Assembly (NCBI GenBank): GCA_001643675.2
Contig: LSRY02000011.1
Span: 1,240,001 to 1,304,000, forward strand
DNA from: Monocercomonoides exilis PA203
Taxonomy: Eukaryota > Protista > Preaxostyla
Direction of reading: 5' to 3'
Length of the DNA stretch: 64,000 bases
Shown here piece by piece: positions 1-64,000 of this stretch. Under the pieces are notes generated by a model that did not search any database, had not been told where the DNA came from, and worked only from the letters and a program-made list of their open reading frames with translations. Each line of letters begins with the position of its first letter. Positions within the stretch are counted from its first letter, which is position 1. Made by a program: the position numbers and the translations under genes.

Positions 1-557
1 TCAAAATATTGCGTTGTTGATATTCAATTCATTATAATGTAATATTGACAAAATGCTTCATGAACAATTTATTCTTTGATTAAACTGAATAATTTTTAAT
101 GAGCAAAAATCAACAAAGACCATTTCAAATATAATTAATGCGAACATTGTGCAATCAAATGAAGATAATTTGCATTTTCTTTTTATTAATTCGTATTTAT
201 CTTCATTGATCAATTCTTTTTTCGATAAATGTTATATTTTTCAAATTGAAAACTCTTTTTCACAACTTTTCACTCAAATGCATATTATCCATAGAGAATT
301 TATACCAACATGTGCAGCTTATGCGAAAATTGGAACCAGATATGCAAAAATAATCAAATCTTTCATTTTCAATTTCAGAATAAACCACAAGAAATTGAAC
401 AAACTATCTTTTGAAGTGATATTATTCGAGAAGAAAATAATCATTTAATACATTTTGTCTTCTGAAGTTTAAAAAGAACAACTGAAACATGAAAAAATCG
501 AATCATATCCTATGAATCAAAGTTGACTTTAAAATGTGGAAATAATCAAAAATTAAA

Positions 558-631
558 CGAGCTAGGCAGGACTTGAACCTGCAACCTCCTGATCCGTAGT
601 CAGGTGCTCTATCCAATTGAGCCACTAGCCC
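558..631 (-). tRNA. tRNA-Arg(ACG)
   Basis: Reverse complement GGGCTAGTGGCTCAATTGGATAGAGCACCTGACTACGGATCAGGAGGTTGCAGGTTCAAGTCCTGCCTAGCTCG folds as a cloverleaf. Anticodon arm is CCTGA-CTACGGA-TCAGG; T-loop GGTTCAAGTCC. Confidence 0.96.
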
Positions 632-1071
632 TTGTGATGAAAAGGTATTTTGGTTATATGTTTAAAAATTAATATTTTAATTCAAAATTGAATACATTAT
701 ATGTCTTTTATTCATTTCAATCTTTTTTTTGTATTTGATTTTGCTTATTTTTTCAGAGTTTTAATAAATAATATTCAGTTGAAACTATCTTTGTGAGTTA
801 TTCAAACTGGTAATTATATCAGTTAGTGCAGTTAGACACGTCAATTACGTGGTATTTTGGTGCTGTCTGTCAGTTTTTTATGTTGATCTGTCGAAAATTT
901 ACGTTGATAAAACATTAAATGATATTTTTTCACACAAACGTTAATATCATCGATGCTTAACCTGCACCCTTGTGCAAAAACCGCTCTTTTGCAACAAAGT
1001 TTAATACACATATTTTTGAGATATTTTCCATTGATTTCTTTATGTTCGTTTCAAAAGAATGAAAAGAATAT

Positions 1072-1291
1072 GGCTAATTTTTTTGTAAACTTCCTTTTGA
1101 TCAAATATCATATTTTGATCAAATTTCTGTTCCCATTCATGAAATTTCTATGTCATGAAAACAAAATATTGACATTGGTATTATTTCCCTTTCAGAAAAG
1201 TTACGAAAGTGTGAACAGAAAATTGATGAAAATATGAAATTTTTGTTTAATTAGAAAATTAAACAAAAGGAAGCTTTCAAAAAAATTAGCC
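1072..1291. mobile_element. Palindromic MITE, GG termini, 4-bp TSD ATAT
   Basis: ATAT|GGCTAATTTTTTTG...CAAAAAAATTAGCC|ATAT. Similar internal sequence to the copies at 6630 and 47747. Confidence 0.75.
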
Positions 1292-1415
1292 ATATATGAA
1301 TGAAATGAAATGACTGTACAAAAAATGCTCTGCCAAAGTTAATATATTGTTAAATATTCATCTTCAAATTAACTTAAAACAGTGTATTTTCCATTGTTGC
1401 AAGGACTTAGGATAG

Positions 1416-1612
<197 letters not shown>

Positions 1613-3469
1613 CGACGTGACTATGAAGAATTAAACTTTTATCGACATTCAATTTCTTTTTAACAAAAAGCTGGCAAAACTGCTCTTTGAATTTGTTTTT
1701 CCTTTTGATATTTTCTTCTTTCATCAGAGTCATTTTCTCCATTCGTATCATCGTTGTTTATTTTGTCGATTATCTTTTTCTTTTTCTGATTTATTTCTCT
1801 TTTATCTTCATCTGAAGAAGAGCTTGTCAAAATAATGTTGAATTCTTCAATAGAATGCTTGGTTTTGAGAGTTGAAAAAGTCGAAGAAGCTTTTGATTTT
1901 TCGGCATAAGTGTAACAAAATACCTCCTCCAATTTCATGATTTCATTTATGATAATAAGTGGGAATGAATAACATAAAAAAACAACACTTTTGGGTGGAG
2001 CAGTTTTTTGTGATATCAACAAAAATTTCATAAATAAATTTTTGTGATCTGTCCCATAATTAAATTTTTATTTCAATCTTTTTTGCTTAATACTTTCATG
2101 CCTGTGAATTGAAAGTTTATCTTTAAATATGATAACACAATACTAAAATACTTCACAATTGAGGTTTGAAATTTGCACTTTATCTCTGTTTTTTAGTATT
2201 ATTCGATTTTTTTTTTAAATTCACCTAAATGGCAACTTCCTTTTATTCATAAAAATTATTTTTGTATATTTAAATCTTTTGAATGCTTTAGAAGTTGTTG
2301 TATAACATATTAAAGTTGTCTTTCGATTTTTAAAAAAGTGAAAAACCATGTTTATTTGGAGTCTATTTTTTTTGTGAGAAAGATTATTTTAGAAATAAAA
2401 TCAAATATTTTTGTTTCATTTGATTAAACATTTATATACAAATATTGGAAATATGTTTATCAGCTCATTTTTTTCTTATATGATCGTTACATTAAGTGAT
2501 TAATAATTAAGGAATTTTCATAAGAAAGTTTGGTCAAGATGATTCTTTTCTATATTGCATAAAGTTAAATGTTTAAATTGAAAAACTTTTGAAAATTAGA
2601 ATATTTATCATATACAAAAACAGAAATAAATGATGCAATTTTTATTTTTTTATTGTGATGAAAAAACATTTTCTTTTTTTTACCTCAAGAAAATGACGAA
2701 AAATTAGAAGTTTCAAACACCTATTGACACATTTCCATAAATGAAAATATTAAAACTGGCCACATCATAAATTATTTCATTTCGTCCATCTTTTTCATTT
2801 TTTCATCTTTTCTGACAGAATACTTATTATTTCCTTTCTTTTGCTTCAACTTTTTTGTCTCCTTATTAATCTCTTTTTCTGATAGAACACATGATATTAT
2901 AAAATTAAACTATTTTTATTTAATGAAATGTGTTGAACATAAACATGAAGCGAACTTGAATGTGTTTGAATGAAAGAAATAGCTGAACATAAGAGGCAAC
3001 AGAGCGAGTGTTTGCAAAAAGATACAGCAACAGGCGTTTCCTTTTCCACATTTGTAACTTCCATTATTCTATCAAACTCATCCACTCTTGCCTTGTTGCT
3101 GTATAGCTTCCTCGCGAAATTGCGATCTGCAAAGCTCACAGAATGTCTCATTGTGGACTGAACTTCTCTTCTTCCCAAGTTTTCACTTCACAAGGATAAT
3201 CAGTGGATCCACTTGAAGAGTTCGTAGCGTGGAGGGACTTCTTTTTGATGTAAAAATCAATAACTCACAGGTACATGGCCTCATTTAGCAAGCAGAATCT
3301 GTGCGAAGGACAAATTTCGCTCTGAATGAAGGGTTTTCGAGGGAGGTGGGAGAACCAATATTCAGGGGAGTGGGCATTGGAGAAGAAGAAAGGAATTATG
3401 GACGAAACAGAAGATCACGAAGAAGTCGAAGAAGGAAAATTGAAGATCTGAATGAGAGCGGAGGAGAGA

Positions 3470-3650
3470 AGGAAGAGGAGAAGGAAGAGGAAGAGGAAGA
3501 GGAAGAGGAAGAGGAAGAGGAAGAGGAAGAGGAAGAAGATAGAAGAAGATAGAAGAAGATAGAAGAAGATAGAAGAAGATAGAAGAAGATAGAAGAAGAT
3601 AGAAGAAGATAGAAGAAGATAGAAGAAGAAGAAGAAGAAGAAGAAGAAGA
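3470..3650. repeat. Purine tandem repeats (GAAGAG)n and (GAAGATAGAA)n
   Basis: Directly visible inside the cargo of the Pack element. Confidence 0.9.
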
Positions 3651-3659
3651 GTTGGAAGA

Positions 3660-4590
3660 GTCAAAGTTTAAGAATAAAAAATGATGATGTGCATGAATTT
3701 GTGTTTATGAACATCATATGAAGATTCAAACGATGGAGCAATTGTTCCATTTCCAGAGATTTTTGCAGCAGTCGCACTGAAAGAGAGCGTTTGAGTGGGA
3801 ACAAATATTGAGGTGAGAAGAGAGAGGGAGACATCACTGAAGGGAGCAATGCACCTGAGAGTAAACTCGATTGTATCACGCGGGCTTTCCTGCGTTCGAC
3901 CATATGTATTGACGTCATTTCCGTTGTTTCCAACTATTTTGTTCTGGTTGATGAGATAAAGCCAGCTATTGTGCACGGCGTTGTCAGCTGTTCCTGCATT
4001 CCAGACTCTTTTTGTTGGGGTAGTTGATCCACACTAATTGAATGGGGATTGAGTGACGCTGCTGCCATTGTAAAAGGCATCGTTTCCCTTGCTATTAGTA
4101 GCTGTGTTGCCATCAAAGAAACAGAATGTGATGAATTTTATGCAATTCATCCAAGAGAAAGTTCCATCAAAGTATATTCCTGCTCCGCCATAAGTTGATG
4201 ATGAAGTTAACTTATTATTTATAAATCGGCAATCATTGACCAAAAATTGATTTGGTTTATTTTGTGAAGGTCAATTGAATGTGAGAGAACAAGCCGCATT
4301 TCCTCCAGTACTAGCTATACACTTTCATTTGGAAAATAGAAATTTTCCGTTTGATGGAAAATCACCACACGGTAAACACTAACCAGTTCAACACAAATCT
4401 GTTATTGAACTATTTTCCACTCTGTTATCTGATAATAACCGAACAGAACTCGTTAAAGGATTTGTAATTTTTGATGCCCCTCCATGTGATGCCAGACAAT
4501 TTTGAAATTGGATTTTGTAATTTCAATTTTCACAAACTTTTGCAATATAACGCTCCGGAATGATCTTTTACTGAACATTTGTTGAATAAC
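3660..4590 (-). pseudogene. Captured, disrupted fragment of the receptor-like pseudokinase family (paralog of 33164-42307)
   Basis: CRFINNKLTSSSTYGGAGIYF..KFITFCFFDGNTA..GNDAFYNGSSVTQSPF matches CQFIDNKLTDSLTYGGAAIYF..KFITFCFFDGNTA..GNDVFFNGNSITQSPF in the 3062-aa ORF. Contains stops and frameshifts. Confidence 0.85.
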
Positions 4591-6629
4591 CAAGAAAATT
4601 CCACGAAAATTACATTTTTAAAACAAAAAAATAACGTTTTAAAACAATGATAAAGTGCAAATTTCAAACCTCAATTGTGAAGTATTTTAGTATTGTGTTA
4701 TCATATTTAAAGATAAACTTTCAATTCACAGGCATGAAAGTATTAAGCAAAAAAGATTGAAATAAAAATTTAATTATGGGACAGATCACAAAAATTTATT
4801 TATGAAATTTTTGTTGATATCACAAAAAACTGCTCCACCCAAAAGTGTTGTTTTTTTATGTTATTCATTCCCACTTATTATCATAAATGAAATCATGAAA
4901 TTGGAGGAGGTATTTTGTTTCACTTATGCCGATTTTTCAATTTCTTAATATTTCGATCGAAGTTATGCAAGATGCTTTTTGTATCTTCAAGTTGTTTCTT
5001 CAAATCATAGCTATCCAAATCTTCAGTAATTGTTGTTGAATGTGATTCGTGCTCATCGGCGAAGAAAAAGAACTTGATATGTTTGATAAAGTTTATTTTG
5101 TCAAGAAAGTTATTTCTGCAAAATCAAAAACTCATGTTTTCTATGAAGCTGAAATTCTTTGCCTTTTTGTTTGAGAATAATTTCCTTTAAGTTTATCATA
5201 CCAATCTTGAGACGAAGAATGAAGATTTTCTTTCAATGCAGAGGTTTCTATTGGTGCTCCTACTACTCTGGAGAGCACAGGGGCTGCAGCAACAGGCCAG
5301 ACTCCTATCTTTAGAAATGCTGCTTACACAGCTGATGGAACACAAGCTGCCACCATGGCTTTGGGGAGAATATCTGCAAGTTGAGCTCGATGAGTAGGGA
5401 GGGAGAATGAAGACGGAATGACGAATTTTTGTCCGATATCTTTTATGGTAAAGAAAAAATTTAGGAATAGTATGGTTGATGCAAGTGTGTCATATTTGGT
5501 GGGATTTTTTTCAGAATGATGTTGTATTTTTTTAAGCTGCTTCAATTACAGTTTCGTCATTGTGAGTCGAATGATTATCCATTAATAAAAGAACACGATG
5601 AGAACTTGTAGGTTTCACTTTCTCTACGATTTATGGAATCCAGTAATTAATCATGATGTTCTTGAAGATGTCCTAAGTGATCTACCCGGAAGATGAAAAA
5701 ATATATCTGATATCAAACAACGAAAGAGAACAAAACTCTGTCGGGAGTATTATTTTTGCCAAAGAAGAAAACTTGATAACGAAGATCCGTCAGTGCAGGC
5801 ACAGAGGGATATTGTTGCATTCGGTACTTTTGGAGGCGATGGAACGCCTGGAGGAGTTTGATCTTTGAAGCAAACAACCAATTTTGACGAAGATTCCCCG
5901 CAAGTGATCGAAGGTTCGTCGAAATTGTATATGTCGGATGATGTGATGTTATAGTCTGAAATTAAATCTGACAGATCCGAAAACCATCCTCTGATGTTTT
6001 CTGGCTACTGCGCTGATATTTTTGCAACATCCGTATGCCTTGCGATAGCAGCCTTCAATATATAACTTCGTTGAATAAATTTGTACACATATTTATTGTT
6101 GACTGTTTTCGATTCATTTTTTGTTTTTGACTCATTTTCAATAAGATCCACACACTGAAACGTTCAAAAAAGTTAAAAAACCATGTAAATAAATATTACA
6201 AATCGTGTTTTGCACATCTCGAATTCGAACAATTGTTTGCTCAGACAATAGGACAAGCCCCTGGTTTTCAATTGTTTCCAACTGGTTATCTGTGAATGTT
6301 TGTGGATGTCCATTCCTTCCGACCTCTCTTCCTGCTTTCTCCGCTATTATCCCTCGTTTCCAAGCATCCTTTGATATTTCTTTGGATTTCATTGCAGTTA
6401 CATATTTCACTTTGAAATTTTGTCGAAACGCGAACAGCTTTTTTGATAGGGATTTGAACATACGAAATTCCCTTGTTGCCAGAACTCTGTGTAATTGAGA
6501 TGATGATAATTCTGTTTTTTCTTTCATCAAAATTGGTAATGATCAATTTCTCCAGAATTATCAAAATTAATTTGTCTGCTATAGGCAATTCTTTTCAGAC
6601 GCACGGTTTGATATTTTGTGAATAATTAT

Positions 6630-6867
6630 GGCAAATTTTTTAGAAAAATTCCTTTTGTTTGATTTGCAAATAAAATAAAATTTTCATATTTTTATCATTT
6701 TTTTGTTCCCACTAATAAAACTTCACTGAAATGAAAATAATACCAATATCAAGATTTTTTTTCTTGACAGGAAAATTTGGTGAGTGGGAACAGAAATTTG
6801 ATTGAAAAACGAAATTTTAATTTTATTAGAAAATAAAACAAAAGGAACTTTTCAAAAAAATTTAGGC
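6630..6867. mobile_element. Degenerate copy of the GGC palindromic MITE
   Basis: GGCAAATTTTTTAGAAAAATTCCTTTTG...CAAAAGGAACTTTTCAAAAAAATTTAGGC, similar to the 1072 and 47747 copies. TSD is degenerate. Confidence 0.65.
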
Positions 6868-6888
6868 ATTTGAAAAATTCAATAATTG

Positions 6889-8005
6889 TCAAATAAAGAA
6901 AAATAAGCCTCTCATTCCCTCGATATTAAAAGAAATGTTGGGTTCTTTGGAAATTCTTGGATTGAGTCTATTCTTCAATTCGGTTATGTTTCTTTCATTC
7001 GCTCTTCTTTTTGTATCTTTCCTTTCAGCATTCTCCCTCATAATATCTTTCAAAATTCGAGTGTAAGCTTCAGAATCACTGAATGTTTGTGGATTATGTT
7101 GTATATGAACATTTGTTTGACAATAGGCAACCAAAAAATAATCTGAAATTTTTGATTCGTCAAAAACAAACTGACGACGAAAAAAAATGAACAACGTTTT
7201 CAACCTTCCAAAAAATCTTTCAACAACTCTGTGAGAAACTAATTCTGGAGTTTCAATAGGCTTTGTCACCATCGTTTCTTGTTCGGGCTTTGCACCAATG
7301 TTTGCTGAAACTGCCAGAATTTTTGCTCCTCCAAGTTGTTATTGAAAAGTTGGATAACGATCCTTAAACATTGTGAAGTCATGAGTATAACCTGTGGACA
7401 CAGAAATGACAGTACTGAGTGTTCACAATGTGGGATTGACACCCACCTCCGATTTTACTCAAAACATATGATGTTTTCCACTGGAATTTTTTTTTCCATA
7501 TTTCAATTATCCTCATGGGCGATTTATTGTATTAACCATGCAATCAATAACAACGCTAACATTTTCATATCCTGTTATTCTTTCTGGTCTGAATGAAACG
7601 GCAATTGCAAAAGTTGATTTTTCAAAATATCAACAAATGAATGAAAAATATAAACTTCTGACGTTTGAAATGAATTTCTTGGCTTTGCATGAAAAGGAGT
7701 TAATACACAAGATCCATGATAAAAAAAGTTGAGATAGAAAAGAGTTGCTCTTCAAGAGAATAAATTGCTTTTGTTTTTTCTTGTTGATGGTGTGAACAAT
7801 CAGAAAGAAAACATAAAATAATGTTAAATTCTGAAGGAGCTTAGCCTGTCAGTCGTAAAAATGAAATTTATATGTCTGTTAATTATTTGAATGCAAAATC
7901 ATATACACTTCGAGAAACTGAATGTTCTTCATCATGATATTGATTTGGAATGATGTTCCTTTGCTCCAAATGTACCAAAATTGAAAATAAAGGATTTTGA
8001 GACAT
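6889..8005 (-). pseudogene. Decayed DDE_Tnp_4 (PHIS/Harbinger-like) transposase
   Basis: HRVVERFFGRLKTLF and the N-terminus MSQNPLFSILVHLEQRNII are homologous to the 13457 ORF. Multiple frameshifts. Confidence 0.85.
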
Positions 8006-8027
8006 GATACATTTTTCGAAATATTTA

Positions 8028-9328
8028 GGCATGACTTCCGATCATGGCATCCGTTTCAATCAAACCCTTAAAAAAACAAAAAAATATTTTGTTTTCTTAT
8101 TTTTTTCAATAAGCTTTGAAATGTATAATTTCGTGCAAACAAATAAAAGCTCAAATAATTAAATTGCATCAGATTCTTCCCAACTGGAAGCTTTAACTCC
8201 GTCATCTTCCGTTTTTATCTCAATCGAATAAACTGTTGCATCTATGTCATCTGTTTCAACGGATGAAATGCTGCTTGTTGCAGTTTCAGTTTCATCTTCA
8301 TTTATTTTATTAACTTCATCGTATGTTTTCTCATATCTCTCTTAATTATATTCAAAAACAATTTCAAATAACTTCTGTATTGAAATTTTCTCTATTTTTA
8401 TCAATATGAATGTGGCAATGAAATTTTCAATGTGACACAAGCTTGTTCAATTTAATGGCAAATACCTTCTTAACCTTCTTCAGATAGCTTCGATGTTATT
8501 TGTATGACAGTTTGTTATTTCATTTTTAAATTCTATGCAATGATCAACTGTTTCGTGCTCAAAACCAAGCTCTAACACCTTTTAGAAGGCCTCCTAACAA
8601 TCTGAATATATCATTGTCCCAGGCTCAACGGTTTTTGTAATTATATTAAGCAAAGTTTTTGAATCCTTTTTTTTCACTGGAATTATTAATACTTTATTTC
8701 CCAAAGGATTGTTTTTTCAAACATTTCAAATATCCAAATCTGCTTTTCAGATCTGCACCTATAATTCTTCCTTTTCCGAAACAAACACTCGTCCAATTCG
8801 ATAACCTTTCCAACACCTCCAAATTTTTTTTTTAAGCAGAATTCCGAATAACAAGCTTGTTGGCAAATTGTCAAAAATTTCACCGTGATTTTTTCACCAA
8901 GACCTGTAAGAGATCTTGTCTGAAGCTGCTACAGGACTAAGTGAAATAACAAAATAGTAAGTTATATAAATTCAATTTTTACTTTTGCATGGCAAAAAAA
9001 GGAGTATTTATTAAAATCGAATAATTGTATTTGTATTTTCAGCAATGATAGAAAAATCCTCCTGTAGGATATGATTAGAAATACATATCATAGTTGCATT
9101 TAGAGAATTTCTTTGAATTGGAGATTGTTTTATGATTGAATAACCAGTGCAAACTGCTTTCACTGTTGCTGAATGTTTTTAATAAGATATGAGGAGAATT
9201 TATTTCTGTTGAAATTTCCTCAATTTCCATTATTCTGAACAAATTGAGGAAGCAAAAAATTCAATAAGAATATTTTAATTATGTTTTTGGGACAGATCAA
9301 AAAGGATTCCATGTTCGACGGTCATGCC
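8028..9328 (-). mobile_element. Merlin/IS1595-type DNA transposon with decayed transposase
   Basis: TIRs GGCATGACTTCCGATCATGGCATCC and GGATTCCATGTTCGACGGTCATGCC. Perfect 8-bp TSD AATATTTA at 8020-8027 and 9329-9336. Internal GGVGKVIELDECLFRKRK..QIWIF is an ISXO2-type motif. Confidence 0.88.
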
Positions 9329-9502
9329 AATATTTATTAATAACAATTTTGATCATTATTTCAATTCTAATAAAATGAGCATTACCACGAATTTCTGAAT
9401 TATTAATTGATTTAATCAAAACTGATTTGATCACAGATAAATAGAACTAAATCAATATATTTCATATAGAATATATTCAAATTGAAAAACACTAATAAAT
9501 AT

Positions 9503-9757
9503 GGGTGATTATTTTTGAAATCATATTTTTTCATTAAAAAAATTCGGTTCGAAATTTTCACTTGAACATTAACAAAAGAACAATGAAAGGTGATAATGCT
9601 CATGAAAGATATCTTCTTCTTTATATTAACTAAAAAATTTGTTTTTTAAACAGTAATGATAGTTTTTGCATTTGAATTCAAAATCTCTTCCCAATGATAA
9701 GCTGTCTTTGAAAAAACAACACACCGAAAAAAGTTATGATTTCAAAAATTATCACCC
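9503..9757. mobile_element. MITE with GGGTGAT TIRs, 4-bp TSD ATAT
   Basis: ATAT|GGGTGATTATTTTTGAAATCAT...ATGATTTCAAAAATTATCACCC|ATAT. Second copy at 48188. Confidence 0.8.
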
Positions 9758-10020
9758 ATATAGTTTAGCTCTATTTTTAAAAAAATCCAAAAACATTTTT
9801 AAAAACTTTTTTTTCGTAAAAATTGGGAAGAATTAACTTAAAAAGAACATTCATAAAGACAATTTATACAATTTATTCATTGATAATGAGATTTTTCCCC
9901 AATAGTGAGGGATTTAACCCGGTGCCAGAATTTAACCCGGTACCTCTTTTTCAATGATTACATTTTCGAAAATTTTCGATGAAAACAAATTTGTGAAAAA
10001 TGAAAAATATATATATAATA

Positions 10021-10475
10021 CTATGTGTAACAACACACGTTGGCATGAAAGAGGCATGTCTATATGATAAGTGATTTTCAAATAACAAAAATAATAAAAA
10101 TCAAAAAAATATTCTTTCTTTTTTTCAACAAATTGTGGTTATCAAAAATTTTCACATTTAGTGAGCATTTTTTTAAATTAGGCACAAATAACATTCGATT
10201 TATTTATTCAAATTGTTTCAATTGAGGCCAGATAAGAAGCAATTGAATTTTGTTCATTTCTTATCTGGCCTCAATTGAAACAATTTGAATAAATAAATCG
10301 AATGTTATTTGTGCCTAATTTAAAAAAATGCTCACTAAATGTGAAAATTTTTGATAACCACAATTTGTTGAAAAAAAGAAAGAATATTTTTTTGATTTTT
10401 ATTATTTTTGTTATTTGAAAATCACTTATCATATAGACATGCCTCTTTCATGCCAACGTGTGTTGTTACACATAG
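10021..10475. mobile_element. Perfect foldback element (TA|CTATGTGTAACAACACACG...), nested
   Basis: About 218-bp perfect inverted arms around a ~19-nt loop (~10239-10257). TA on both sides; exact ends are ambiguous because the flanks are also symmetric. Confidence 0.85.
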
Positions 10476-10485
10476 TATTATATAT

Positions 10486-10725
10486 GGGTGATTCTTTTTG
10501 AAAAGTCGCAAAAGTTGGATTATCAAATAAATCAAAAAATTCATATTTTGCTCAAATTTTTGTTAACACACACCAAACTTCACTAACATGGAATCAATAT
10601 CTTGATAAAGCTATTTCAAACATTCTTAAGAAGATTCGTGAGTGGAAACAGAAATTCGAGCAAAATATGAAATTATTGATTTATTTGAAAATTAAACATT
10701 TGTGACTTTTCAAAAAGAATCACCC
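10486..10725. mobile_element. 240-bp MITE GGGTGATTCTTTTTGAAAAGTC, TSD ATAT, nested
   Basis: TIRs and 4-bp TSD are visible. A same-length relative lies at 45268-45507. Confidence 0.85.
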
Positions 10726-10836
10726 ATATATATTTTTCATTTTTCACAAATTTGTTTTCATCGAAAATTTTCGAAAATGTAATCATTGAAAAAGAGGTAC
10801 CGGGTTAAATTCTGGCACCGGGTTAAATCCCTCACT

Positions 10837-11806
10837 AGAACTTGATTGATTTGACTTCGTCAAGTGGCATTAGATCGGTCAACATACAATAAGATCGATC
10901 TAATGCCATTAAGATGCAGTCAAATTGGATGTGACTCAGTAACATCCGATCATTTCCATTCTGGGTGTCATGATCAAAATATTTTTATTAAAAAAATTAT
11001 AATTTATATTAATAAAATGCGTTTTATTTTATATCATTTTGATTGAATTTAATTATTTTTCCTTCTAAAAAGTTTTTTATTATGCAAGTTTTTTAAAATT
11101 ATTGCAGTTATGCGAAAAAACCTTGAAATTCTAATTATTTTTGTTCGAGAATGATTATTGGTGATTTACAAAAATGATATAAGTTAATTTCATTTCATTT
11201 TTCAATCTTTAGAACAAGTTTCATTTGTTTTTTGCATTTCTCAATAATTTTCTGAAAAAAGAAAAAATACAAAAAAAGAAGCTTTAGAATCAAATCTTCT
11301 TTTCTTTTTTTATTCGTAATGAAAAAATATCAAACAATGATTGATTAATAAACGCATAACACTTAAGAAAATACAAAAAAGTTTAATTTTTTATAAATAT
11401 TAAAAATTAACAAAAAAAAAGATATAAAAATGTTTGTTGTACAAAATATAAACAAATTTGGTTCAATTTCAACAATAAAAGTTAACAACTGAGTCACAAT
11501 TGCGAAATTTTGAAGTTTCAAAAAACCAGAATCAAACAAAGTAAACGACAAAAAATCTAACGAATATCAAAAAAATGTATTTTTAACAATAATATATTAA
11601 AAGTTCAATGTTCATAAGCTTTTAATAGTTAAAATATAAACAAAACAAAAAAATGCAAGATCACAAGTTGTGATCATAAAAATCACAATTTCGACCTTGG
11701 TGAGATTGAGGGAAATTCGATTAAAATTAGTTAAATTCGATAAACCAGACTAAAATCGATTTGACTGAGTCACATTTTCGCAACTCAGTCAAATCAATCA
11801 AGTTCT
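10837..11806. mobile_element. ~970-bp AGAAC-terminus non-autonomous element, copy 1 (B1)
   Basis: TIRs AGAACTTGATTGATTTGACT...AGTCAAATCAATCAAGTTCT. Colinear, highly similar second copy at 17880-18848. Confidence 0.88.
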
Positions 11807-11808
11807 AT

Positions 11809-13254
11809 AGATCAAAAACGAAATGACTCAGTAATGCGGTATTCGATTTGACTAATACCAACAAGTGAAATATTAAACCAAAAAATGAGACTCAAAACCG
11901 TTTTGATTGAGTCTAGACCAATTGATTCATTTCTGGGTGCATGATCAATAGAAAGTTACAAAATATAAGTTGTTCATATCTTTCAATATTTAAAGAATAA
12001 ATGAATTATTTTTCATATAAATTATAATGTGAATGTTTTTTATTAAAAAAACGAAAGATTCTATGTTTTGATTTTTTCAAAATTCTTTATTCAATATTAT
12101 TTTTTGCTTTAACAAATTTTTCATTAAAAACATATTTTGTTTTTTATACTTTGTTAGATTTTGATTGATTTGAAGAAAAAAATTCAATGATCAAAAAAGA
12201 ATTGGAAACATATAACGAAATTTTTAAAAACAGAAAAAACAATGAAAGAAATTCGAATAGAAAAATTTTACAACCACTTATCATTTAACCAATTCTTTTC
12301 TTTATAAAAAATAAAAATGATAGATTATAAAGTTCATAATTCAGACAAAGTTTCATGAAAAAACAATAGTTCAATAAATAACATCTTTTCAAAATAAAAC
12401 TGAAATAAAACCAACGAAATAATGAATACTAACTTCATAATTAAAACAATAAATAACAGTTTGAACATTAAAAACTTATTATTAAAACAAAAATAACTTA
12501 AAAAACTTGTTTCAAAAATTTCGACGTATTATTCATGATCTTAAAAAAACTTAACGCAAATATATTAATAATACATTAATGATTCACATACAGCCGAAAC
12601 AGGATATAATCACATCGGTTTTTGCACAGCTTTTTGTGACTATATCCGATTGTGATAATATACGATGATGCTTTACACAGAAAAAAATATAAGTTAAATT
12701 AATTAATTAATTAATTTTGAGTCGATTTTTTTATTTTTGAAAATTCTTCACAAAAACACATTTTTTAATTGAAATAACAATTTTTTATGTTTGATTATGT
12801 TATTTAGACTTATTTAATCATAATTTTGAAAAACGCGAAAAATCGGAATTTTTGATCAAAAAATCGATTTTTCATTGAAAAAATCACCCATAATAATAAA
12901 AAATGTGATTATATATTTTCAACCCTGTGATAATATGCGATGAAAAATGAATGAAAAAATTGACAAAAATGTCGGTGCATGGAAAAATGTGATCATAAAC
13001 GAATGTGATTATATTCGACGTGATTATATCCGGTTTTGACTGTATTAAAAAATTAATAAAAACAAACTGCTCTGTAACAGAAAACACAAAAAACTTCAAA
13101 GAATTATGATCAAAATTGATATATAATTTTTGTATTTTTGATCACAAATAAGATTGAGGGAAAACCGAATTGATTGAGTCAAAACCATTATAATTGACTG
13201 AAAACGTTTTGACTTAGTCAATTCGAATTGACCCGCTCAATTCGTTTAACTTCT
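11809..13254. mobile_element. Diverged relative of the AGAAC element (C)
   Basis: Imperfect TIRs AGATCAAAAACGAAATGAC and CTCAATTCGTTTAACTTCT. Shares the subterminal motifs TTCTGGGTG..CATGATCA and AGATTGAGGGAAA with B1/B2. TAT flanks both ends. Confidence 0.6.
12591..13042. mobile_element. Tc1/mariner-type MITE (TA|CAG...CTG|TA), nested in C
   Basis: TA|CAGCCGAAACAGGATATAATCAC...GTGATTATATCCGGTTTTGACTG|TA. An inverted copy lies at 45226-45932. Confidence 0.85.
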
Positions 13255-13258
13255 TATT

Positions 13259-16177
13259 AGAACTAAAACGTTGTGTTATTGTCAATTGTAATTGTTTTCA
13301 TCAACCTCTTTTTTTTAAGTGCAAAAACAAAAAAGTCAAAGATAAAACGTTTTGATTCATTCACGATGAATTATATATAAAGTGGGACAAGGGGATCACA
13401 AAAAAATTTCCAAATAATGGATTCATTCGATCAATTATATCTATCTTATTCTGAAAATGAGTCAATCTAATTTTTTGGAAATTTTTACTCATGTTGAAGA
13501 AAGAAATGTTCTTCCGAAAATTACTCATCAAAAAGAGGAAGAAAAGAAACTGTCATTGATTGAAAACGCATTGTCTAAATTCGCAAACAAAGATTTGGGA
13601 TTTTTCAGAATGACTGGTTTCACAAAGAGTGAGTTTGATCTTCTTGTTCGTCTTGTTCAACCTGAGATATACCCTCATCCGGGTAAACGCAGAGTTATTG
13701 AAAAATTGGACGATCAGTTATTCTTGTTATTAAATTTTTTTCATTTTGGATCACCAACAGTTTCTCATCTCATCACATCACCTTTTCTTAAAACGCAAGA
13801 TGCAACTCTTAGACTAATTCATTCGATCTTGCAATCCATCAAAGTCTCTTTATCTGATGTGTTTCTCACGTTTAGACCTGACAGAATTCGTGGAATGGAG
13901 GAGGTGGCACTTGTTTTAGACTGTACAGTTTTACCGGTTAACAAAACAGGAAAAGAATTCAATTGCGGAAGCGATTGTTTCAGTGGAAAACACAAAATTT
14001 ATTGTGTAAAAGTTGAAGTGGGAGTGAATCCAAAAACAGGAACTGCAAGCACAGTTAGTAAAGTTCATGGCGGAGCAGTTCACGACTATGTCGTGTTTCG
14101 TGAGCATTACTCTCAGTTCGCAGCACGTTTGGATGGAGGAAAAATCATGGCAGATTCGGCTTATATTGGTGCTAAAAGTGAATTGGGAGCAATAATAACC
14201 AAACCTGTAGGGACACCAGAGCTTGCAGCACATAGAGTAATCGTCGAAAGGTTTTTTGGTCGTTTGAAAACATTATTTACAATATTTCGTCGACCTTGGC
14301 CCTTAAAAATTTCTTCAATTGCTGAATACTTTTACGTTGCGTGCTGTTTAACAAATTATCACATATTGCAAAACCCATTATCGGAGGAAGATTTTGAGGC
14401 TAATCAACTTTTCCTTTCTGATCTAATTACAAAAGTTGAGGAAAAAAGACAGAAAAAGGAACTTGCCAATGAAAAATACAGAGCCAGATTACTTAATCGA
14501 TTGAACCCAAGTTCAACTCCAACTTCAAGTGTAACATCTTTGCATGCACTTGAAGATAGTTTGAATTTTCATATTTTACCCATATTGACTTTATTTATAT
14601 TAACAATTAAACTTTTATTTTTTTCATATACCATATTAATTTTTTTATTCAGCTGATGCAACTACTGAACCACAAACACAGATCAAAGAGAAAAAAGGCA
14701 AATGCAGCGGAGATCAGAAAGTGGTAACAACAATGAATGAAGATACTCGAATTTCGTCGATTTCTGAAAGTGATGAAGGTTTTGTTTCCGATGATATCGA
14801 TTTTTCTTTTAAATGGCTGCTTCCGAATCAATGGAAGTCTGCCAAACAACTTTTTTCGACATGTAATTCTTCATTTTTGACTTCAGCATCTTCATCTTCA
14901 TCATCTTCATCTTCTGTTGGAATACCAACGAAACAAAACTTATTGTCAACTTCAACAGAAGTTACAAGTTCAGCAACAGAACAATCGATCATCGTAAGTT
15001 CTCCACAACCTCAATCATCAATCATCTTATCAAATATCACAATTCAGACTTCATCTTCATCCTTCCAATTTTCCACAGAACCAAATATGAGGGAAGAAAC
15101 AATTTCTGATAGTTCATCTCTTTTATCATCTTCGCAACCTTCACCAATTACACTTTCAGCAATGTATCCAACTCAAGAAATTGCACCGATCTCCAATTCT
15201 TCTCTTTCAACGCAGGAAAAACAAAAATCATCTGAATCTCCGAGGATTGCCAACTCTTCAAGCAAAAAACAACCTAATGTCACGAATAAAATCTCCTACC
15301 ATCATTCTTTAAATAAAACTCCATCGATTTCATCCACTCAAGCGGAAAAGCAGCAAATACTGGACAAGGATTGCTTATGTATCATTCAGCGATCAACAAA
15401 GTTTGCAAAGAATCTAAAAGAAATCGGAACAGCCCAACGCAGACACAATGAAACCACTTTGGAATTTCTTTTGAACTCGAACAATTCAAGATAAAAGCTT
15501 TTTAATTTCTCATTTCTGTCTATTGAATTTTTACTATTCCTTTTTCTCATTTTTTAATAAATCTCATTTCTTGTTAAAACTTCTTGTCTCTTTTTACACA
15601 CTCAATAACACTTTATTCAAAAAATAAATAAAAAATAACAAAAAAACAGTTTTCAAAACTATTCATTTGTATTTCATATGTAAAGATTAACTTTTATATT
15701 TGTTTATAACAAAAAACGAACTGGATTAAAAGTTATATATGAAAATGTCCTCAAGTGTTTGAATAATTTGTGAAAATCTCACAATAAATAATTTGAAACC
15801 AAATGAAACTTTCAAAAAAAAGAAAAATCACTTGAAACTTCCGATGTTGGTAATATTTTCCACCTTAATAAGTTAAAAATATGATAATGTTATAAAATCG
15901 TAAGATCTGAAAAAAGTTGAGCATTATGATCATGGATGAACATTCAAAATACAATTATTCAAAACATATCTTCATGCTGTATGCATTTGAAACGATAAGC
16001 ATACGCAATGGAAAGAAAAAAATAATTATGATCAACAAACATCATTTTCATAAATCCGTGATACGGCCCGTCGTGATTAAACCACAACCGTTTTGAATTA
16101 ATCACGACGAAATAGAAAGAACAAAAATGTTTTGACATTCTCAAAACCTTATGATATGTCCATATCGTTTTAGACCC
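13259..16177 (+). mobile_element. PHIS-group (Harbinger/ISL2EU/Pangu-like) DNA transposon (D), 3-bp TSD ATT
   Basis: ATT|AGAACTAAAACG...CGTTTTAGACCC|ATT with short imperfect TIRs. Encodes an intact DDE_Tnp_4-type transposase. Confidence 0.7.
13457..15494 (+). CDS. DDE_Tnp_4-type transposase, probably 647 aa after splicing intron 14559-14652
   Basis: Motifs VLDCT, FSGKHK, GAVHD, MADSAY and HRVIVERFFGRLK. The GT..AG intron joins the 13457 ORF in frame to the Ser-rich 14721-15494 ORF (1102+842 nt). Confidence 0.85.
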
Positions 16178-16186
16178 ATTACAATA

Positions 16187-17878
16187 GTGAGGGAGAAAAC
16201 CCGGGCCGGGGAGGAAATCCGGGCCAGTGATCAGAATAAAAATTCAGAATATTCATATATGATTTATCCAAAAAAAAGACTTCCTTGTTTATTCAAAATA
16301 AAAAAATAAATAAAACATATCGAAAATTATTTGGAATGATTAATAACGAAAGTTTTGAATAATTTTCCACAGGAAATGAAAGAAATAATAGAAAAGTCAA
16401 TTACAAAACAAAAAAAAAATGACATTAAGCGAAAAGGGAAGAATCAGAATCAGAAGCCTTATAAATCGCTCCGAAATTACTTCCTTCAGGTGCTTTTGTT
16501 GGCTCCACAGAATTCTCGGCCCAAGATGGTGGATTTTCCGGTAAATGCTTGAGAACAACTGATTTATCTAAAGGCCAGAGCCCAGTAACTTTCCACGATG
16601 AGATAATTGTGCTTGGATAGCTGGCCGCTGCCAACCCATCTCGAAGTATTGTTGTAAAAACTTCTCTTTTCTGTGAGGCTGTCGTTGTCTGTCCACTTTC
16701 TGTTGCTCTAGCAAATACTCTTTTCATATTGGCGAAAATAAACTGATCATTCGGTTGAATGATATGCGATGTGTGAGATGGCAATTTAATCAAATCCACA
16801 AGATTATCTTTACAGAGTCTTCTCATTTCTTCCGTGAAATGTCCAACACCGCCGTCCATAACCAATGCTGCATGCCTGTGTTTCTCCCCAATGGCTATCC
16901 TTTTTTTGATAATTTCTGGAAGAAAGCAGATTCTGAATAATTCAAAAAACGATGATGATGTGACATGTCCAGTTGTCGAAGGGAAGAATACTTCTTGTGA
17001 GGTTGTGGCCAACTTGTACTCATCCGGCAAAGTTTTATATGGAATGACTATGGGAGTTAAATATCTGCAGCCATCTGCGCTGCACATGAAGACGATTGAA
17101 GTTGCAGTTGGAAGAGATGTTTCTGGTGTTATTAATGAAGGAGAGGATGAAGATGAAGCGACTAAATCATTTTTTCTTTTATGAAAAAAGGTTGAGGTTT
17201 CATCGATATTGAATAACAATTGAGGAATCGGTTTTTCCTCGTGAAGATACGATTCGAATAAATCGAAAAAAGGTATTAAAACCTTTCGGCAAGAATGAGC
17301 TGCCCTTCCGATTGGAAGAGCCTTTGGCTTTGCAAACACAATCTCTGGATGTCTTTGCAAAAACCGTTCCGTCCAGTGCTTGTCCACTGATTTGCATTCT
17401 TCACCTTCATTCCTTTTCTTTTGCAACATTTCATTTGCCTGTAAATAGAAAAAAATTAAAAAAATATATAAACACATCCATAACAAACCGTTTGAGTTAT
17501 GTATTTTTTTGTTGGATATTTACCAATTTTTATTTCGTCAAGAAACAACTGTTTCATTTCCAACTCTTCAGCTTCGTCAAATAATGTGGGCCTACCACAT
17601 TTCCCAATGCTTCTGCCATTGTCCCTTGCTTTGATCGCTCGCTGTAGTGAAGATCTTTTTAACAAGCCGCTTTCATCAATTTGTCTTTCAGAATACTCAA
17701 GAATATCGTGAACGTACAAGGCTTTAATGTGTGGATCTCCCAGTGATCTTATATCACTCGTTGCATTGACGTGCGTTAAGGAGGGTTTTGTTTTTAACAT
17801 TTTGATCTGAAACTTTTTTTATATTTTTTGATCAAAAATGGCCCGGATTTCCTCCCCGGCCCGGGTTAACTCCCCAAC
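16187..17878 (-). mobile_element. Apparently intact pogo/Fot-like (DD35D) transposon (E), TA TSD
   Basis: 40-bp TIRs GTGAGGGAGAAAACCCGGGCCGGGGAGGAAATCCGGGCCA and TGGCCCGGATTTCCTCCCCGGCCCGGGTTAACTCCCCAAC. TA-flanked. Confidence 0.92.
16425..17800 (-). CDS. pogo-family DDE_1 transposase, 441 aa, intron 17439-17488
   Basis: N-terminal HTH-like region (RSSLQRA..GRPTLF, W..RFLQRH). Catalytic NIDET, VMDG and QPND with 35 residues between the last two Asp. A 50-nt GT..AG intron restores a single frame. Confidence 0.92.
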
Positions 17879-17879
17879 T

Positions 17880-18848
17880 AGAACTTAATTCATTTGACTG
17901 CGTCAAGTGGCATTAGATCGGTAAACATCCAATAAGATCGATCTAACACCATTAAGATGCAGTCAAATTGGATGTGACTGAGTCACATCCGATGCTTTCA
18001 ATTCTGGGTTTCATGATCAGAAAATTATAATAAGAAAATAGTAACAATAATTAATAAATTGCGTTTAATTTTATATCATTTTGATTGAATTTAATTATTT
18101 TTCCTTCTAAAAAGTTTTTTATTATGCAAGTTTTTTAAAATTATTGATATTTTTCTGAAAACATTGGAAATTCTAATTGTTTTTGTTTGATAATAATTAT
18201 TGGTGATTTAAAAAAGGATATAAGTTAATTTCATTTCATTTTTCAATCTTTGGAACTAGTTTCAAATATTATAAACATTTCGAAATATTTTTCTGAAAAA
18301 AGAAAAAATACAAAAAAAGAAGCTTCAGAATCATATCTTCTTTTCATTTTTTATTCGAAATGAAAAAATATCAAAAAATGATTGATTCATAAACACACAA
18401 CAGTTAAGAAAACACAAAAATGTTTAATTTTTTATTAATATTGAAAATTTACAAAAGAAATGAATGTGATAATGTTTTTCGTGCAAAATATAAACAAATT
18501 TGGTTCAATTTCAACAATAAAAGTTAACAACTGAATCACAATTGCGAAATTTTAAAGTTTCAAAAAACCAGAATCAAAATAAGAAAACAACAAAAAAATT
18601 GTTAAATACAAAATATGCATATAAAAAATAATAACATATTAAAAGTTCAACATTCATGAGCTTATAATAGTAAAAATATAAACAAAACAAAAAAATGTTA
18701 GATCACAACTTGTGATCATAAAAATTACAATTTCGCCCTTGGTGAGATTGAGTGAAATTCGATTAAAATTAGATAAATTCGATAAACCAGACAAAAATCG
18801 ATTTGACTGAGTCACATTTTCGCGACTCAGTCAAATCAATAAAGTTCT
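17880..18848. mobile_element. ~970-bp AGAAC element, copy 2 (B2), 3-bp TSD ACT
   Basis: ACT|AGAACTTAATTCATTTGACTG...CAGTCAAATCAATAAAGTTCT|ACT. Ends 9 nt before tRNA-Gly. Confidence 0.88.
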
Positions 18849-18857
18849 ACTAAAGAA

Positions 18858-18928
18858 GCATTAGTGGTATAGGGGCAGCATGCTAGCCTTCCAAGCTAGC
18901 GACCCGGGTTCAAGTCCCGGCTAATGCA
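18858..18928 (+). tRNA. tRNA-Gly(TCC)
   Basis: GCATTAG/CTAATGC acceptor stem, anticodon arm CTAGC-CTTCCAA-GCTAG, T-arm CCGGG-TTCAAGT-CCCGG. A T-run terminator follows directly. Confidence 0.96.
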
Positions 18929-18994
18929 ATTTTTGCGTTTTTTAACCTTGAAGGATTATTATTTTGAAAATTATTTTTATAGAGATTTTGAATA

Positions 18995-19478
18995 ATGAGC
19001 AAGTGAATGATATTTTTTTTGAATATAACAATTTGTGACTTTTGATTTGATTATTCTGAACCACATTTTGTACATGTTTTTGAAACTTAAGGATTTTTTC
19101 AGGCAATTAGAAGTGCTATTTAGTGAGACTCAGGATGTGGGGTCAATAAACTTAATTTTTAAGAGATTAGGGGGATCTCATTTGTTAAAAGCATTGAAAG
19201 GAAAAGAGGAAACGGATAAATTGTCTCATTCAGAAACCAGATGCATTATTCATGCAAAAACACCAAGGCACAAAATATCGACAATAGTTTGAATGCTCTT
19301 TATAAAGTAATTCGTTATGAACTCTTTTTCATCCTTTACATGACAAAAGATTCCTTTAAGTGAAGTCATCAATTTCCAAGCTCAATGGTCAGCACTTTTA
19401 AAGGAAAAGACGTCCTCTATGTATAAAATGCAAAAGCAATTAGCAGCGAAAAAGAAGAAAACAATTAAGTCAGTGTAA
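18995..19478 (+). CDS. SRP14: Signal recognition particle 14 kDa subunit (spliced; 5' exon uncertain)
   Basis: LEVLFSETQDVGSINLIFKR...RCIIHAKTPRHKISTI|IPLSEVINFQAQWSALLK follows the SRP14 pattern (GSVYITLK, CLLRAT..KKISTVV, V.KFQ..YS.LL). Introns ~19003-19102 and 19287-19349. Confidence 0.82.
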
Positions 19479-20003
19479 CGCAAACTTAATGATTGGAGAA
19501 ATAATACAAAATTTTTCATTTCTTTTCAAACCATTTCACTCTTCGGTAAAGTGCATTCATCATTTACATTGAAAACGATTCACATTTCAAAATAATTTCG
19601 ATATTAGATGAAACTTTAATCTTTTTGGAGAAATAAATGAGCTAAGAAACATTTTCTAACTTTCTTTTTTTCGATTTTTTTATTTTTAGTCAAATAAACC
19701 TCTGAAAAATCAAAATAAATAATAAGCATAATGGTAAATAGAGTTTTGAAGTATAAATGAAAAATGTCACATTAAAAATTGTAACATTAATGCAAGCTTT
19801 AATCATCGATGACAAAAAATAATGAAAGCCGCGATATGATAAAACAGAAGGATAGCATCCCAAACATAAACCAAACATATAACCACAAAATAAAACATTG
19901 TAACAAAACTCTAATAAAATCAAAATAACGGATTATAAAAAAATAAAGTTCCTTTTATTCAAATTAAATCCACAAAAAGCAAATATCAGAATACAATATT
20001 ATT

Positions 20004-23000
20004 TCATCCAATAGGACGCTGTACCGAAGTTGTAGTATGTGAAGCCGGATGTGGCTGGGGTAACGAGGGAGCGATTGCAGGAGCAGCCGTGTTTGGAGAA
20101 GAGGAAGGAGGCTGATACGTCATTGGCCCTGCAGGCAGCGGTGGATGGTGGTAAAGTGAAGGCGACGAGGAAACTGCGAACAAAGACGCACCAGCCTGAA
20201 GTTGCTGCTGCCGCCCAGGTGTAGACAGCACCTTTGGATGGATGGCTGAGGCAAGGAGCGACGGAAACACTGGGTGAGAGAGCATCGGCTGCTGAGGAAG
20301 AGACGGAGGAGGAGGAGGAGGAGCAGCAGCAGCAGCAGCAACAGAGGAGCTGTAAACAGGCGGTGCGACTGGTGCTTTGTCGGGAGCAGATTGCATTGGA
20401 ATCGCAGAGAGAGAACCACCCATTGAAGAAGAAGTGTGTGAAAGTGCATCTGAATTGGGACGTGTACCAGCTCTTCCTTTCCTCGCACTGGCTCCACCAC
20501 CACTACCACCACCACCACCACCAGAAGATGCAGCGATAGGTGAAGCTATTGATGCTGAACCTTTACTGTTCTTAATGGATTGCTGCTGAAGTGAATCGTT
20601 CTGCGTCTGAAATGAGACGTCTGCCATGTCTCGTTTTTCAGAAGAATCTGCGCTCGCAACTTGCTCTGAAGATGTAGCACCAATTGGAGTGGAAGGAGAT
20701 GATGGTGCAGATAGTGCAGAACCAGAAAGAGAAACACCCGGTGAAGGAGAAGAAGGCGACTGAGGCGCAGTGCCTGCTGCTGGTGCTGTTGCTGCTTTCT
20801 GCTGAGCGGCTGGCGATGGATGTGCAATTGGAGAAGCCGGAGAGCACTTCCAAGCAGCAGCATTTGAATGCAGAGGCGCCGTGTTCAGCTGCTGGGCCAT
20901 CGTCAGTGCAGGGTGCGGGAGAAATCCTTTGCCGTTGATTCCCCCGGCTTTCGGATGGAACGGAACGGCGGGGTTTTGCTGGAAGCTCATCACAGAAGCA
21001 CCGCTGGCAGGTTGCATGCCAATCCCCATCCCCACTCCCACTCCCATCCGATGTCCGATTCCAGTGCCGGCTGCGTGGCTTGTGTATGAAGACTCCATCA
21101 TCGGCACCCGGATGCCGTTGACCGTCGAAAGAAAGGGGATATTTGATGGGAAGCGCATTGCACCTGCACCCGGTGCAGTGAACATGGAAGACATTGCTGC
21201 TGCTCCCGTTTGCTGGAAAGTGTTCTGTGTGATGGCAGAAGCCATGGGCTGTGGTGAAGAATACGAGGAGACAGTCAGGAATGAAGGCGCATATGTTGGG
21301 TGCATCTGCCCGTGCGGAACTGCTGGCATCATGTTGGCAATTGTCGCTCCATTGGCAGCAGCTGTCGAAGCAGACGTGGTGCCAGTGAGTGGAATATTTG
21401 GCACAGGAAGAGAAACAGCTGATTTGGAGGCCAACGCTGTTAGCGGGTTGATGGGCTTTGATTGCTGGTTGGATGAGTAGTTGAATTGAGGAGAGGAACC
21501 GGGATTGAGAGCATTTGAATGATAAGATCTGTTAGATTGATTGATTTGTCCTGTCACTTGAGAAGAAGAAGAAGAAGAGGAAGGAGAGAGAGCATTTTCA
21601 TTGGATTGTTGGGTTAAAGTGAGGAGTTGTGTATTGCTGCTATTGGCACCAGGTTCGATTGAAGGCTGTGCAGAAGAAGGATCATTTGATAAGGATTTGC
21701 TCAACACACGAGAACCATCATTTGTGTCAAATTGAGATGTCAAAGTATTCTGTGAAGCAGACGAAGACGATGCTGCTGATGATGAAGCCATGTTCCTATC
21801 GCTGCTATTTCTGTATGAAGAACACGATGCGTCAGAAGCTGCTGGATTTGCAGCATAACCTCTGCGATAATTGCTGGAACGAGGTGTGGCTGGAGAAGAA
21901 TGCGATGCTGTTTCAGACTCTGTGGAGCTGCCATCATCAGACGTGGTGCTATCTTTGTTGTTGTATGCGGAGCTGTATTTCCCTCCATTCTGCCTACTTC
22001 CTTGTTCTCCGTATTCTCCTCTGTGTGACTGGCGCTGGAGCAGCTTTGAAGACGATGGAAAGGACATCGCAGATGCTGCAAGCATCACTGCTGTCTGCCT
22101 CTTTCCTCTTCTTCTTCTGCTCGTTCCGCCTGGAAGATTCATCTGCCCTGCCCTTTTCTCGTCTTCTGAGTCCATCTCTGTTGCCATCCCGCCTCCAACA
22201 ATGCCCCGTGCTCTGCTCCCTTCTGCTTCTTCGCCCAGTGCTGTTGATTGACTCCTCCTTCCTTTTCTCTGTCTGCTCGATGAATATGCTCCACCACCAC
22301 CTGCCTCTCCATCTTTGCCTCCAAAAGTCTGCTGCCCACCTGTTGCTGAGTATTCTTGCTCTGTGCTCTCTGTCTGCGACATATCTCCTCCTCCACTACC
22401 ACTCCCACCACCACCACCACCAGTTGATGATACTGCTGTTGAATGTGCCCCGCTGCTCCCAGACGTATGCGAGCTGTTTCCCCAGCACTTGTCTCCCAGT
22501 GCTATCCTCCTTCTTGAGTGCTTCTTTCTCTTCTCTTCACTCGAGTCCTCAGACAGAAGAGCATCCCATTCGTCCTCGCCAATCTCGTCGTCGTTCAGCT
22601 GCCGCTTCCGCTGCCTGCGCAAAGAGCGGCCAGTTGCAGTCAGGATCTCATCTGAAACCTGCTCAGATTTGGTGAATAGATCAGGCGTTGACAGTAAACC
22701 AGCCGTGCTGCTTAGAGCAGAAGCAGATGCTTCTTCAGTTTTCAGCTTCTTTGTTTGTTCTCTGATGGATTGTTTGCGTGTTTGTGTGTCAGTTGCAACT
22801 GTGGAGTTATCAGACTGTTCTGCAATTGGCGTGCTCTTTGGATCGTCATATCCCTTGAATGGGTCATCATCATCCTCATCTTCATCTGATGAGTGCAAAA
22901 ATGATGAGTCATTAGACAGTTCATGTGAATCGTTGTCTGACATGTTTGGAGAACGAGAAAGAGAAGAAGCGTTTCCTGCAGGAGATGAAGCAGATGATGA

Positions 23001-26000
23001 GCGTGTGCTGCCTTTTGTATCTGCTCCGCTTGAATGCCCCACTCCTTTCTCCTTTTGATCAATCGCTGCACCTGAAGTACTAATAGAACTCAGATTATTC
23101 TGATTCACACTGCTATTTGCATGTGACTGGGCAATGCCTCCCTGATGATTGCGATGCCTCTGTGACGCTCCTCTTGATTGGCTCGTGCTGCGCTGCCCTG
23201 CTCTTCTGGTGGACACGCCTGCCTCGTCCTCGTCGTCGGAGCCGAAGGACACATCATACTGAGCAAAGCGCTCGCTGATGTAGGAGCCCTCCCGACGACG
23301 GCGCGTGGAATAAGGCGAGGTAAAGGAAGGAGAAGAAGAGATCGACTGAGAATTCATGTCACCCACAGGCGAGGTTCCTGAGGGTGAGCCTTGTGGCGTT
23401 GGGGTGGAAGAGTACATGTAAGAGTTGGACATGGCTTTTGATAAGATGGTAGCTGATTGGTTCATTTTGCCTTCCATCGCAGGAGACACACCATTGGCTG
23501 GCTTGCCTGAACCTGCACCCGCAGCAGCTGTCTGTTGGTATCCCAATGCCATCGCAGCTTCTCCTGCATTCTGAGCAGCAAATGCTCCATCCCCTCTTCC
23601 ATCTGACGGGGTTTGTCCTTTCTTCCTCCTTCCCCTGGGCATCGACGGAGACGCCGAAGCAGACGCTGTTTGGTGCGACGAGTTCAAGTGTGCCTCAGTG
23701 GTAAAGGGCGGGTTGAGCAAAAGAGAGGCATAAGGTAGAGTTGTAATACCTGGGCAGCTGACGCCGCTGGTGGTGCTGTCGTATCTGGGGGACCGGATCA
23801 TCTCGTCCATCACTTGCACCACTGCTGGCAGGGCAAAGACGGCTCGTGCCAGCTCAATCAGCCGAGGAGAAGGAGTCGAGTCGCGTGTCTCCTGCACAGC
23901 GCCTGTGCGATGCAGAGAAAGCTCAAAGAACTCGAGTCGACCGAAACGGGGCTGTTGTTGTTGCTGTTGCTGTTGGGTGGCGGAGGAAGAGGAAGTAGAG
24001 GAAGATGCAGTTGGAATGGAAGAAGAAGAAGAAGAAGCCGTAGAAGAAGCCGAGGAGGATGAGGGAGAAAACTGAGAAGGTGTGACAGTAGCTGAAGGCG
24101 ATGCAGGCGACTGTGGATTGACCTGCGTCTTTGCTTCAGATGGGAATGGAGACTGTTGTGTGTTCTGAGCAGAAGCAGCATCGCCCTGTGACAAAGAAGA
24201 GCCATCACTTGCACGAGTATTGAAAGAACTGGTTGTATTTGTGGCATTTACAGCATTCTGAGTCAACTGCGAGTAAAGTGCTGGAGAAGGCGCAGGATTC
24301 ACTCCTCCTCTCGCAATGGCGTGGATGAGGTAGCATCTGTCTCTTCTCACTTTGATCTGCTGGGGCAGTTCTGTTTCTCTTCCACTCGCAAAGCCAGCTG
24401 CGGCTGCCACCGCTGCTGAAATTGCAGACGATGGCAGGGAAGCTGCCAAGGGAACAGCTGATAATGCAGATGCTGCAAGAGCAGTGGCATTCATCGCTTT
24501 GTTGGAGAAAGCAGATGAAGGAACAGAAGGAACAGAAGGAACAGAAGAAGCAGCAGTCGAAGCAGAAGAGACAGAAAGATCATTGAGCTGGGGCTGCTGG
24601 GCCATCTGCATTTGTGTGGGGAAGCTGCCAGCGATGGCAGGGGAGGCGCGGAGAGAAGGTGAAACGTGAAGAGGATTGATCTGTGGGGACACAGCGAATG
24701 GGGTGGATGGGATGACTGGGGAGAGGAAAGAAGGGAGAGTGGCAGAGGTTAAAGGAGAAATGAAGTGAGGAGAAATCTGAGTGCAATTCGAAAGCTGCTG
24801 CTGTTGTTGTGTGTTGAGGGCTTTATCTTCCTGTTTGATTTGTTTGAGGTTGTCTTTCTGGTGACTTGAAGCAGTCTGCTCTGCACTCACATTCATGTTC
24901 ATATTCATGTTCATATTCATATTCATCCCTCCACTCGCTCCAACATTCACATTTGTATTTGCATTTGAATTTGCATTCGAATTAGAATTAACATTAGCAT
25001 TTGAATTAGCATTTACATTAGAACTCATATTTGTATTCATATTAGCAGCAGCCGCCGCCGCCGCTGCTGCAGCCGCCTTTGCCACTGCCGAGGCAACAAT
25101 CGCTGGATTCGGCTGCATTGGCAGAGCCAGGCTCTTCTCAGGGACTGGGCGCGGGTGAGTGGAGATGATAGGGGTGGCAGAGGCAGGGCTGGTGTGGATG
25201 TGGAAAGTGGTGAGGCTGGAGATGACTTGAGTGGTGATGACGATGCGGAAGCCACGCGGAATGAGCGTCGTTGGGGCGATGTCGGGAATAGCCAGCATAC
25301 CTTCTTTGGAGCGCATGGTGCGGCGCAGGATGGCCCAGGGCTCGGGAGGGTTGTTGGCAGAAGAGGAAGAAGAGGAAGAGGAAGAAGGGGAATGATATGA
25401 GGAAGTGCGAGAAGAAGAAGAGGAGGAAAGGGAAAAGGAAGGAGATGAAGATAATAAAGAAGATGATGAGGAAGAATACGAAGATGAGCCGTGAAGTGAA
25501 GAAATGTTTGGAACAGACACAATGAAAAACCCACGTTGAGCTGCTACGTAGTGGGCGAAGGGAACAATTGGAGCAGCTGGATGGGCATTGGCAGTAAGTG
25601 AAGGTGTGGAAGCAGATGAAGCAGAAGAGGATGAAGAGGAAGAGGAGGATGAAGAGGAAGAAGAGTTCGATTGGAGAGAAGGAGAGAGTAGATTGGGAGA
25701 CAATGAAGGAGTGTAGAGATGACCCAGAGGGGACAAAGGGCGAGGGCGAGGGAGAGAGGCAGCGGTGGGCACTGCAGAGACGAGGGATTCAGGTGGCGTG
25801 TGTGGAGTGCTGATTCTGCTGTGCTTATGTTTGTGTTTGTGCTTATGTTTGTTATTAATATTAATATTATTATCATTTGTGATATCGTTTTTGTGTCTGT
25901 GTTTGTGGTGTTTTGAGTGACGTTTGTGAGAACTTTCTTTGCTGATGCTGTTGATGGCGCTGATGATGATGTCATCTGTGCCACTCCCACTGCCAATACC

Positions 26001-29000
26001 ACTGCCACTGCCACTGCTGCTTCCCAACAATTGCTGCTGTTGCGACTGCTGTTGACGAAGATGGGAGTTTTTATGTTTGTTTTTATGCTTGTTTTTGCGC
26101 TTGTGTTTATGTCTTCGTGTTTGTGTGTCTGCACGGGGCTTCAGAGCATCCTCACTGTAGAGTGGTTGAAGTGCAAGAGAAGTCAGCTGCTTTGTGGAAG
26201 TGCTGCCGTCTTCGTTGAGAGAAGAAGAAGAAGAAGATGATGATGATGAGGAGGAGGAGGAGGAAGATGATGAGAAGGAGGAAGAACAGAACGAAGATGA
26301 TGCTTCAGAATAAGAATAGGATTGTGAAGAAGAAGAAGAAAGAGTTGGTGACAAAGACATTGAAACATCTGAAGAAGCTTGTGAATGCGAGCGAATGAGT
26401 ATCTGTGATTGCGTTGAAGACAGTGAAGTGATTGAGTCAGAATAAGAAGAACGAGAAAGAGAAGAAGACAAAAGAGAAGAAGCAGAATGAGAAGAACGAG
26501 AAGAATAAGAATAAGAATTAGAAGAAGAAGCAGTTAAAGATCCTTCATCAGAGCCAACATCGATGTCCATAGAGATCACAGGGGTGTCTCCAGTTGGAGT
26601 AAACAGAGGCCCAGGAACTGAACCAGAACGCTGTGAATGTCCATCGATGTGGCTGTGTGCTTTGTGTCTGTGATGTTTTTGATTATTTTGATTATTTTGA
26701 TAATTTTGATCTATTTGTTCATTTTTGTGTAGATGATGTCTTTTGAGTCTGCTTATCCCATGCATCGCTGAAGCTGCAACAGCAGTAAGCGGTGAAGAGG
26801 ATGAGGATGAGGATGAGGATGAGGATGAAGAAGAAGAAGAAGAAGAAGAAGAAGAAGAAGAAGAAGAAGAAGAAGAAGAAGAAGCATTTTGTGCTATTTT
26901 ATCCAAATTCGCACTGTCTGCACCCGAAAAAGCAGCCAATTCAGAGCGAGCGCCATTCGCATAGGAAACACCCGGCGACCTTCCCACAGCAGTGCCTGAA
27001 GCTGATCCAGAGCCCATTACCCTCTCCGAAGCAGCCGAATCGCCCATTCCAAGAGAACTCACAAATTCCCCGGACATTCCGTGCTTCAGGCGATGGCGTG
27101 TGCCTGCATGCCTCTCCCTCACAGCCCAATGGGTTTGAGAAGAGAGAAGAGGAGTGATAAGCTCAGAAGATGCCTGCGATGTGTGTGATGCCTGTGGTGT
27201 CTGTGGAAGCTCAGCCGAGTGCACTTTGTGTCTGGCCCTGCCCCAGTTGTTCTTTCGCTTCCTCTTCTTCTTCCTCTTCGCCTGCGCAGCTGACGCAGTT
27301 GATGCAGTTGATGCAGCTGATGGCGATGACGATGGCAATGGAGATGAAAATAATGGAGATTGCAATTGTGATGTTGATGCTAATGATGCTGATGATGATG
27401 GCAACAACATCGATGATCCATTCATTTCCTGCCCCTTTGCTAGCGACGAAGGCACAGCCGAAGAAGCTGTTGGGCTGCGGGTGGGGTGTGCTGCCGCATC
27501 CAGCTTCGACACTTGCGCCCTCACAGAAGAAGAAGAGGTTTCCTCAAAAAAAGGCCCCTTCGGGTTGAGTGTTGTTGATGATGATGATGATAAAGATGAA
27601 GATGATGAAGAAGTTGATAAGTTAGCCTGGGAAGGCGATTGTGAATCAACCATATTCCGTGCTCTTCCTTGTCTGTGCTGACCTCCCCAGTTCTGTTCAG
27701 ATGAAGGTGTATCGCTCTCTTGCTCGTCTCCCTCTCGTCTGTTATAGTTGCTTCCTCCTCTGCTTCGTCTGCTATTTGTGGATGAGTTCTGACTGTTGTC
27801 TGAATCCCCAATTGTTCCACCGTTTCTTCCGCTCCCACTCCCACTGCCACTGCCACTGCCGCTGGCTGTGTGGCTGCTGGACGATTCATATTCACTCGAA
27901 TTCTCTTCCATCTCTGAGCTCGTCCGGCTTCTAAAACTGCTGCTGTTGCTGCTGCTGCTGTTGATGTTGCTTCTATTGATCCCAATGGTTATCTGGTTAT
28001 TTTGATGTCTGTGTTGATGAGAATGAGTATGAATACGATTGTGAGTGTGTGAATGATGGTGAATGCTCTCAATATCTGACTGAAAGTGCTCTATCATCTG
28101 GATGGACGAGTCTGGGGACGACGATGGTGAAAGTGAAGGAGAAGGAGAAGGTGAAGGTGTCAGCACAGAAAACGGCTGAATCGGCGAATGCAGTGCAGAG
28201 TGGGAGAAATACGATGAGTCGTATGCCCTGTCACCAACACCTGAGGATGACAGAGAAGAAGAAAGAGAAGAAGACAGAGAAGAAGTTGGCTGTGGAGATT
28301 GTGAAGCCAGCGGATCTTCGTCCACACTCGCCAGCTGCATTGTGTGCTGTGGGGATGGATGGGCAATCTGAAGTGAGGCAGCAGCAGCAGAAGGAGAAGA
28401 AGAAGCAGAAGAGATAGAAGAAGAAGAAGAAGATGCACTGTTTGATAAACCAAGTGAGTGCGGATGTGGCTGGATGCTGCTTGAATAGGAAACATCATCC
28501 TCCAGCCACGAGGGAGGAGGGCTCGGTGGATTCTCTCTTTCTCTTTCTCTTTCTCTCTCACTGTGTGTATGTGCGTGAGTGTGGTGCATCCCATCGGGGG
28601 AGAACAAAGTGCCTGGGTCTGATCCTGAAGTGAAAGAGAACACTGTGTCGTGATGTGTGTAGGCAAATGTCGGAGACTCAGAAATTTCTGGCCCCATCCC
28701 TTGCTCGGTGCTGAGGCGCTTGTGCTGCTGCTTCCACTTGAACATCACACTCGTCGACTTCCCTTTCCCAAAGCCGCTCTGCTCCCCTTCAAAATAGCCC
28801 TCGCTCTTCTCGCTGCTCCCGCCTGACCCGTTTGTTGCACTGCTCTCGTTCTCTACCTCTGCTTCGTCCTCTTCACCTCTTCCTTTCTTTTCTTTCCTGC
28901 TGTTTCTTGCCTTCTCTCCTGTTGCCTGCTCATCCGCCTGGACTTTCAACAGCTTCTCAGCAGGCGCCCCTAAAAAATCCCCTTCTTCTCTCTTCACCCG

Positions 29001-30664
29001 CTTTTTAGCGCTTCTCAGCTGCTCTTCCCAAATCGACTCACTTTCTGTCTTCGGGCTCTGCATACTCTGCATACTCTGAATGCTTTGAATACTTTCGTCT
29101 TCGTCGTCTTCTTTCTCGCTCATCATCTGCTGCTCTTGTTTCTGCTGCCCTTCCTGCTTCCCTTGCTGCTTTGCGTGTTTGTGCTTCGTGTGCAGGTCTG
29201 CTTCGTGTCTTTTCTCCTTCCGGCCAACCAGCTGGAACAGCGACTGTGCTCCTTCTGACTCGTCACCGGCCTGCGGAGAAAGCGAGGCCACTTTCAGAAG
29301 TCCCCCAACAACACTCTTGTCGTCCATCTGGAACATTGAGACATTCGCTTGGCTCGGCTCATGCCCCTTTTCAGATGCGGAGGCAGTTGTTGCTTCAGAC
29401 TGGAGGTGCTGTATGGCCTCAATTGCTTGGAGGGATTGCTCGCTTCTCTCAGACACACCAAACAGCGGGTGCCTGTTCAGTGTGATTGACACAGCGTCGT
29501 CGGAGCTCTTGATCTGCTCTGTTTGTGCTGCAAACCCCTGCGGAGAATGAGAATCGCGTTGGAGGGGAGATGAATGAGACTTGGCAAGAGAGGGAAATGA
29601 AGAGGCAGGCAATGGAGGCGTAGTCATTGACAGCGTGTCCATTGCAAATTCCTGAAGCGCACGCTCTCGCTCATATCCTTCGCCCACGGGAAAATCATCA
29701 GACTGATCGTTTATGGATAGAGACGAGGGCAAACGACTGCTGTTGTTGCGTTCGAAAAACGGGTGCATCTGAAAAAGTGATTGATTAGAAGTTGAGGTGG
29801 TTGAAAGTGGAATGCGACTACTTTGCTGAATTTGTTGATAAAAGGCACTTGAGGGGGAAATAGATGTGCCGGGCGATAACGGAGTTCCTACTGTTTGTGC
29901 AGGTTGCTGAGAAGGAGATAACGGAGAGAGAAAAGAATTTGTGGGGGTTCTCGATTGATTAATTGGATACAAAAACTGAGCGACTCCTGGAGACACCGAA
30001 CTTCCAAAAGGAAATTGCTGAGGAATTGCCGAAGGAGATGATGGTGAGATGCCAACTGATGGATGAGGTGATTCAGATGATGAAGATTCATAAGACATCA
30101 TTGAAAGACCCGGCTGACCAGATAACATAGAAAAATAATTTGATCCTTCGTTAGAAGTTGTCGATTGCACATTTACTTGTGGAAGCCCTTGCATTGAAAT
30201 TACGGATGCTTGAAGAAAAGCAGCTGATTATCATAATGATTTCAAAAAAGTAATTTTTCAAAAAATACATTATAAAATTTTAAAATACATTTAAATGTCT
30301 CAACCTTTGAATCTAACAAATGCATCAATTACATCATCTATTAATTGTGGAAGACGAGGGTCATCCTAACAATTAAGTTGAACGTTTTATTTGTTGATGC
30401 GCGAAATTGAAGCATAATTTCATATTCAACATTTTCAAATAAGTTGACAATAACACTTGCAAAATCTAGACAATGAAATCAAATAGAGCAAACCTTTTCG
30501 TGTTCAAGAGTCGTGATTTTTTGGTCCAACTTATAAAACATATGATATTTAATTACCTTTAAAATGTTAGTCAATCATACCTCTTGAAAGGATGCAGATA
30601 TTTGTGAACCAAGATCAGATTGCTCAGAACCAGGATCAGGAACATCCTTGTCCGAGGAATCCAT
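20004..30664 (-). CDS. Very large (~3,470 aa) Ser/Gln/His-rich low-complexity protein, function unknown
   Basis: 10.2-kb open final exon. Three short upstream exons splice in frame (MDSSDKD..SFQE | LDQKITTLEHEK | DDPRLPQLIDDVIDAFVRFK). Basic NLS-like tracts. Confidence 0.8.
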
Positions 30665-30929
30665 CTTTACTTAAAATCCACATAAGCCCACAATTCAAAT
30701 AATCGTAGATTATGTTGTGGGATAAACTTAATGAAAAGTTATTCTTTTGTTATTTCTTTTATCAATTTTAATTGTAACTAAATATAATTATTTTAAATTC
30801 ATTTTGTACCTCCAAAATATGAAACATAAAAAGAAAAAAAGGAAAAAAAAAATTCGAATATTCTGTTAATGGCTATCCAATTGTTCTTTATAAAAAAAGA
30901 TAACACTGAGCGAGATGATATTTTATTGC

Positions 30930-31571
30930 TTAAACAACACCAATCTTGTTAGCAACATCAAGAGCTTCATACTGAGGCAGGAGTCGGATGTATGCTTTCT
31001 TTTCTCCCTTGGGACTAAAAAAACAAGTTTTAGAAAAAAAATACAAACACATGAACAAAAACTTTATGAAGCAAACGTAATAAGAGTATTAATCTTGCGA
31101 ATCTTAACGTTATACAACTTTTCAAAAGCTCTCTTAATCTTTGGTTTTGATGCACTCATTGAAACGATGAAAACAAGAGTGTTCAATTTTTCAACTTTTT
31201 GCATAGCTGACTCTGTTGTGACTGGATAGCGAATGAGATCGTAGAAGTCGTGTCCTTTGATTGGAGCAGCAGATTTACGTGGGAATTTTGGCTTTCTGCG
31301 AAGATATAAAGTTTTTGGGCGTCTGAAATGGACTGATCTGCGGATTTTGTGTTGTTTCGCTAATTAAGTTTGACGTAAAATGAGAATATTATCATTCATG
31401 CACGAAACAAATTTCACGTGTAATAAAAAGACAAAAAATAATAAAAGCCAATTATTTTTTGTAATTAACAGTAAAACATGCAGCGTTCAATAAAAAAACA
31501 CATAAAAACATCATTTATTTTCAATCCATCTTCGAATAAAATCAATACAACGAACCTCTGACTGTTCTCAT
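30930..31571 (-). CDS. RPL23A: 60S ribosomal protein L23a (uL23), spliced; first exon tentative
   Basis: [54 protein letters not shown]|[27 protein letters not shown]. Introns ~31015-31076 and 31360-31555. Confidence 0.93.
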
Positions 31572-31789
31572 CTCGATAAATCAGGATGAATATTCCGTAA
31601 GTGATAACAGATCAGTTCAAAAGAAAAAACGAAAAAGGGAATAATATTCCGCAAGTTGACGCTGTCATTTGATCAAACATTGAAATGGAAAGTGTGCAAC
31701 AATGAGAAAGTGTTGAATTGGATTAATAAAGTTGTTATTGCTATAGATAACAACCATGTTGATTGAAAAAAGAATTTTTGAGAAAAAAA

Positions 31790-32176
31790 ATGAGTGAGGA
31801 TGAGACTGAAATAAAGAATTTTTTTTTATTCTTTTTTTCAATCTCTAGCTTATTTATAATCTCATTATTCTTTCTTTTTGCTTCGTATGATATATTCTCA
31901 GGTGAACTAGAATACTTCGATATTATGCGTCTTCGGGGTGGTGGGAAAAAGCACAAAAAGAAGGTTTACACAACCCCCAAGAAGATTAAGCATAAGAAGA
32001 AGAAGGTTAAGCTCGCAGTTTTGAAATATTATAAAATTCGCGACGATGGCAGTATAATTCACACCCGACCTGAATGCAAGAACTGTGGCGCAGGAGTTTT
32101 CATGGCGCAGCATGAAAATCGTGTAACATGCGGTAAATGTGGATTAACATATGCTACAGCAAAACCAAAAGCTTGA
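31790..32176 (+). CDS. RPS27A: 40S ribosomal protein S27a (eS31) with only a vestigial ubiquitin-like leader
   Basis: [50 protein letters not shown]. The start is either ATG 31790 with intron 31794-31901 or the Met directly before RLRGG. Confidence 0.93.
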
Positions 32177-33163
32177 AATTATTAGTGAATATTAGAAGCT
32201 ACACTTCAAAACACTTCTTGCGCATTTAAAAGGGGGAAAAAAATATAAATATTTTAACTCATATGTTTTGTTTAAATTATTTAATTTTTTTTCATCAAAC
32301 AAATGCTTTTTTAATAAGTAAAATTCACAAAAAGCCTCATCAAATGGACTTCAAGTTGAGATATTTATGAAATGAATAAACTTTTAATTCAAGAAAATCA
32401 CGCATTGAAAAAGATAAATTGAAACTTTTTCTATTTTTATTGCAATCATTTTTCAATTTCAAGTTGGAATTAATATTTAAAAATGCATAGAATTTGTCAA
32501 TTATTAGTGCATTAACACAATTATCATACTAAATAATTGCTTTCGTGAATATGGAAATTTTAAAAATGGAAAAATGATAAGTGCTTATAAAGAAGAAATT
32601 TGAACTTCGGAAGGAAAAGAGAACGAAAGAAGCATTTCTCTTCTTCATGAAAGATTGGATTGTCTTTAAAGAAAATGATATTTTGAATGACGAATCAGGC
32701 ATTCTGATAACTACGTGAACGCTTTTGAAAATGATGTTCATTTCGTTCTGTATCCAGATTTATTTTTTAACTTCATTCATACATACACATACACACAAAC
32801 GCCCGATTTATTTTATTTTATATAATTTTATTTTTATAACATTATTTCCTTCTGTTTGCAGGTGCAATACACATCAACAGAAAAACACGATAAATGTTCT
32901 ATAAAATTCCATATTTACCTATTTTCTTCAGATAAACAGCTTTTAAACAGCTTGCGAAAAAAACTATCAAACTCATTCTTAAAAAAAATACAACAAATCC
33001 CAAAATTAGCGTGCTCCGTTAGCCCACATCTTATGCTCACACTCATTTCAAAATCCAACAAAGTGAATTTCAGCTATGATCAAAATTGAGGCAAATATGT
33101 TGAATAATTTTCTTTCTCCACGTTTCGTGTTCATGTTTGGAATAAACCTCTTATTTTTAGCTC

Positions 33164-36100
33164 TCATCCATTGCTAAACTTGTCTTTCATTTCATTCACT
33201 TCCTTTTCCACTTCCTTTTCACATTCTTTGCTCTCTCTGTCTTCATCCTGCTCTTCACTGCTTTCCTTAAGCAGGATTGCATCTGTCATCGTCACAACAA
33301 ATGTCCTATCTGGAAACAGTCCAACTAGCTCTTTCTTCACTTCAGTGAGCGTTGGTCTTTTCGATGCCTCTGCTGACAGACACGCATCCACAACATTCCT
33401 CAATCCACTCTCTTCAATCCCCCTCTCATCTGGCTTCTCTCCATCAGCAATCTTCTGCCCTGCCACTTCCCCTTCGTATTCTCCAAATGGGATCTCGAGT
33501 GTCACACACTCCCACAGCATCATCCCAATCGAGAATGCCACCGACTTCTCTGTTGCTCCCATCTTCCTGTTCATCACCAGCTCTGGCGCCTTCCACCTCA
33601 AGCACTCCTTCCACTTCTCCTCCTCATCCTCAAACGCTGATGATGGCAGAGAATGTCTTTCATCATCATCATTATCATCATCACTTGCAGATGTCACAAT
33701 CGTGGTTGATGAGATTGAGGATGGATCTGAATCATCAGATGAAGAGGAGCAGTCGGAGTGGAGGGCAATGCAGATCACCATGTGCTCTGACAGCAGCACA
33801 ATGAGCGGACTCAGGTTCGACAAAGAGGGAAGTTCATCTTCCTCATCTTCAAGCGAGTGGAGTGCCCCATTCGCCACCCAGAACAGGATCTGTGCTCCTG
33901 TCAACTCCCTTTCCTGAGGAGTGCCAATTGCCATCTCCTTCTTCTCGTTCCTCCCATGAAGCAACATGAACAGCGAATCCCTCAAATCAACAATCAGCTT
34001 CTCATGAGGCGAGGAGCAGGCCATGGCATCCACCAGATTGGACATGGATGAAGTGGTCGGGCACAGATCCTCCCCACGAACAAATGTTGAATCTGAATCA
34101 GTTGTTGAAGTTGTTGAAGTGGAAGGCGATGGCATTCGCTTTCTTGTTTCCTCCTCTTCTTTTTCGTCAACTTTTTCCAGCACCCATTCTGGGACCTTGT
34201 CCGAGTCTCTTCCAAGAATATATTCTATTGATCCACTCTCACTCAGCAAATGCTCTGATGACTCTGAATGTCCCAAGCTTTTCTCATACACTCTCTTTTT
34301 TATCCTCTCTTCGTTTTTCTTCTCCGCCTCCCTTTCCGCTCTCCTCCACTGCTCTTCAGGTGACATCTCCATTGTAACCATCTCGATTAACTTTGGATCC
34401 TTTCTCACTGAATCGTTCACAATCCCTTCCAATTCTTCTGTACGCCTTTTTTGCTTTCTCCATCGAACAATGAATACTATGGAAACAATCAGAACAATTA
34501 GTAATATGATTCCCATGAATATTACAATCAACAACAAATAAGATTTCCCTTCTTTTCCCCCTTCAGCAATTCTTTCATCATCTTTTGGTGGAGAAATACT
34601 TGAATTTTTCAGAATTATTGATTTTGCTGATGATGGAGAATTTGAGTTTCCAAACAAAATTGAAACACTCACTTCTATTTCATCTCCACAACTGCTGATA
34701 AGATCTTTTGCCGCACTTCCTTCTGCTTCTCTTTCGGATAAAAACCCATTTGAATCAAAATCATAATGTTCAATCTCTTTCTCTTCTCCCTTTCTCTTCA
34801 CAACCGAGAAGGTCAGATTGCATGGAACAAGAAGCAATCCTTTGAATATCAGCTTCATTCTATCTGTGGTTTCTTTTGCTTCCGCACTCTCCAGAACAGG
34901 AATGAAAAACGATGAATCCCTTTCTGAAACAATCCCTTCAAAGCTGCACCCTTCATTCAACATCCAAAGTGATGTATTATCCTTCAATCCATCTCCTCCT
35001 TTCAAACTCATCACATTCAATGTTCCAGAATCAAAACAAATGATGTTTCTTCTCAGTGATGGATATCCTTCAATTGATGGATTGTTATTCATAAACTCTC
35101 CTTTCTCAATTATCACATTTCCTCCACTCATTGTTATTCCCCCCTCAGCTGAATTCGAAATTGTTGAAACTTTCATCATCACTGAACTCTTCACAACATC
35201 CACAAGAGATCCTTCCCATCTGCACATCTCTTCTTCTGTATTTGAATTCTTTTCATTTCTTTCATTTGAACTCCCATCAAAAATGCAACTGTCCATTTTC
35301 ACATCCAAACAATCCTCCAATTTCATCAATTTTCCTTTTGTGGCGTTTGAACTGACTCCACTGATTGTGCAATTTGTCAACTGAATTGCCTTTTTCATTG
35401 ACAAGCAAGATATCAATGATTCTTCATTTCCCTCAACTGTGTTATTTTCTGAATGAAACTTTTCCATGTTTAATTGCCAACATTCATTAATATCCATCAG
35501 AGAAGTTTCTATTGTTGAATTGCAAATCGTTAACGAATCAATTACTGATGGAAGAGAAGATGTAAGATATAATGCTGATTTATGAAGAATGAGATTTGAT
35601 ATTGTGCATCCATCAAGTTGTAATTCTCCTTTTGCCATATTTAAAATGTGAAATGGAATGTTTGCAAATGCTGAGTTTCCTTCTCCTCTTAATTGTTTTG
35701 TTGCGAATGAACAATTCATTATCTCGAGAATGCCTCCTTCTGGAGACATCAATGATTCATGTGAAGAAATGAAATTCGAATCAAACACAAAGTTCAATCT
35801 CAACAATGAAACTGTTCCACTTGTTATCATCAATGCCTCTCTTGTTCTTGAAATTCCTGATTTCACTTCAACTTCACATATCTCTCTGCTCTTCGAACTT
35901 AAACTCATTTCCTTCAAATCTAATTCTCCTTCAATCACGCTCTCTTTAACAACGAACATAAGACTCATGAAATCTGATGCCAAGTGCATCAGCCCATAAT
36001 CAATCGAATCACACGGAAGAGTGTTGGTTCCACATTGCCTTTCATCCGATCCATTCACACTGCTCACAATGATTGTGTCACCCTGATAGATAGTCACAAA

Positions 36101-39100
36101 ATCAATCAGATCTGTGTCGCATGGATGATCACATATGTCTCTCCCATATATTGCATTATAACGAATGAAACGGCCTTCTCGAAGATCAAACTGAAATTGA
36201 CTTTCATTAATTTGAGAAGTAATGTTGAAGCATTCAATGAAAATGTCATTTCCCACTCTTGCTGCATTTGAACTGAATTTCATTCCCACAAATGTGAAAT
36301 TCAATTCTCCTCTTTCCTTTGTTGCTAAATACACTCCTCCTCCTTTCCCTGAACTAAGGCTGCAACTACAATGACTGATTTTGGAGTCAACCATCTTCAT
36401 TGATCCAGAAGTTCCCAATGTGAAAAATATCGCCCCTCCTTTTTCACTCAATTCTGCTTTGTCTTCTGTGATGTTGCTCTCATTGATAACCAAACAAATC
36501 TTTTTCTCACTTTTTGAATCCAAAATGCTTGGTCCATTGTCACTTCTCTTGACTCCTGAAAATGATGAATTGTCAATGTTGAGACTCATTTCCTCACCCA
36601 CTTCATTTATCTTCAATCCTGGTTCAGATTCCTTGATTGATAAAATACATCCTCCACTTTCATTCAATGATTCCGCTCGAACATTCACCAAATGGCAAAT
36701 AATTCCAGAATCATTAATTGCAAAAATGCTGTTTCCAACATTGCATGATTCCATCAACAAATCATTCACTTCCACACTTCCTCCAATCACATCCACAAAT
36801 ACACAATCAAATCCATTGTTCACTCCTGCTTCTGAATGGAACGAACATTCACTTATCACCAAATCTCCTCCTTTGTTTGAAACAATTGATTCTGCTGAGT
36901 TGTCAAATCTAGATGTCAGCTGCAGTTGGATATTTGTCAATTCAAGATAAATTTCATTTTCCATGAAATATTCCAGCTGAGTTTCAATTGCCTTTTCAAT
37001 ATTCAATATTGCTTTTGTATCTTCTTCTCCCATCTTTACACTCTTTTTGATCTGATGGTTGGACAGGTCATATGAATCTCGAATAATTGTCGATCCTTCA
37101 ATCTGAATTGTTTTCTTTCCTTCTCCATCATTCATGTTTTCCATCCCTTTCCACATCGTTTTGCATGGCTCTTCCTCGCTTCCACATCTTGCAACATCAA
37201 ATCCTTCAGATGAAATAAATATCTCAGTTGAGCTGTATGGAACGAGGAACATGAACAAATCCTTTTCTTGATGAAAATCATCACTTCCAACAAACAAATT
37301 GTCATCATCTTTCATTGATGAGTAATCAAACTTGAATGATTCATTTGTCACAGTTAAATTAAAATCCTTACCCAAAATGAATGCATTCTTTCCAATGGCT
37401 GCATTATTATTCTCAAAAATTACACCAGCATCAAAAAGAAATGGCTTATTACTGGAACATTCTTGACAATCCAAATACAAAAACCCTCCTTTTCCATTGC
37501 TTGATGAAAGCGAACAAGATGAAGCATTTGTTGATTTGATAATAAATTCTTCATTCTCTTTCAAAACCACTCTTGCAAGTCCTCCTTCTTCACCGCTTCC
37601 AGTGTTCACTATGTGTGAAAAGTTGTTGCTCTCAAATACAACAGAAGAAGCCATCACTAATGGTGATTTGACAAATGAAGATCCTTTAAAACTGCATCCT
37701 TTCAATGTGCAACTTCCAGATGTTGTGCATATCAATGAGTATTGAACAATATCTGTTGACGATTGGATCTCAAATAAACAGTTTTCGAGTTGAAGAACTC
37801 CACTCGATGAGATCAGTGAATTCAAATTTGGTGCAAATTGACTTGGAATCTGTAACTTTAAAGAATACAAGCTGAGTGAAACTGCTGATGAAATAACAGA
37901 TGAAGTTGTTGCAGAATCTCCATTGATAGTCCCTTCAAAATGAATTGGCCTGTGTTTAATGGCATCACCCTCATTCACACATCCATCAATCGCAAGTGCA
38001 TCTGTGAATGAATAGATATCTTCAATTGTCCCTTCATCCCTCACTTTCACTTTCCTTTCTCCAACTGCTCCACTTCTGTCAATATGATCAATTCCACTCC
38101 ACATCGATTGACATGGGAATATTTCATTTCCACACCCCAATGTGTCATGTCCATCTGTCGACACAGACACCTCCACCAACTTCAAAGAAACAAGAAACAC
38201 TCGAAGATCCATTTCCCCAGAAATCCCATCTCCCCCAACAAATGCATTCCCATCATCCTTGTATCCTGAGCAATCAAATGCAAAACGCTCTATCTTCACA
38301 GTATTCACAAGATTCCCACTCTTCACAAACATGTTCTTCCCAACAGTTGCTGAGCATCCAGAAAAAGAAATTGATGAGAGCTGAAATCTTTCTTCATTTA
38401 AGCTGCAATCCAGATATATTCCTCCTCCTTTTCCTCCCTCACTCATATTCTCGCAAATACATCCAGTTAATGAACTGTTTTCAAGCTCAACATATCCTCC
38501 TTCACTCAACGCTATCTTCAGTGCTCCTCCTTCTTTGCTCTTCTCCGATACTGCCCCCTCAATTGTACTTCCATTCATCACCATCCCAACTCTCACGTTC
38601 CCTCCAAACACGGCTGCCTTTCCCTCAGCTGCCTCTCCGCTATCAATCTCCAATCCTTTCAACGTGCAATTCAACAGCTTCACTTTGTATTCCTGCTCAT
38701 CCAAATTTGTTGATGAAAGAGAGAATGAAAATAACGAGACTGTTGATTTCACATCTGAAATCGTGACAGAATCCAGTTCAACTATCTTCCCTGTTGATTT
38801 GATCAAAGAAAATTCAATTGTGTTTTCCTTTCCTACAACCACACTCATCTCACAGTTCCTCATGAACAGCTCCCCATTTTGAGTGTTTGATTCAATCACT
38901 GATGCGATTGTTCTGCTAAAACTCGATGGGACAACAATCCCAATAAACTCCATTTCTGTCAGCGATGTAGATTTCAGAACACATTCTTCTTCAGTTCCAC
39001 TCACTTCTGTGTGGCATTCTATCTGCACAATTGTCTCAGTTTTTGCCTTTATACACATCTTACTCACATCTACACATCCTTTTAAAGTTGAATTTGCACA

Positions 39101-42100
39101 AAGAATTATTTCCTTTTTAACATTCAGCGTTCTCTTCAAATGCCCCATCCCATAATTCACATTCAAACATGGAGCCTTTTCCAGACCACAATACATCTTC
39201 TCCACTCCAATTACTCCATCAACATATACAGAATCAGCTGTATATCCGTCCAAAAATATAAACAGGTCCACATCCCAATCGCTAAACATTTGCGTTCTAT
39301 CGCGCCCAACAACCGAGTTGTCTTTCTGAGTGATACTTCTCATGAAGGCAAATAAGGGCTCTTTCACAGAATCGACAAATGATTCGCACACAAAATACAC
39401 ATCTCTTCCAACACTCGCTTTGTTGGCTGAAAACACGATATTGGTGATGGAAAAGGTTGTGGATGACACTTGTGAATCATCCTTGTACTCGATCATGAGA
39501 GTACCGCCTCTTCCTCCAGAACTTGTATCCTCGCTCACACAGCAGGTGGAGAAGGTGGTTTTACTCACTGAAAACGAGTTTGCAGAGGCAGATGAGGCGA
39601 ATGAGATGCACCCGCCATTGGTGGCAGTCTGTTGGTTTTGTGGAGCTGAGTCGATGTTGGTGATGGTGCAGTTGGCGAGGGAGAGGGAGAGGGCAGGGGA
39701 GGTGGCAGAGGAGAGGACACAGCTGGCTGGAGTGGCAGTGGAGGTGATGTGGGTGATGTTGGAGGAGTTGAGGGTGAGGGGAGCTGTGAGGGAGGTGAGG
39801 TGGAAGATGCTTTGGCTGTTGAGGGGGAGACTGGTGATTGCTGTGTGGTTGAGGGCGAGGGAGCCAGCAGTGAGGAAGAAGAGGGGTGTGGTGATTGAAT
39901 TGGAGGTTGTTCCGGTGATGGTGGTTGTGTTGAGGTTGAGGGAAGGGGAGTCATTGGAGAGGTGGAAGAGGATGGGGGTGATGGGGTTTGTGGAGTTGTG
40001 GGCGATGGCGAGGGCAGAGACTGTGAGGGAGCCCTGAGTCTGTTGGAAGAGGGCAGACGAGGCAGAAGGATCTGGTGAAGAAGATGTTGATATTGATGAA
40101 AATGAAGAAAATGATGATGATGACTGTGATGACTGTGAATGTGAGTTTTGTGGTTGGGGAATGCCACTGGAGGCGATGGTGGTGGCATCTGTGCCATTTC
40201 CTGTGATTTTAGTGTCAACTGCTCTGAAAGTGAGTGTTTGAAGAGGAACAAATATTGAGGTGAGGAGAGTGAGGGACGCGTCTTGGACGAGGGAAATGAA
40301 GCCGTTGAGTGCATACTCGATGGTAGCACATGGGATCTGTTGGGGTCTGCCACATGCATCGATATCTGATCCTCCATTTGCAACAATTTTGTTTTGAGCG
40401 ATGAGGGGGAGCCAGCCATTGAACACATCACTATCAGCTGTGTAGTTGTTCCAGACTCTTTTTGATGGAGTTGTTGATCCGCAATTCTCGAATGGGGATT
40501 GAGTGATGCTGTTTCCATTGAAGAACACATCATTCCCCCTGCCGTTTTTTGCTGTATTTCCATCAAAGAAACAAAAAGTGATAAATTTTGTTCCACTCAT
40601 CCAAGAATAAGTTGAAATAAAATAAATGGCAGCACCTCCATATGTTAAAGAGTCAGTTAATTTATTATCAATAAATTGGCAATTATTGATTAAAAATTGA
40701 TTTGGCTTGCTTCCTGGAGGATTATAAAATGTTAAAGAGCCAGTAGAATCACCCCCTGTATTTGCGAAATACTTGCATTTCGAAAACAGGAATTGACAGT
40801 TTGACTGAAAATTTCCAATATCAAAATGCCAACCAGTTCCAATCGTGCTTATTATTGAGCAGCTTTCCACTCTACAATCTGAGAAGGTCCAAATAGAGTT
40901 TGATTGAGGAATTGTTATTTGAGAAGCTCCTCCAGAAGAAGCCGAACAGTTTGTAAAATTTGTTTTTGAGATGTCGATTATTAACAAACTGTTACAAAAT
41001 AATGCTCCTCCTTCTCCGCTTCCTGTGGTTGTACATTTGTTGAATGAGCAAGAAGTGATTGTGAGATTAGCATTTGTACAAGAAACATAAAGCGCTCCAC
41101 CACGACTTGACCCGCTATTTGAATCATTCCATTCGCACCACTCAAAGCAATGGTTATTCACATCAAACGAAGTCAATCTTCCAGGTGATTTTCTTTGGGT
41201 TTCAGTTCCAACATGAACCACAGGAGCATTTGATGAAGAACGTGTCTGGTGGAGGAAAGAAGTGTTGAAGGCAGAGAGAGAAGTGGATGGGCTGTTGAGG
41301 TTGGGGAGAATGGCACCATCGATGGGGTTGCGGGTGTGGAGGAAGATGGTTGAGTGGATGGAGAGAGAAGAGTGAAGAGAGAAGGAGGGGATTAAATTGG
41401 AGTTGGTGTTTGTGGAAGAGGAAGAAGAGATTGAGGTGGTTGAGATGAATGAATTGAGTGAGTGTGAGGGAAGGGATGGAAGAGATGGATGGGATTGGGG
41501 AGAGGAGATGTTTGAGAAGAGGGTGTTTGAGAGATAGAGATTGATATGGATTTGGAGGTGGGGATGGGATTGGTGATGGATATGGAGAGGGGAAGGGGAA
41601 GAGGAAATCGATGGGGAAAGGGAAAAGGAAGGAGAAGAGGAAGAAAAAGAAGAAGATGAGGATGACGATGATGAAGATGAAGGAGAAAGGGAAAGGGAAG
41701 GGGATGGAGAAGGGGAAGGGGAAGAGAGGGAAGAAGGAGAAAAAAGGAAAGGCCGGGCGAGGGAGATGAAGGAGGAGAAAGAGGAGCGAGAGATGGAGAA
41801 GGAGGCAGGGATTGGGGAGTGGAAATCTGGAAGGAGATTGTTTGGGATGGAGAAGAGGGGGAAGGAGAGGATGGCTGGCTGAGGGGTAGTGAGGGAGAAG
41901 TTGGTGAGGGCGAGGGAGGCATGGGCAGATATGAAAAGTGGATATTTTGTTGCTGGGTTGACTAAGCAAGTGGAGGAGAGGATAGTGGCAGCTGAGTGGT
42001 GTTGGGCAGTGAGAAGTGGACAACCAGCGAGAGGGATGAGGTTGAGATGGGTCACACACAAGGAGGTGTTGATGATATTTAGACTTGATTGAGTACTGCA

Positions 42101-42307
42101 AATGCATTTGTCAACTGCATTTTCATTTTTTGCTGCATAAATGCCATTTTTATTGTGATATTTGTTGCTGTGTGCTTCAACGCTGATCGTGCTTTCTGGC
42201 ATCTCCCAATTCATCTCTTGTTGATTTTGTCTTTCTGAAATACCTCCGCAATTACAACAGTTAACAGCAAGCAATATCAACGCAATAATGTTTATTGAAG
42301 CTCCCAT
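33164..42307 (-). CDS. Large single-pass receptor-like protein: signal peptide, beta-helix/GGA-type extracellular repeats, TM, degenerate kinase C-lobe
   Basis: Intronless ORF of ~3,050 aa. Leader MGASINIIALILLAV; repeated G.D...CG....PC and GGA(L/I)Y motifs; TM YLLLIVIFMGIILLIVLIVSIVFIV-RWRK; C-terminal RWKAPEL..FSIGMMLWEC..IPF..RPTL. Confidence 0.88.
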   Translation of the reverse strand: MGASINIIALILLAVNCCNCGGISERQNQQEMNWEMPESTISVEAHSNKYHNKNGIYAAKNENAVDKCICSTQSSLNIINTSLCVTHLNLIPLAGCPLLTAQHHSAATILSSTCLVNPATKYPLFISAHASLALTNFSLTTPQPAILSFPLFSIPNNLLPDFHSPIPASFSISRSSFSSFISLARPFLFSPSSLSSPSPSPSPSLSLSPSSSSSSSSSSSFSSSSPSFSLSPSISSSPSPLHIHHQSHPHLQIHINLYLSNTLFSNISSPQSHPSLPSLPSHSLNSFISTTSISSSSSTNTNSNLIPSFSLHSSLSIHSTIFLHTRNPIDGAILPNLNSPSTSLSAFNTSFLHQTRSSSNAPVVHVGTETQRKSPGRLTSFDVNNHCFEWCEWNDSNSGSSRGGALYVSCTNANLTITSCSFNKCTTTGSGEGGALFCNSLLIIDISKTNFTNCSASSGGASQITIPQSNSIWTFSDCRVESCSIISTIGTGWHFDIGNFQSNCQFLFSKCKYFANTGGDSTGSLTFYNPPGSKPNQFLINNCQFIDNKLTDSLTYGGAAIYFISTYSWMSGTKFITFCFFDGNTAKNGRGNDVFFNGNSITQSPFENCGSTTPSKRVWNNYTADSDVFNGWLPLIAQNKIVANGGSDIDACGRPQQIPCATIEYALNGFISLVQDASLTLLTSIFVPLQTLTFRAVDTKITGNGTDATTIASSGIPQPQNSHSQSSQSSSSFSSFSSISTSSSPDPSASSALFQQTQGSLTVSALAIAHNSTNPITPILFHLSNDSPSLNLNTTTITGTTSNSITTPLFFLTAGSLALNHTAITSLPLNSQSIFHLTSLTAPLTLNSSNITHITSTATPASCVLSSATSPALSLSLANCTITNIDSAPQNQQTATNGGCISFASSASANSFSVSKTTFSTCCVSEDTSSGGRGGTLMIEYKDDSQVSSTTFSITNIVFSANKASVGRDVYFVCESFVDSVKEPLFAFMRSITQKDNSVVGRDRTQMFSDWDVDLFIFLDGYTADSVYVDGVIGVEKMYCGLEKAPCLNVNYGMGHLKRTLNVKKEIILCANSTLKGCVDVSKMCIKAKTETIVQIECHTEVSGTEEECVLKSTSLTEMEFIGIVVPSSFSRTIASVIESNTQNGELFMRNCEMSVVVGKENTIEFSLIKSTGKIVELDSVTISDVKSTVSLFSFSLSSTNLDEQEYKVKLLNCTLKGLEIDSGEAAEGKAAVFGGNVRVGMVMNGSTIEGAVSEKSKEGGALKIALSEGGYVELENSSLTGCICENMSEGGKGGGIYLDCSLNEERFQLSSISFSGCSATVGKNMFVKSGNLVNTVKIERFAFDCSGYKDDGNAFVGGDGISGEMDLRVFLVSLKLVEVSVSTDGHDTLGCGNEIFPCQSMWSGIDHIDRSGAVGERKVKVRDEGTIEDIYSFTDALAIDGCVNEGDAIKHRPIHFEGTINGDSATTSSVISSAVSLSLYSLKLQIPSQFAPNLNSLISSSGVLQLENCLFEIQSSTDIVQYSLICTTSGSCTLKGCSFKGSSFVKSPLVMASSVVFESNNFSHIVNTGSGEEGGLARVVLKENEEFIIKSTNASSCSLSSSNGKGGFLYLDCQECSSNKPFLFDAGVIFENNNAAIGKNAFILGKDFNLTVTNESFKFDYSSMKDDDNLFVGSDDFHQEKDLFMFLVPYSSTEIFISSEGFDVARCGSEEEPCKTMWKGMENMNDGEGKKTIQIEGSTIIRDSYDLSNHQIKKSVKMGEEDTKAILNIEKAIETQLEYFMENEIYLELTNIQLQLTSRFDNSAESIVSNKGGDLVISECSFHSEAGVNNGFDCVFVDVIGGSVEVNDLLMESCNVGNSIFAINDSGIICHLVNVRAESLNESGGCILSIKESEPGLKINEVGEEMSLNIDNSSFSGVKRSDNGPSILDSKSEKKICLVINESNITEDKAELSEKGGAIFFTLGTSGSMKMVDSKISHCSCSLSSGKGGGVYLATKERGELNFTFVGMKFSSNAARVGNDIFIECFNITSQINESQFQFDLREGRFIRYNAIYGRDICDHPCDTDLIDFVTIYQGDTIIVSSVNGSDERQCGTNTLPCDSIDYGLMHLASDFMSLMFVVKESVIEGELDLKEMSLSSKSREICEVEVKSGISRTREALMITSGTVSLLRLNFVFDSNFISSHESLMSPEGGILEIMNCSFATKQLRGEGNSAFANIPFHILNMAKGELQLDGCTISNLILHKSALYLTSSLPSVIDSLTICNSTIETSLMDINECWQLNMEKFHSENNTVEGNEESLISCLSMKKAIQLTNCTISGVSSNATKGKLMKLEDCLDVKMDSCIFDGSSNERNEKNSNTEEEMCRWEGSLVDVVKSSVMMKVSTISNSAEGGITMSGGNVIIEKGEFMNNNPSIEGYPSLRRNIICFDSGTLNVMSLKGGDGLKDNTSLWMLNEGCSFEGIVSERDSSFFIPVLESAEAKETTDRMKLIFKGLLLVPCNLTFSVVKRKGEEKEIEHYDFDSNGFLSEREAEGSAAKDLISSCGDEIEVSVSILFGNSNSPSSAKSIILKNSSISPPKDDERIAEGGKEGKSYLLLIVIFMGIILLIVLIVSIVFIVRWRKQKRRTEELEGIVNDSVRKDPKLIEMVTMEMSPEEQWRRAEREAEKKNEERIKKRVYEKSLGHSESSEHLLSESGSIEYILGRDSDKVPEWVLEKVDEKEEEETRKRMPSPSTSTTSTTDSDSTFVRGEDLCPTTSSMSNLVDAMACSSPHEKLIVDLRDSLFMLLHGRNEKKEMAIGTPQERELTGAQILFWVANGALHSLEDEEDELPSLSNLSPLIVLLSEHMVICIALHSDCSSSSDDSDPSSISSTTIVTSASDDDNDDDERHSLPSSAFEDEEEKWKECLRWKAPELVMNRKMGATEKSVAFSIGMMLWECVTLEIPFGEYEGEVAGQKIADGEKPDERGIEESGLRNVVDACLSAEASKRPTLTEVKKELVGLFPDRTFVVTMTDAILLKESSEEQDEDRESKECEKEVEKEVNEMKDKFSNG

Positions 42308-42841
42308 ATGGAGAGAGTGCCTCGTCATGTGTGAAAATAGGAGAAAAGCCAAAAATTAAAATATTCTATGCCCCATATTATCTGTTTTCATTGAAACATT
42401 GAAAAAATATCCAGTTTTTTTATTTTAAAACAGGAACGAATAGTTCATATAATCAGAAAGTTCATTCAAAATATTTCATTATTTTCTTCTAAAGCATATT
42501 ATTTTGTACGGAGTCTTTCTTTTTTTATAGATATATACCAAAAATAATACATTTTCGAAAAAAAAAAATTCATTTTTAAAAAAATTAAGGATTCGATTTC
42601 GGAATTAATAATTCGAAATTGAAAATAAATAATTCGAATTCGTAATTTATTAATTCGATTTCGAAAAAGTATAAATCAATATCGAAAAATAATATTTCAA
42701 TTTCGTAAGTCGTTTTTAACTGAAAATTTTTATTAATCTCGAGAATGGATTCCTGAAAATTTAAAGTTATTATATAACCAATCACATATAATAACTTATA
42801 GAAATCTGTTTTTTAAATTGCAACTGTTAACAAATAAATTA

Positions 42842-43199
42842 CAGTTTGTGCAAAAAATACCGGACAAGATCGATATCTCAATAACCGCAAGAAGAAAAAT
42901 TCTGTTCATTTCCCTCAAAATACATCTCATCAATACAAACTCATGTGACATTCAAGACTTTCAAAACAGCTTCATTTGTGCTCAGAAAAAATAATTTTGA
43001 AAATATAGGAGAAATAGATTTTTGAGTTTCCCCGAGGTTTCGATATATATTTTTTCTGAGCACAAATGAAGCTGTTTTGAAAGTCTTGAATGTCACATGA
43101 GTTTGTATTGATGAGATGTATTTTGAGGGAAATGAACAGAATTTTTCTTCTTGCGGTTATTGAGATATCGATCTTGTCCGGTATTTTTTGCACAAACTG
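42842..43199. mobile_element. Tc1/mariner-type foldback MITE, TA TSD
   Basis: TA|CAGTTTGTGCAAAAAATACCGGAC...GTCCGGTATTTTTTGCACAAACTG|TA with ~150-bp perfect arms. Confidence 0.9.
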
Positions 43200-43784
43200 T
43201 ATTTAAAATTTTTTTGAAAATTTCAAAAATCATCACTTTGAAAATAAAAATATGAAAAAATACACACTTATGAGTTACCTAATGGAAATAGTGAAATTTC
43301 AATCACATTTATTGAATATTAAAAAACAAGAATTTTTTTCCCTAATCAATTTTGAGTTTTTTTGGTTATAATGAGAAAAGCATCAAATTTTCTTATGAAA
43401 ATGATTTTTATCTTTTCGAATTTACAAAAAATAAAAAGAATTACAATCAAAATGAATGAAAATTTTTTAAGATAATGCATCATTTTTTAAATATTTATAA
43501 ACAAAGTTTACTGATGAGATAAAAATTAATAGAACATAAACCGAAAAATATAGTTATTTATTCCACATATCAAAAAACAATTTTTCAATTCGAAATTGAT
43601 TTATTCTTTTTCGAATTAGAATTATTTTTGGTGTATTGTATTAAAAAGCAATAGTTATTTTTTTCATCACTGAAAACACTAAAGAACGATGGACTATTTA
43701 AAAAAAAACGTTGAATATTTCTATAAAATCAAACTCCTCAATGAGTTAAAAGATAATTAAAAAAATAATTGAGTCAGTATTTTA

Positions 43785-43958
43785 GTGTCAACTTTTTAAT
43801 GGGACTTTTTTTCTTATTGTCACTTTTTGTTTGAAGCTACCAATCAACAAAAAGTCCCCAATGAATTTCAACACATACATCACACTTTTTAACTTGTTTC
43901 AGCAGATACTTTTGCAGTTTGTTTTTATATTTTGATTCATTACTCATTGAGAAATTTC

Positions 43959-44005
<47 letters not shown>

Positions 44006-44838
44006 TTAAATTTGAATGGACATTTACCAGCCAACCAGGCAACGCCCATGAAATCGGGGACATGTTTTGAATAGCTTTTACTAAGATCTATCTATTTTTA
44101 TATTCTTTTTTTAAACAAACAATTTTTTCTTGATATTTTTGCATTTCATTTTTTATACAACATGCAAGGACTAAATTATTTATTTCTTTGTAAATATGAA
44201 GAAAGATTAAAAACAAAAATATGATGTGAAAAGCAAATACATTATTAATGATGTGTTAAAAATGTTAAACATTGTTTTTTCCTATTTATTTTGAACAACC
44301 AAATGGTACCTACTGCTTTTGATCTTTGATCAAACTTTTGTTGTTTTGATGATTTCTTGACAATTAGAAATTTTTTAATATTCGACTTATAATACGCATC
44401 ATTATTAGATGTTTATTTATTCATCATATTTTTGTTTTTAATCTTTCTTCATATTTACAAAGAAATAAATAATTTAGTCCTTGCATGTTGTATAAAAAAT
44501 GAAATGCAAAAAATATCAAGAAAAAATTGTTTGTTTAAAAAAAAGAATATAAAAATAGATAGATCTTAGTAAAAGCTATTCAAAACATGTCCCCGATTTC
44601 ATGGGCGTTGCCTGGTTGGCTGGTAAATGTCCATTCAAATTTAAAAAAAAAAAAAAAAAAAACGAAATTTCTCAATGAGTAATGAATCAAAATATAAAAA
44701 CAAACTGCAAAAGTATCTGCTGAAACAAGTTAAAAAGTGTGATGTATGTGTTGAAATTCATTGGGGACTTTTTGTTGATTGGTAGCTTCAAACAAAAAAG
44801 TGCCAATAAGAAAAAAAGTCCCATTAAAAAGTTGACCC
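43785..44838. mobile_element. Large foldback element (~420-440-bp arms), TA-flanked
   Basis: Arms ~43785-44224 and ~44421-44838 are near-perfect reverse complements; the homopolymer length differs between them. Confidence 0.88.
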
Positions 44839-45225
44839 TATGGGAACACAGAAATTTTATCGGTACCCAAATTTTCTTGCTCACAGGAGCACTTTAAGAA
44901 TTAAATTAATAACAGAAAACCTTTTAAAACTTATATTTACTTTTCCAGAAAAGAATTTTTTTTAATTTTTCACTTTCAGTAAATAAATCTGATATTTTTT
45001 GTTTTTTTTTTTTGATCAAAGACATGCTCGTATTTCAACGAGCTTTTTGTTTTGAATGTTTTTGAGTTATATAATTGACTATAAACATAACTTAATTATG
45101 TTTTTGGTTGTTTTTTGATATTAAACACTTCATTTTTTTAATATTTTTTCCATTTCACTAAAATTCGATAACATTTGAAACAAAAGTGAAATTTGAGTTA
45201 CCATCTTTTTTTTCGTTGAAAAATA

Positions 45226-45932
45226 CAGTCAAAACCGGATATTATGACGTCGAATATAATCACATTTGGGTGATTCTTTTTGAAAAGTCACAAATGTTTA
45301 ATTTTCTACAAAATCTAAAATTTCATATCTTGATCAAATTTCGGTTCTCGCTCATGCAACTTCACAGAAATGTGTTTTATCGCATTGTCAAATTATATCT
45401 TCAACTTTGGTAAAATTACATGAGCGGGAACCGAAATTTGATCAAGATATGAAAATTTAGATTTTATAGAAAATTAAACATTTGTGACTTTTCAAAAAGA
45501 ATCACCCATTTGTTTATAGTCACATTTTTTTATCCACCAACATTTTTGTCCAAATTTTCATTCATTTTTCATCGCATATAATCACAAAGATGAAAATATA
45601 TAATCACATTTTTTATAATTATGCGTGATTTTTACAATTAAAAATCGATTTTTTGAACAAAAATTTAAAAATTTCACTTTTTCAAAAATGTGCTCAAATA
45701 AGTCAAAATAACATAATAAAATCCAAAAAATTGTTTTTTCTATTGAAAAATGCGTTTAAATGAAGAATTTTCAAAAATTAAAAATTTGCCCCAAAAAAAA
45801 TTAATATTTATTATTATTATTATTATTATTATTTTTTTGTGTGTGTGTAAAACAGCATCGGATATTATCACAATCTAATATGGTCTCAAAAAGTTGTGCA
45901 AAAATCAATGTGATTATATCCGATTCAGACTG
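45226..45932. mobile_element. Second (inverted) copy of the CAG MITE at 12591, with a nested 240-bp MITE
   Basis: TA|CAGTCAAAACCGGATATTATGAC...GTGATTATATCCGATTCAGACTG. Internal sequence is colinear with 12591-13042. Confidence 0.82.
45268..45507. mobile_element. 240-bp palindromic MITE, 4-bp TSD ATTT
   Basis: ATTT|GGGTGATTCTTTTTGAAAAGTCAC...GTGACTTTTCAAAAAGAATCACCC|ATTT. The empty site is visible in the 12591 copy. Confidence 0.9.
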
Positions 45933-46223
45933 AAGTTATAAAACTAATTGATACGTGTATCACCTAAATTTTGAAATGAAATAATGTGATTTGAAGCAAA
46001 AGATACAAAAATACACAAGAACTGATTTTCTTGAATTTTAATCTCTATCAAAAAAAATTTATAGATTTCTTCATTTTGCATATCTTTATTTGTTGATAAT
46101 TATTATGTTTCCCCCTTTTAATTAACGAAAAATTTTATTTATTCAAATGTATTCTTCAATTTGTTGAAATTTAGTGAAATGTTAAAAAATATTAAAAAAA
46201 TGAAGTGTTTAATATCAAAAAAT

Positions 46224-47615
46224 GGCAAATGTCACCTTTGGTTGACCTAATTTTTTTTGAATAAAGTGCATTGTTAACAAATAAAAAGTGTTAATATGTT
46301 ATGTTTAAGGTGAATTGAAGTGCGGAAATGTGTTTATAAATAAAAAAATAATGGAATAATTTTTAAATTTATGGGATGTGATCATTATTTCTTCTGTTTG
46401 ATCGAAACTTCAAATGAATCGAAAAGAAGTTCATAAGCTATTTAAGATATTTCTGAACCAAAATAAAGCGTGGCAATGGATGTTTGGAACCATACTGAAA
46501 GGAAAAGTCCCTAGATGCAGAAACACAGAACTCCTATGAATTTAATCAGAAAGAAAACAGGGAAGAAGTACTGGAGATGCCAAAAATGAAGTGTGAAACG
46601 TTCATTATTTCATGGAAGTCAGTTTCACAAAATGCACATCAAAATTGGAAAAGTGCTGATGATTATTCTCTTTTTTTGGATTGGAATGACCATCAAACAT
46701 GGAAGTCTTCTACTCAATATTCACAGGCACTCAGTCGGTTTTTGGTACAGTGCATGCAGATATACTTGTACACAAAACCTTATAAACAAGCCCATTCAAC
46801 TTGGAGGTGAAGGCAAGACAGTAGAAATAGATGAATGCTTTTTACGTCGAAGAAAATATCGAAGAGGAAGATACAAGAGGCAACAATGGATTTTTGGAGC
46901 AATCGAAAGAAGAGAGGGTCTACAAGTTGGATAAAAAATGTTATGGATCGTCAAAGATTGTTTAAGGAACTCTTTGTTACCAAATATTAAACAACATATA
47001 TTGCCTGGAACGACTGTAATGAGTGATTCTTGGAGAGCATATGCAACATTAGCAAAAGAAGGCTATATTCATAAAATTGTTGTACACGATCGACACTATG
47101 TGGATCCTGCAACTGGAGCATGCACTAACACTGTTGAAGGGATGTGACATCATTTCAGAGAGTTTCTACCAGTTTCTGGAATGAGAGATGCATTTACTCA
47201 AGACTATATTTCTTCATTCATTGTCAAAAATTGCTTCAATTTGACCTTTTCTGAATTTGTTGAGTTGTTTTACAAAAAACATGAAGAAATTGATGAAGAC
47301 GATGATAATGATGAAAATACCGAGGAACCAAATTTGCCAGATATTGATGACATTATTGAGAACAACTCTGAAAACTACTCTCTTTCGAGTTCTGATGAAT
47401 TTGGAGCTGGTGATGGTGCATCCGCTTTAGAATATACGGAATAATTTATATATATATATATATATATATTTTTGAAAAAAATTTATTTTTATTTTTTTGA
47501 TTATAGCAACTTTCAGCACACATTTAACAAGTATTAATAACATATAAATTGCTTCTTTTTAATTATCATTAAAAATATGCAAAAAATAGCAGGTCCACTA
47601 AAGGTGACATCTACC
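46224..47615 (+). mobile_element. Merlin/IS1595-type transposon
   Basis: TIRs GGCAAATGTCACCTTTGGTTGACCT and AGGTCCACTAAAGGTGACATCTACC. Flanks CAAAAAAT and AAAAAAAC each differ by one base from CAAAAAAC in the uninterrupted opposite arm. Confidence 0.85.
46414..47444 (+). pseudogene. Merlin (ISXO2/IS1595-like) transposase pseudogene
   Basis: GGEGKTVEIDECFLRRRKYRRGR..QQWIFGAIER, ILPGTTVMSDSWRAY, YVDPATGACTNTVEGM*. One frameshift and three in-frame stops. Confidence 0.9.
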
Positions 47616-47746
47616 AAAAAAACAACCAAAAACATAATTAAGTTATGTTTATAGTCAATTATATAACTCAAAAACATTCAAAACAAAAAGCTCGTTGAAA
47701 TACGAGCATGTCTTTGATCAAAAAAATAAAATAAAAAATACAAGAT

Positions 47747-47986
47747 GGCATGTTTTTTTCGAAAAATTCCTTTTGAAAATTTTTCTAATTTAATATTAAT
47801 TAAAAATTTTAATCAAAATTTTGTTCCCACTGATAAAACTTCACAACAATGGAAACAAAACCAAAACAATGTTATTATTATTATTATTGTGAAGTTTCGT
47901 GAGTGAGAACAGATATTTGATTGAAGAATGCAATATTTATTTTATTTAAAATTTTGTCAAAAGAAAGTTATCAAAAAACATTGGCC
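47747..47986. mobile_element. 240-bp GGC MITE, 4-bp TSD AGAT
   Basis: AGAT|GGCATGTTTTTTTCGAAAAATTCCTTTTG...CAAAAAACATTGGCC|AGAT. Similar to the 1072 and 6630 copies. Confidence 0.72.
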
Positions 47987-48187
47987 AGATCACATTTGTT
48001 AGAAAAAAATTCAAAAAAATATTTTATATAATAGCTATTAATAATATATGTTAGAAATTCTATTTTTTTTCCTGAAAGTTCTCTGGAGAGTCAGAAATAT
48101 TGAGTCCTGATAAAAAAAGGTGGATATGATAAATTTCTAACTAATTCATTCACTTTCAAACCAGTTAAATTATCCATCCGGACATAT

Positions 48188-48442
48188 TGGTGATTATTTT
48201 TGAAAGTATGTTTTTTCATACAAAAATTACTGTTCAAAAATTTCACTTGAATATTAACCAATGAACATTGAAAAGTGAAAAGGGATATTGAAGACATTTT
48301 TATCTTTGATTTGGAAATAACATTTGTTTTTGAAACAGTAGTTATAATTTTATCATTTGAATACAAAAACACTTCCTATTGACAAACAATGTTTTAAAAA
48401 TCAATACCCCGAAAAAAGATATGATTTCATAAACAATGACCC
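48188..48442. mobile_element. Degenerate copy of the 9503 MITE, TSD ATAT
   Basis: Colinear with 9503-9757 and the same length (255 bp). ATAT on both sides. Confidence 0.75.
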
Positions 48443-48629
48443 ATATCTTCTTTATATTCATTCTCTAGAAAGAATTATCATTTCAAACATCTGCGTTTTT
48501 GATAAAAAATCCTTCGTGGATAAAAGAAACACAAATACTTTCCAGGAATGTGTTTGTTTCGATCACATTGATGTTTCACGCAACAGATTGCGAACAAAAT
48601 ATTTTTCAAAATTACATAATTATTCCAAG

Positions 48630-49620
48630 ATGATGAGGCAACATTGAATTTGCTAATGAGATTTTGACATTTTGTTGTTAACAGAAGATGCCCAAAGTGC
48701 AAAAAAAACTTCTTTGTAGAAGCTCGAGATGGTTTCAGAAATTACAGGTGTGGTTGATGAGTGAAATACTGATATGAATGTGAATAACTTATTGAAAAAA
48801 TCAAGAAGGATTGTTGAGAAAATGATGAAGCTTTTTTTGTATTTCTGGATAATCATTGAAATTGATTAGAGCAGCTTGCTGACTGATGTTTCTTGACAAA
48901 CTGAAGTGGAATAGTATTCATTTGGAAGAGCATGAATGGATATTTTCTTCTCAACTTCTTTGGAAAAGCTTTGTTGTCCCAATATAATGATTGAAATTGA
49001 TGAAACAATTCGACGAAAAAGAAAATTTTCATAATACGAATGAGGAAAGAACCAGATATGTTTATTTGGGAGTAACAGAACGAAAACAAAAAGGAAAGAA
49101 AATGAAAATTTTCAATATTTGTGTGAAAAATAGAAAAAATATTTATTGGTTTAATTGTCGAAAATGATACAATGAAATTATCAATTATTCAACAAAATGA
49201 TAAAAAAGTTTTCTGTTCTTTGTCGTTGTTAAAATATGATCATCACATTGTTTTCAACGAAGACAGTTTTGAAGATCCAGAATGTTGAATTTGCTCAAAT
49301 ATTGTTGAAAGTGCATTGTCAAGTTTTTATTAATCACTTCCAAGAAATGGGACTAAAGAAAAATATATTGATGACTCTGTGAAAAGCTTTTGTTCAAAAA
49401 AGATCAGAGATACTATATTTTGAAGATTTCATACAAAAATAACTTGTTTTATTGCCCCTCAATTTCGAAAAAAATTAGACGAAACTGAAAAAAATGAAAC
49501 TGAAGAATCTGATGAAAGTGAAGAACCAGTTTAAAAATGAAAATGATGAAGAAACTGAAGAAGAATCTGATTCTTTAGGAGCGGGCAATTGTGCAGATGC
49601 ATCAGAGAATGAAATGAGAC
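48630..49620 (+). pseudogene. Heavily decayed Merlin-type transposase
   Basis: RCPKCK, IEIDET..RKRK, FEDPE.*ICSNIVE and an acidic tail, colinear with 46414-47444. Limits are approximate. Confidence 0.65.
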
Positions 49621-50006
49621 AAATTTATTTTTTTCTTTCATCATTTGATCCCTTGCATAAATAATTTTTTTGTTAAATTCAGTTTTGTTTTTTTTTCAAA
49701 ACCCGGAGTTAGAGGTTTCCTAAATTATTATTATACAACAAATATAAACATTCAAAACAAAAATGAGCTGAATTTGGATTATGGCGTATTGTTTCCTTCT
49801 GCTCATGTTTATTATGATTTGATTGCAGAAAAAGTTTGGAACAAAAAGTGAAAATTTGTTAAATACAAGAATTATGACCCAAATACATTGGATTTTTTCC
49901 TCATTGTTGTAGTTTTTATTTTTTCACCGTTTCGTAAAATAAAAAATTATCTGTCATTTTCAAAAAATTTATAATTATTTTTAACCTTTTTTTAATGCTT
50001 CGTGTT

Positions 50007-50037
<31 letters not shown>

Positions 50038-50405
50038 AAGAAAAAACATATATTTAAGGAATATTGTTTAAAGTGCCCTAATTCATTACTTTTTCCAAAA
50101 ATCATCAAACATTAAACAAAGAATAACTATGTGCATTTGTTTGCTGAAGAGTTTCTTAGCTAAACGAAAAAAAATAAATATTAATTTTAATGAAAACGAA
50201 AATGAAATATGGATGTTACTCGAATATTTCGCACTAACAGTTATCAAAGCCAAAACCAAATAATAATTTTGGAAAATTTCAAAGCATAACATTCAATAAA
50301 ATTAATAATAATAAGTCTAAATGAGAAATAAGACAAAAGAAAGATTCATAGACTCTCAAGATTATAAAAAGAAAAATAGCTTTGTGTGAAATGCAAGTTA
50401 AAACA

Positions 50406-52167
50406 TTACTTCGAGATATTTCTCACTCTCGCAAATTCCAAACGAAGTTGGTTCATTGCAGACAGGAACGAATCACTCACTTGTGTTGTTGCAGCGTTTT
50501 TCCTGCGCGTAACAGAAATATGCTGCTTGAAAAATGGATGGAGAAGAAGAGATATCAAAGACAAATGAGGGGTTGAGAAAACATGTGTGCAAAATGAATG
50601 CAAAAGAGGATGAGTTGGAATTGAAGTAGGAAGCTGCATGGGATGGGTAAGCTCAAATCCCTGTAAATTTTAATGTTGAATAAATATGATAATAACAATC
50701 ACAAAAAAATAGTTAGAAACAATCAGAGAAATCAAACTGAAGCCATTTCATAAGCAACAACAGCAAAGGAGAGTACATCAGGATTGATCTGCGAAAGAGA
50801 CAAAAACTTTCGTGTCTGTTGAATGTTTTCCATGCATGACTGCTCTGCGTTATCTCCACTGCCACTTGATGATGATGAACTTTTAGTCTTCTCTTCATCG
50901 TCTGAATCGTCTTCGTCTTTCACTTTCTTCGCACTTTCAGCATCTTCCTCTTCATTTTCAGAAGAGAGCCCAGCTTCTGCCCTTTGATCGATAGCATCTC
51001 GCAATATTTGTGGGCGCGGAGAAACTCCAAGCAGCGAATTCCAATAATCAGTCAAACTTTCATTTGAAATAGAAAAATATTTTGTTTAAAAAGAAAAAGA
51101 AATGGATAGATAATGAAAGTAAAGTTAAAAAAAATAATATCAAAACGTACAATGCTGTTTCGCTTCCCTGTATTAGAATGTTACTAGATGTGATGTGCCC
51201 GCATTGATAGTGATGCTTCCTCAAAAACAGAACTGCTTCGAGTATCTGAAACAGAAACTCGCTAATTAGTTCCTCGCTCATTGTTGGCCTTTTTTTGAGC
51301 TTTTTCTCCGAAAGAAGATTGAAGCCTACAGAACATCCCATGTCACGGAGAGAGCCATTTGTTGCTATTGGCGTGATGATAAGCAGAGATGGAGATCCTC
51401 CACGCGACTTAGAAAATGACACATGAAGACATGGGATGATGTGTGGATGCTGTAAGTTGTCAATAAAACAATGAGCACATAAAACCAGGAGACCGTTAAC
51501 AAATTTTCAATTGAAAAATTAAATAACTTAAGCAAACTCGAATGGATGTTAAAACAGTAGACACAGCTTTGCGAATTCCATCATCTTCTAACAGCAAAGT
51601 ACAATCTTCTCCCTTGATTCATTTAAAAAACCTCAAATTTTTTTCACAAACACTTGAAATCAAACCTTTTCAATCAGTTGGGCCATGCAAGGTAGATTTT
51701 GCTTTTCATGAGTCACCTGGAAGTAGTGTTTGTCAAGCCTTGTTCCTATTAATCCAAATGAACCAGAATACTCCCATTTATCAATACTTCTCAAGCACAA
51801 CTGAACAGCAATTTCGGCCTATTAAATATACGTTTCAATCATGAATGCGGTAATGTGGGTCTTTTTGGGAAATATTCTTATAAAAAACCTGATTGTTTCT
51901 TTGAATCAAATTTGCTTTTGAATCGTCTTTAACTTTCCGAGGTGCTAAAAGAGGATATCTTTCAGGATCTATTGCAATTTTTTGCGAGCGTCTGCAACAG
52001 CATACAATTACTGTTATTAAGACGCACACAAAAACAAAAGATCTATAAAAAATACACAGAAGAACAGAAGTCGACAGTTAGAATTGCAAAAACTTAAACA
52101 TCTTAAAAATTATTTTAAATTATTTTCCAAACGTGCTTGCAATTGTGGCTATGAGCCACACTTCCAT
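50406..52167 (-). CDS. PXK/Slob-like pseudokinase with N-terminal transmembrane anchor (multi-exon)
   Basis: MEVWLIATIA..FVFVCVLITVIVCCCRR. QLCLRSIDKWEYSGSFGLIGTRLDKHYF resembles PXK FFRSEPKWE..IGWRIRKKYF. Also HPHIIP, NGSLRD, QILEAVLFL, GHITSSNIL, DVLSFAVVAYEM and LLLHPFF. Confidence 0.72.
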
Positions 52168-52242
52168 CGAAATGAATTTGAATAATTTTTATGAAGGGTT
52201 GCCCAGAATTAAACATTTTTGAAATCAGTTCCACTTTTTTGT

Positions 52243-53731
52243 ATGGAAGCGCAGATTCCATCGCAAAATTTACGAATATTTCTCCGTGCAATTACTTGTT
52301 GCGCAAAAATTGGCGATGAACTTTACTTGAGAGGTCGCCCAGATGGAGTTTGCTGGAATTCTTTTGAATATATTAGTATTTAATTGGATAAAACATTTGT
52401 TCAGCTTAACATTTCCATTGTAAATTCTACTCGTTCTGTGTTTTTTTCATTCGCATTTCATTCATTATTCTTTGATAATTACACGGTTATTGATGAAAAT
52501 GCTACAAGATGTAAAATTCAACTAAGAGTATGCTTTTAATAATAAATTTGCACAATTTATTTTTTAAAAAAATAATTAGCAATTTTTATCTGCACTTAAA
52601 GTTTTTAAGCCATTTGATGTTTCAAATGAAAGCAAATACATACTTCGCATCACAACTGAACCTCCAAGAGTTGTCGTTCAATACACAAGTTCAGGTATGA
52701 TTGAAGAGCATGCGCATAAAAATTTAACAATTGCATTTTTTAAGATGGCATTGTGCGAGCGAAGTCATTGACATTTGAATCATCAAGAGCTGTTCATGCA
52801 GCAACTGCTCAGAACACTCCCGGAAAAGTATGTAAATTTTCAACAGTTATCACTCTTTTGCATTTAAGCAATTTTGTTGAAATAGATCCAGTGCAGTCCA
52901 GCTGTATTTGATCATCCTTCGCTTGCAAAAGTCACAGAAGTTGAACTGCAATTTAGAGCGGACAGCATAAAAATGCTCAACTTTGTTGAATCTCAGCCAG
53001 GTTAAGATAATATTTTCCTGAGCGAATGACATAGTTTCTAAATATTTTCTTCTCTTTTCTCAATTTGCTCTGTTCTTGTACATGCGGAAACAAACAAATG
53101 TCACAGGCACCGAAAAGAGGATGAAGACCGCAATTACGATTAGAGTAGCACCACCACATTTTTCTCAGTACGAAATACCTTCGATGGACAGAATCGAGGA
53201 AGAGGGCGAAAAAGAAGGGAGAATGGAATCAGATGAAAGCAAAAGTGATCGAATGAAGGAAAGAGGCGATGAAGAAAATGATGTCATGACAACACCTTCA
53301 AAGCGAACAACTTTTGAAGGAGGAAGTGCTCTTCCTTCGTTCACTTCGATTTCCTCTTTCTCTGCTTCTTCCGCTTCGAATGCAAGCGCCTTGACATCTT
53401 CATATTCAAAGCCCTTTTCGCTCATCTTCTGCGTGAAAGAGTTTCGCGCTCTACTTCACTTCACGTCGGGCATAGGCAGCCCAATCACTCTTTCTTTTAG
53501 TCAGCCTGGAAAGTATGTGCAATGTCATTTTTATTTTTTTCCTCGTTCTCTTATAAATTTCTCTTTTTTCATTTAATTTTATAATTTCACTTTTCATCTT
53601 TTTCGTTTTTTTTCTTTTCTCCATTGAATTCTTTGGCCAATAGACCTCTTTGCATTTCACTCAACATTGACAGATATTTGCAAGCCAACTTTGTTCTGGC
53701 AACTCTTCTTGTGAGATCAGATATTGAATGA
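52243..53731 (+). CDS. RAD9: Rad9 subunit of the 9-1-1 checkpoint clamp (multi-exon)
   Basis: IFLRAITCCAKIGDELYL..DG|LNISIVNSTRS..F..LFFDNY and IFCVKEFRALLHF....PITLSFSQPG|.PL...ANFVLATL are hallmark Rad9 motifs. Confidence 0.9.
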
Positions 53732-54189
53732 AATCGAGTAGCTTTTTTATCTTTCTTTTTCATTTGTAATCTTTTGTTTGTTAAAGTCTTCTGCTCCCAG
53801 CCAAAATTGGATTCGTCATATTTGTTTAAGATTTTGAGTATGTGATTTTCAAAGTTATATTTCTTTGAAGCCTTTTACGCATGCATTAATTATGTTTTGT
53901 GTTCATTTGTATTTTTGCGTTTTAGTGCAAATATTTATTATCACTGAATAAGGAATTATGTTTTTCTGTTAAAAATTTGAAAATGCATTTTCCTTTGATG
54001 AATAATTTATTCAAAGCATCATTTTTTAGGCTTAACATTCTCAAAAGATCTCGGTGCACTTTTCTATTCATTGACATTGCCATTTCATTGTTTCAATTCA
54101 TTTCTATTTCACATCTATTTCCTTTATGACGCTTGTTTGGCGGTTTTTTTGAATGATAGGAATAAAATTGACAGCCATAAGAGAAAGAA

Positions 54190-55500
54190 ACTCTCTGCGC
54201 GTTGTCTTGTTAAACAAAAAATGATATGGTTTTTGAAGGTCTCGTATTTGTTTTGAATGATTGCAGATTTGCTTTTGCAACAGATATAATGTGCTTCTGA
54301 GGAAACAAAGAGAGTGCAGAAGAAACGATAAATAATTGGTACTGATGAGAAAAAAAAAGAATTCGCTTTTGGATTAGCGGGCGTTTGTGCGATTAAATGG
54401 ATAAAATGATTGGAGAAAAGAAATTGCATCTTGAAGATGTTGCAATGCTGTTGAATCACTTGTGCTGCTGCAAGTCTAAAAAAATAAATAAACATTTATG
54501 CTTCGATAAACCTTTGCAAAACATAAGATCTGTGAAGATAATTAAAGAAGAAAAGGGGGTAAAAAAAAATAGTTCATTTGATCTTTGAGTGTGCTATGTT
54601 TCTCTGAGAGGAAAGTTCCAACCCAAATTGAAGACAATTTGAGAAACCTGCCTTTTGAAAATCGAGTTTAGCAAAGAGGAAAACTTGATAATACAGAAAG
54701 AAATGGAAATTACCCAGCTGTATTTGAACAACATTGGAAAATTAATTACAAACTCATATCTGCTCAGTCGATAACGTTTTTTTGACATTTGTAAATTCAA
54801 AAATGCTTTATTTTATTAAAGTTTTGCACGAACAAGATTACAGAAATCATCGATTGCCATCAAAAGGATTGCTATGTGAAAAGATTCCTTTCAGAATTAG
54901 TTGGAATATTTTGCGAGTAAGAAATATTGAAAAAGAGCATTTCGCACATCTAAATATGTTTTTAATTTTCATTTCATGAAAGAAGGTACAAGGAAATTAG
55001 CTGTGCTGAGAAGTTATGTGTACGTTAAATACTTAAAGTTGATTAATTGCAAACAAAAGTTGAGACGACATTCAACAAGTGGACAAATACTTAGTATTGA
55101 AAATCGCATTCGTGCATTTAATAGAGAAAAGCATCTTCAGTATGTTGGATGATTTTATGGGCTGCCCAAACTTCAAAGAACAGTCGTTAGCAATGAATAA
55201 CGTATAAGTCAATGTTTTTTGTGGCTTAGCTGAGGACAATCATAGAATTCGCCTCAATAATTTGAAAAATGGAATATGTTTCAAGTTTTGTTTTGGAGAA
55301 ATTTGCATACAAGAACTTGAAAGCATTCAACGATAAATCTGGTTGATAATCTTTTCAAAACCGATAAAAATGATAAAATGATGCACTTATGCAGACAAAT
55401 GATGAAAAATTCAAAATTGTCAAAAGAGAGTAGATTCAAAAGCCGGATATAAATAAATGAAGAATGTTATAGCAAATTGTTATTCAAGAAAATGCGATGA
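54190..55500 (+). pseudogene. Decayed copy of a lineage-expanded helical protein family
   Basis: MDKMIGEKKLHLEDVAMLLNHLCCCK..FDK..KIIKEEKG..DL*VCYVSL resembles, from memory, a large oxymonad multigene family. Many stops and frameshifts; limits are approximate. Confidence 0.45.
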
Positions 55501-55812
55501 AATTGAAGTTTGTGAATATTAAAGTTATCCAATAAAGAATATTTTCTCGTAATTTCAAAACATTTCAAGTCAAAAGAAAGACGAATAACTGTATTTCATT
55601 CATCATGATATGCTATGGCAAGCCATCAACAATTTATCAAAGTAAATAATGAAGTTCAAATCATTAATAAGTAAATTTTCATAATTGTTCGATCTTTGGT
55701 GTTACATAATTTAGAAATTGACCTAAATACCCTTTTCGACTGATCGAGTTTTTTATCTCCAAATATCCCACTTCACCGTTTATCCGTTGCAGCGACAAAT
55801 TTTCGTGAGTAA

Positions 55813-58800
55813 ATGGATCCGCTTGATATCCCAGAGGAGACAAAAAGCGTTGAAAAAGATCCAAGTGGAAGATATGTGAAGGTTTCCAAATCATTGCCTT
55901 TTATTTTATGAGAATAAAATGTTTCAAATTAATTCTTAAATAATTTTAGTATTCAAACGAAGTTGTAGAGAAGTCTCCATTTAAAGAAGTATTTGTCGCT
56001 TATGACAGTGAAAACGGAAATGAAGTTACATGGACCCAATATCTTCTCAAAAACACACAACCAAGTGACTTTTCCAGCATACAATTAGAGGTTTTTTATT
56101 TTTAGATTTTTTCCTTTATTTTTAATAAAATTAAACAAACATTTACTGCTCAAACTGCAATATTCCTTTTTTTCTATTTTTACTGTAATAGATCAATTCT
56201 TTGAAAGAGATAACTCATCCGAATATACTCAATTTGTTTGATTATTGGGTTATCGAAGAAAAGCAAATGCTTATATACATTACCGAAAAAATGAGCTCAG
56301 GAACTTTGAAAGAGTTTGTTCTTTTTTTATAAAATAGATTCATAAAATTTTATCTCCATAAAACGCATGACGCCTACAATTGAAGTTACATTATTCAACA
56401 TGGAATTCCAAATTTGTCAGTTACCTGCAAACGGTGCAGACAAATGCTAACTGCATTAGATTTTCTTCACTCTCAAATTCCACCCGTTGTTCATCAAGAT
56501 GTAAAAAGTGAAAATATCTACATCAACGGCCAAACAGGAAAGGTAAAACTGGGGGAATTCGGCATTTCAAGTAAATTAAAGCAATTTCTTCGAGGCTCTC
56601 TCACAACCAATTTGGAGTATACTGCCCCTGAACAGGCATCAGGTGAGCAATCAACGAAAGTGGATATATACGGATTTGGTCTGTGCCTTCTAGAAATGGT
56701 AACTGGAAGGGCACCATACGAAGAATGCAAGACAGAGATTCAGATTCTTCAGAAGATATTATCTGGAATTGAGCCTGAAGCACTTGAGACAATTTCAGAT
56801 GAAGAAACAAAGCGCATAATTCGAATGTGCATTTCGACAAATCCAGATAACCGTCCATCGGCTAAAGAGCTATTAGCGATGGAGTATTTCCAGCCAACAA
56901 AAGAAGAAGAAGAAGAGGAGGAGGAGGAAGAATATGAAGATGAAATTACTAATGAAGATGACACTTCATTGACTGATAGGCAATCTGTGAGTGAAAAGAA
57001 AGAATACGTCGAAGCATACACGACGGACGACTCTGAGCAAGTTGCTTCATCTTCTTCGCAGCCGTCGGATGCTTCGTATTTACCATCTTCCTCGTCTTTT
57101 TCTCAATCTCCTTCGTTTTCATCTGCTGTTCCATCTTCAGAGCAACCTTCTGCTTCAGCAGCAATTTCTTCTTCCACTTCATTCCCCTCATCTTCTCTTC
57201 CGTCCATTACCTCTCCGCCCTCTGTGCGAGCAACCCCAACCACCCAAAGCCCCTCAGAGTCCAGGGAAGGCAACAGCAACTACATGCCAACATTCCTCGA
57301 AAAACCTTCCCAAGAATACTCAGATGCATCTGCAGCTGCAGTCACAGCCTCTCTTCTTGCGAGAGAAGGCGAGGCTGCGCACAGAGAACCCACCACACCT
57401 TCATTTTCGCCATCTCAGTCCATATCCTCACTTCACCCACATCACACAGCCACACCACCCACTGCCTCATCTCTTTCATTTCAGCCAATCGTCCCTCATC
57501 TTCAATCATCAACAACAGCAACAGCGACTCCATCCACTTTCGCAACCCTGCCGCTGTCTACACCCCAAACACAGACCCAACCTCAGCCTCAGCCTCAGCC
57601 ACAGTCACATCCATCAACCCCGTCAGCTGCTGCCACACTCTCTTCCCTTCCACCTAATGTCGTGCCATATATCTCTCATTTCCTCTTCCAGTGCCTCAAG
57701 CAGTCCAAAAGCGGCGGGGACATGTTTCAAACACTGCATTCGATGAAGGAGAAGTTCATCGAAGCGACACGGCGTGATAGGCAAGAGAGGCTGAGTCACA
57801 TCCATTCAGCATATCTGACACCCACCTCCACTTCACTGTCACATCCATCGACTTTGCCTGTGCTCAACAGCGAGTCCAGCTCTAAGGAGAAAACAGGAGC
57901 ACGCACAGACAATGCACGCCAGGCGCTGCCCCCATCTGACCAGATAACACTGTCGATGAGTATGCCTGCTGATATGTCGATGGTGTCTCCCTCACAGTCG
58001 CCGTCTCAGAGCACAGCCAATCTGCACTACGGTGCTAAAACAGACCCTTCGCTGCATTCGATGAATGGACAGCGTTTGATAAAGGAGCCTATTCCGTCGT
58101 CATCATCATCGTCATCTTCATCTTCTTCAGGCTCCATTCCATATTCTGGGAGCACCCCACAGTCAACCGACGCAATCAACAAGCTGCTCTCTTCACTCAC
58201 TCCGCAGCAGCACATGGCTCTTCTGGCACATCTGTCTCTGCTCCAGTCAAAAATGGCTGGGGCAGGCTCAGCTGCCTCTCATCTGGACAAAACACTGTCA
58301 AGCTCTTATTCCACGCGCAGCAGTGTGAATCTGCTGTCCCATCAACATCTTCATCAGCAGCACCAGCAACATCAACAGCATCTTCAGCATCTGCAGCAGA
58401 ATGCAGAGCAACTCATGGGATCACATCACCATCACTATCACTCACATCACCATTCACAACAACCACAACAGACACAGACACAACAACAGCAACAGCAGCA
58501 GCAACAGGCCAGCAAAGCAGAAGGCACACAAGATTCAACAGAACAGAACGAGAAAGACGAGTCAAAGACTGGGGCAGGCGCTGCGGATATGAAAGCGGTG
58601 AATCCTATGTCACCGAATCTGCATCGTATGCACTCAAATAGATTGCATCATGGACATCGCAAAGAGGAGAATGCGACTGGACAACAGATAAATGATACAG
58701 AGCACACACAAACTGGGAAAGAACAAGATGCCAGTCAGCATCCACTTGAAGGAGACAGAAAGAGCAGCTTGCCCCGCTCAGAAATCGGACTGATTGGAAC

Positions 58801-59821
58801 ATCTCCTCCACCACCGCAACAACCACAGATGCAGATGCAGTCACAGACTCAGACTCAGACACAGTCTACTCAAGGCTCAACAACTTCACACAACGAACCA
58901 GTGGATCATCCACAAGGCTCTTATTCGCCGTCTCCATCGATGCCATCGCAGAACCCGCCAGAACTCACCGCACATCAGTTCTCAACGCTTCTGTCGCTGA
59001 TTGTGGAGAGAGCGAAGAAAGAACAATTGATTGGACAGAAGCTGAGGCAGCACCACATGTCAAACTACGAGAGACACAAAGGCGATAAAGCATCGCTTGA
59101 ACAGACTCCCAATGAAAATAGGGCGAATTTTCACACTTTACAGCAGAAAAGTGTGTCGTGCGCTTATTTGCCCACTTTTCTGGATACAATGGCACATCCT
59201 CATACGTCTCCGCTGTCTTCGGGGTATCTACCATTCAATCAGCAGTCATCAGCTACTGATTCACTACACCCACACATTCAGCCAGCCAATCCTGCTAACA
59301 GCACAACAGCTGCTGCTGCTTCTGCTGGTCCAGCCACAAGCGAACAAATAGAAGGACGTTCTTCAGCTGAATCTCCAAGCTTAAGTGCACAACAAACACC
59401 ATCAACTTATGCAATATCCCCATCAACCAGCGAGGCTATTGAAGGAGCTCATCAAATCCCACAGATACAGCTACAGTCTCAACAGGGCGCCAATCAAGAC
59501 CTTTACACCACAGTCAAGTCCACCACGCTTTCCTCGGACTCTGCTTTTGACACGATCCATTCCACATCCTCGCACCACCCGTATGTGTCTGACATATTCG
59601 GTGCCCGTGTAGCATCCAGTGTGTTCAACCAGCTGACACAGCTGCTGAATCCACAGAGCAGATCGTCTGAAGACGTCAGCCCATCTCTGACACCATCAGA
59701 GACAATTGGATCGAATTACTACCAGTCGCCTACTATTGATGACAAGACACCTGGATTAGCTCACCAGGCAGAGCTGCATGGGCAGTCAGCTTCTGCCTCT
59801 TCTTCTCCATCCTCATCATCG

Positions 59822-59852
<31 letters not shown>

Positions 59853-62800
59853 CTGCAGCTGGTCAATCGAATCCAGCCACCATCTACGATTCACTCAGCA
59901 AACTTCATCCGTATGTGCCACCAGCAGATGATGAGCTGTACAACACATCTCAGATGAAGTATGGCTCGAAAAGTGGCAGCTTCGATAAATCTCTTCTTTC
60001 TCAACGAAGACGGAGTGAAAACTGGGCAGAAGATGGAGAATATAGTCCCGACGAAGGCAGCTCTTCATCGCACAACACATTTCTGGATGAAGAAAAGTGG
60101 AATCCGCGCGAAGACGACCACGAAAGCGTGAGCTGGAGTCAGAGCACACAGGAATCAGACCGCTATTCGAATTCCCTGCACAGGAAGAAGCGGATGCTGA
60201 GTGTGTTTTCGGAGATTCCGCCGAGCGAGCAGAGCGCGCAAAGCGAATCAGACAGTGCAGACAGTTCAGATGGAGAAGGGTCGTCCTCATTGCTGCTTGT
60301 CTCTTCTCCTTCCACTCATTCCACGATGCTCTCTACAGACAGCTTCGACAGCTCTGCCCCGACTGAGTCGTCGTTTCCTGGTTCGACCTCTTCCTTTCTG
60401 AGGGACGGACAGCAAAGCGAGTCAGCGTCACAGTCTCATTCGCATTCACATTCGAATTCTCTTTCGATTCTCTCTTCTTCTTCTTCTGTCCTATCATCCT
60501 CTGAGTCAGACCCCACGCTGTATCATTTGAAGTACACTATCCCATCCACCGATGGTACACCCCCAAAAGTGTTGGACTTTGACTTCTCGACTGAGACTGA
60601 TAGAGCAGAAGACGTAGCAGCAGAGATGGCAGCGTCGTTTGGGCTGCCGGAAGAGGTGCAGCCGGTGATTGTGGATGCGATCGAGAGACAGATTGAAGAG
60701 AAGATACTCGAAAGAGACTCGAGGAAGAGGCTGAGGGCGGCGAGGCGCTTAGAGAGAGAGAAGAGAAGGGAGGTGAGGAGGAAAGAGAGGAGGAGGAGGA
60801 AGTGGCTGAGGAAGAAGAGGAACATGAGGAGGGCGGAGAAATACAGGCTGAAAGTGGCAGAGAGAAAGAGAGGGCGCTCAGAGCAGATGAAAAGAGAGGC
60901 AGAAAAAGACGGGAAAGAAGTGACAAGTGAAAGCAGACGAGAGTCAATGCCAAACTTGCCTTTGAACCAGCCATTTGGAGTGTTGCAGAGATCTCCTTCT
61001 CAATCGATAATGTCAACCAGCTCGCCTTCAAAGCAAGGTGCTTCTTCTTCTTCTTCTGCACAAGAGCAACAACTATCAACTGAGCCAGCATTCACAAACA
61101 GAGAGGATATGCATACAAACATATCTGTTCCATCTTCAACACACCCGAACTTTGACAGGGAAAGCCAGCATTCAGAAAGCGAGCTGTCTGCCCTGAAAAC
61201 AACAGAAGATGTTCCAAACAGAACTTTTGCGACAATCACATCCGAAGCAACCAAAGAAAATGAAGAGGAAACAGAGAGCGAAGACTCTGAACTGGTCATT
61301 CCGATATTGTCATCCACATCCACCACAGGTTCCTCCTCCATCCAGCTGATCCCCCACACTCGCTCCGCCAGCCAGCATCAGCTGCTACCAGCTGTGCCCA
61401 CACCATCAAACACTCCAACACCAATAGAACCAGTCACACCTTCCCCTACCCCTCCATCTGCATCTATGAATGCTTATGCAAACGCCTCTGCAAATGCGTC
61501 TGCAAATGTGTCACCAATGAACTTTGAACAAGAAGGAGGAAGTTCAAACGAAATACACAGGCAGCGTCATGGGCCGTCTCTGACACAGCCATCTATCAGC
61601 CCGCAGATCAGCTCGCCTCCCACACCTTCTCGAAGGCACTTCAAACTGTCTGACAGCGGAGACTCCAAAACACTCCCTGCTTCTATCAAAACAACTGCTT
61701 CCACTGCCTCTGCTGCATCTTCGATGTCTTCCATTGCTTCAGTTGCTTCCATTTCTCCTGGTTCTGCTAGCACCCAACCTCCCTCGTCGGCTGTGGTGTA
61801 TGGCGGCGGCTCCTCTGGAACCCGCACCTTCATCACATCCACCCCAGTCAGCGCCTCTCATTCTATCACCTCACAACAGATCCTGCCAACTATCTCATCC
61901 ATCTCTTCAGCTTCTTCCACTGTCATCTCCACATCTGCCCTGTCTCCTGTCTCTTCTCCGCCTCCTTCTGTTCCTTCAAACACAGCCATTTCTGCCTCTT
62001 CTATTGTTTCTCCTCCAATCGTCACACAACCTTCTCCTCCACAAGGCATTTCTGATGAAACAGCTGCCTCAACCACAGCTTCCACTGCTTCTGCAACCGA
62101 CCGCTCCCCAACCTCACATTCAGTTCACACTGTGTCCTCTGCCGCTTCTGCTTCTTCTGGCTCTGTTTATTCCCCCGTCTCTGCTAATTCCGCCTCTTCT
62201 ACTGCATTAGACTCACAAATGGGGTCACAAGTGAAATCTCTGAGTCCCACACTCACATCTTCTGCGATGTATCAGCTCACAACCCCTCCAACAGCTGTGT
62301 TGAATGGCAGTGTAAGTTCAATGAAGCAGTCTCCATTGCTCAATTCCGGTGAAAAGCACAGTGAAGGAGAACAAGTGTTTGTGTCCACACTCAACTCGCT
62401 CCCGTCAATCACTGCGTGGAACGTGCTGCCTTCGCCTGATGCAGATCTGTCTGCTCAGAAGGAAAACATCAATCAAAGAGAAAGTATCAACATCACTGGA
62501 GGTATCAGCGGTATCAACAGTATCAGCAGCAGCAGCCATACTCTTCCACCACAGCCCAGCCAGTACATGAAGTATGCTCTCCAGACCCCCTCTGCCTCTC
62601 CACTGCGCCCGTCTTCCTCTGGCTTCTCCACCACTGCCTCTTCTCGTGCCTCTCCCTCTCGTCTCTTCTCTGTAACTGACTCGTCTGAGCCAAACACCCC
62701 TACCTCTGTCTCTATCCCTCCTTCATATGGTACAAAGCCTCCATCGCCCACTCCTCCATTCATGTTTGCTTCAATCAACGGCTCCCCGCCAGATGCACTG

Positions 62801-64000
62801 GGCAGCAGTGGCAGCAGCAATAATAACAATAACAATAACAATAGCAGCAGTAATAGCATTAATAACATAAATGGCAATAGCACAACTTCACAGAGAAGCC
62901 TCGTCCCTCCTGTGATGAAGTACATCATGGGCCTTAAAAGAATCCATTCAGACGCCTTTTCTGATGCGGGTAAGGCAAACAGCTCATCCAACCAGATAAG
63001 CCCATCAACGTATGCTATCCAGAGCCAGAACCAGAACCACAGCAAGACGTTTTCTAGTCTCTCGGGGCATCCAAGTCACATGTCAAATCCAGAGCTTCTG
63101 CATGTGCATGCGCTGAGTGATAAAGACAGTGACAAACAGCTTCAGCTCAACACTCTGAATGAAAACTCTCCTTCCCCCACGCCTTCCTCCACATCCCTCT
63201 CTTCCTCTTCCTTTGCTGGCATTGAGCAGTTCTCCGAAGCCAAAGAGCATCTTCCCCAGTCTGCCAAGCAGCCCCGCTCGCACTCAGTCGCACCTGGTTC
63301 CACACTCCCCACAATCCCCAGCGTCTCCTCAGGAGCCTTCCACAAATCGCAATCGTTTGCCATTTCTTCCCTGCGCTGCACAGATGACAGACACATCCGA
63401 CATCATCTGCATCGGTTTCTGAGGAAGCATCGCCTGGCTACATCGATGCTATCACGTGATCTGCTCACTGAGATCAATTCTTGTGGAATCATCCGCCCAA
63501 CACTCAATCCGGGGCCTCTCCATCTCTGCAGCCCTTCTGTGCTCCCTCCTCTGCACTCATCGTATGGCGGGCCTTTTTACTCGTTTGTGAAGAAGGAGAG
63601 GAAGAAGAGAGCAGAACTGAGGCAGAAGAAAGCGAAACAATTACACACACAAACTCCATCTTCTGTGGACAAATCCTCAAAAAATGCAGAAGAAGACAAT
63701 GTTCCGTGCAGCCAGTCGCCTACTGTGAAGATCGGGGACATCGTCACTGAAGGCACCGATCTCAATCAAATGGGCTTCGACTTCGATTCTTCTCCTCTTG
63801 TCAGCTCACCCGGTGAGCTGCTACGTTCAATCTCGCCTGTTTCCTCTTCTTCCCCGTCCCGCTGCTGCGCCACGCACCGCAGCTCTTTCTTCGATGAGAT
63901 GCTGGGAGAGTATGTGGGCATCCAGTACAAGTTGCAGCAGCAGAGCTATGTCCCTTATGTGCACCTGCCTCCCATCCGCTTATCAGCAGCCATCCATCCA
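55813..64000 (+). CDS. WNK-family (pseudo)kinase with very long low-complexity tail, 3' end beyond window
   Basis: VEKDPSGRYVK|YSNEVVEKSPFKEVFVAYD..GNEVTW, HPNI..FDYW, ITEKMSSGTLK, FLHSQIPPVVHQDVKSENIYINGQTGKVKLGEFG and PYEEC. CCT-like motif LDFDFSTETDRAEDVAAEM at ~60570. The last exon from ~56387 appears open to the window edge. Confidence 0.88.

Follow-up and report, generated by a model that had tools for sequence, protein, structure and literature searches.

The targeting of Pol III genes has served as the textbook example of how retrotransposons find safe havens in a compact genome, and the tethers have been worked out for the integrases of Ty1 (AC40), Ty3 (TFIIIB) and TRE5-A (TFIIIB). 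To our knowledge, targeting of the region upstream of tRNA genes has so far been described for retrotransposons only, yeast Ty3 among them. Ty3, an LTR retrotransposon of Saccharomyces cerevisiae, integrates a few bases from the Pol III start of tRNA genes, independently of local sequence and guided by TFIIIB and TFIIIC (PMC5911963). Integration directed to tRNA genes in compact genomes is also a property of Dictyostelium TRE5-A/TRE3 and DGLT-A/Skipper-2 and of yeast Ty1, unrelated lineages having converged on it within one host (PMC5006619, PMC5911963). The paper on convergent tRNA targeting nowhere mentions DNA transposons, a class in which Dada elements are tied to tRNA and snRNA genes (PMC3706591, PMC8869645). 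We found no literature description of tRNA-targeted DNA transposon stacks such as the one analyzed here.

The stack lies in a 64,000-nt window, the whole stretch of DNA that was analyzed, from Monocercomonoides exilis, a mitochondrion-less protist whose 82.3-Mb genome we searched in one assembly of one strain. Six elements with inverted termini adjoin 5' of a tRNA-Gly(TCC) gene (Table 1), separated from A to B2 by 1, 2, 4, 9 and 1 nt, with a further 9 nt between B2 and the tRNA. Re-reading these termini and gaps in the window confirmed the element boundaries proposed in a first-pass annotation, and our own reading of the TSDs recovered those it had claimed, that of B1 with one mismatch. Once every element is excised together with its TSD, the 9 kb shrink to what looks like an ordinary tRNA upstream region, ..TTTTTCCCCAA TACAATAAAGAA followed by GCATTAG, in which all target sites fall at -15 to -6. 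The displaced segment that adjoins the terminus of element A is similar to the Y-tract at -15 to -7 of 43 unoccupied tRNA genes, whose distinct upstream regions have in common an A-run, this Y-tract and a CAAnAA box; insertions sit at the 3' edge of the Y-tract. At two further copies of tRNA-Gly(TCC), another kind of Harbinger-type element lies 6 nt upstream of the gene.

Table 1. Features of the stack and its tRNA anchor, in window coordinates.
Feature	Positions	Strand	Evidence
Original tRNA upstream segment, now displaced: pyrimidine tract ATTTTTCCCCAA and left TA of the element A TSD	9891..9904	+	
Element A, non-autonomous pogo-type, near-perfect palindrome, TA/TA flanks	9905..10835	.	TIR comparison
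Element B1, Harbinger-type MITE, termini AGAACTTGATTGATTTGAC..GTTCT, flanks ACT/ATT after collapse	10837..11806	+	
Element C, Harbinger-type, non-autonomous, mutated 5' end, TSD TAT/TAT	11809..13254	+	
Element D, autonomous PIF/Harbinger-type, TSD ATT/ATT	13259..16177	+	Pfam, TSD
Element E, autonomous pogo/Tc5-type, TSD TA/TA	16187..17878	-	Pfam, DD35D
Element B2, Harbinger-type MITE, perfect TSD ACT/ACT	17880..18848	+	
Spacer ACTAAAGAA: B2 TSD copy plus CAAnAA box remnant	18849..18857	+	
tRNA-Gly(TCC), intact, stack anchor	18858..18928	+	ARAGORN; Rfam 58.5 bits

Ty3 is the closest analogue in position, but it is a retroelement that relies on an integrase and leaves a 5-bp TSD, whereas the M. 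exilis elements are of the DDE cut-and-paste kind, have TA or 3-bp TSDs, include MITEs and form kilobase stacks. The Dictyostelium elements and Ty1 are likewise all retrotransposons, and they insert tens of bp up- or downstream of the tRNA gene and up to ~1 kb upstream of it, respectively, whereas the M. exilis insertions lie 2-15 bp from the tRNA 5' end. Dada elements, in contrast to the pogo and Harbinger enzymes found here, form a transposase superfamily of their own and use a specific sequence inside the RNA gene. We rejected Dada-type insertion for these stacks, as every anchor tRNA, tRNA-Gly included, is intact, with the insertions lying 2-15 nt upstream.

Elements D, B1, B2 and C fit the PIF/Harbinger superfamily, given the DDE_Tnp_4 transposase of D and 3-bp TSDs that follow ANT rather than the usual TWA. 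As in PIF and Harbinger3_DR (PMC2213677), a DDE_Tnp_4 transposase and a 3-bp TSD are accompanied by short TIRs and MITE derivatives. Element D holds a single two-exon gene, exon 1 (13457-14560) matching DDE_Tnp_4 (PF13359, 4.4e-22) and exon 2 (~14664-15494) having no Pfam match, with the C-terminal motif FKWLLPNQWKS; relatives 50-56% identical to it occur in nearly every stack examined, and all keep this motif. The annotation of relatives is likewise DDE_Tnp_4. Unlike described PIF/Harbinger elements, those of M. exilis encode a transposase with a long Ser-rich C-terminal extension carrying a conserved WxxPxQWKS, and their target is set by position relative to the tRNA gene, with orientation fixed. 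A second ORF, of the Myb/SANT/MADF type, was not found, since 15500-16177 of D contains no further ORF that reaches 80 aa, but a divergent or trans-encoded partner is not excluded. B1 and B2 have termini AGAAC..GTTCT; comparison of the two in blocks within the window gives 81-89% identity, and BLAST over their full length gives 88%. They belong to a family of ~21 full-length copies in 82 Mb (BLAST) whose TSD, derived from 20 copies, is ANT; the 3-bp flanks match (ACT, AAT or ATT) in 11 of the 15 copies scored. Element C holds a nested MITE (~12591-13042) that is missing from copies 89-95% identical to it in four other tRNA stacks (L071, L081, L084, L087), all of which keep an intact 5' end, AGAACTAAAACG.

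Elements E and A fit pogo/Tc5. The transposase of E, on the minus strand (exon 1 up to 17800, intron ~17439-17530, exon 2 ~16425-17438), has a DDE_1 domain (PF03184, 5.5e-13) with DD35D spacing, in which D196 and D232 are invariant in alignment A1, and an HTH_Tnp_Tc5 match (PF03221) that at 20.4 bits falls slightly below the 22.2 cut-off; with a TA TSD and TIRs (57-nt arms, 81% complementary), these are the features of the pogo/Tc5/Tigger branch of Tc1/mariner, including its CENP-B/Tc5 HTH. The E clade differs from that branch in being restricted to tRNA starts and tRNA-anchored stacks and in its conserved C-terminal tail; other pogo-type families of M. exilis show no association with tRNAs. 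A 97% identical copy of E adjoins a different tRNA (C5:1430694). The terminus of element A, CGGGTTAAATCCCTCAC, belongs to the pogo-type class, and its 112-nt TIR is perfect, with arms (9903-10014 and 10726-10837) that are 100% complementary and inner arms that are 98% so; it holds a nested, TA-flanked MITE, X (~10485-10727). The nested insertions in the distal A and C and the open transposase frames in the proximal D and E are as the first-pass annotation had described. Element A is the most distal of the stack yet looks young, its palindrome being 98-100% preserved, and we count this against the explanation that we favor.

A genome-wide association of these families with the DNA directly upstream of tRNA genes, on which the first-pass annotation had staked its reading of the locus, emerges from searches in both directions. 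Among the 60 top-scoring tRNA genes, 15 have the terminus of a TIR element 2-12 nt upstream, and these involve five element families and many different tRNAs. When we searched for element termini with a B box 50-85 nt downstream, using reversed patterns as the control, we obtained 8 matches for the B family, 15 for pogo-type termini (TA 4-7 nt from +1), 3 for a third TA family and 19 for other Harbinger-type termini, 1-2 of which resemble ordinary upstream DNA; each control gave 0. Of the ~21 full-length B copies, eight are separated by only 2-9 nt from the tRNA or tRNA-like gene at their end, a placement far beyond chance, and every B copy with an intact 3' end adjoins such a gene or a further stack element, none of the 22 copies examined (one 3'-truncated) having unique non-tRNA DNA at that end. 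The clade at least 45% identical to E occurs only at tRNA starts or within tRNA-anchored stacks, and no abutment to tRNAs was found for other pogo-type subfamilies of the same genome. Two unrelated superfamilies, pogo DD35D and PIF/Harbinger, do converge on the same few bases, as had been suspected from this locus, and their positional behavior is Ty3-like, with a narrow window at the tRNA start, many tRNAs and spacers of differing sequence. None of eight sampled 5S rRNA genes (~5 independent contexts) was occupied, a sample too small to interpret, and in the oxymonad Blattamonas the one Harbinger relative that we found has no tRNA close by.

We are confident, though short of certain, that the 9-kb block is a landing-pad stack built by tRNA-directed insertion, a conclusion that rests on fixed insertions only, without observed transposition or read data. 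Under this explanation, pogo/Tc5-type elements with a TA target, PIF/Harbinger-type elements with a 3-bp ANT target and the MITEs that they mobilize would be sent to ~2-15 bp upstream of the mature tRNA 5' end, where Pol III initiates. Because the tRNA gene, rather than the DNA upstream of it, would set the aim, each newcomer would enter between the tRNA and the element already in place, often at the identical trinucleotide, and would displace earlier arrivals and the native upstream promoter tract outward. Exact abutment follows from the need for an ANT target in a T-poor spacer of 5-7 nt, where the AC of a pogo end and the T of its TA make ACT; within a stack, the trinucleotides at the junctions are the same (ACT, ACT, ACT in L082, L084 and L085), which shows that one site was reused. 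At least 16 independent tRNA-adjacent Harbinger-type copies all have the 3' end facing the tRNA, a few reverse-oriented fragments occurring within stacks (L071, L076), and pogo-type copies are antisense in 16 cases and sense in 5. Positional precision, independence of spacer sequence, the orientation rule and genome-wide enrichment are all shown by these data. By analogy with Ty3 integrase, we infer that the transposases may be tethered to the Pol III pre-initiation complex, through TFIIIB, TFIIIC or Pol III. Candidate tethers, hypothetical and proposed from conservation alone, are the C-terminal motif [S/A]W-x-x-P-[N/G/Q]-Q-W-[K/R]-S...FPS of all the Harbinger-type transposases and the tail LPxxPPxWA...SSDDLSDL of the pogo clade, either of which could also serve nuclear import or oligomerization. 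It remains a tentative proposal, to which we give somewhat less than an even chance, that two and possibly three unrelated DDE superfamilies convergently evolved Ty3-like, Pol III-guided integration, with the Harbinger enzymes acting as a molecular ruler (fixed orientation, trinucleotide reuse) tethered via W-x-x-P-x-Q-W-K/R-S.

PIF and Harbinger3_DR are established users of extended, sequence-specific targets, which lends some support to an alternative in which the transposases read tRNA-gene DNA themselves (the A box, the 5' acceptor-D-arm or the CAAnAA box) through a DNA-binding domain and cut at a fixed distance without a Pol III protein; insertion would then be guided by sequence, although the tRNA gene would still direct it. 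The A box (+8) indeed lies a constant ~15 bp from the target (~-7), degenerate tRNA-like genes that retain a B box are also targeted, and Dada transposons recognize small-RNA gene sequence (PMC3706591); we nevertheless regard direct reading as unlikely, although not excluded, since the targeted tRNA species are many and differ in 5' sequence, spacers differ in sequence and length, the A-box region is poor in some targets, among them the AGAGCACTC.. genes, and the same DNA specificity would have had to evolve separately in two or three unrelated superfamilies. Newcomers might instead home to the termini of resident transposons, as in the IR targeting of IS30-like elements, with tRNA proximity incidental. 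Exactly one TSD separates Harbinger-type neighbors, pogo ends adjoin the 5' ends of B elements in 6-7 of the B copies examined, and insertion beside a resident end far from the tRNA would be compatible with how C and D, and A and B1, are ordered in the window. This reading is very improbable, however, because 15 pogo-type ends lie directly at tRNAs, and four B copies (L006, L010, L015, L016) are flanked by unique DNA to their left and by a tRNA to their right, first arrivals that required no resident element. Moreover, all seven stacks traced downstream terminate in the same orientation at a tRNA or tRNA-like gene, an eighth (L009) is linked to a tRNA via matching coordinates, and AGAAC elements adjoin GTGAGGG-type termini only within stacks, which disposes of the concern in the first-pass annotation that they might do so equally often far from tRNAs; no B copy lies at a transposon end outside a tRNA context, and perfect ACT/ACT TSDs place B after a pogo element, at the only ANT that the spacer offers.

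Untargeted insertion, anywhere or into open chromatin, followed by survival only at harmless sites such as tRNA upstream regions would suit a compact genome whose intergenic regions average 870 bp and of which ~63% is coding (PMC6759080, PMC8767320), and the safe-haven argument is a standard one for retroelements that target Pol III genes (PMC5911963). We find it extremely unlikely, however, as selection cannot confine insertions to a ~10-nt window, return them to one trinucleotide or fix their orientation, and an insertion at -7 displaces a conserved upstream tract and is not obviously neutral; MITE X, which is abundant and has the same TA target, occurs in 13 copies across 60 upstream regions of 3 kb, none of them within 400 nt of a tRNA start. 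That a long-read assembly collapsed or joined repeats chimerically in this repeat-dense region is barely conceivable: there are no read data on the junctions, and all four runs containing the stretch come from a single sample, but TSD logic is obeyed at every junction, dozens of other loci, which differ in their tRNAs and have unique flanks, show this architecture again, and contigs from the 2016 and 2022 runs contain 39-70% of the words of the stretch.

If the Pol III-guided integration proposed above is confirmed, it would constitute the first upstream-of-tRNA targeting system among cut-and-paste elements and a natural, protein-guided safe-harbor integrase. If DDE transposases of two superfamilies behave in this way, the strategy is of wider reach than had been assumed, would have arisen anew in a deep-branching eukaryote (Metamonada) and would be open to dissection with much simpler enzymes. 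In approximately a quarter of tRNA genes (15 of the 60 top-scoring), a transposon has taken the place of the native upstream tract, which raises the question of how much upstream sequence Pol III needs in M. exilis. A compact transposase that carries its own ruler to a harmless, multicopy locus would, if real, also be of interest as a tool for safe-harbor integration.

The stacks are a natural record of repeated hits on one site, although their value as a record of insertion order is only partly provable. Divergence from consensus, proposed in the first-pass annotation as a measure to set against stack position, bears no relation to it (B copies are 8.5-30% diverged). The suggested sequence of arrival, A, B1, C, D, E and B2, stays ambiguous for A relative to B1 and for C relative to D, but TSD logic places C after B1 and B2 after E, the left ACT of B2 being composed of the terminal AC of E and the T of E's TA.

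The 9 kb upstream of the tRNA-Gly(TCC) gene consist of six elements with inverted termini, a stack that is real in the assembly sequence, with junctions that have had no read-level check. The first-pass annotation had described these six transposons, their target-site duplications (TSDs) and the site left by collapsing them; re-derived by hand, coordinates, duplications and collapse came out the same, element removal yielding ..TTTTTCCCCAA TACAATAAAGAA/GCATTAG, in which all six insertion targets lie at -15 to -6 of the tRNA (+1 being the mature 5' end). B1 and B2, which share 88% identity, are copies of one MITE family (B) that is Harbinger-type together with C and D, and E belongs to a pogo clade. 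Transposase models were queried per exon (E as 16425-17441 and 17480-17800, on either side of 17442-17477, a stretch within its intron), and Pfam returned no match in D exon 2 or E exon 1, exons having been searched singly with no joined protein.

Features of the window and related loci elsewhere in the genome (L, loci fetched from beyond the window; C followed by a number, contigs; G000, the genome assembly; positions without a prefix are those of the window)
Feature	Position	Strand	Description
tRNA-Arg(ACG)	558-631	-	upstream 632-700 unoccupied, consensus-like ..ccttttcatcacaa/G
MITE X	9500-9760; 10485-10727		~245 bp, palindromic; ends TGGGTGATT..AATCACCCA, TA flanks
A	9905-10835		112-nt perfect TIR; 98-100% palindrome overall; TSD TA/TA; nested TA-flanked MITE
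B1	10837-11806		termini AGAAC..GTTCT; TSD ACT/ATT
C	11809-13254		TSD TAT/TAT; nested MITE absent from related copies
D	13259-16177		encodes DDE_Tnp_4 (PIF/Harbinger) transposase; TSD ATT/ATT
E	16187-17878		encodes DDE_1 + Tc5-HTH (pogo) transposase, DD35D spacing; TSD TA/TA
B2	17880-18848		termini AGAAC..GTTCT; TSD ACT/ACT
tRNA-Gly(TCC)	18858-18928	+	intact; ARAGORN and Rfam
ORF	20004-30194	-	3396 aa, uninterrupted; no Pfam match
ORF	33164-42352	-	3062 aa, uninterrupted; terminal Tyr/Ser-Thr kinase domain PF07714, 5.7e-9
MITE X copies	L024, L025, L037, L040, L057, L064, L069, L070, L073, L080
Third TA family	L033:957-3185	+	>3 kb; terminus ..CCCGGGTATTTGACACGC; at tRNA starts
CGGGTTTTGTCCCTGAC pogo-type family	G000:C1:1136504-1138722; C6:84121-86341; C7:1087176		2.2 kb, TA flanks, no adjoining tRNA
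Degenerate tRNA-like genes	L010, L012, L014, L015; C38:96961; C44:651355; C50:245426		L loci: 3' flanks of B
5S rRNA array	G000:C15:1360580-1391038	+
5S rRNA array	G000:C15:1409441-1435538	-

The same arrangement recurs across the genome. Homologues of both transposases carry the annotation Monocercomonoides exilis, and a nematode was ruled out by the absence of the SL1 sequence. Intergenic regions of this compact genome average 870 bp, and 153 tRNA genes were predicted in an older draft (PMC6759080); an ONT assembly has been published (PMC8767320). Our survey used one 82.3-Mb, 101-contig assembly of one strain, in which the window is C5:1240001-1304000. An Rfam tRNA search scored 63 genes, 60 of them taken with 3 kb of upstream sequence. 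A transposon terminal inverted repeat ends 2-12 nt before the tRNA in 15 of these 60 genes, or 11 once obvious segmental duplicates are removed. The adjacent termini are those of E-type pogo elements (..CCTCCCCGAC TA), B (..CAAGTTCT AAT) and a third TA family (..CCGGGTATTTGACACGC TA), together with C-like and other Harbinger-type ends. Where no element is present, the 43 distinct upstream regions have in common an A-run at -21 to -17, a pyrimidine tract at -15 to -7 and CAAnAA at -6 to -1; elements insert where the pyrimidine tract ends on its 3' side. Copies of tRNA-Arg(ACG) provide a natural comparison of empty with filled paralogous sites: the window's copy is empty, and others, at L045 and L046/L047 (C37), are occupied by a third-family element or a B stack.

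At the collapsed tRNA-Gly(TCC) site the pyrimidine tract lies at -23 to -15, about 8 nt farther from the tRNA than in the consensus, and the short stretch to the left of A (9891-9902) looks, by sequence resemblance alone, like a displaced pyrimidine tract. The collapsed site also contains TA-caa-TA (16181-16186), which one might speculatively read as the trace of a TA element that had inserted before and was then excised.

Starting instead from the elements leads to the same genes. Among 21 full-length B copies and the 3'-truncated copy L011, eight stop 2-9 nt short of a tRNA or of a degenerate tRNA-like gene with a B box and T-run, 12 adjoin a further Harbinger-type element at its 5' end, most often with exactly 3 nt in between, and one adjoins a TA-type element; none of the B copies examined has unique non-tRNA DNA next to its 3' end. 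Searching for a terminus with a B box (GGTTCRANNCC) 50-85 nt downstream, and using the reversed pattern as control, we obtained 8 matches for B, 15 for pogo-type termini (at least 13 different tRNAs, TA 4-7 nt from +1), 3 for the third family and 19 for a generic Harbinger-type 3' end, each against 0 in the control. The last set includes two other tRNA-Gly(TCC) copies, and one or two of its matches resemble ordinary upstream DNA. Combined, these searches directly show about 45 tRNA or tRNA-like genes to be occupied. Third-family ends occur in L033, L034 and L045 and in the downstream flank of L009, and Pfam gave no match for this family's ORFs of 459 and 283 aa. The degenerate targets, such as AGAGCACTC..GGTTCGAACCC..TTTTTT, keep the B box and T-run and receive the same elements; they reached no Rfam family and could be either Pol III pseudogenes or a small RNA not yet recognised. 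Both surveys thus bear out the proposals that transposon ends are enriched just upstream of tRNA genes and that two superfamilies, pogo and PIF/Harbinger, use the same position, since both types abut tRNAs genome-wide.

Other transposons do not behave this way. MITE X, the element nested in A, is abundant and scattered intergenically (13 copies in the 60 x 3 kb), and as a non-targeted control none of its 13 copies ends less than 400 nt from a tRNA start; the flanks of other pogo-type families, whose termini are CGGGTTTTGTCCCTGAC or CGGGTTTTTTCCCTMAC, are ordinary. Targeting is therefore specific to particular clades rather than shared by all TA-inserters or a property of intergenic DNA, and the CGGGTTTTGTCCCTGAC family offers a useful sister group for locating its determinant. 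The 5S rRNA genes form two tandem arrays of opposite orientation, built of 1.3-1.4-kb units, with additional dispersed copies (L090-L094), and all carry TATAAAAG at about -30; no transposon lay upstream of the 8 sampled, a number too small for any conclusion.

The main alternative raised in the first-pass annotation is that GTGAGGG-type transposon ends, instead of tRNA genes, are what AGAAC elements home to. We tested these abutments by tracing seven B-containing stacks downstream. Each of the seven runs to a tRNA or tRNA-like gene oriented as the stack is (Thr-AGT, Trp, Val, Asn, Asp, Phe and one tRNA-like gene); by coordinate matching, the L009 stack has its tRNA about 6 kb downstream, and the L017/L018 stacks terminate at paired Arg genes. 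At four loci (L006, L010, L015 and L016), moreover, B has unique DNA distally and a tRNA on its other side, so that a first-arriving copy requires no resident element. Exact B/pogo abutment has a ready explanation: once a pogo element has landed at a TA 5-7 nt from the tRNA, the T-poor spacer offers no A-N-T other than that formed by the pogo AC and the T of TA. Perfect ACT/ACT duplications in six of seven B/pogo abutments show that B inserted second, after the pogo element. Repeated insertion at one site a fixed distance from the tRNA predicts identical junction trinucleotides within a stack, as seen in L082, L084 and L085 (ACT, ACT, ACT). These tests favor tRNA genes over transposon ends as the target and, with the tRNA-centred and element-centred surveys, support genome-wide the targeting interpretation of the first-pass annotation.

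What directs the elements beyond tRNA-directed, position-defined insertion is inferred. The data do show a target window about 10 nt wide whose place is fixed by how far it lies from the tRNA. They also show no dependence on spacer or upstream sequence, since a first insertion replaces the upstream half and the same site is nevertheless targeted again. Because MITEs behave in the same way as autonomous elements, specificity is supplied in trans. Orientation is fixed in one superfamily: tRNA-adjacent Harbinger-type elements place their 3' end towards the tRNA in at least 16 independent cases to none, with the transposase sense strand, where present, also pointing at the tRNA; farther from the tRNA, stacks contain a few reversed fragments (L071, L076). 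The transposase genes of pogo-type elements show a bias, not a rule (16 antisense and 5 sense relative to the tRNA), as expected of a TA-cutting enzyme with symmetric ends. We infer that the transposases are positioned by something asymmetric present on every tRNA gene, for which the Pol III pre-initiation complex is the obvious candidate by analogy with Ty3 (PMC5911963); direct recognition of tRNA-gene DNA by the transposase, for example of the A box, is a real alternative. If a protein complex does position them, two conserved C-terminal tails are candidate tethers. Harbinger-type transposases have catalytic cores about 50-56% identical and Ser-rich tails that are otherwise unalignable, but all keep an acidic run, then [S/A]W-x-x-P-[N/G/Q]-Q-W-[K/R]-S, with FPS some 13 residues beyond; the pogo clade keeps LPxxPPxWA..APEG..SSDDLSDL.

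The proposal that the stack records insertion in the order A>B1>C>D>E>B2 holds only in part. Arrival of B2 after E is supported, since this order gives perfect ACT/ACT and the reverse gives AAT/ACT, and so is arrival of C after B1, whose last base is included in the TSD of C; C relative to D and A relative to B1 fit either order. The near-perfect palindrome of A looks young, although this palindrome could have formed in situ. The test of divergence against stack position showed no trend: B copies lie 8.5-30% from the family consensus without relation to position (8.5% for the distal B1, 9.8% for the proximal B2), a weak and uninformative check, as the sequence age of cut-and-paste elements does not date their insertion. 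That the newest element lies nearest the tRNA is the most economical reading genome-wide and is not proven for the window's stack.

Targeting of DNA transposons to positions upstream of tRNA genes appears to be undescribed: we did not find it in the literature, a provisional statement given our incomplete coverage. Reviews of tRNA targeting and the primary paper on its convergent evolution cover retroelements only (PMC5911963; PMC5006619; PMC13269885), and neither DNA transposons nor transposases are mentioned in PMC5006619. Transposons associated with tRNAs are not discussed in the papers on the M. exilis genome. Dada DNA transposons insert within small-RNA genes (PMC3706591), whereas the M. 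exilis elements insert upstream of tRNA genes. The sole relative outside M. exilis on a long contig, a Harbinger-type gene of Blattamonas, is 33% identical, lacks the C-terminal extension and has no tRNA within 8 kb, and so provides no evidence yet for targeting older than the genus. About 400 bp upstream of this gene, in Blattamonas nauphoetae JARBJD010000053.1 (L089:6040-7622), lies a mariner-like element with ~30-nt TIRs (ACAGGGTGGCCACTGAAAACTTGG..).

Elsewhere in the window, the two long minus-strand ORFs are probably members of a protein kinase family that is reported to be expanded in M. exilis.
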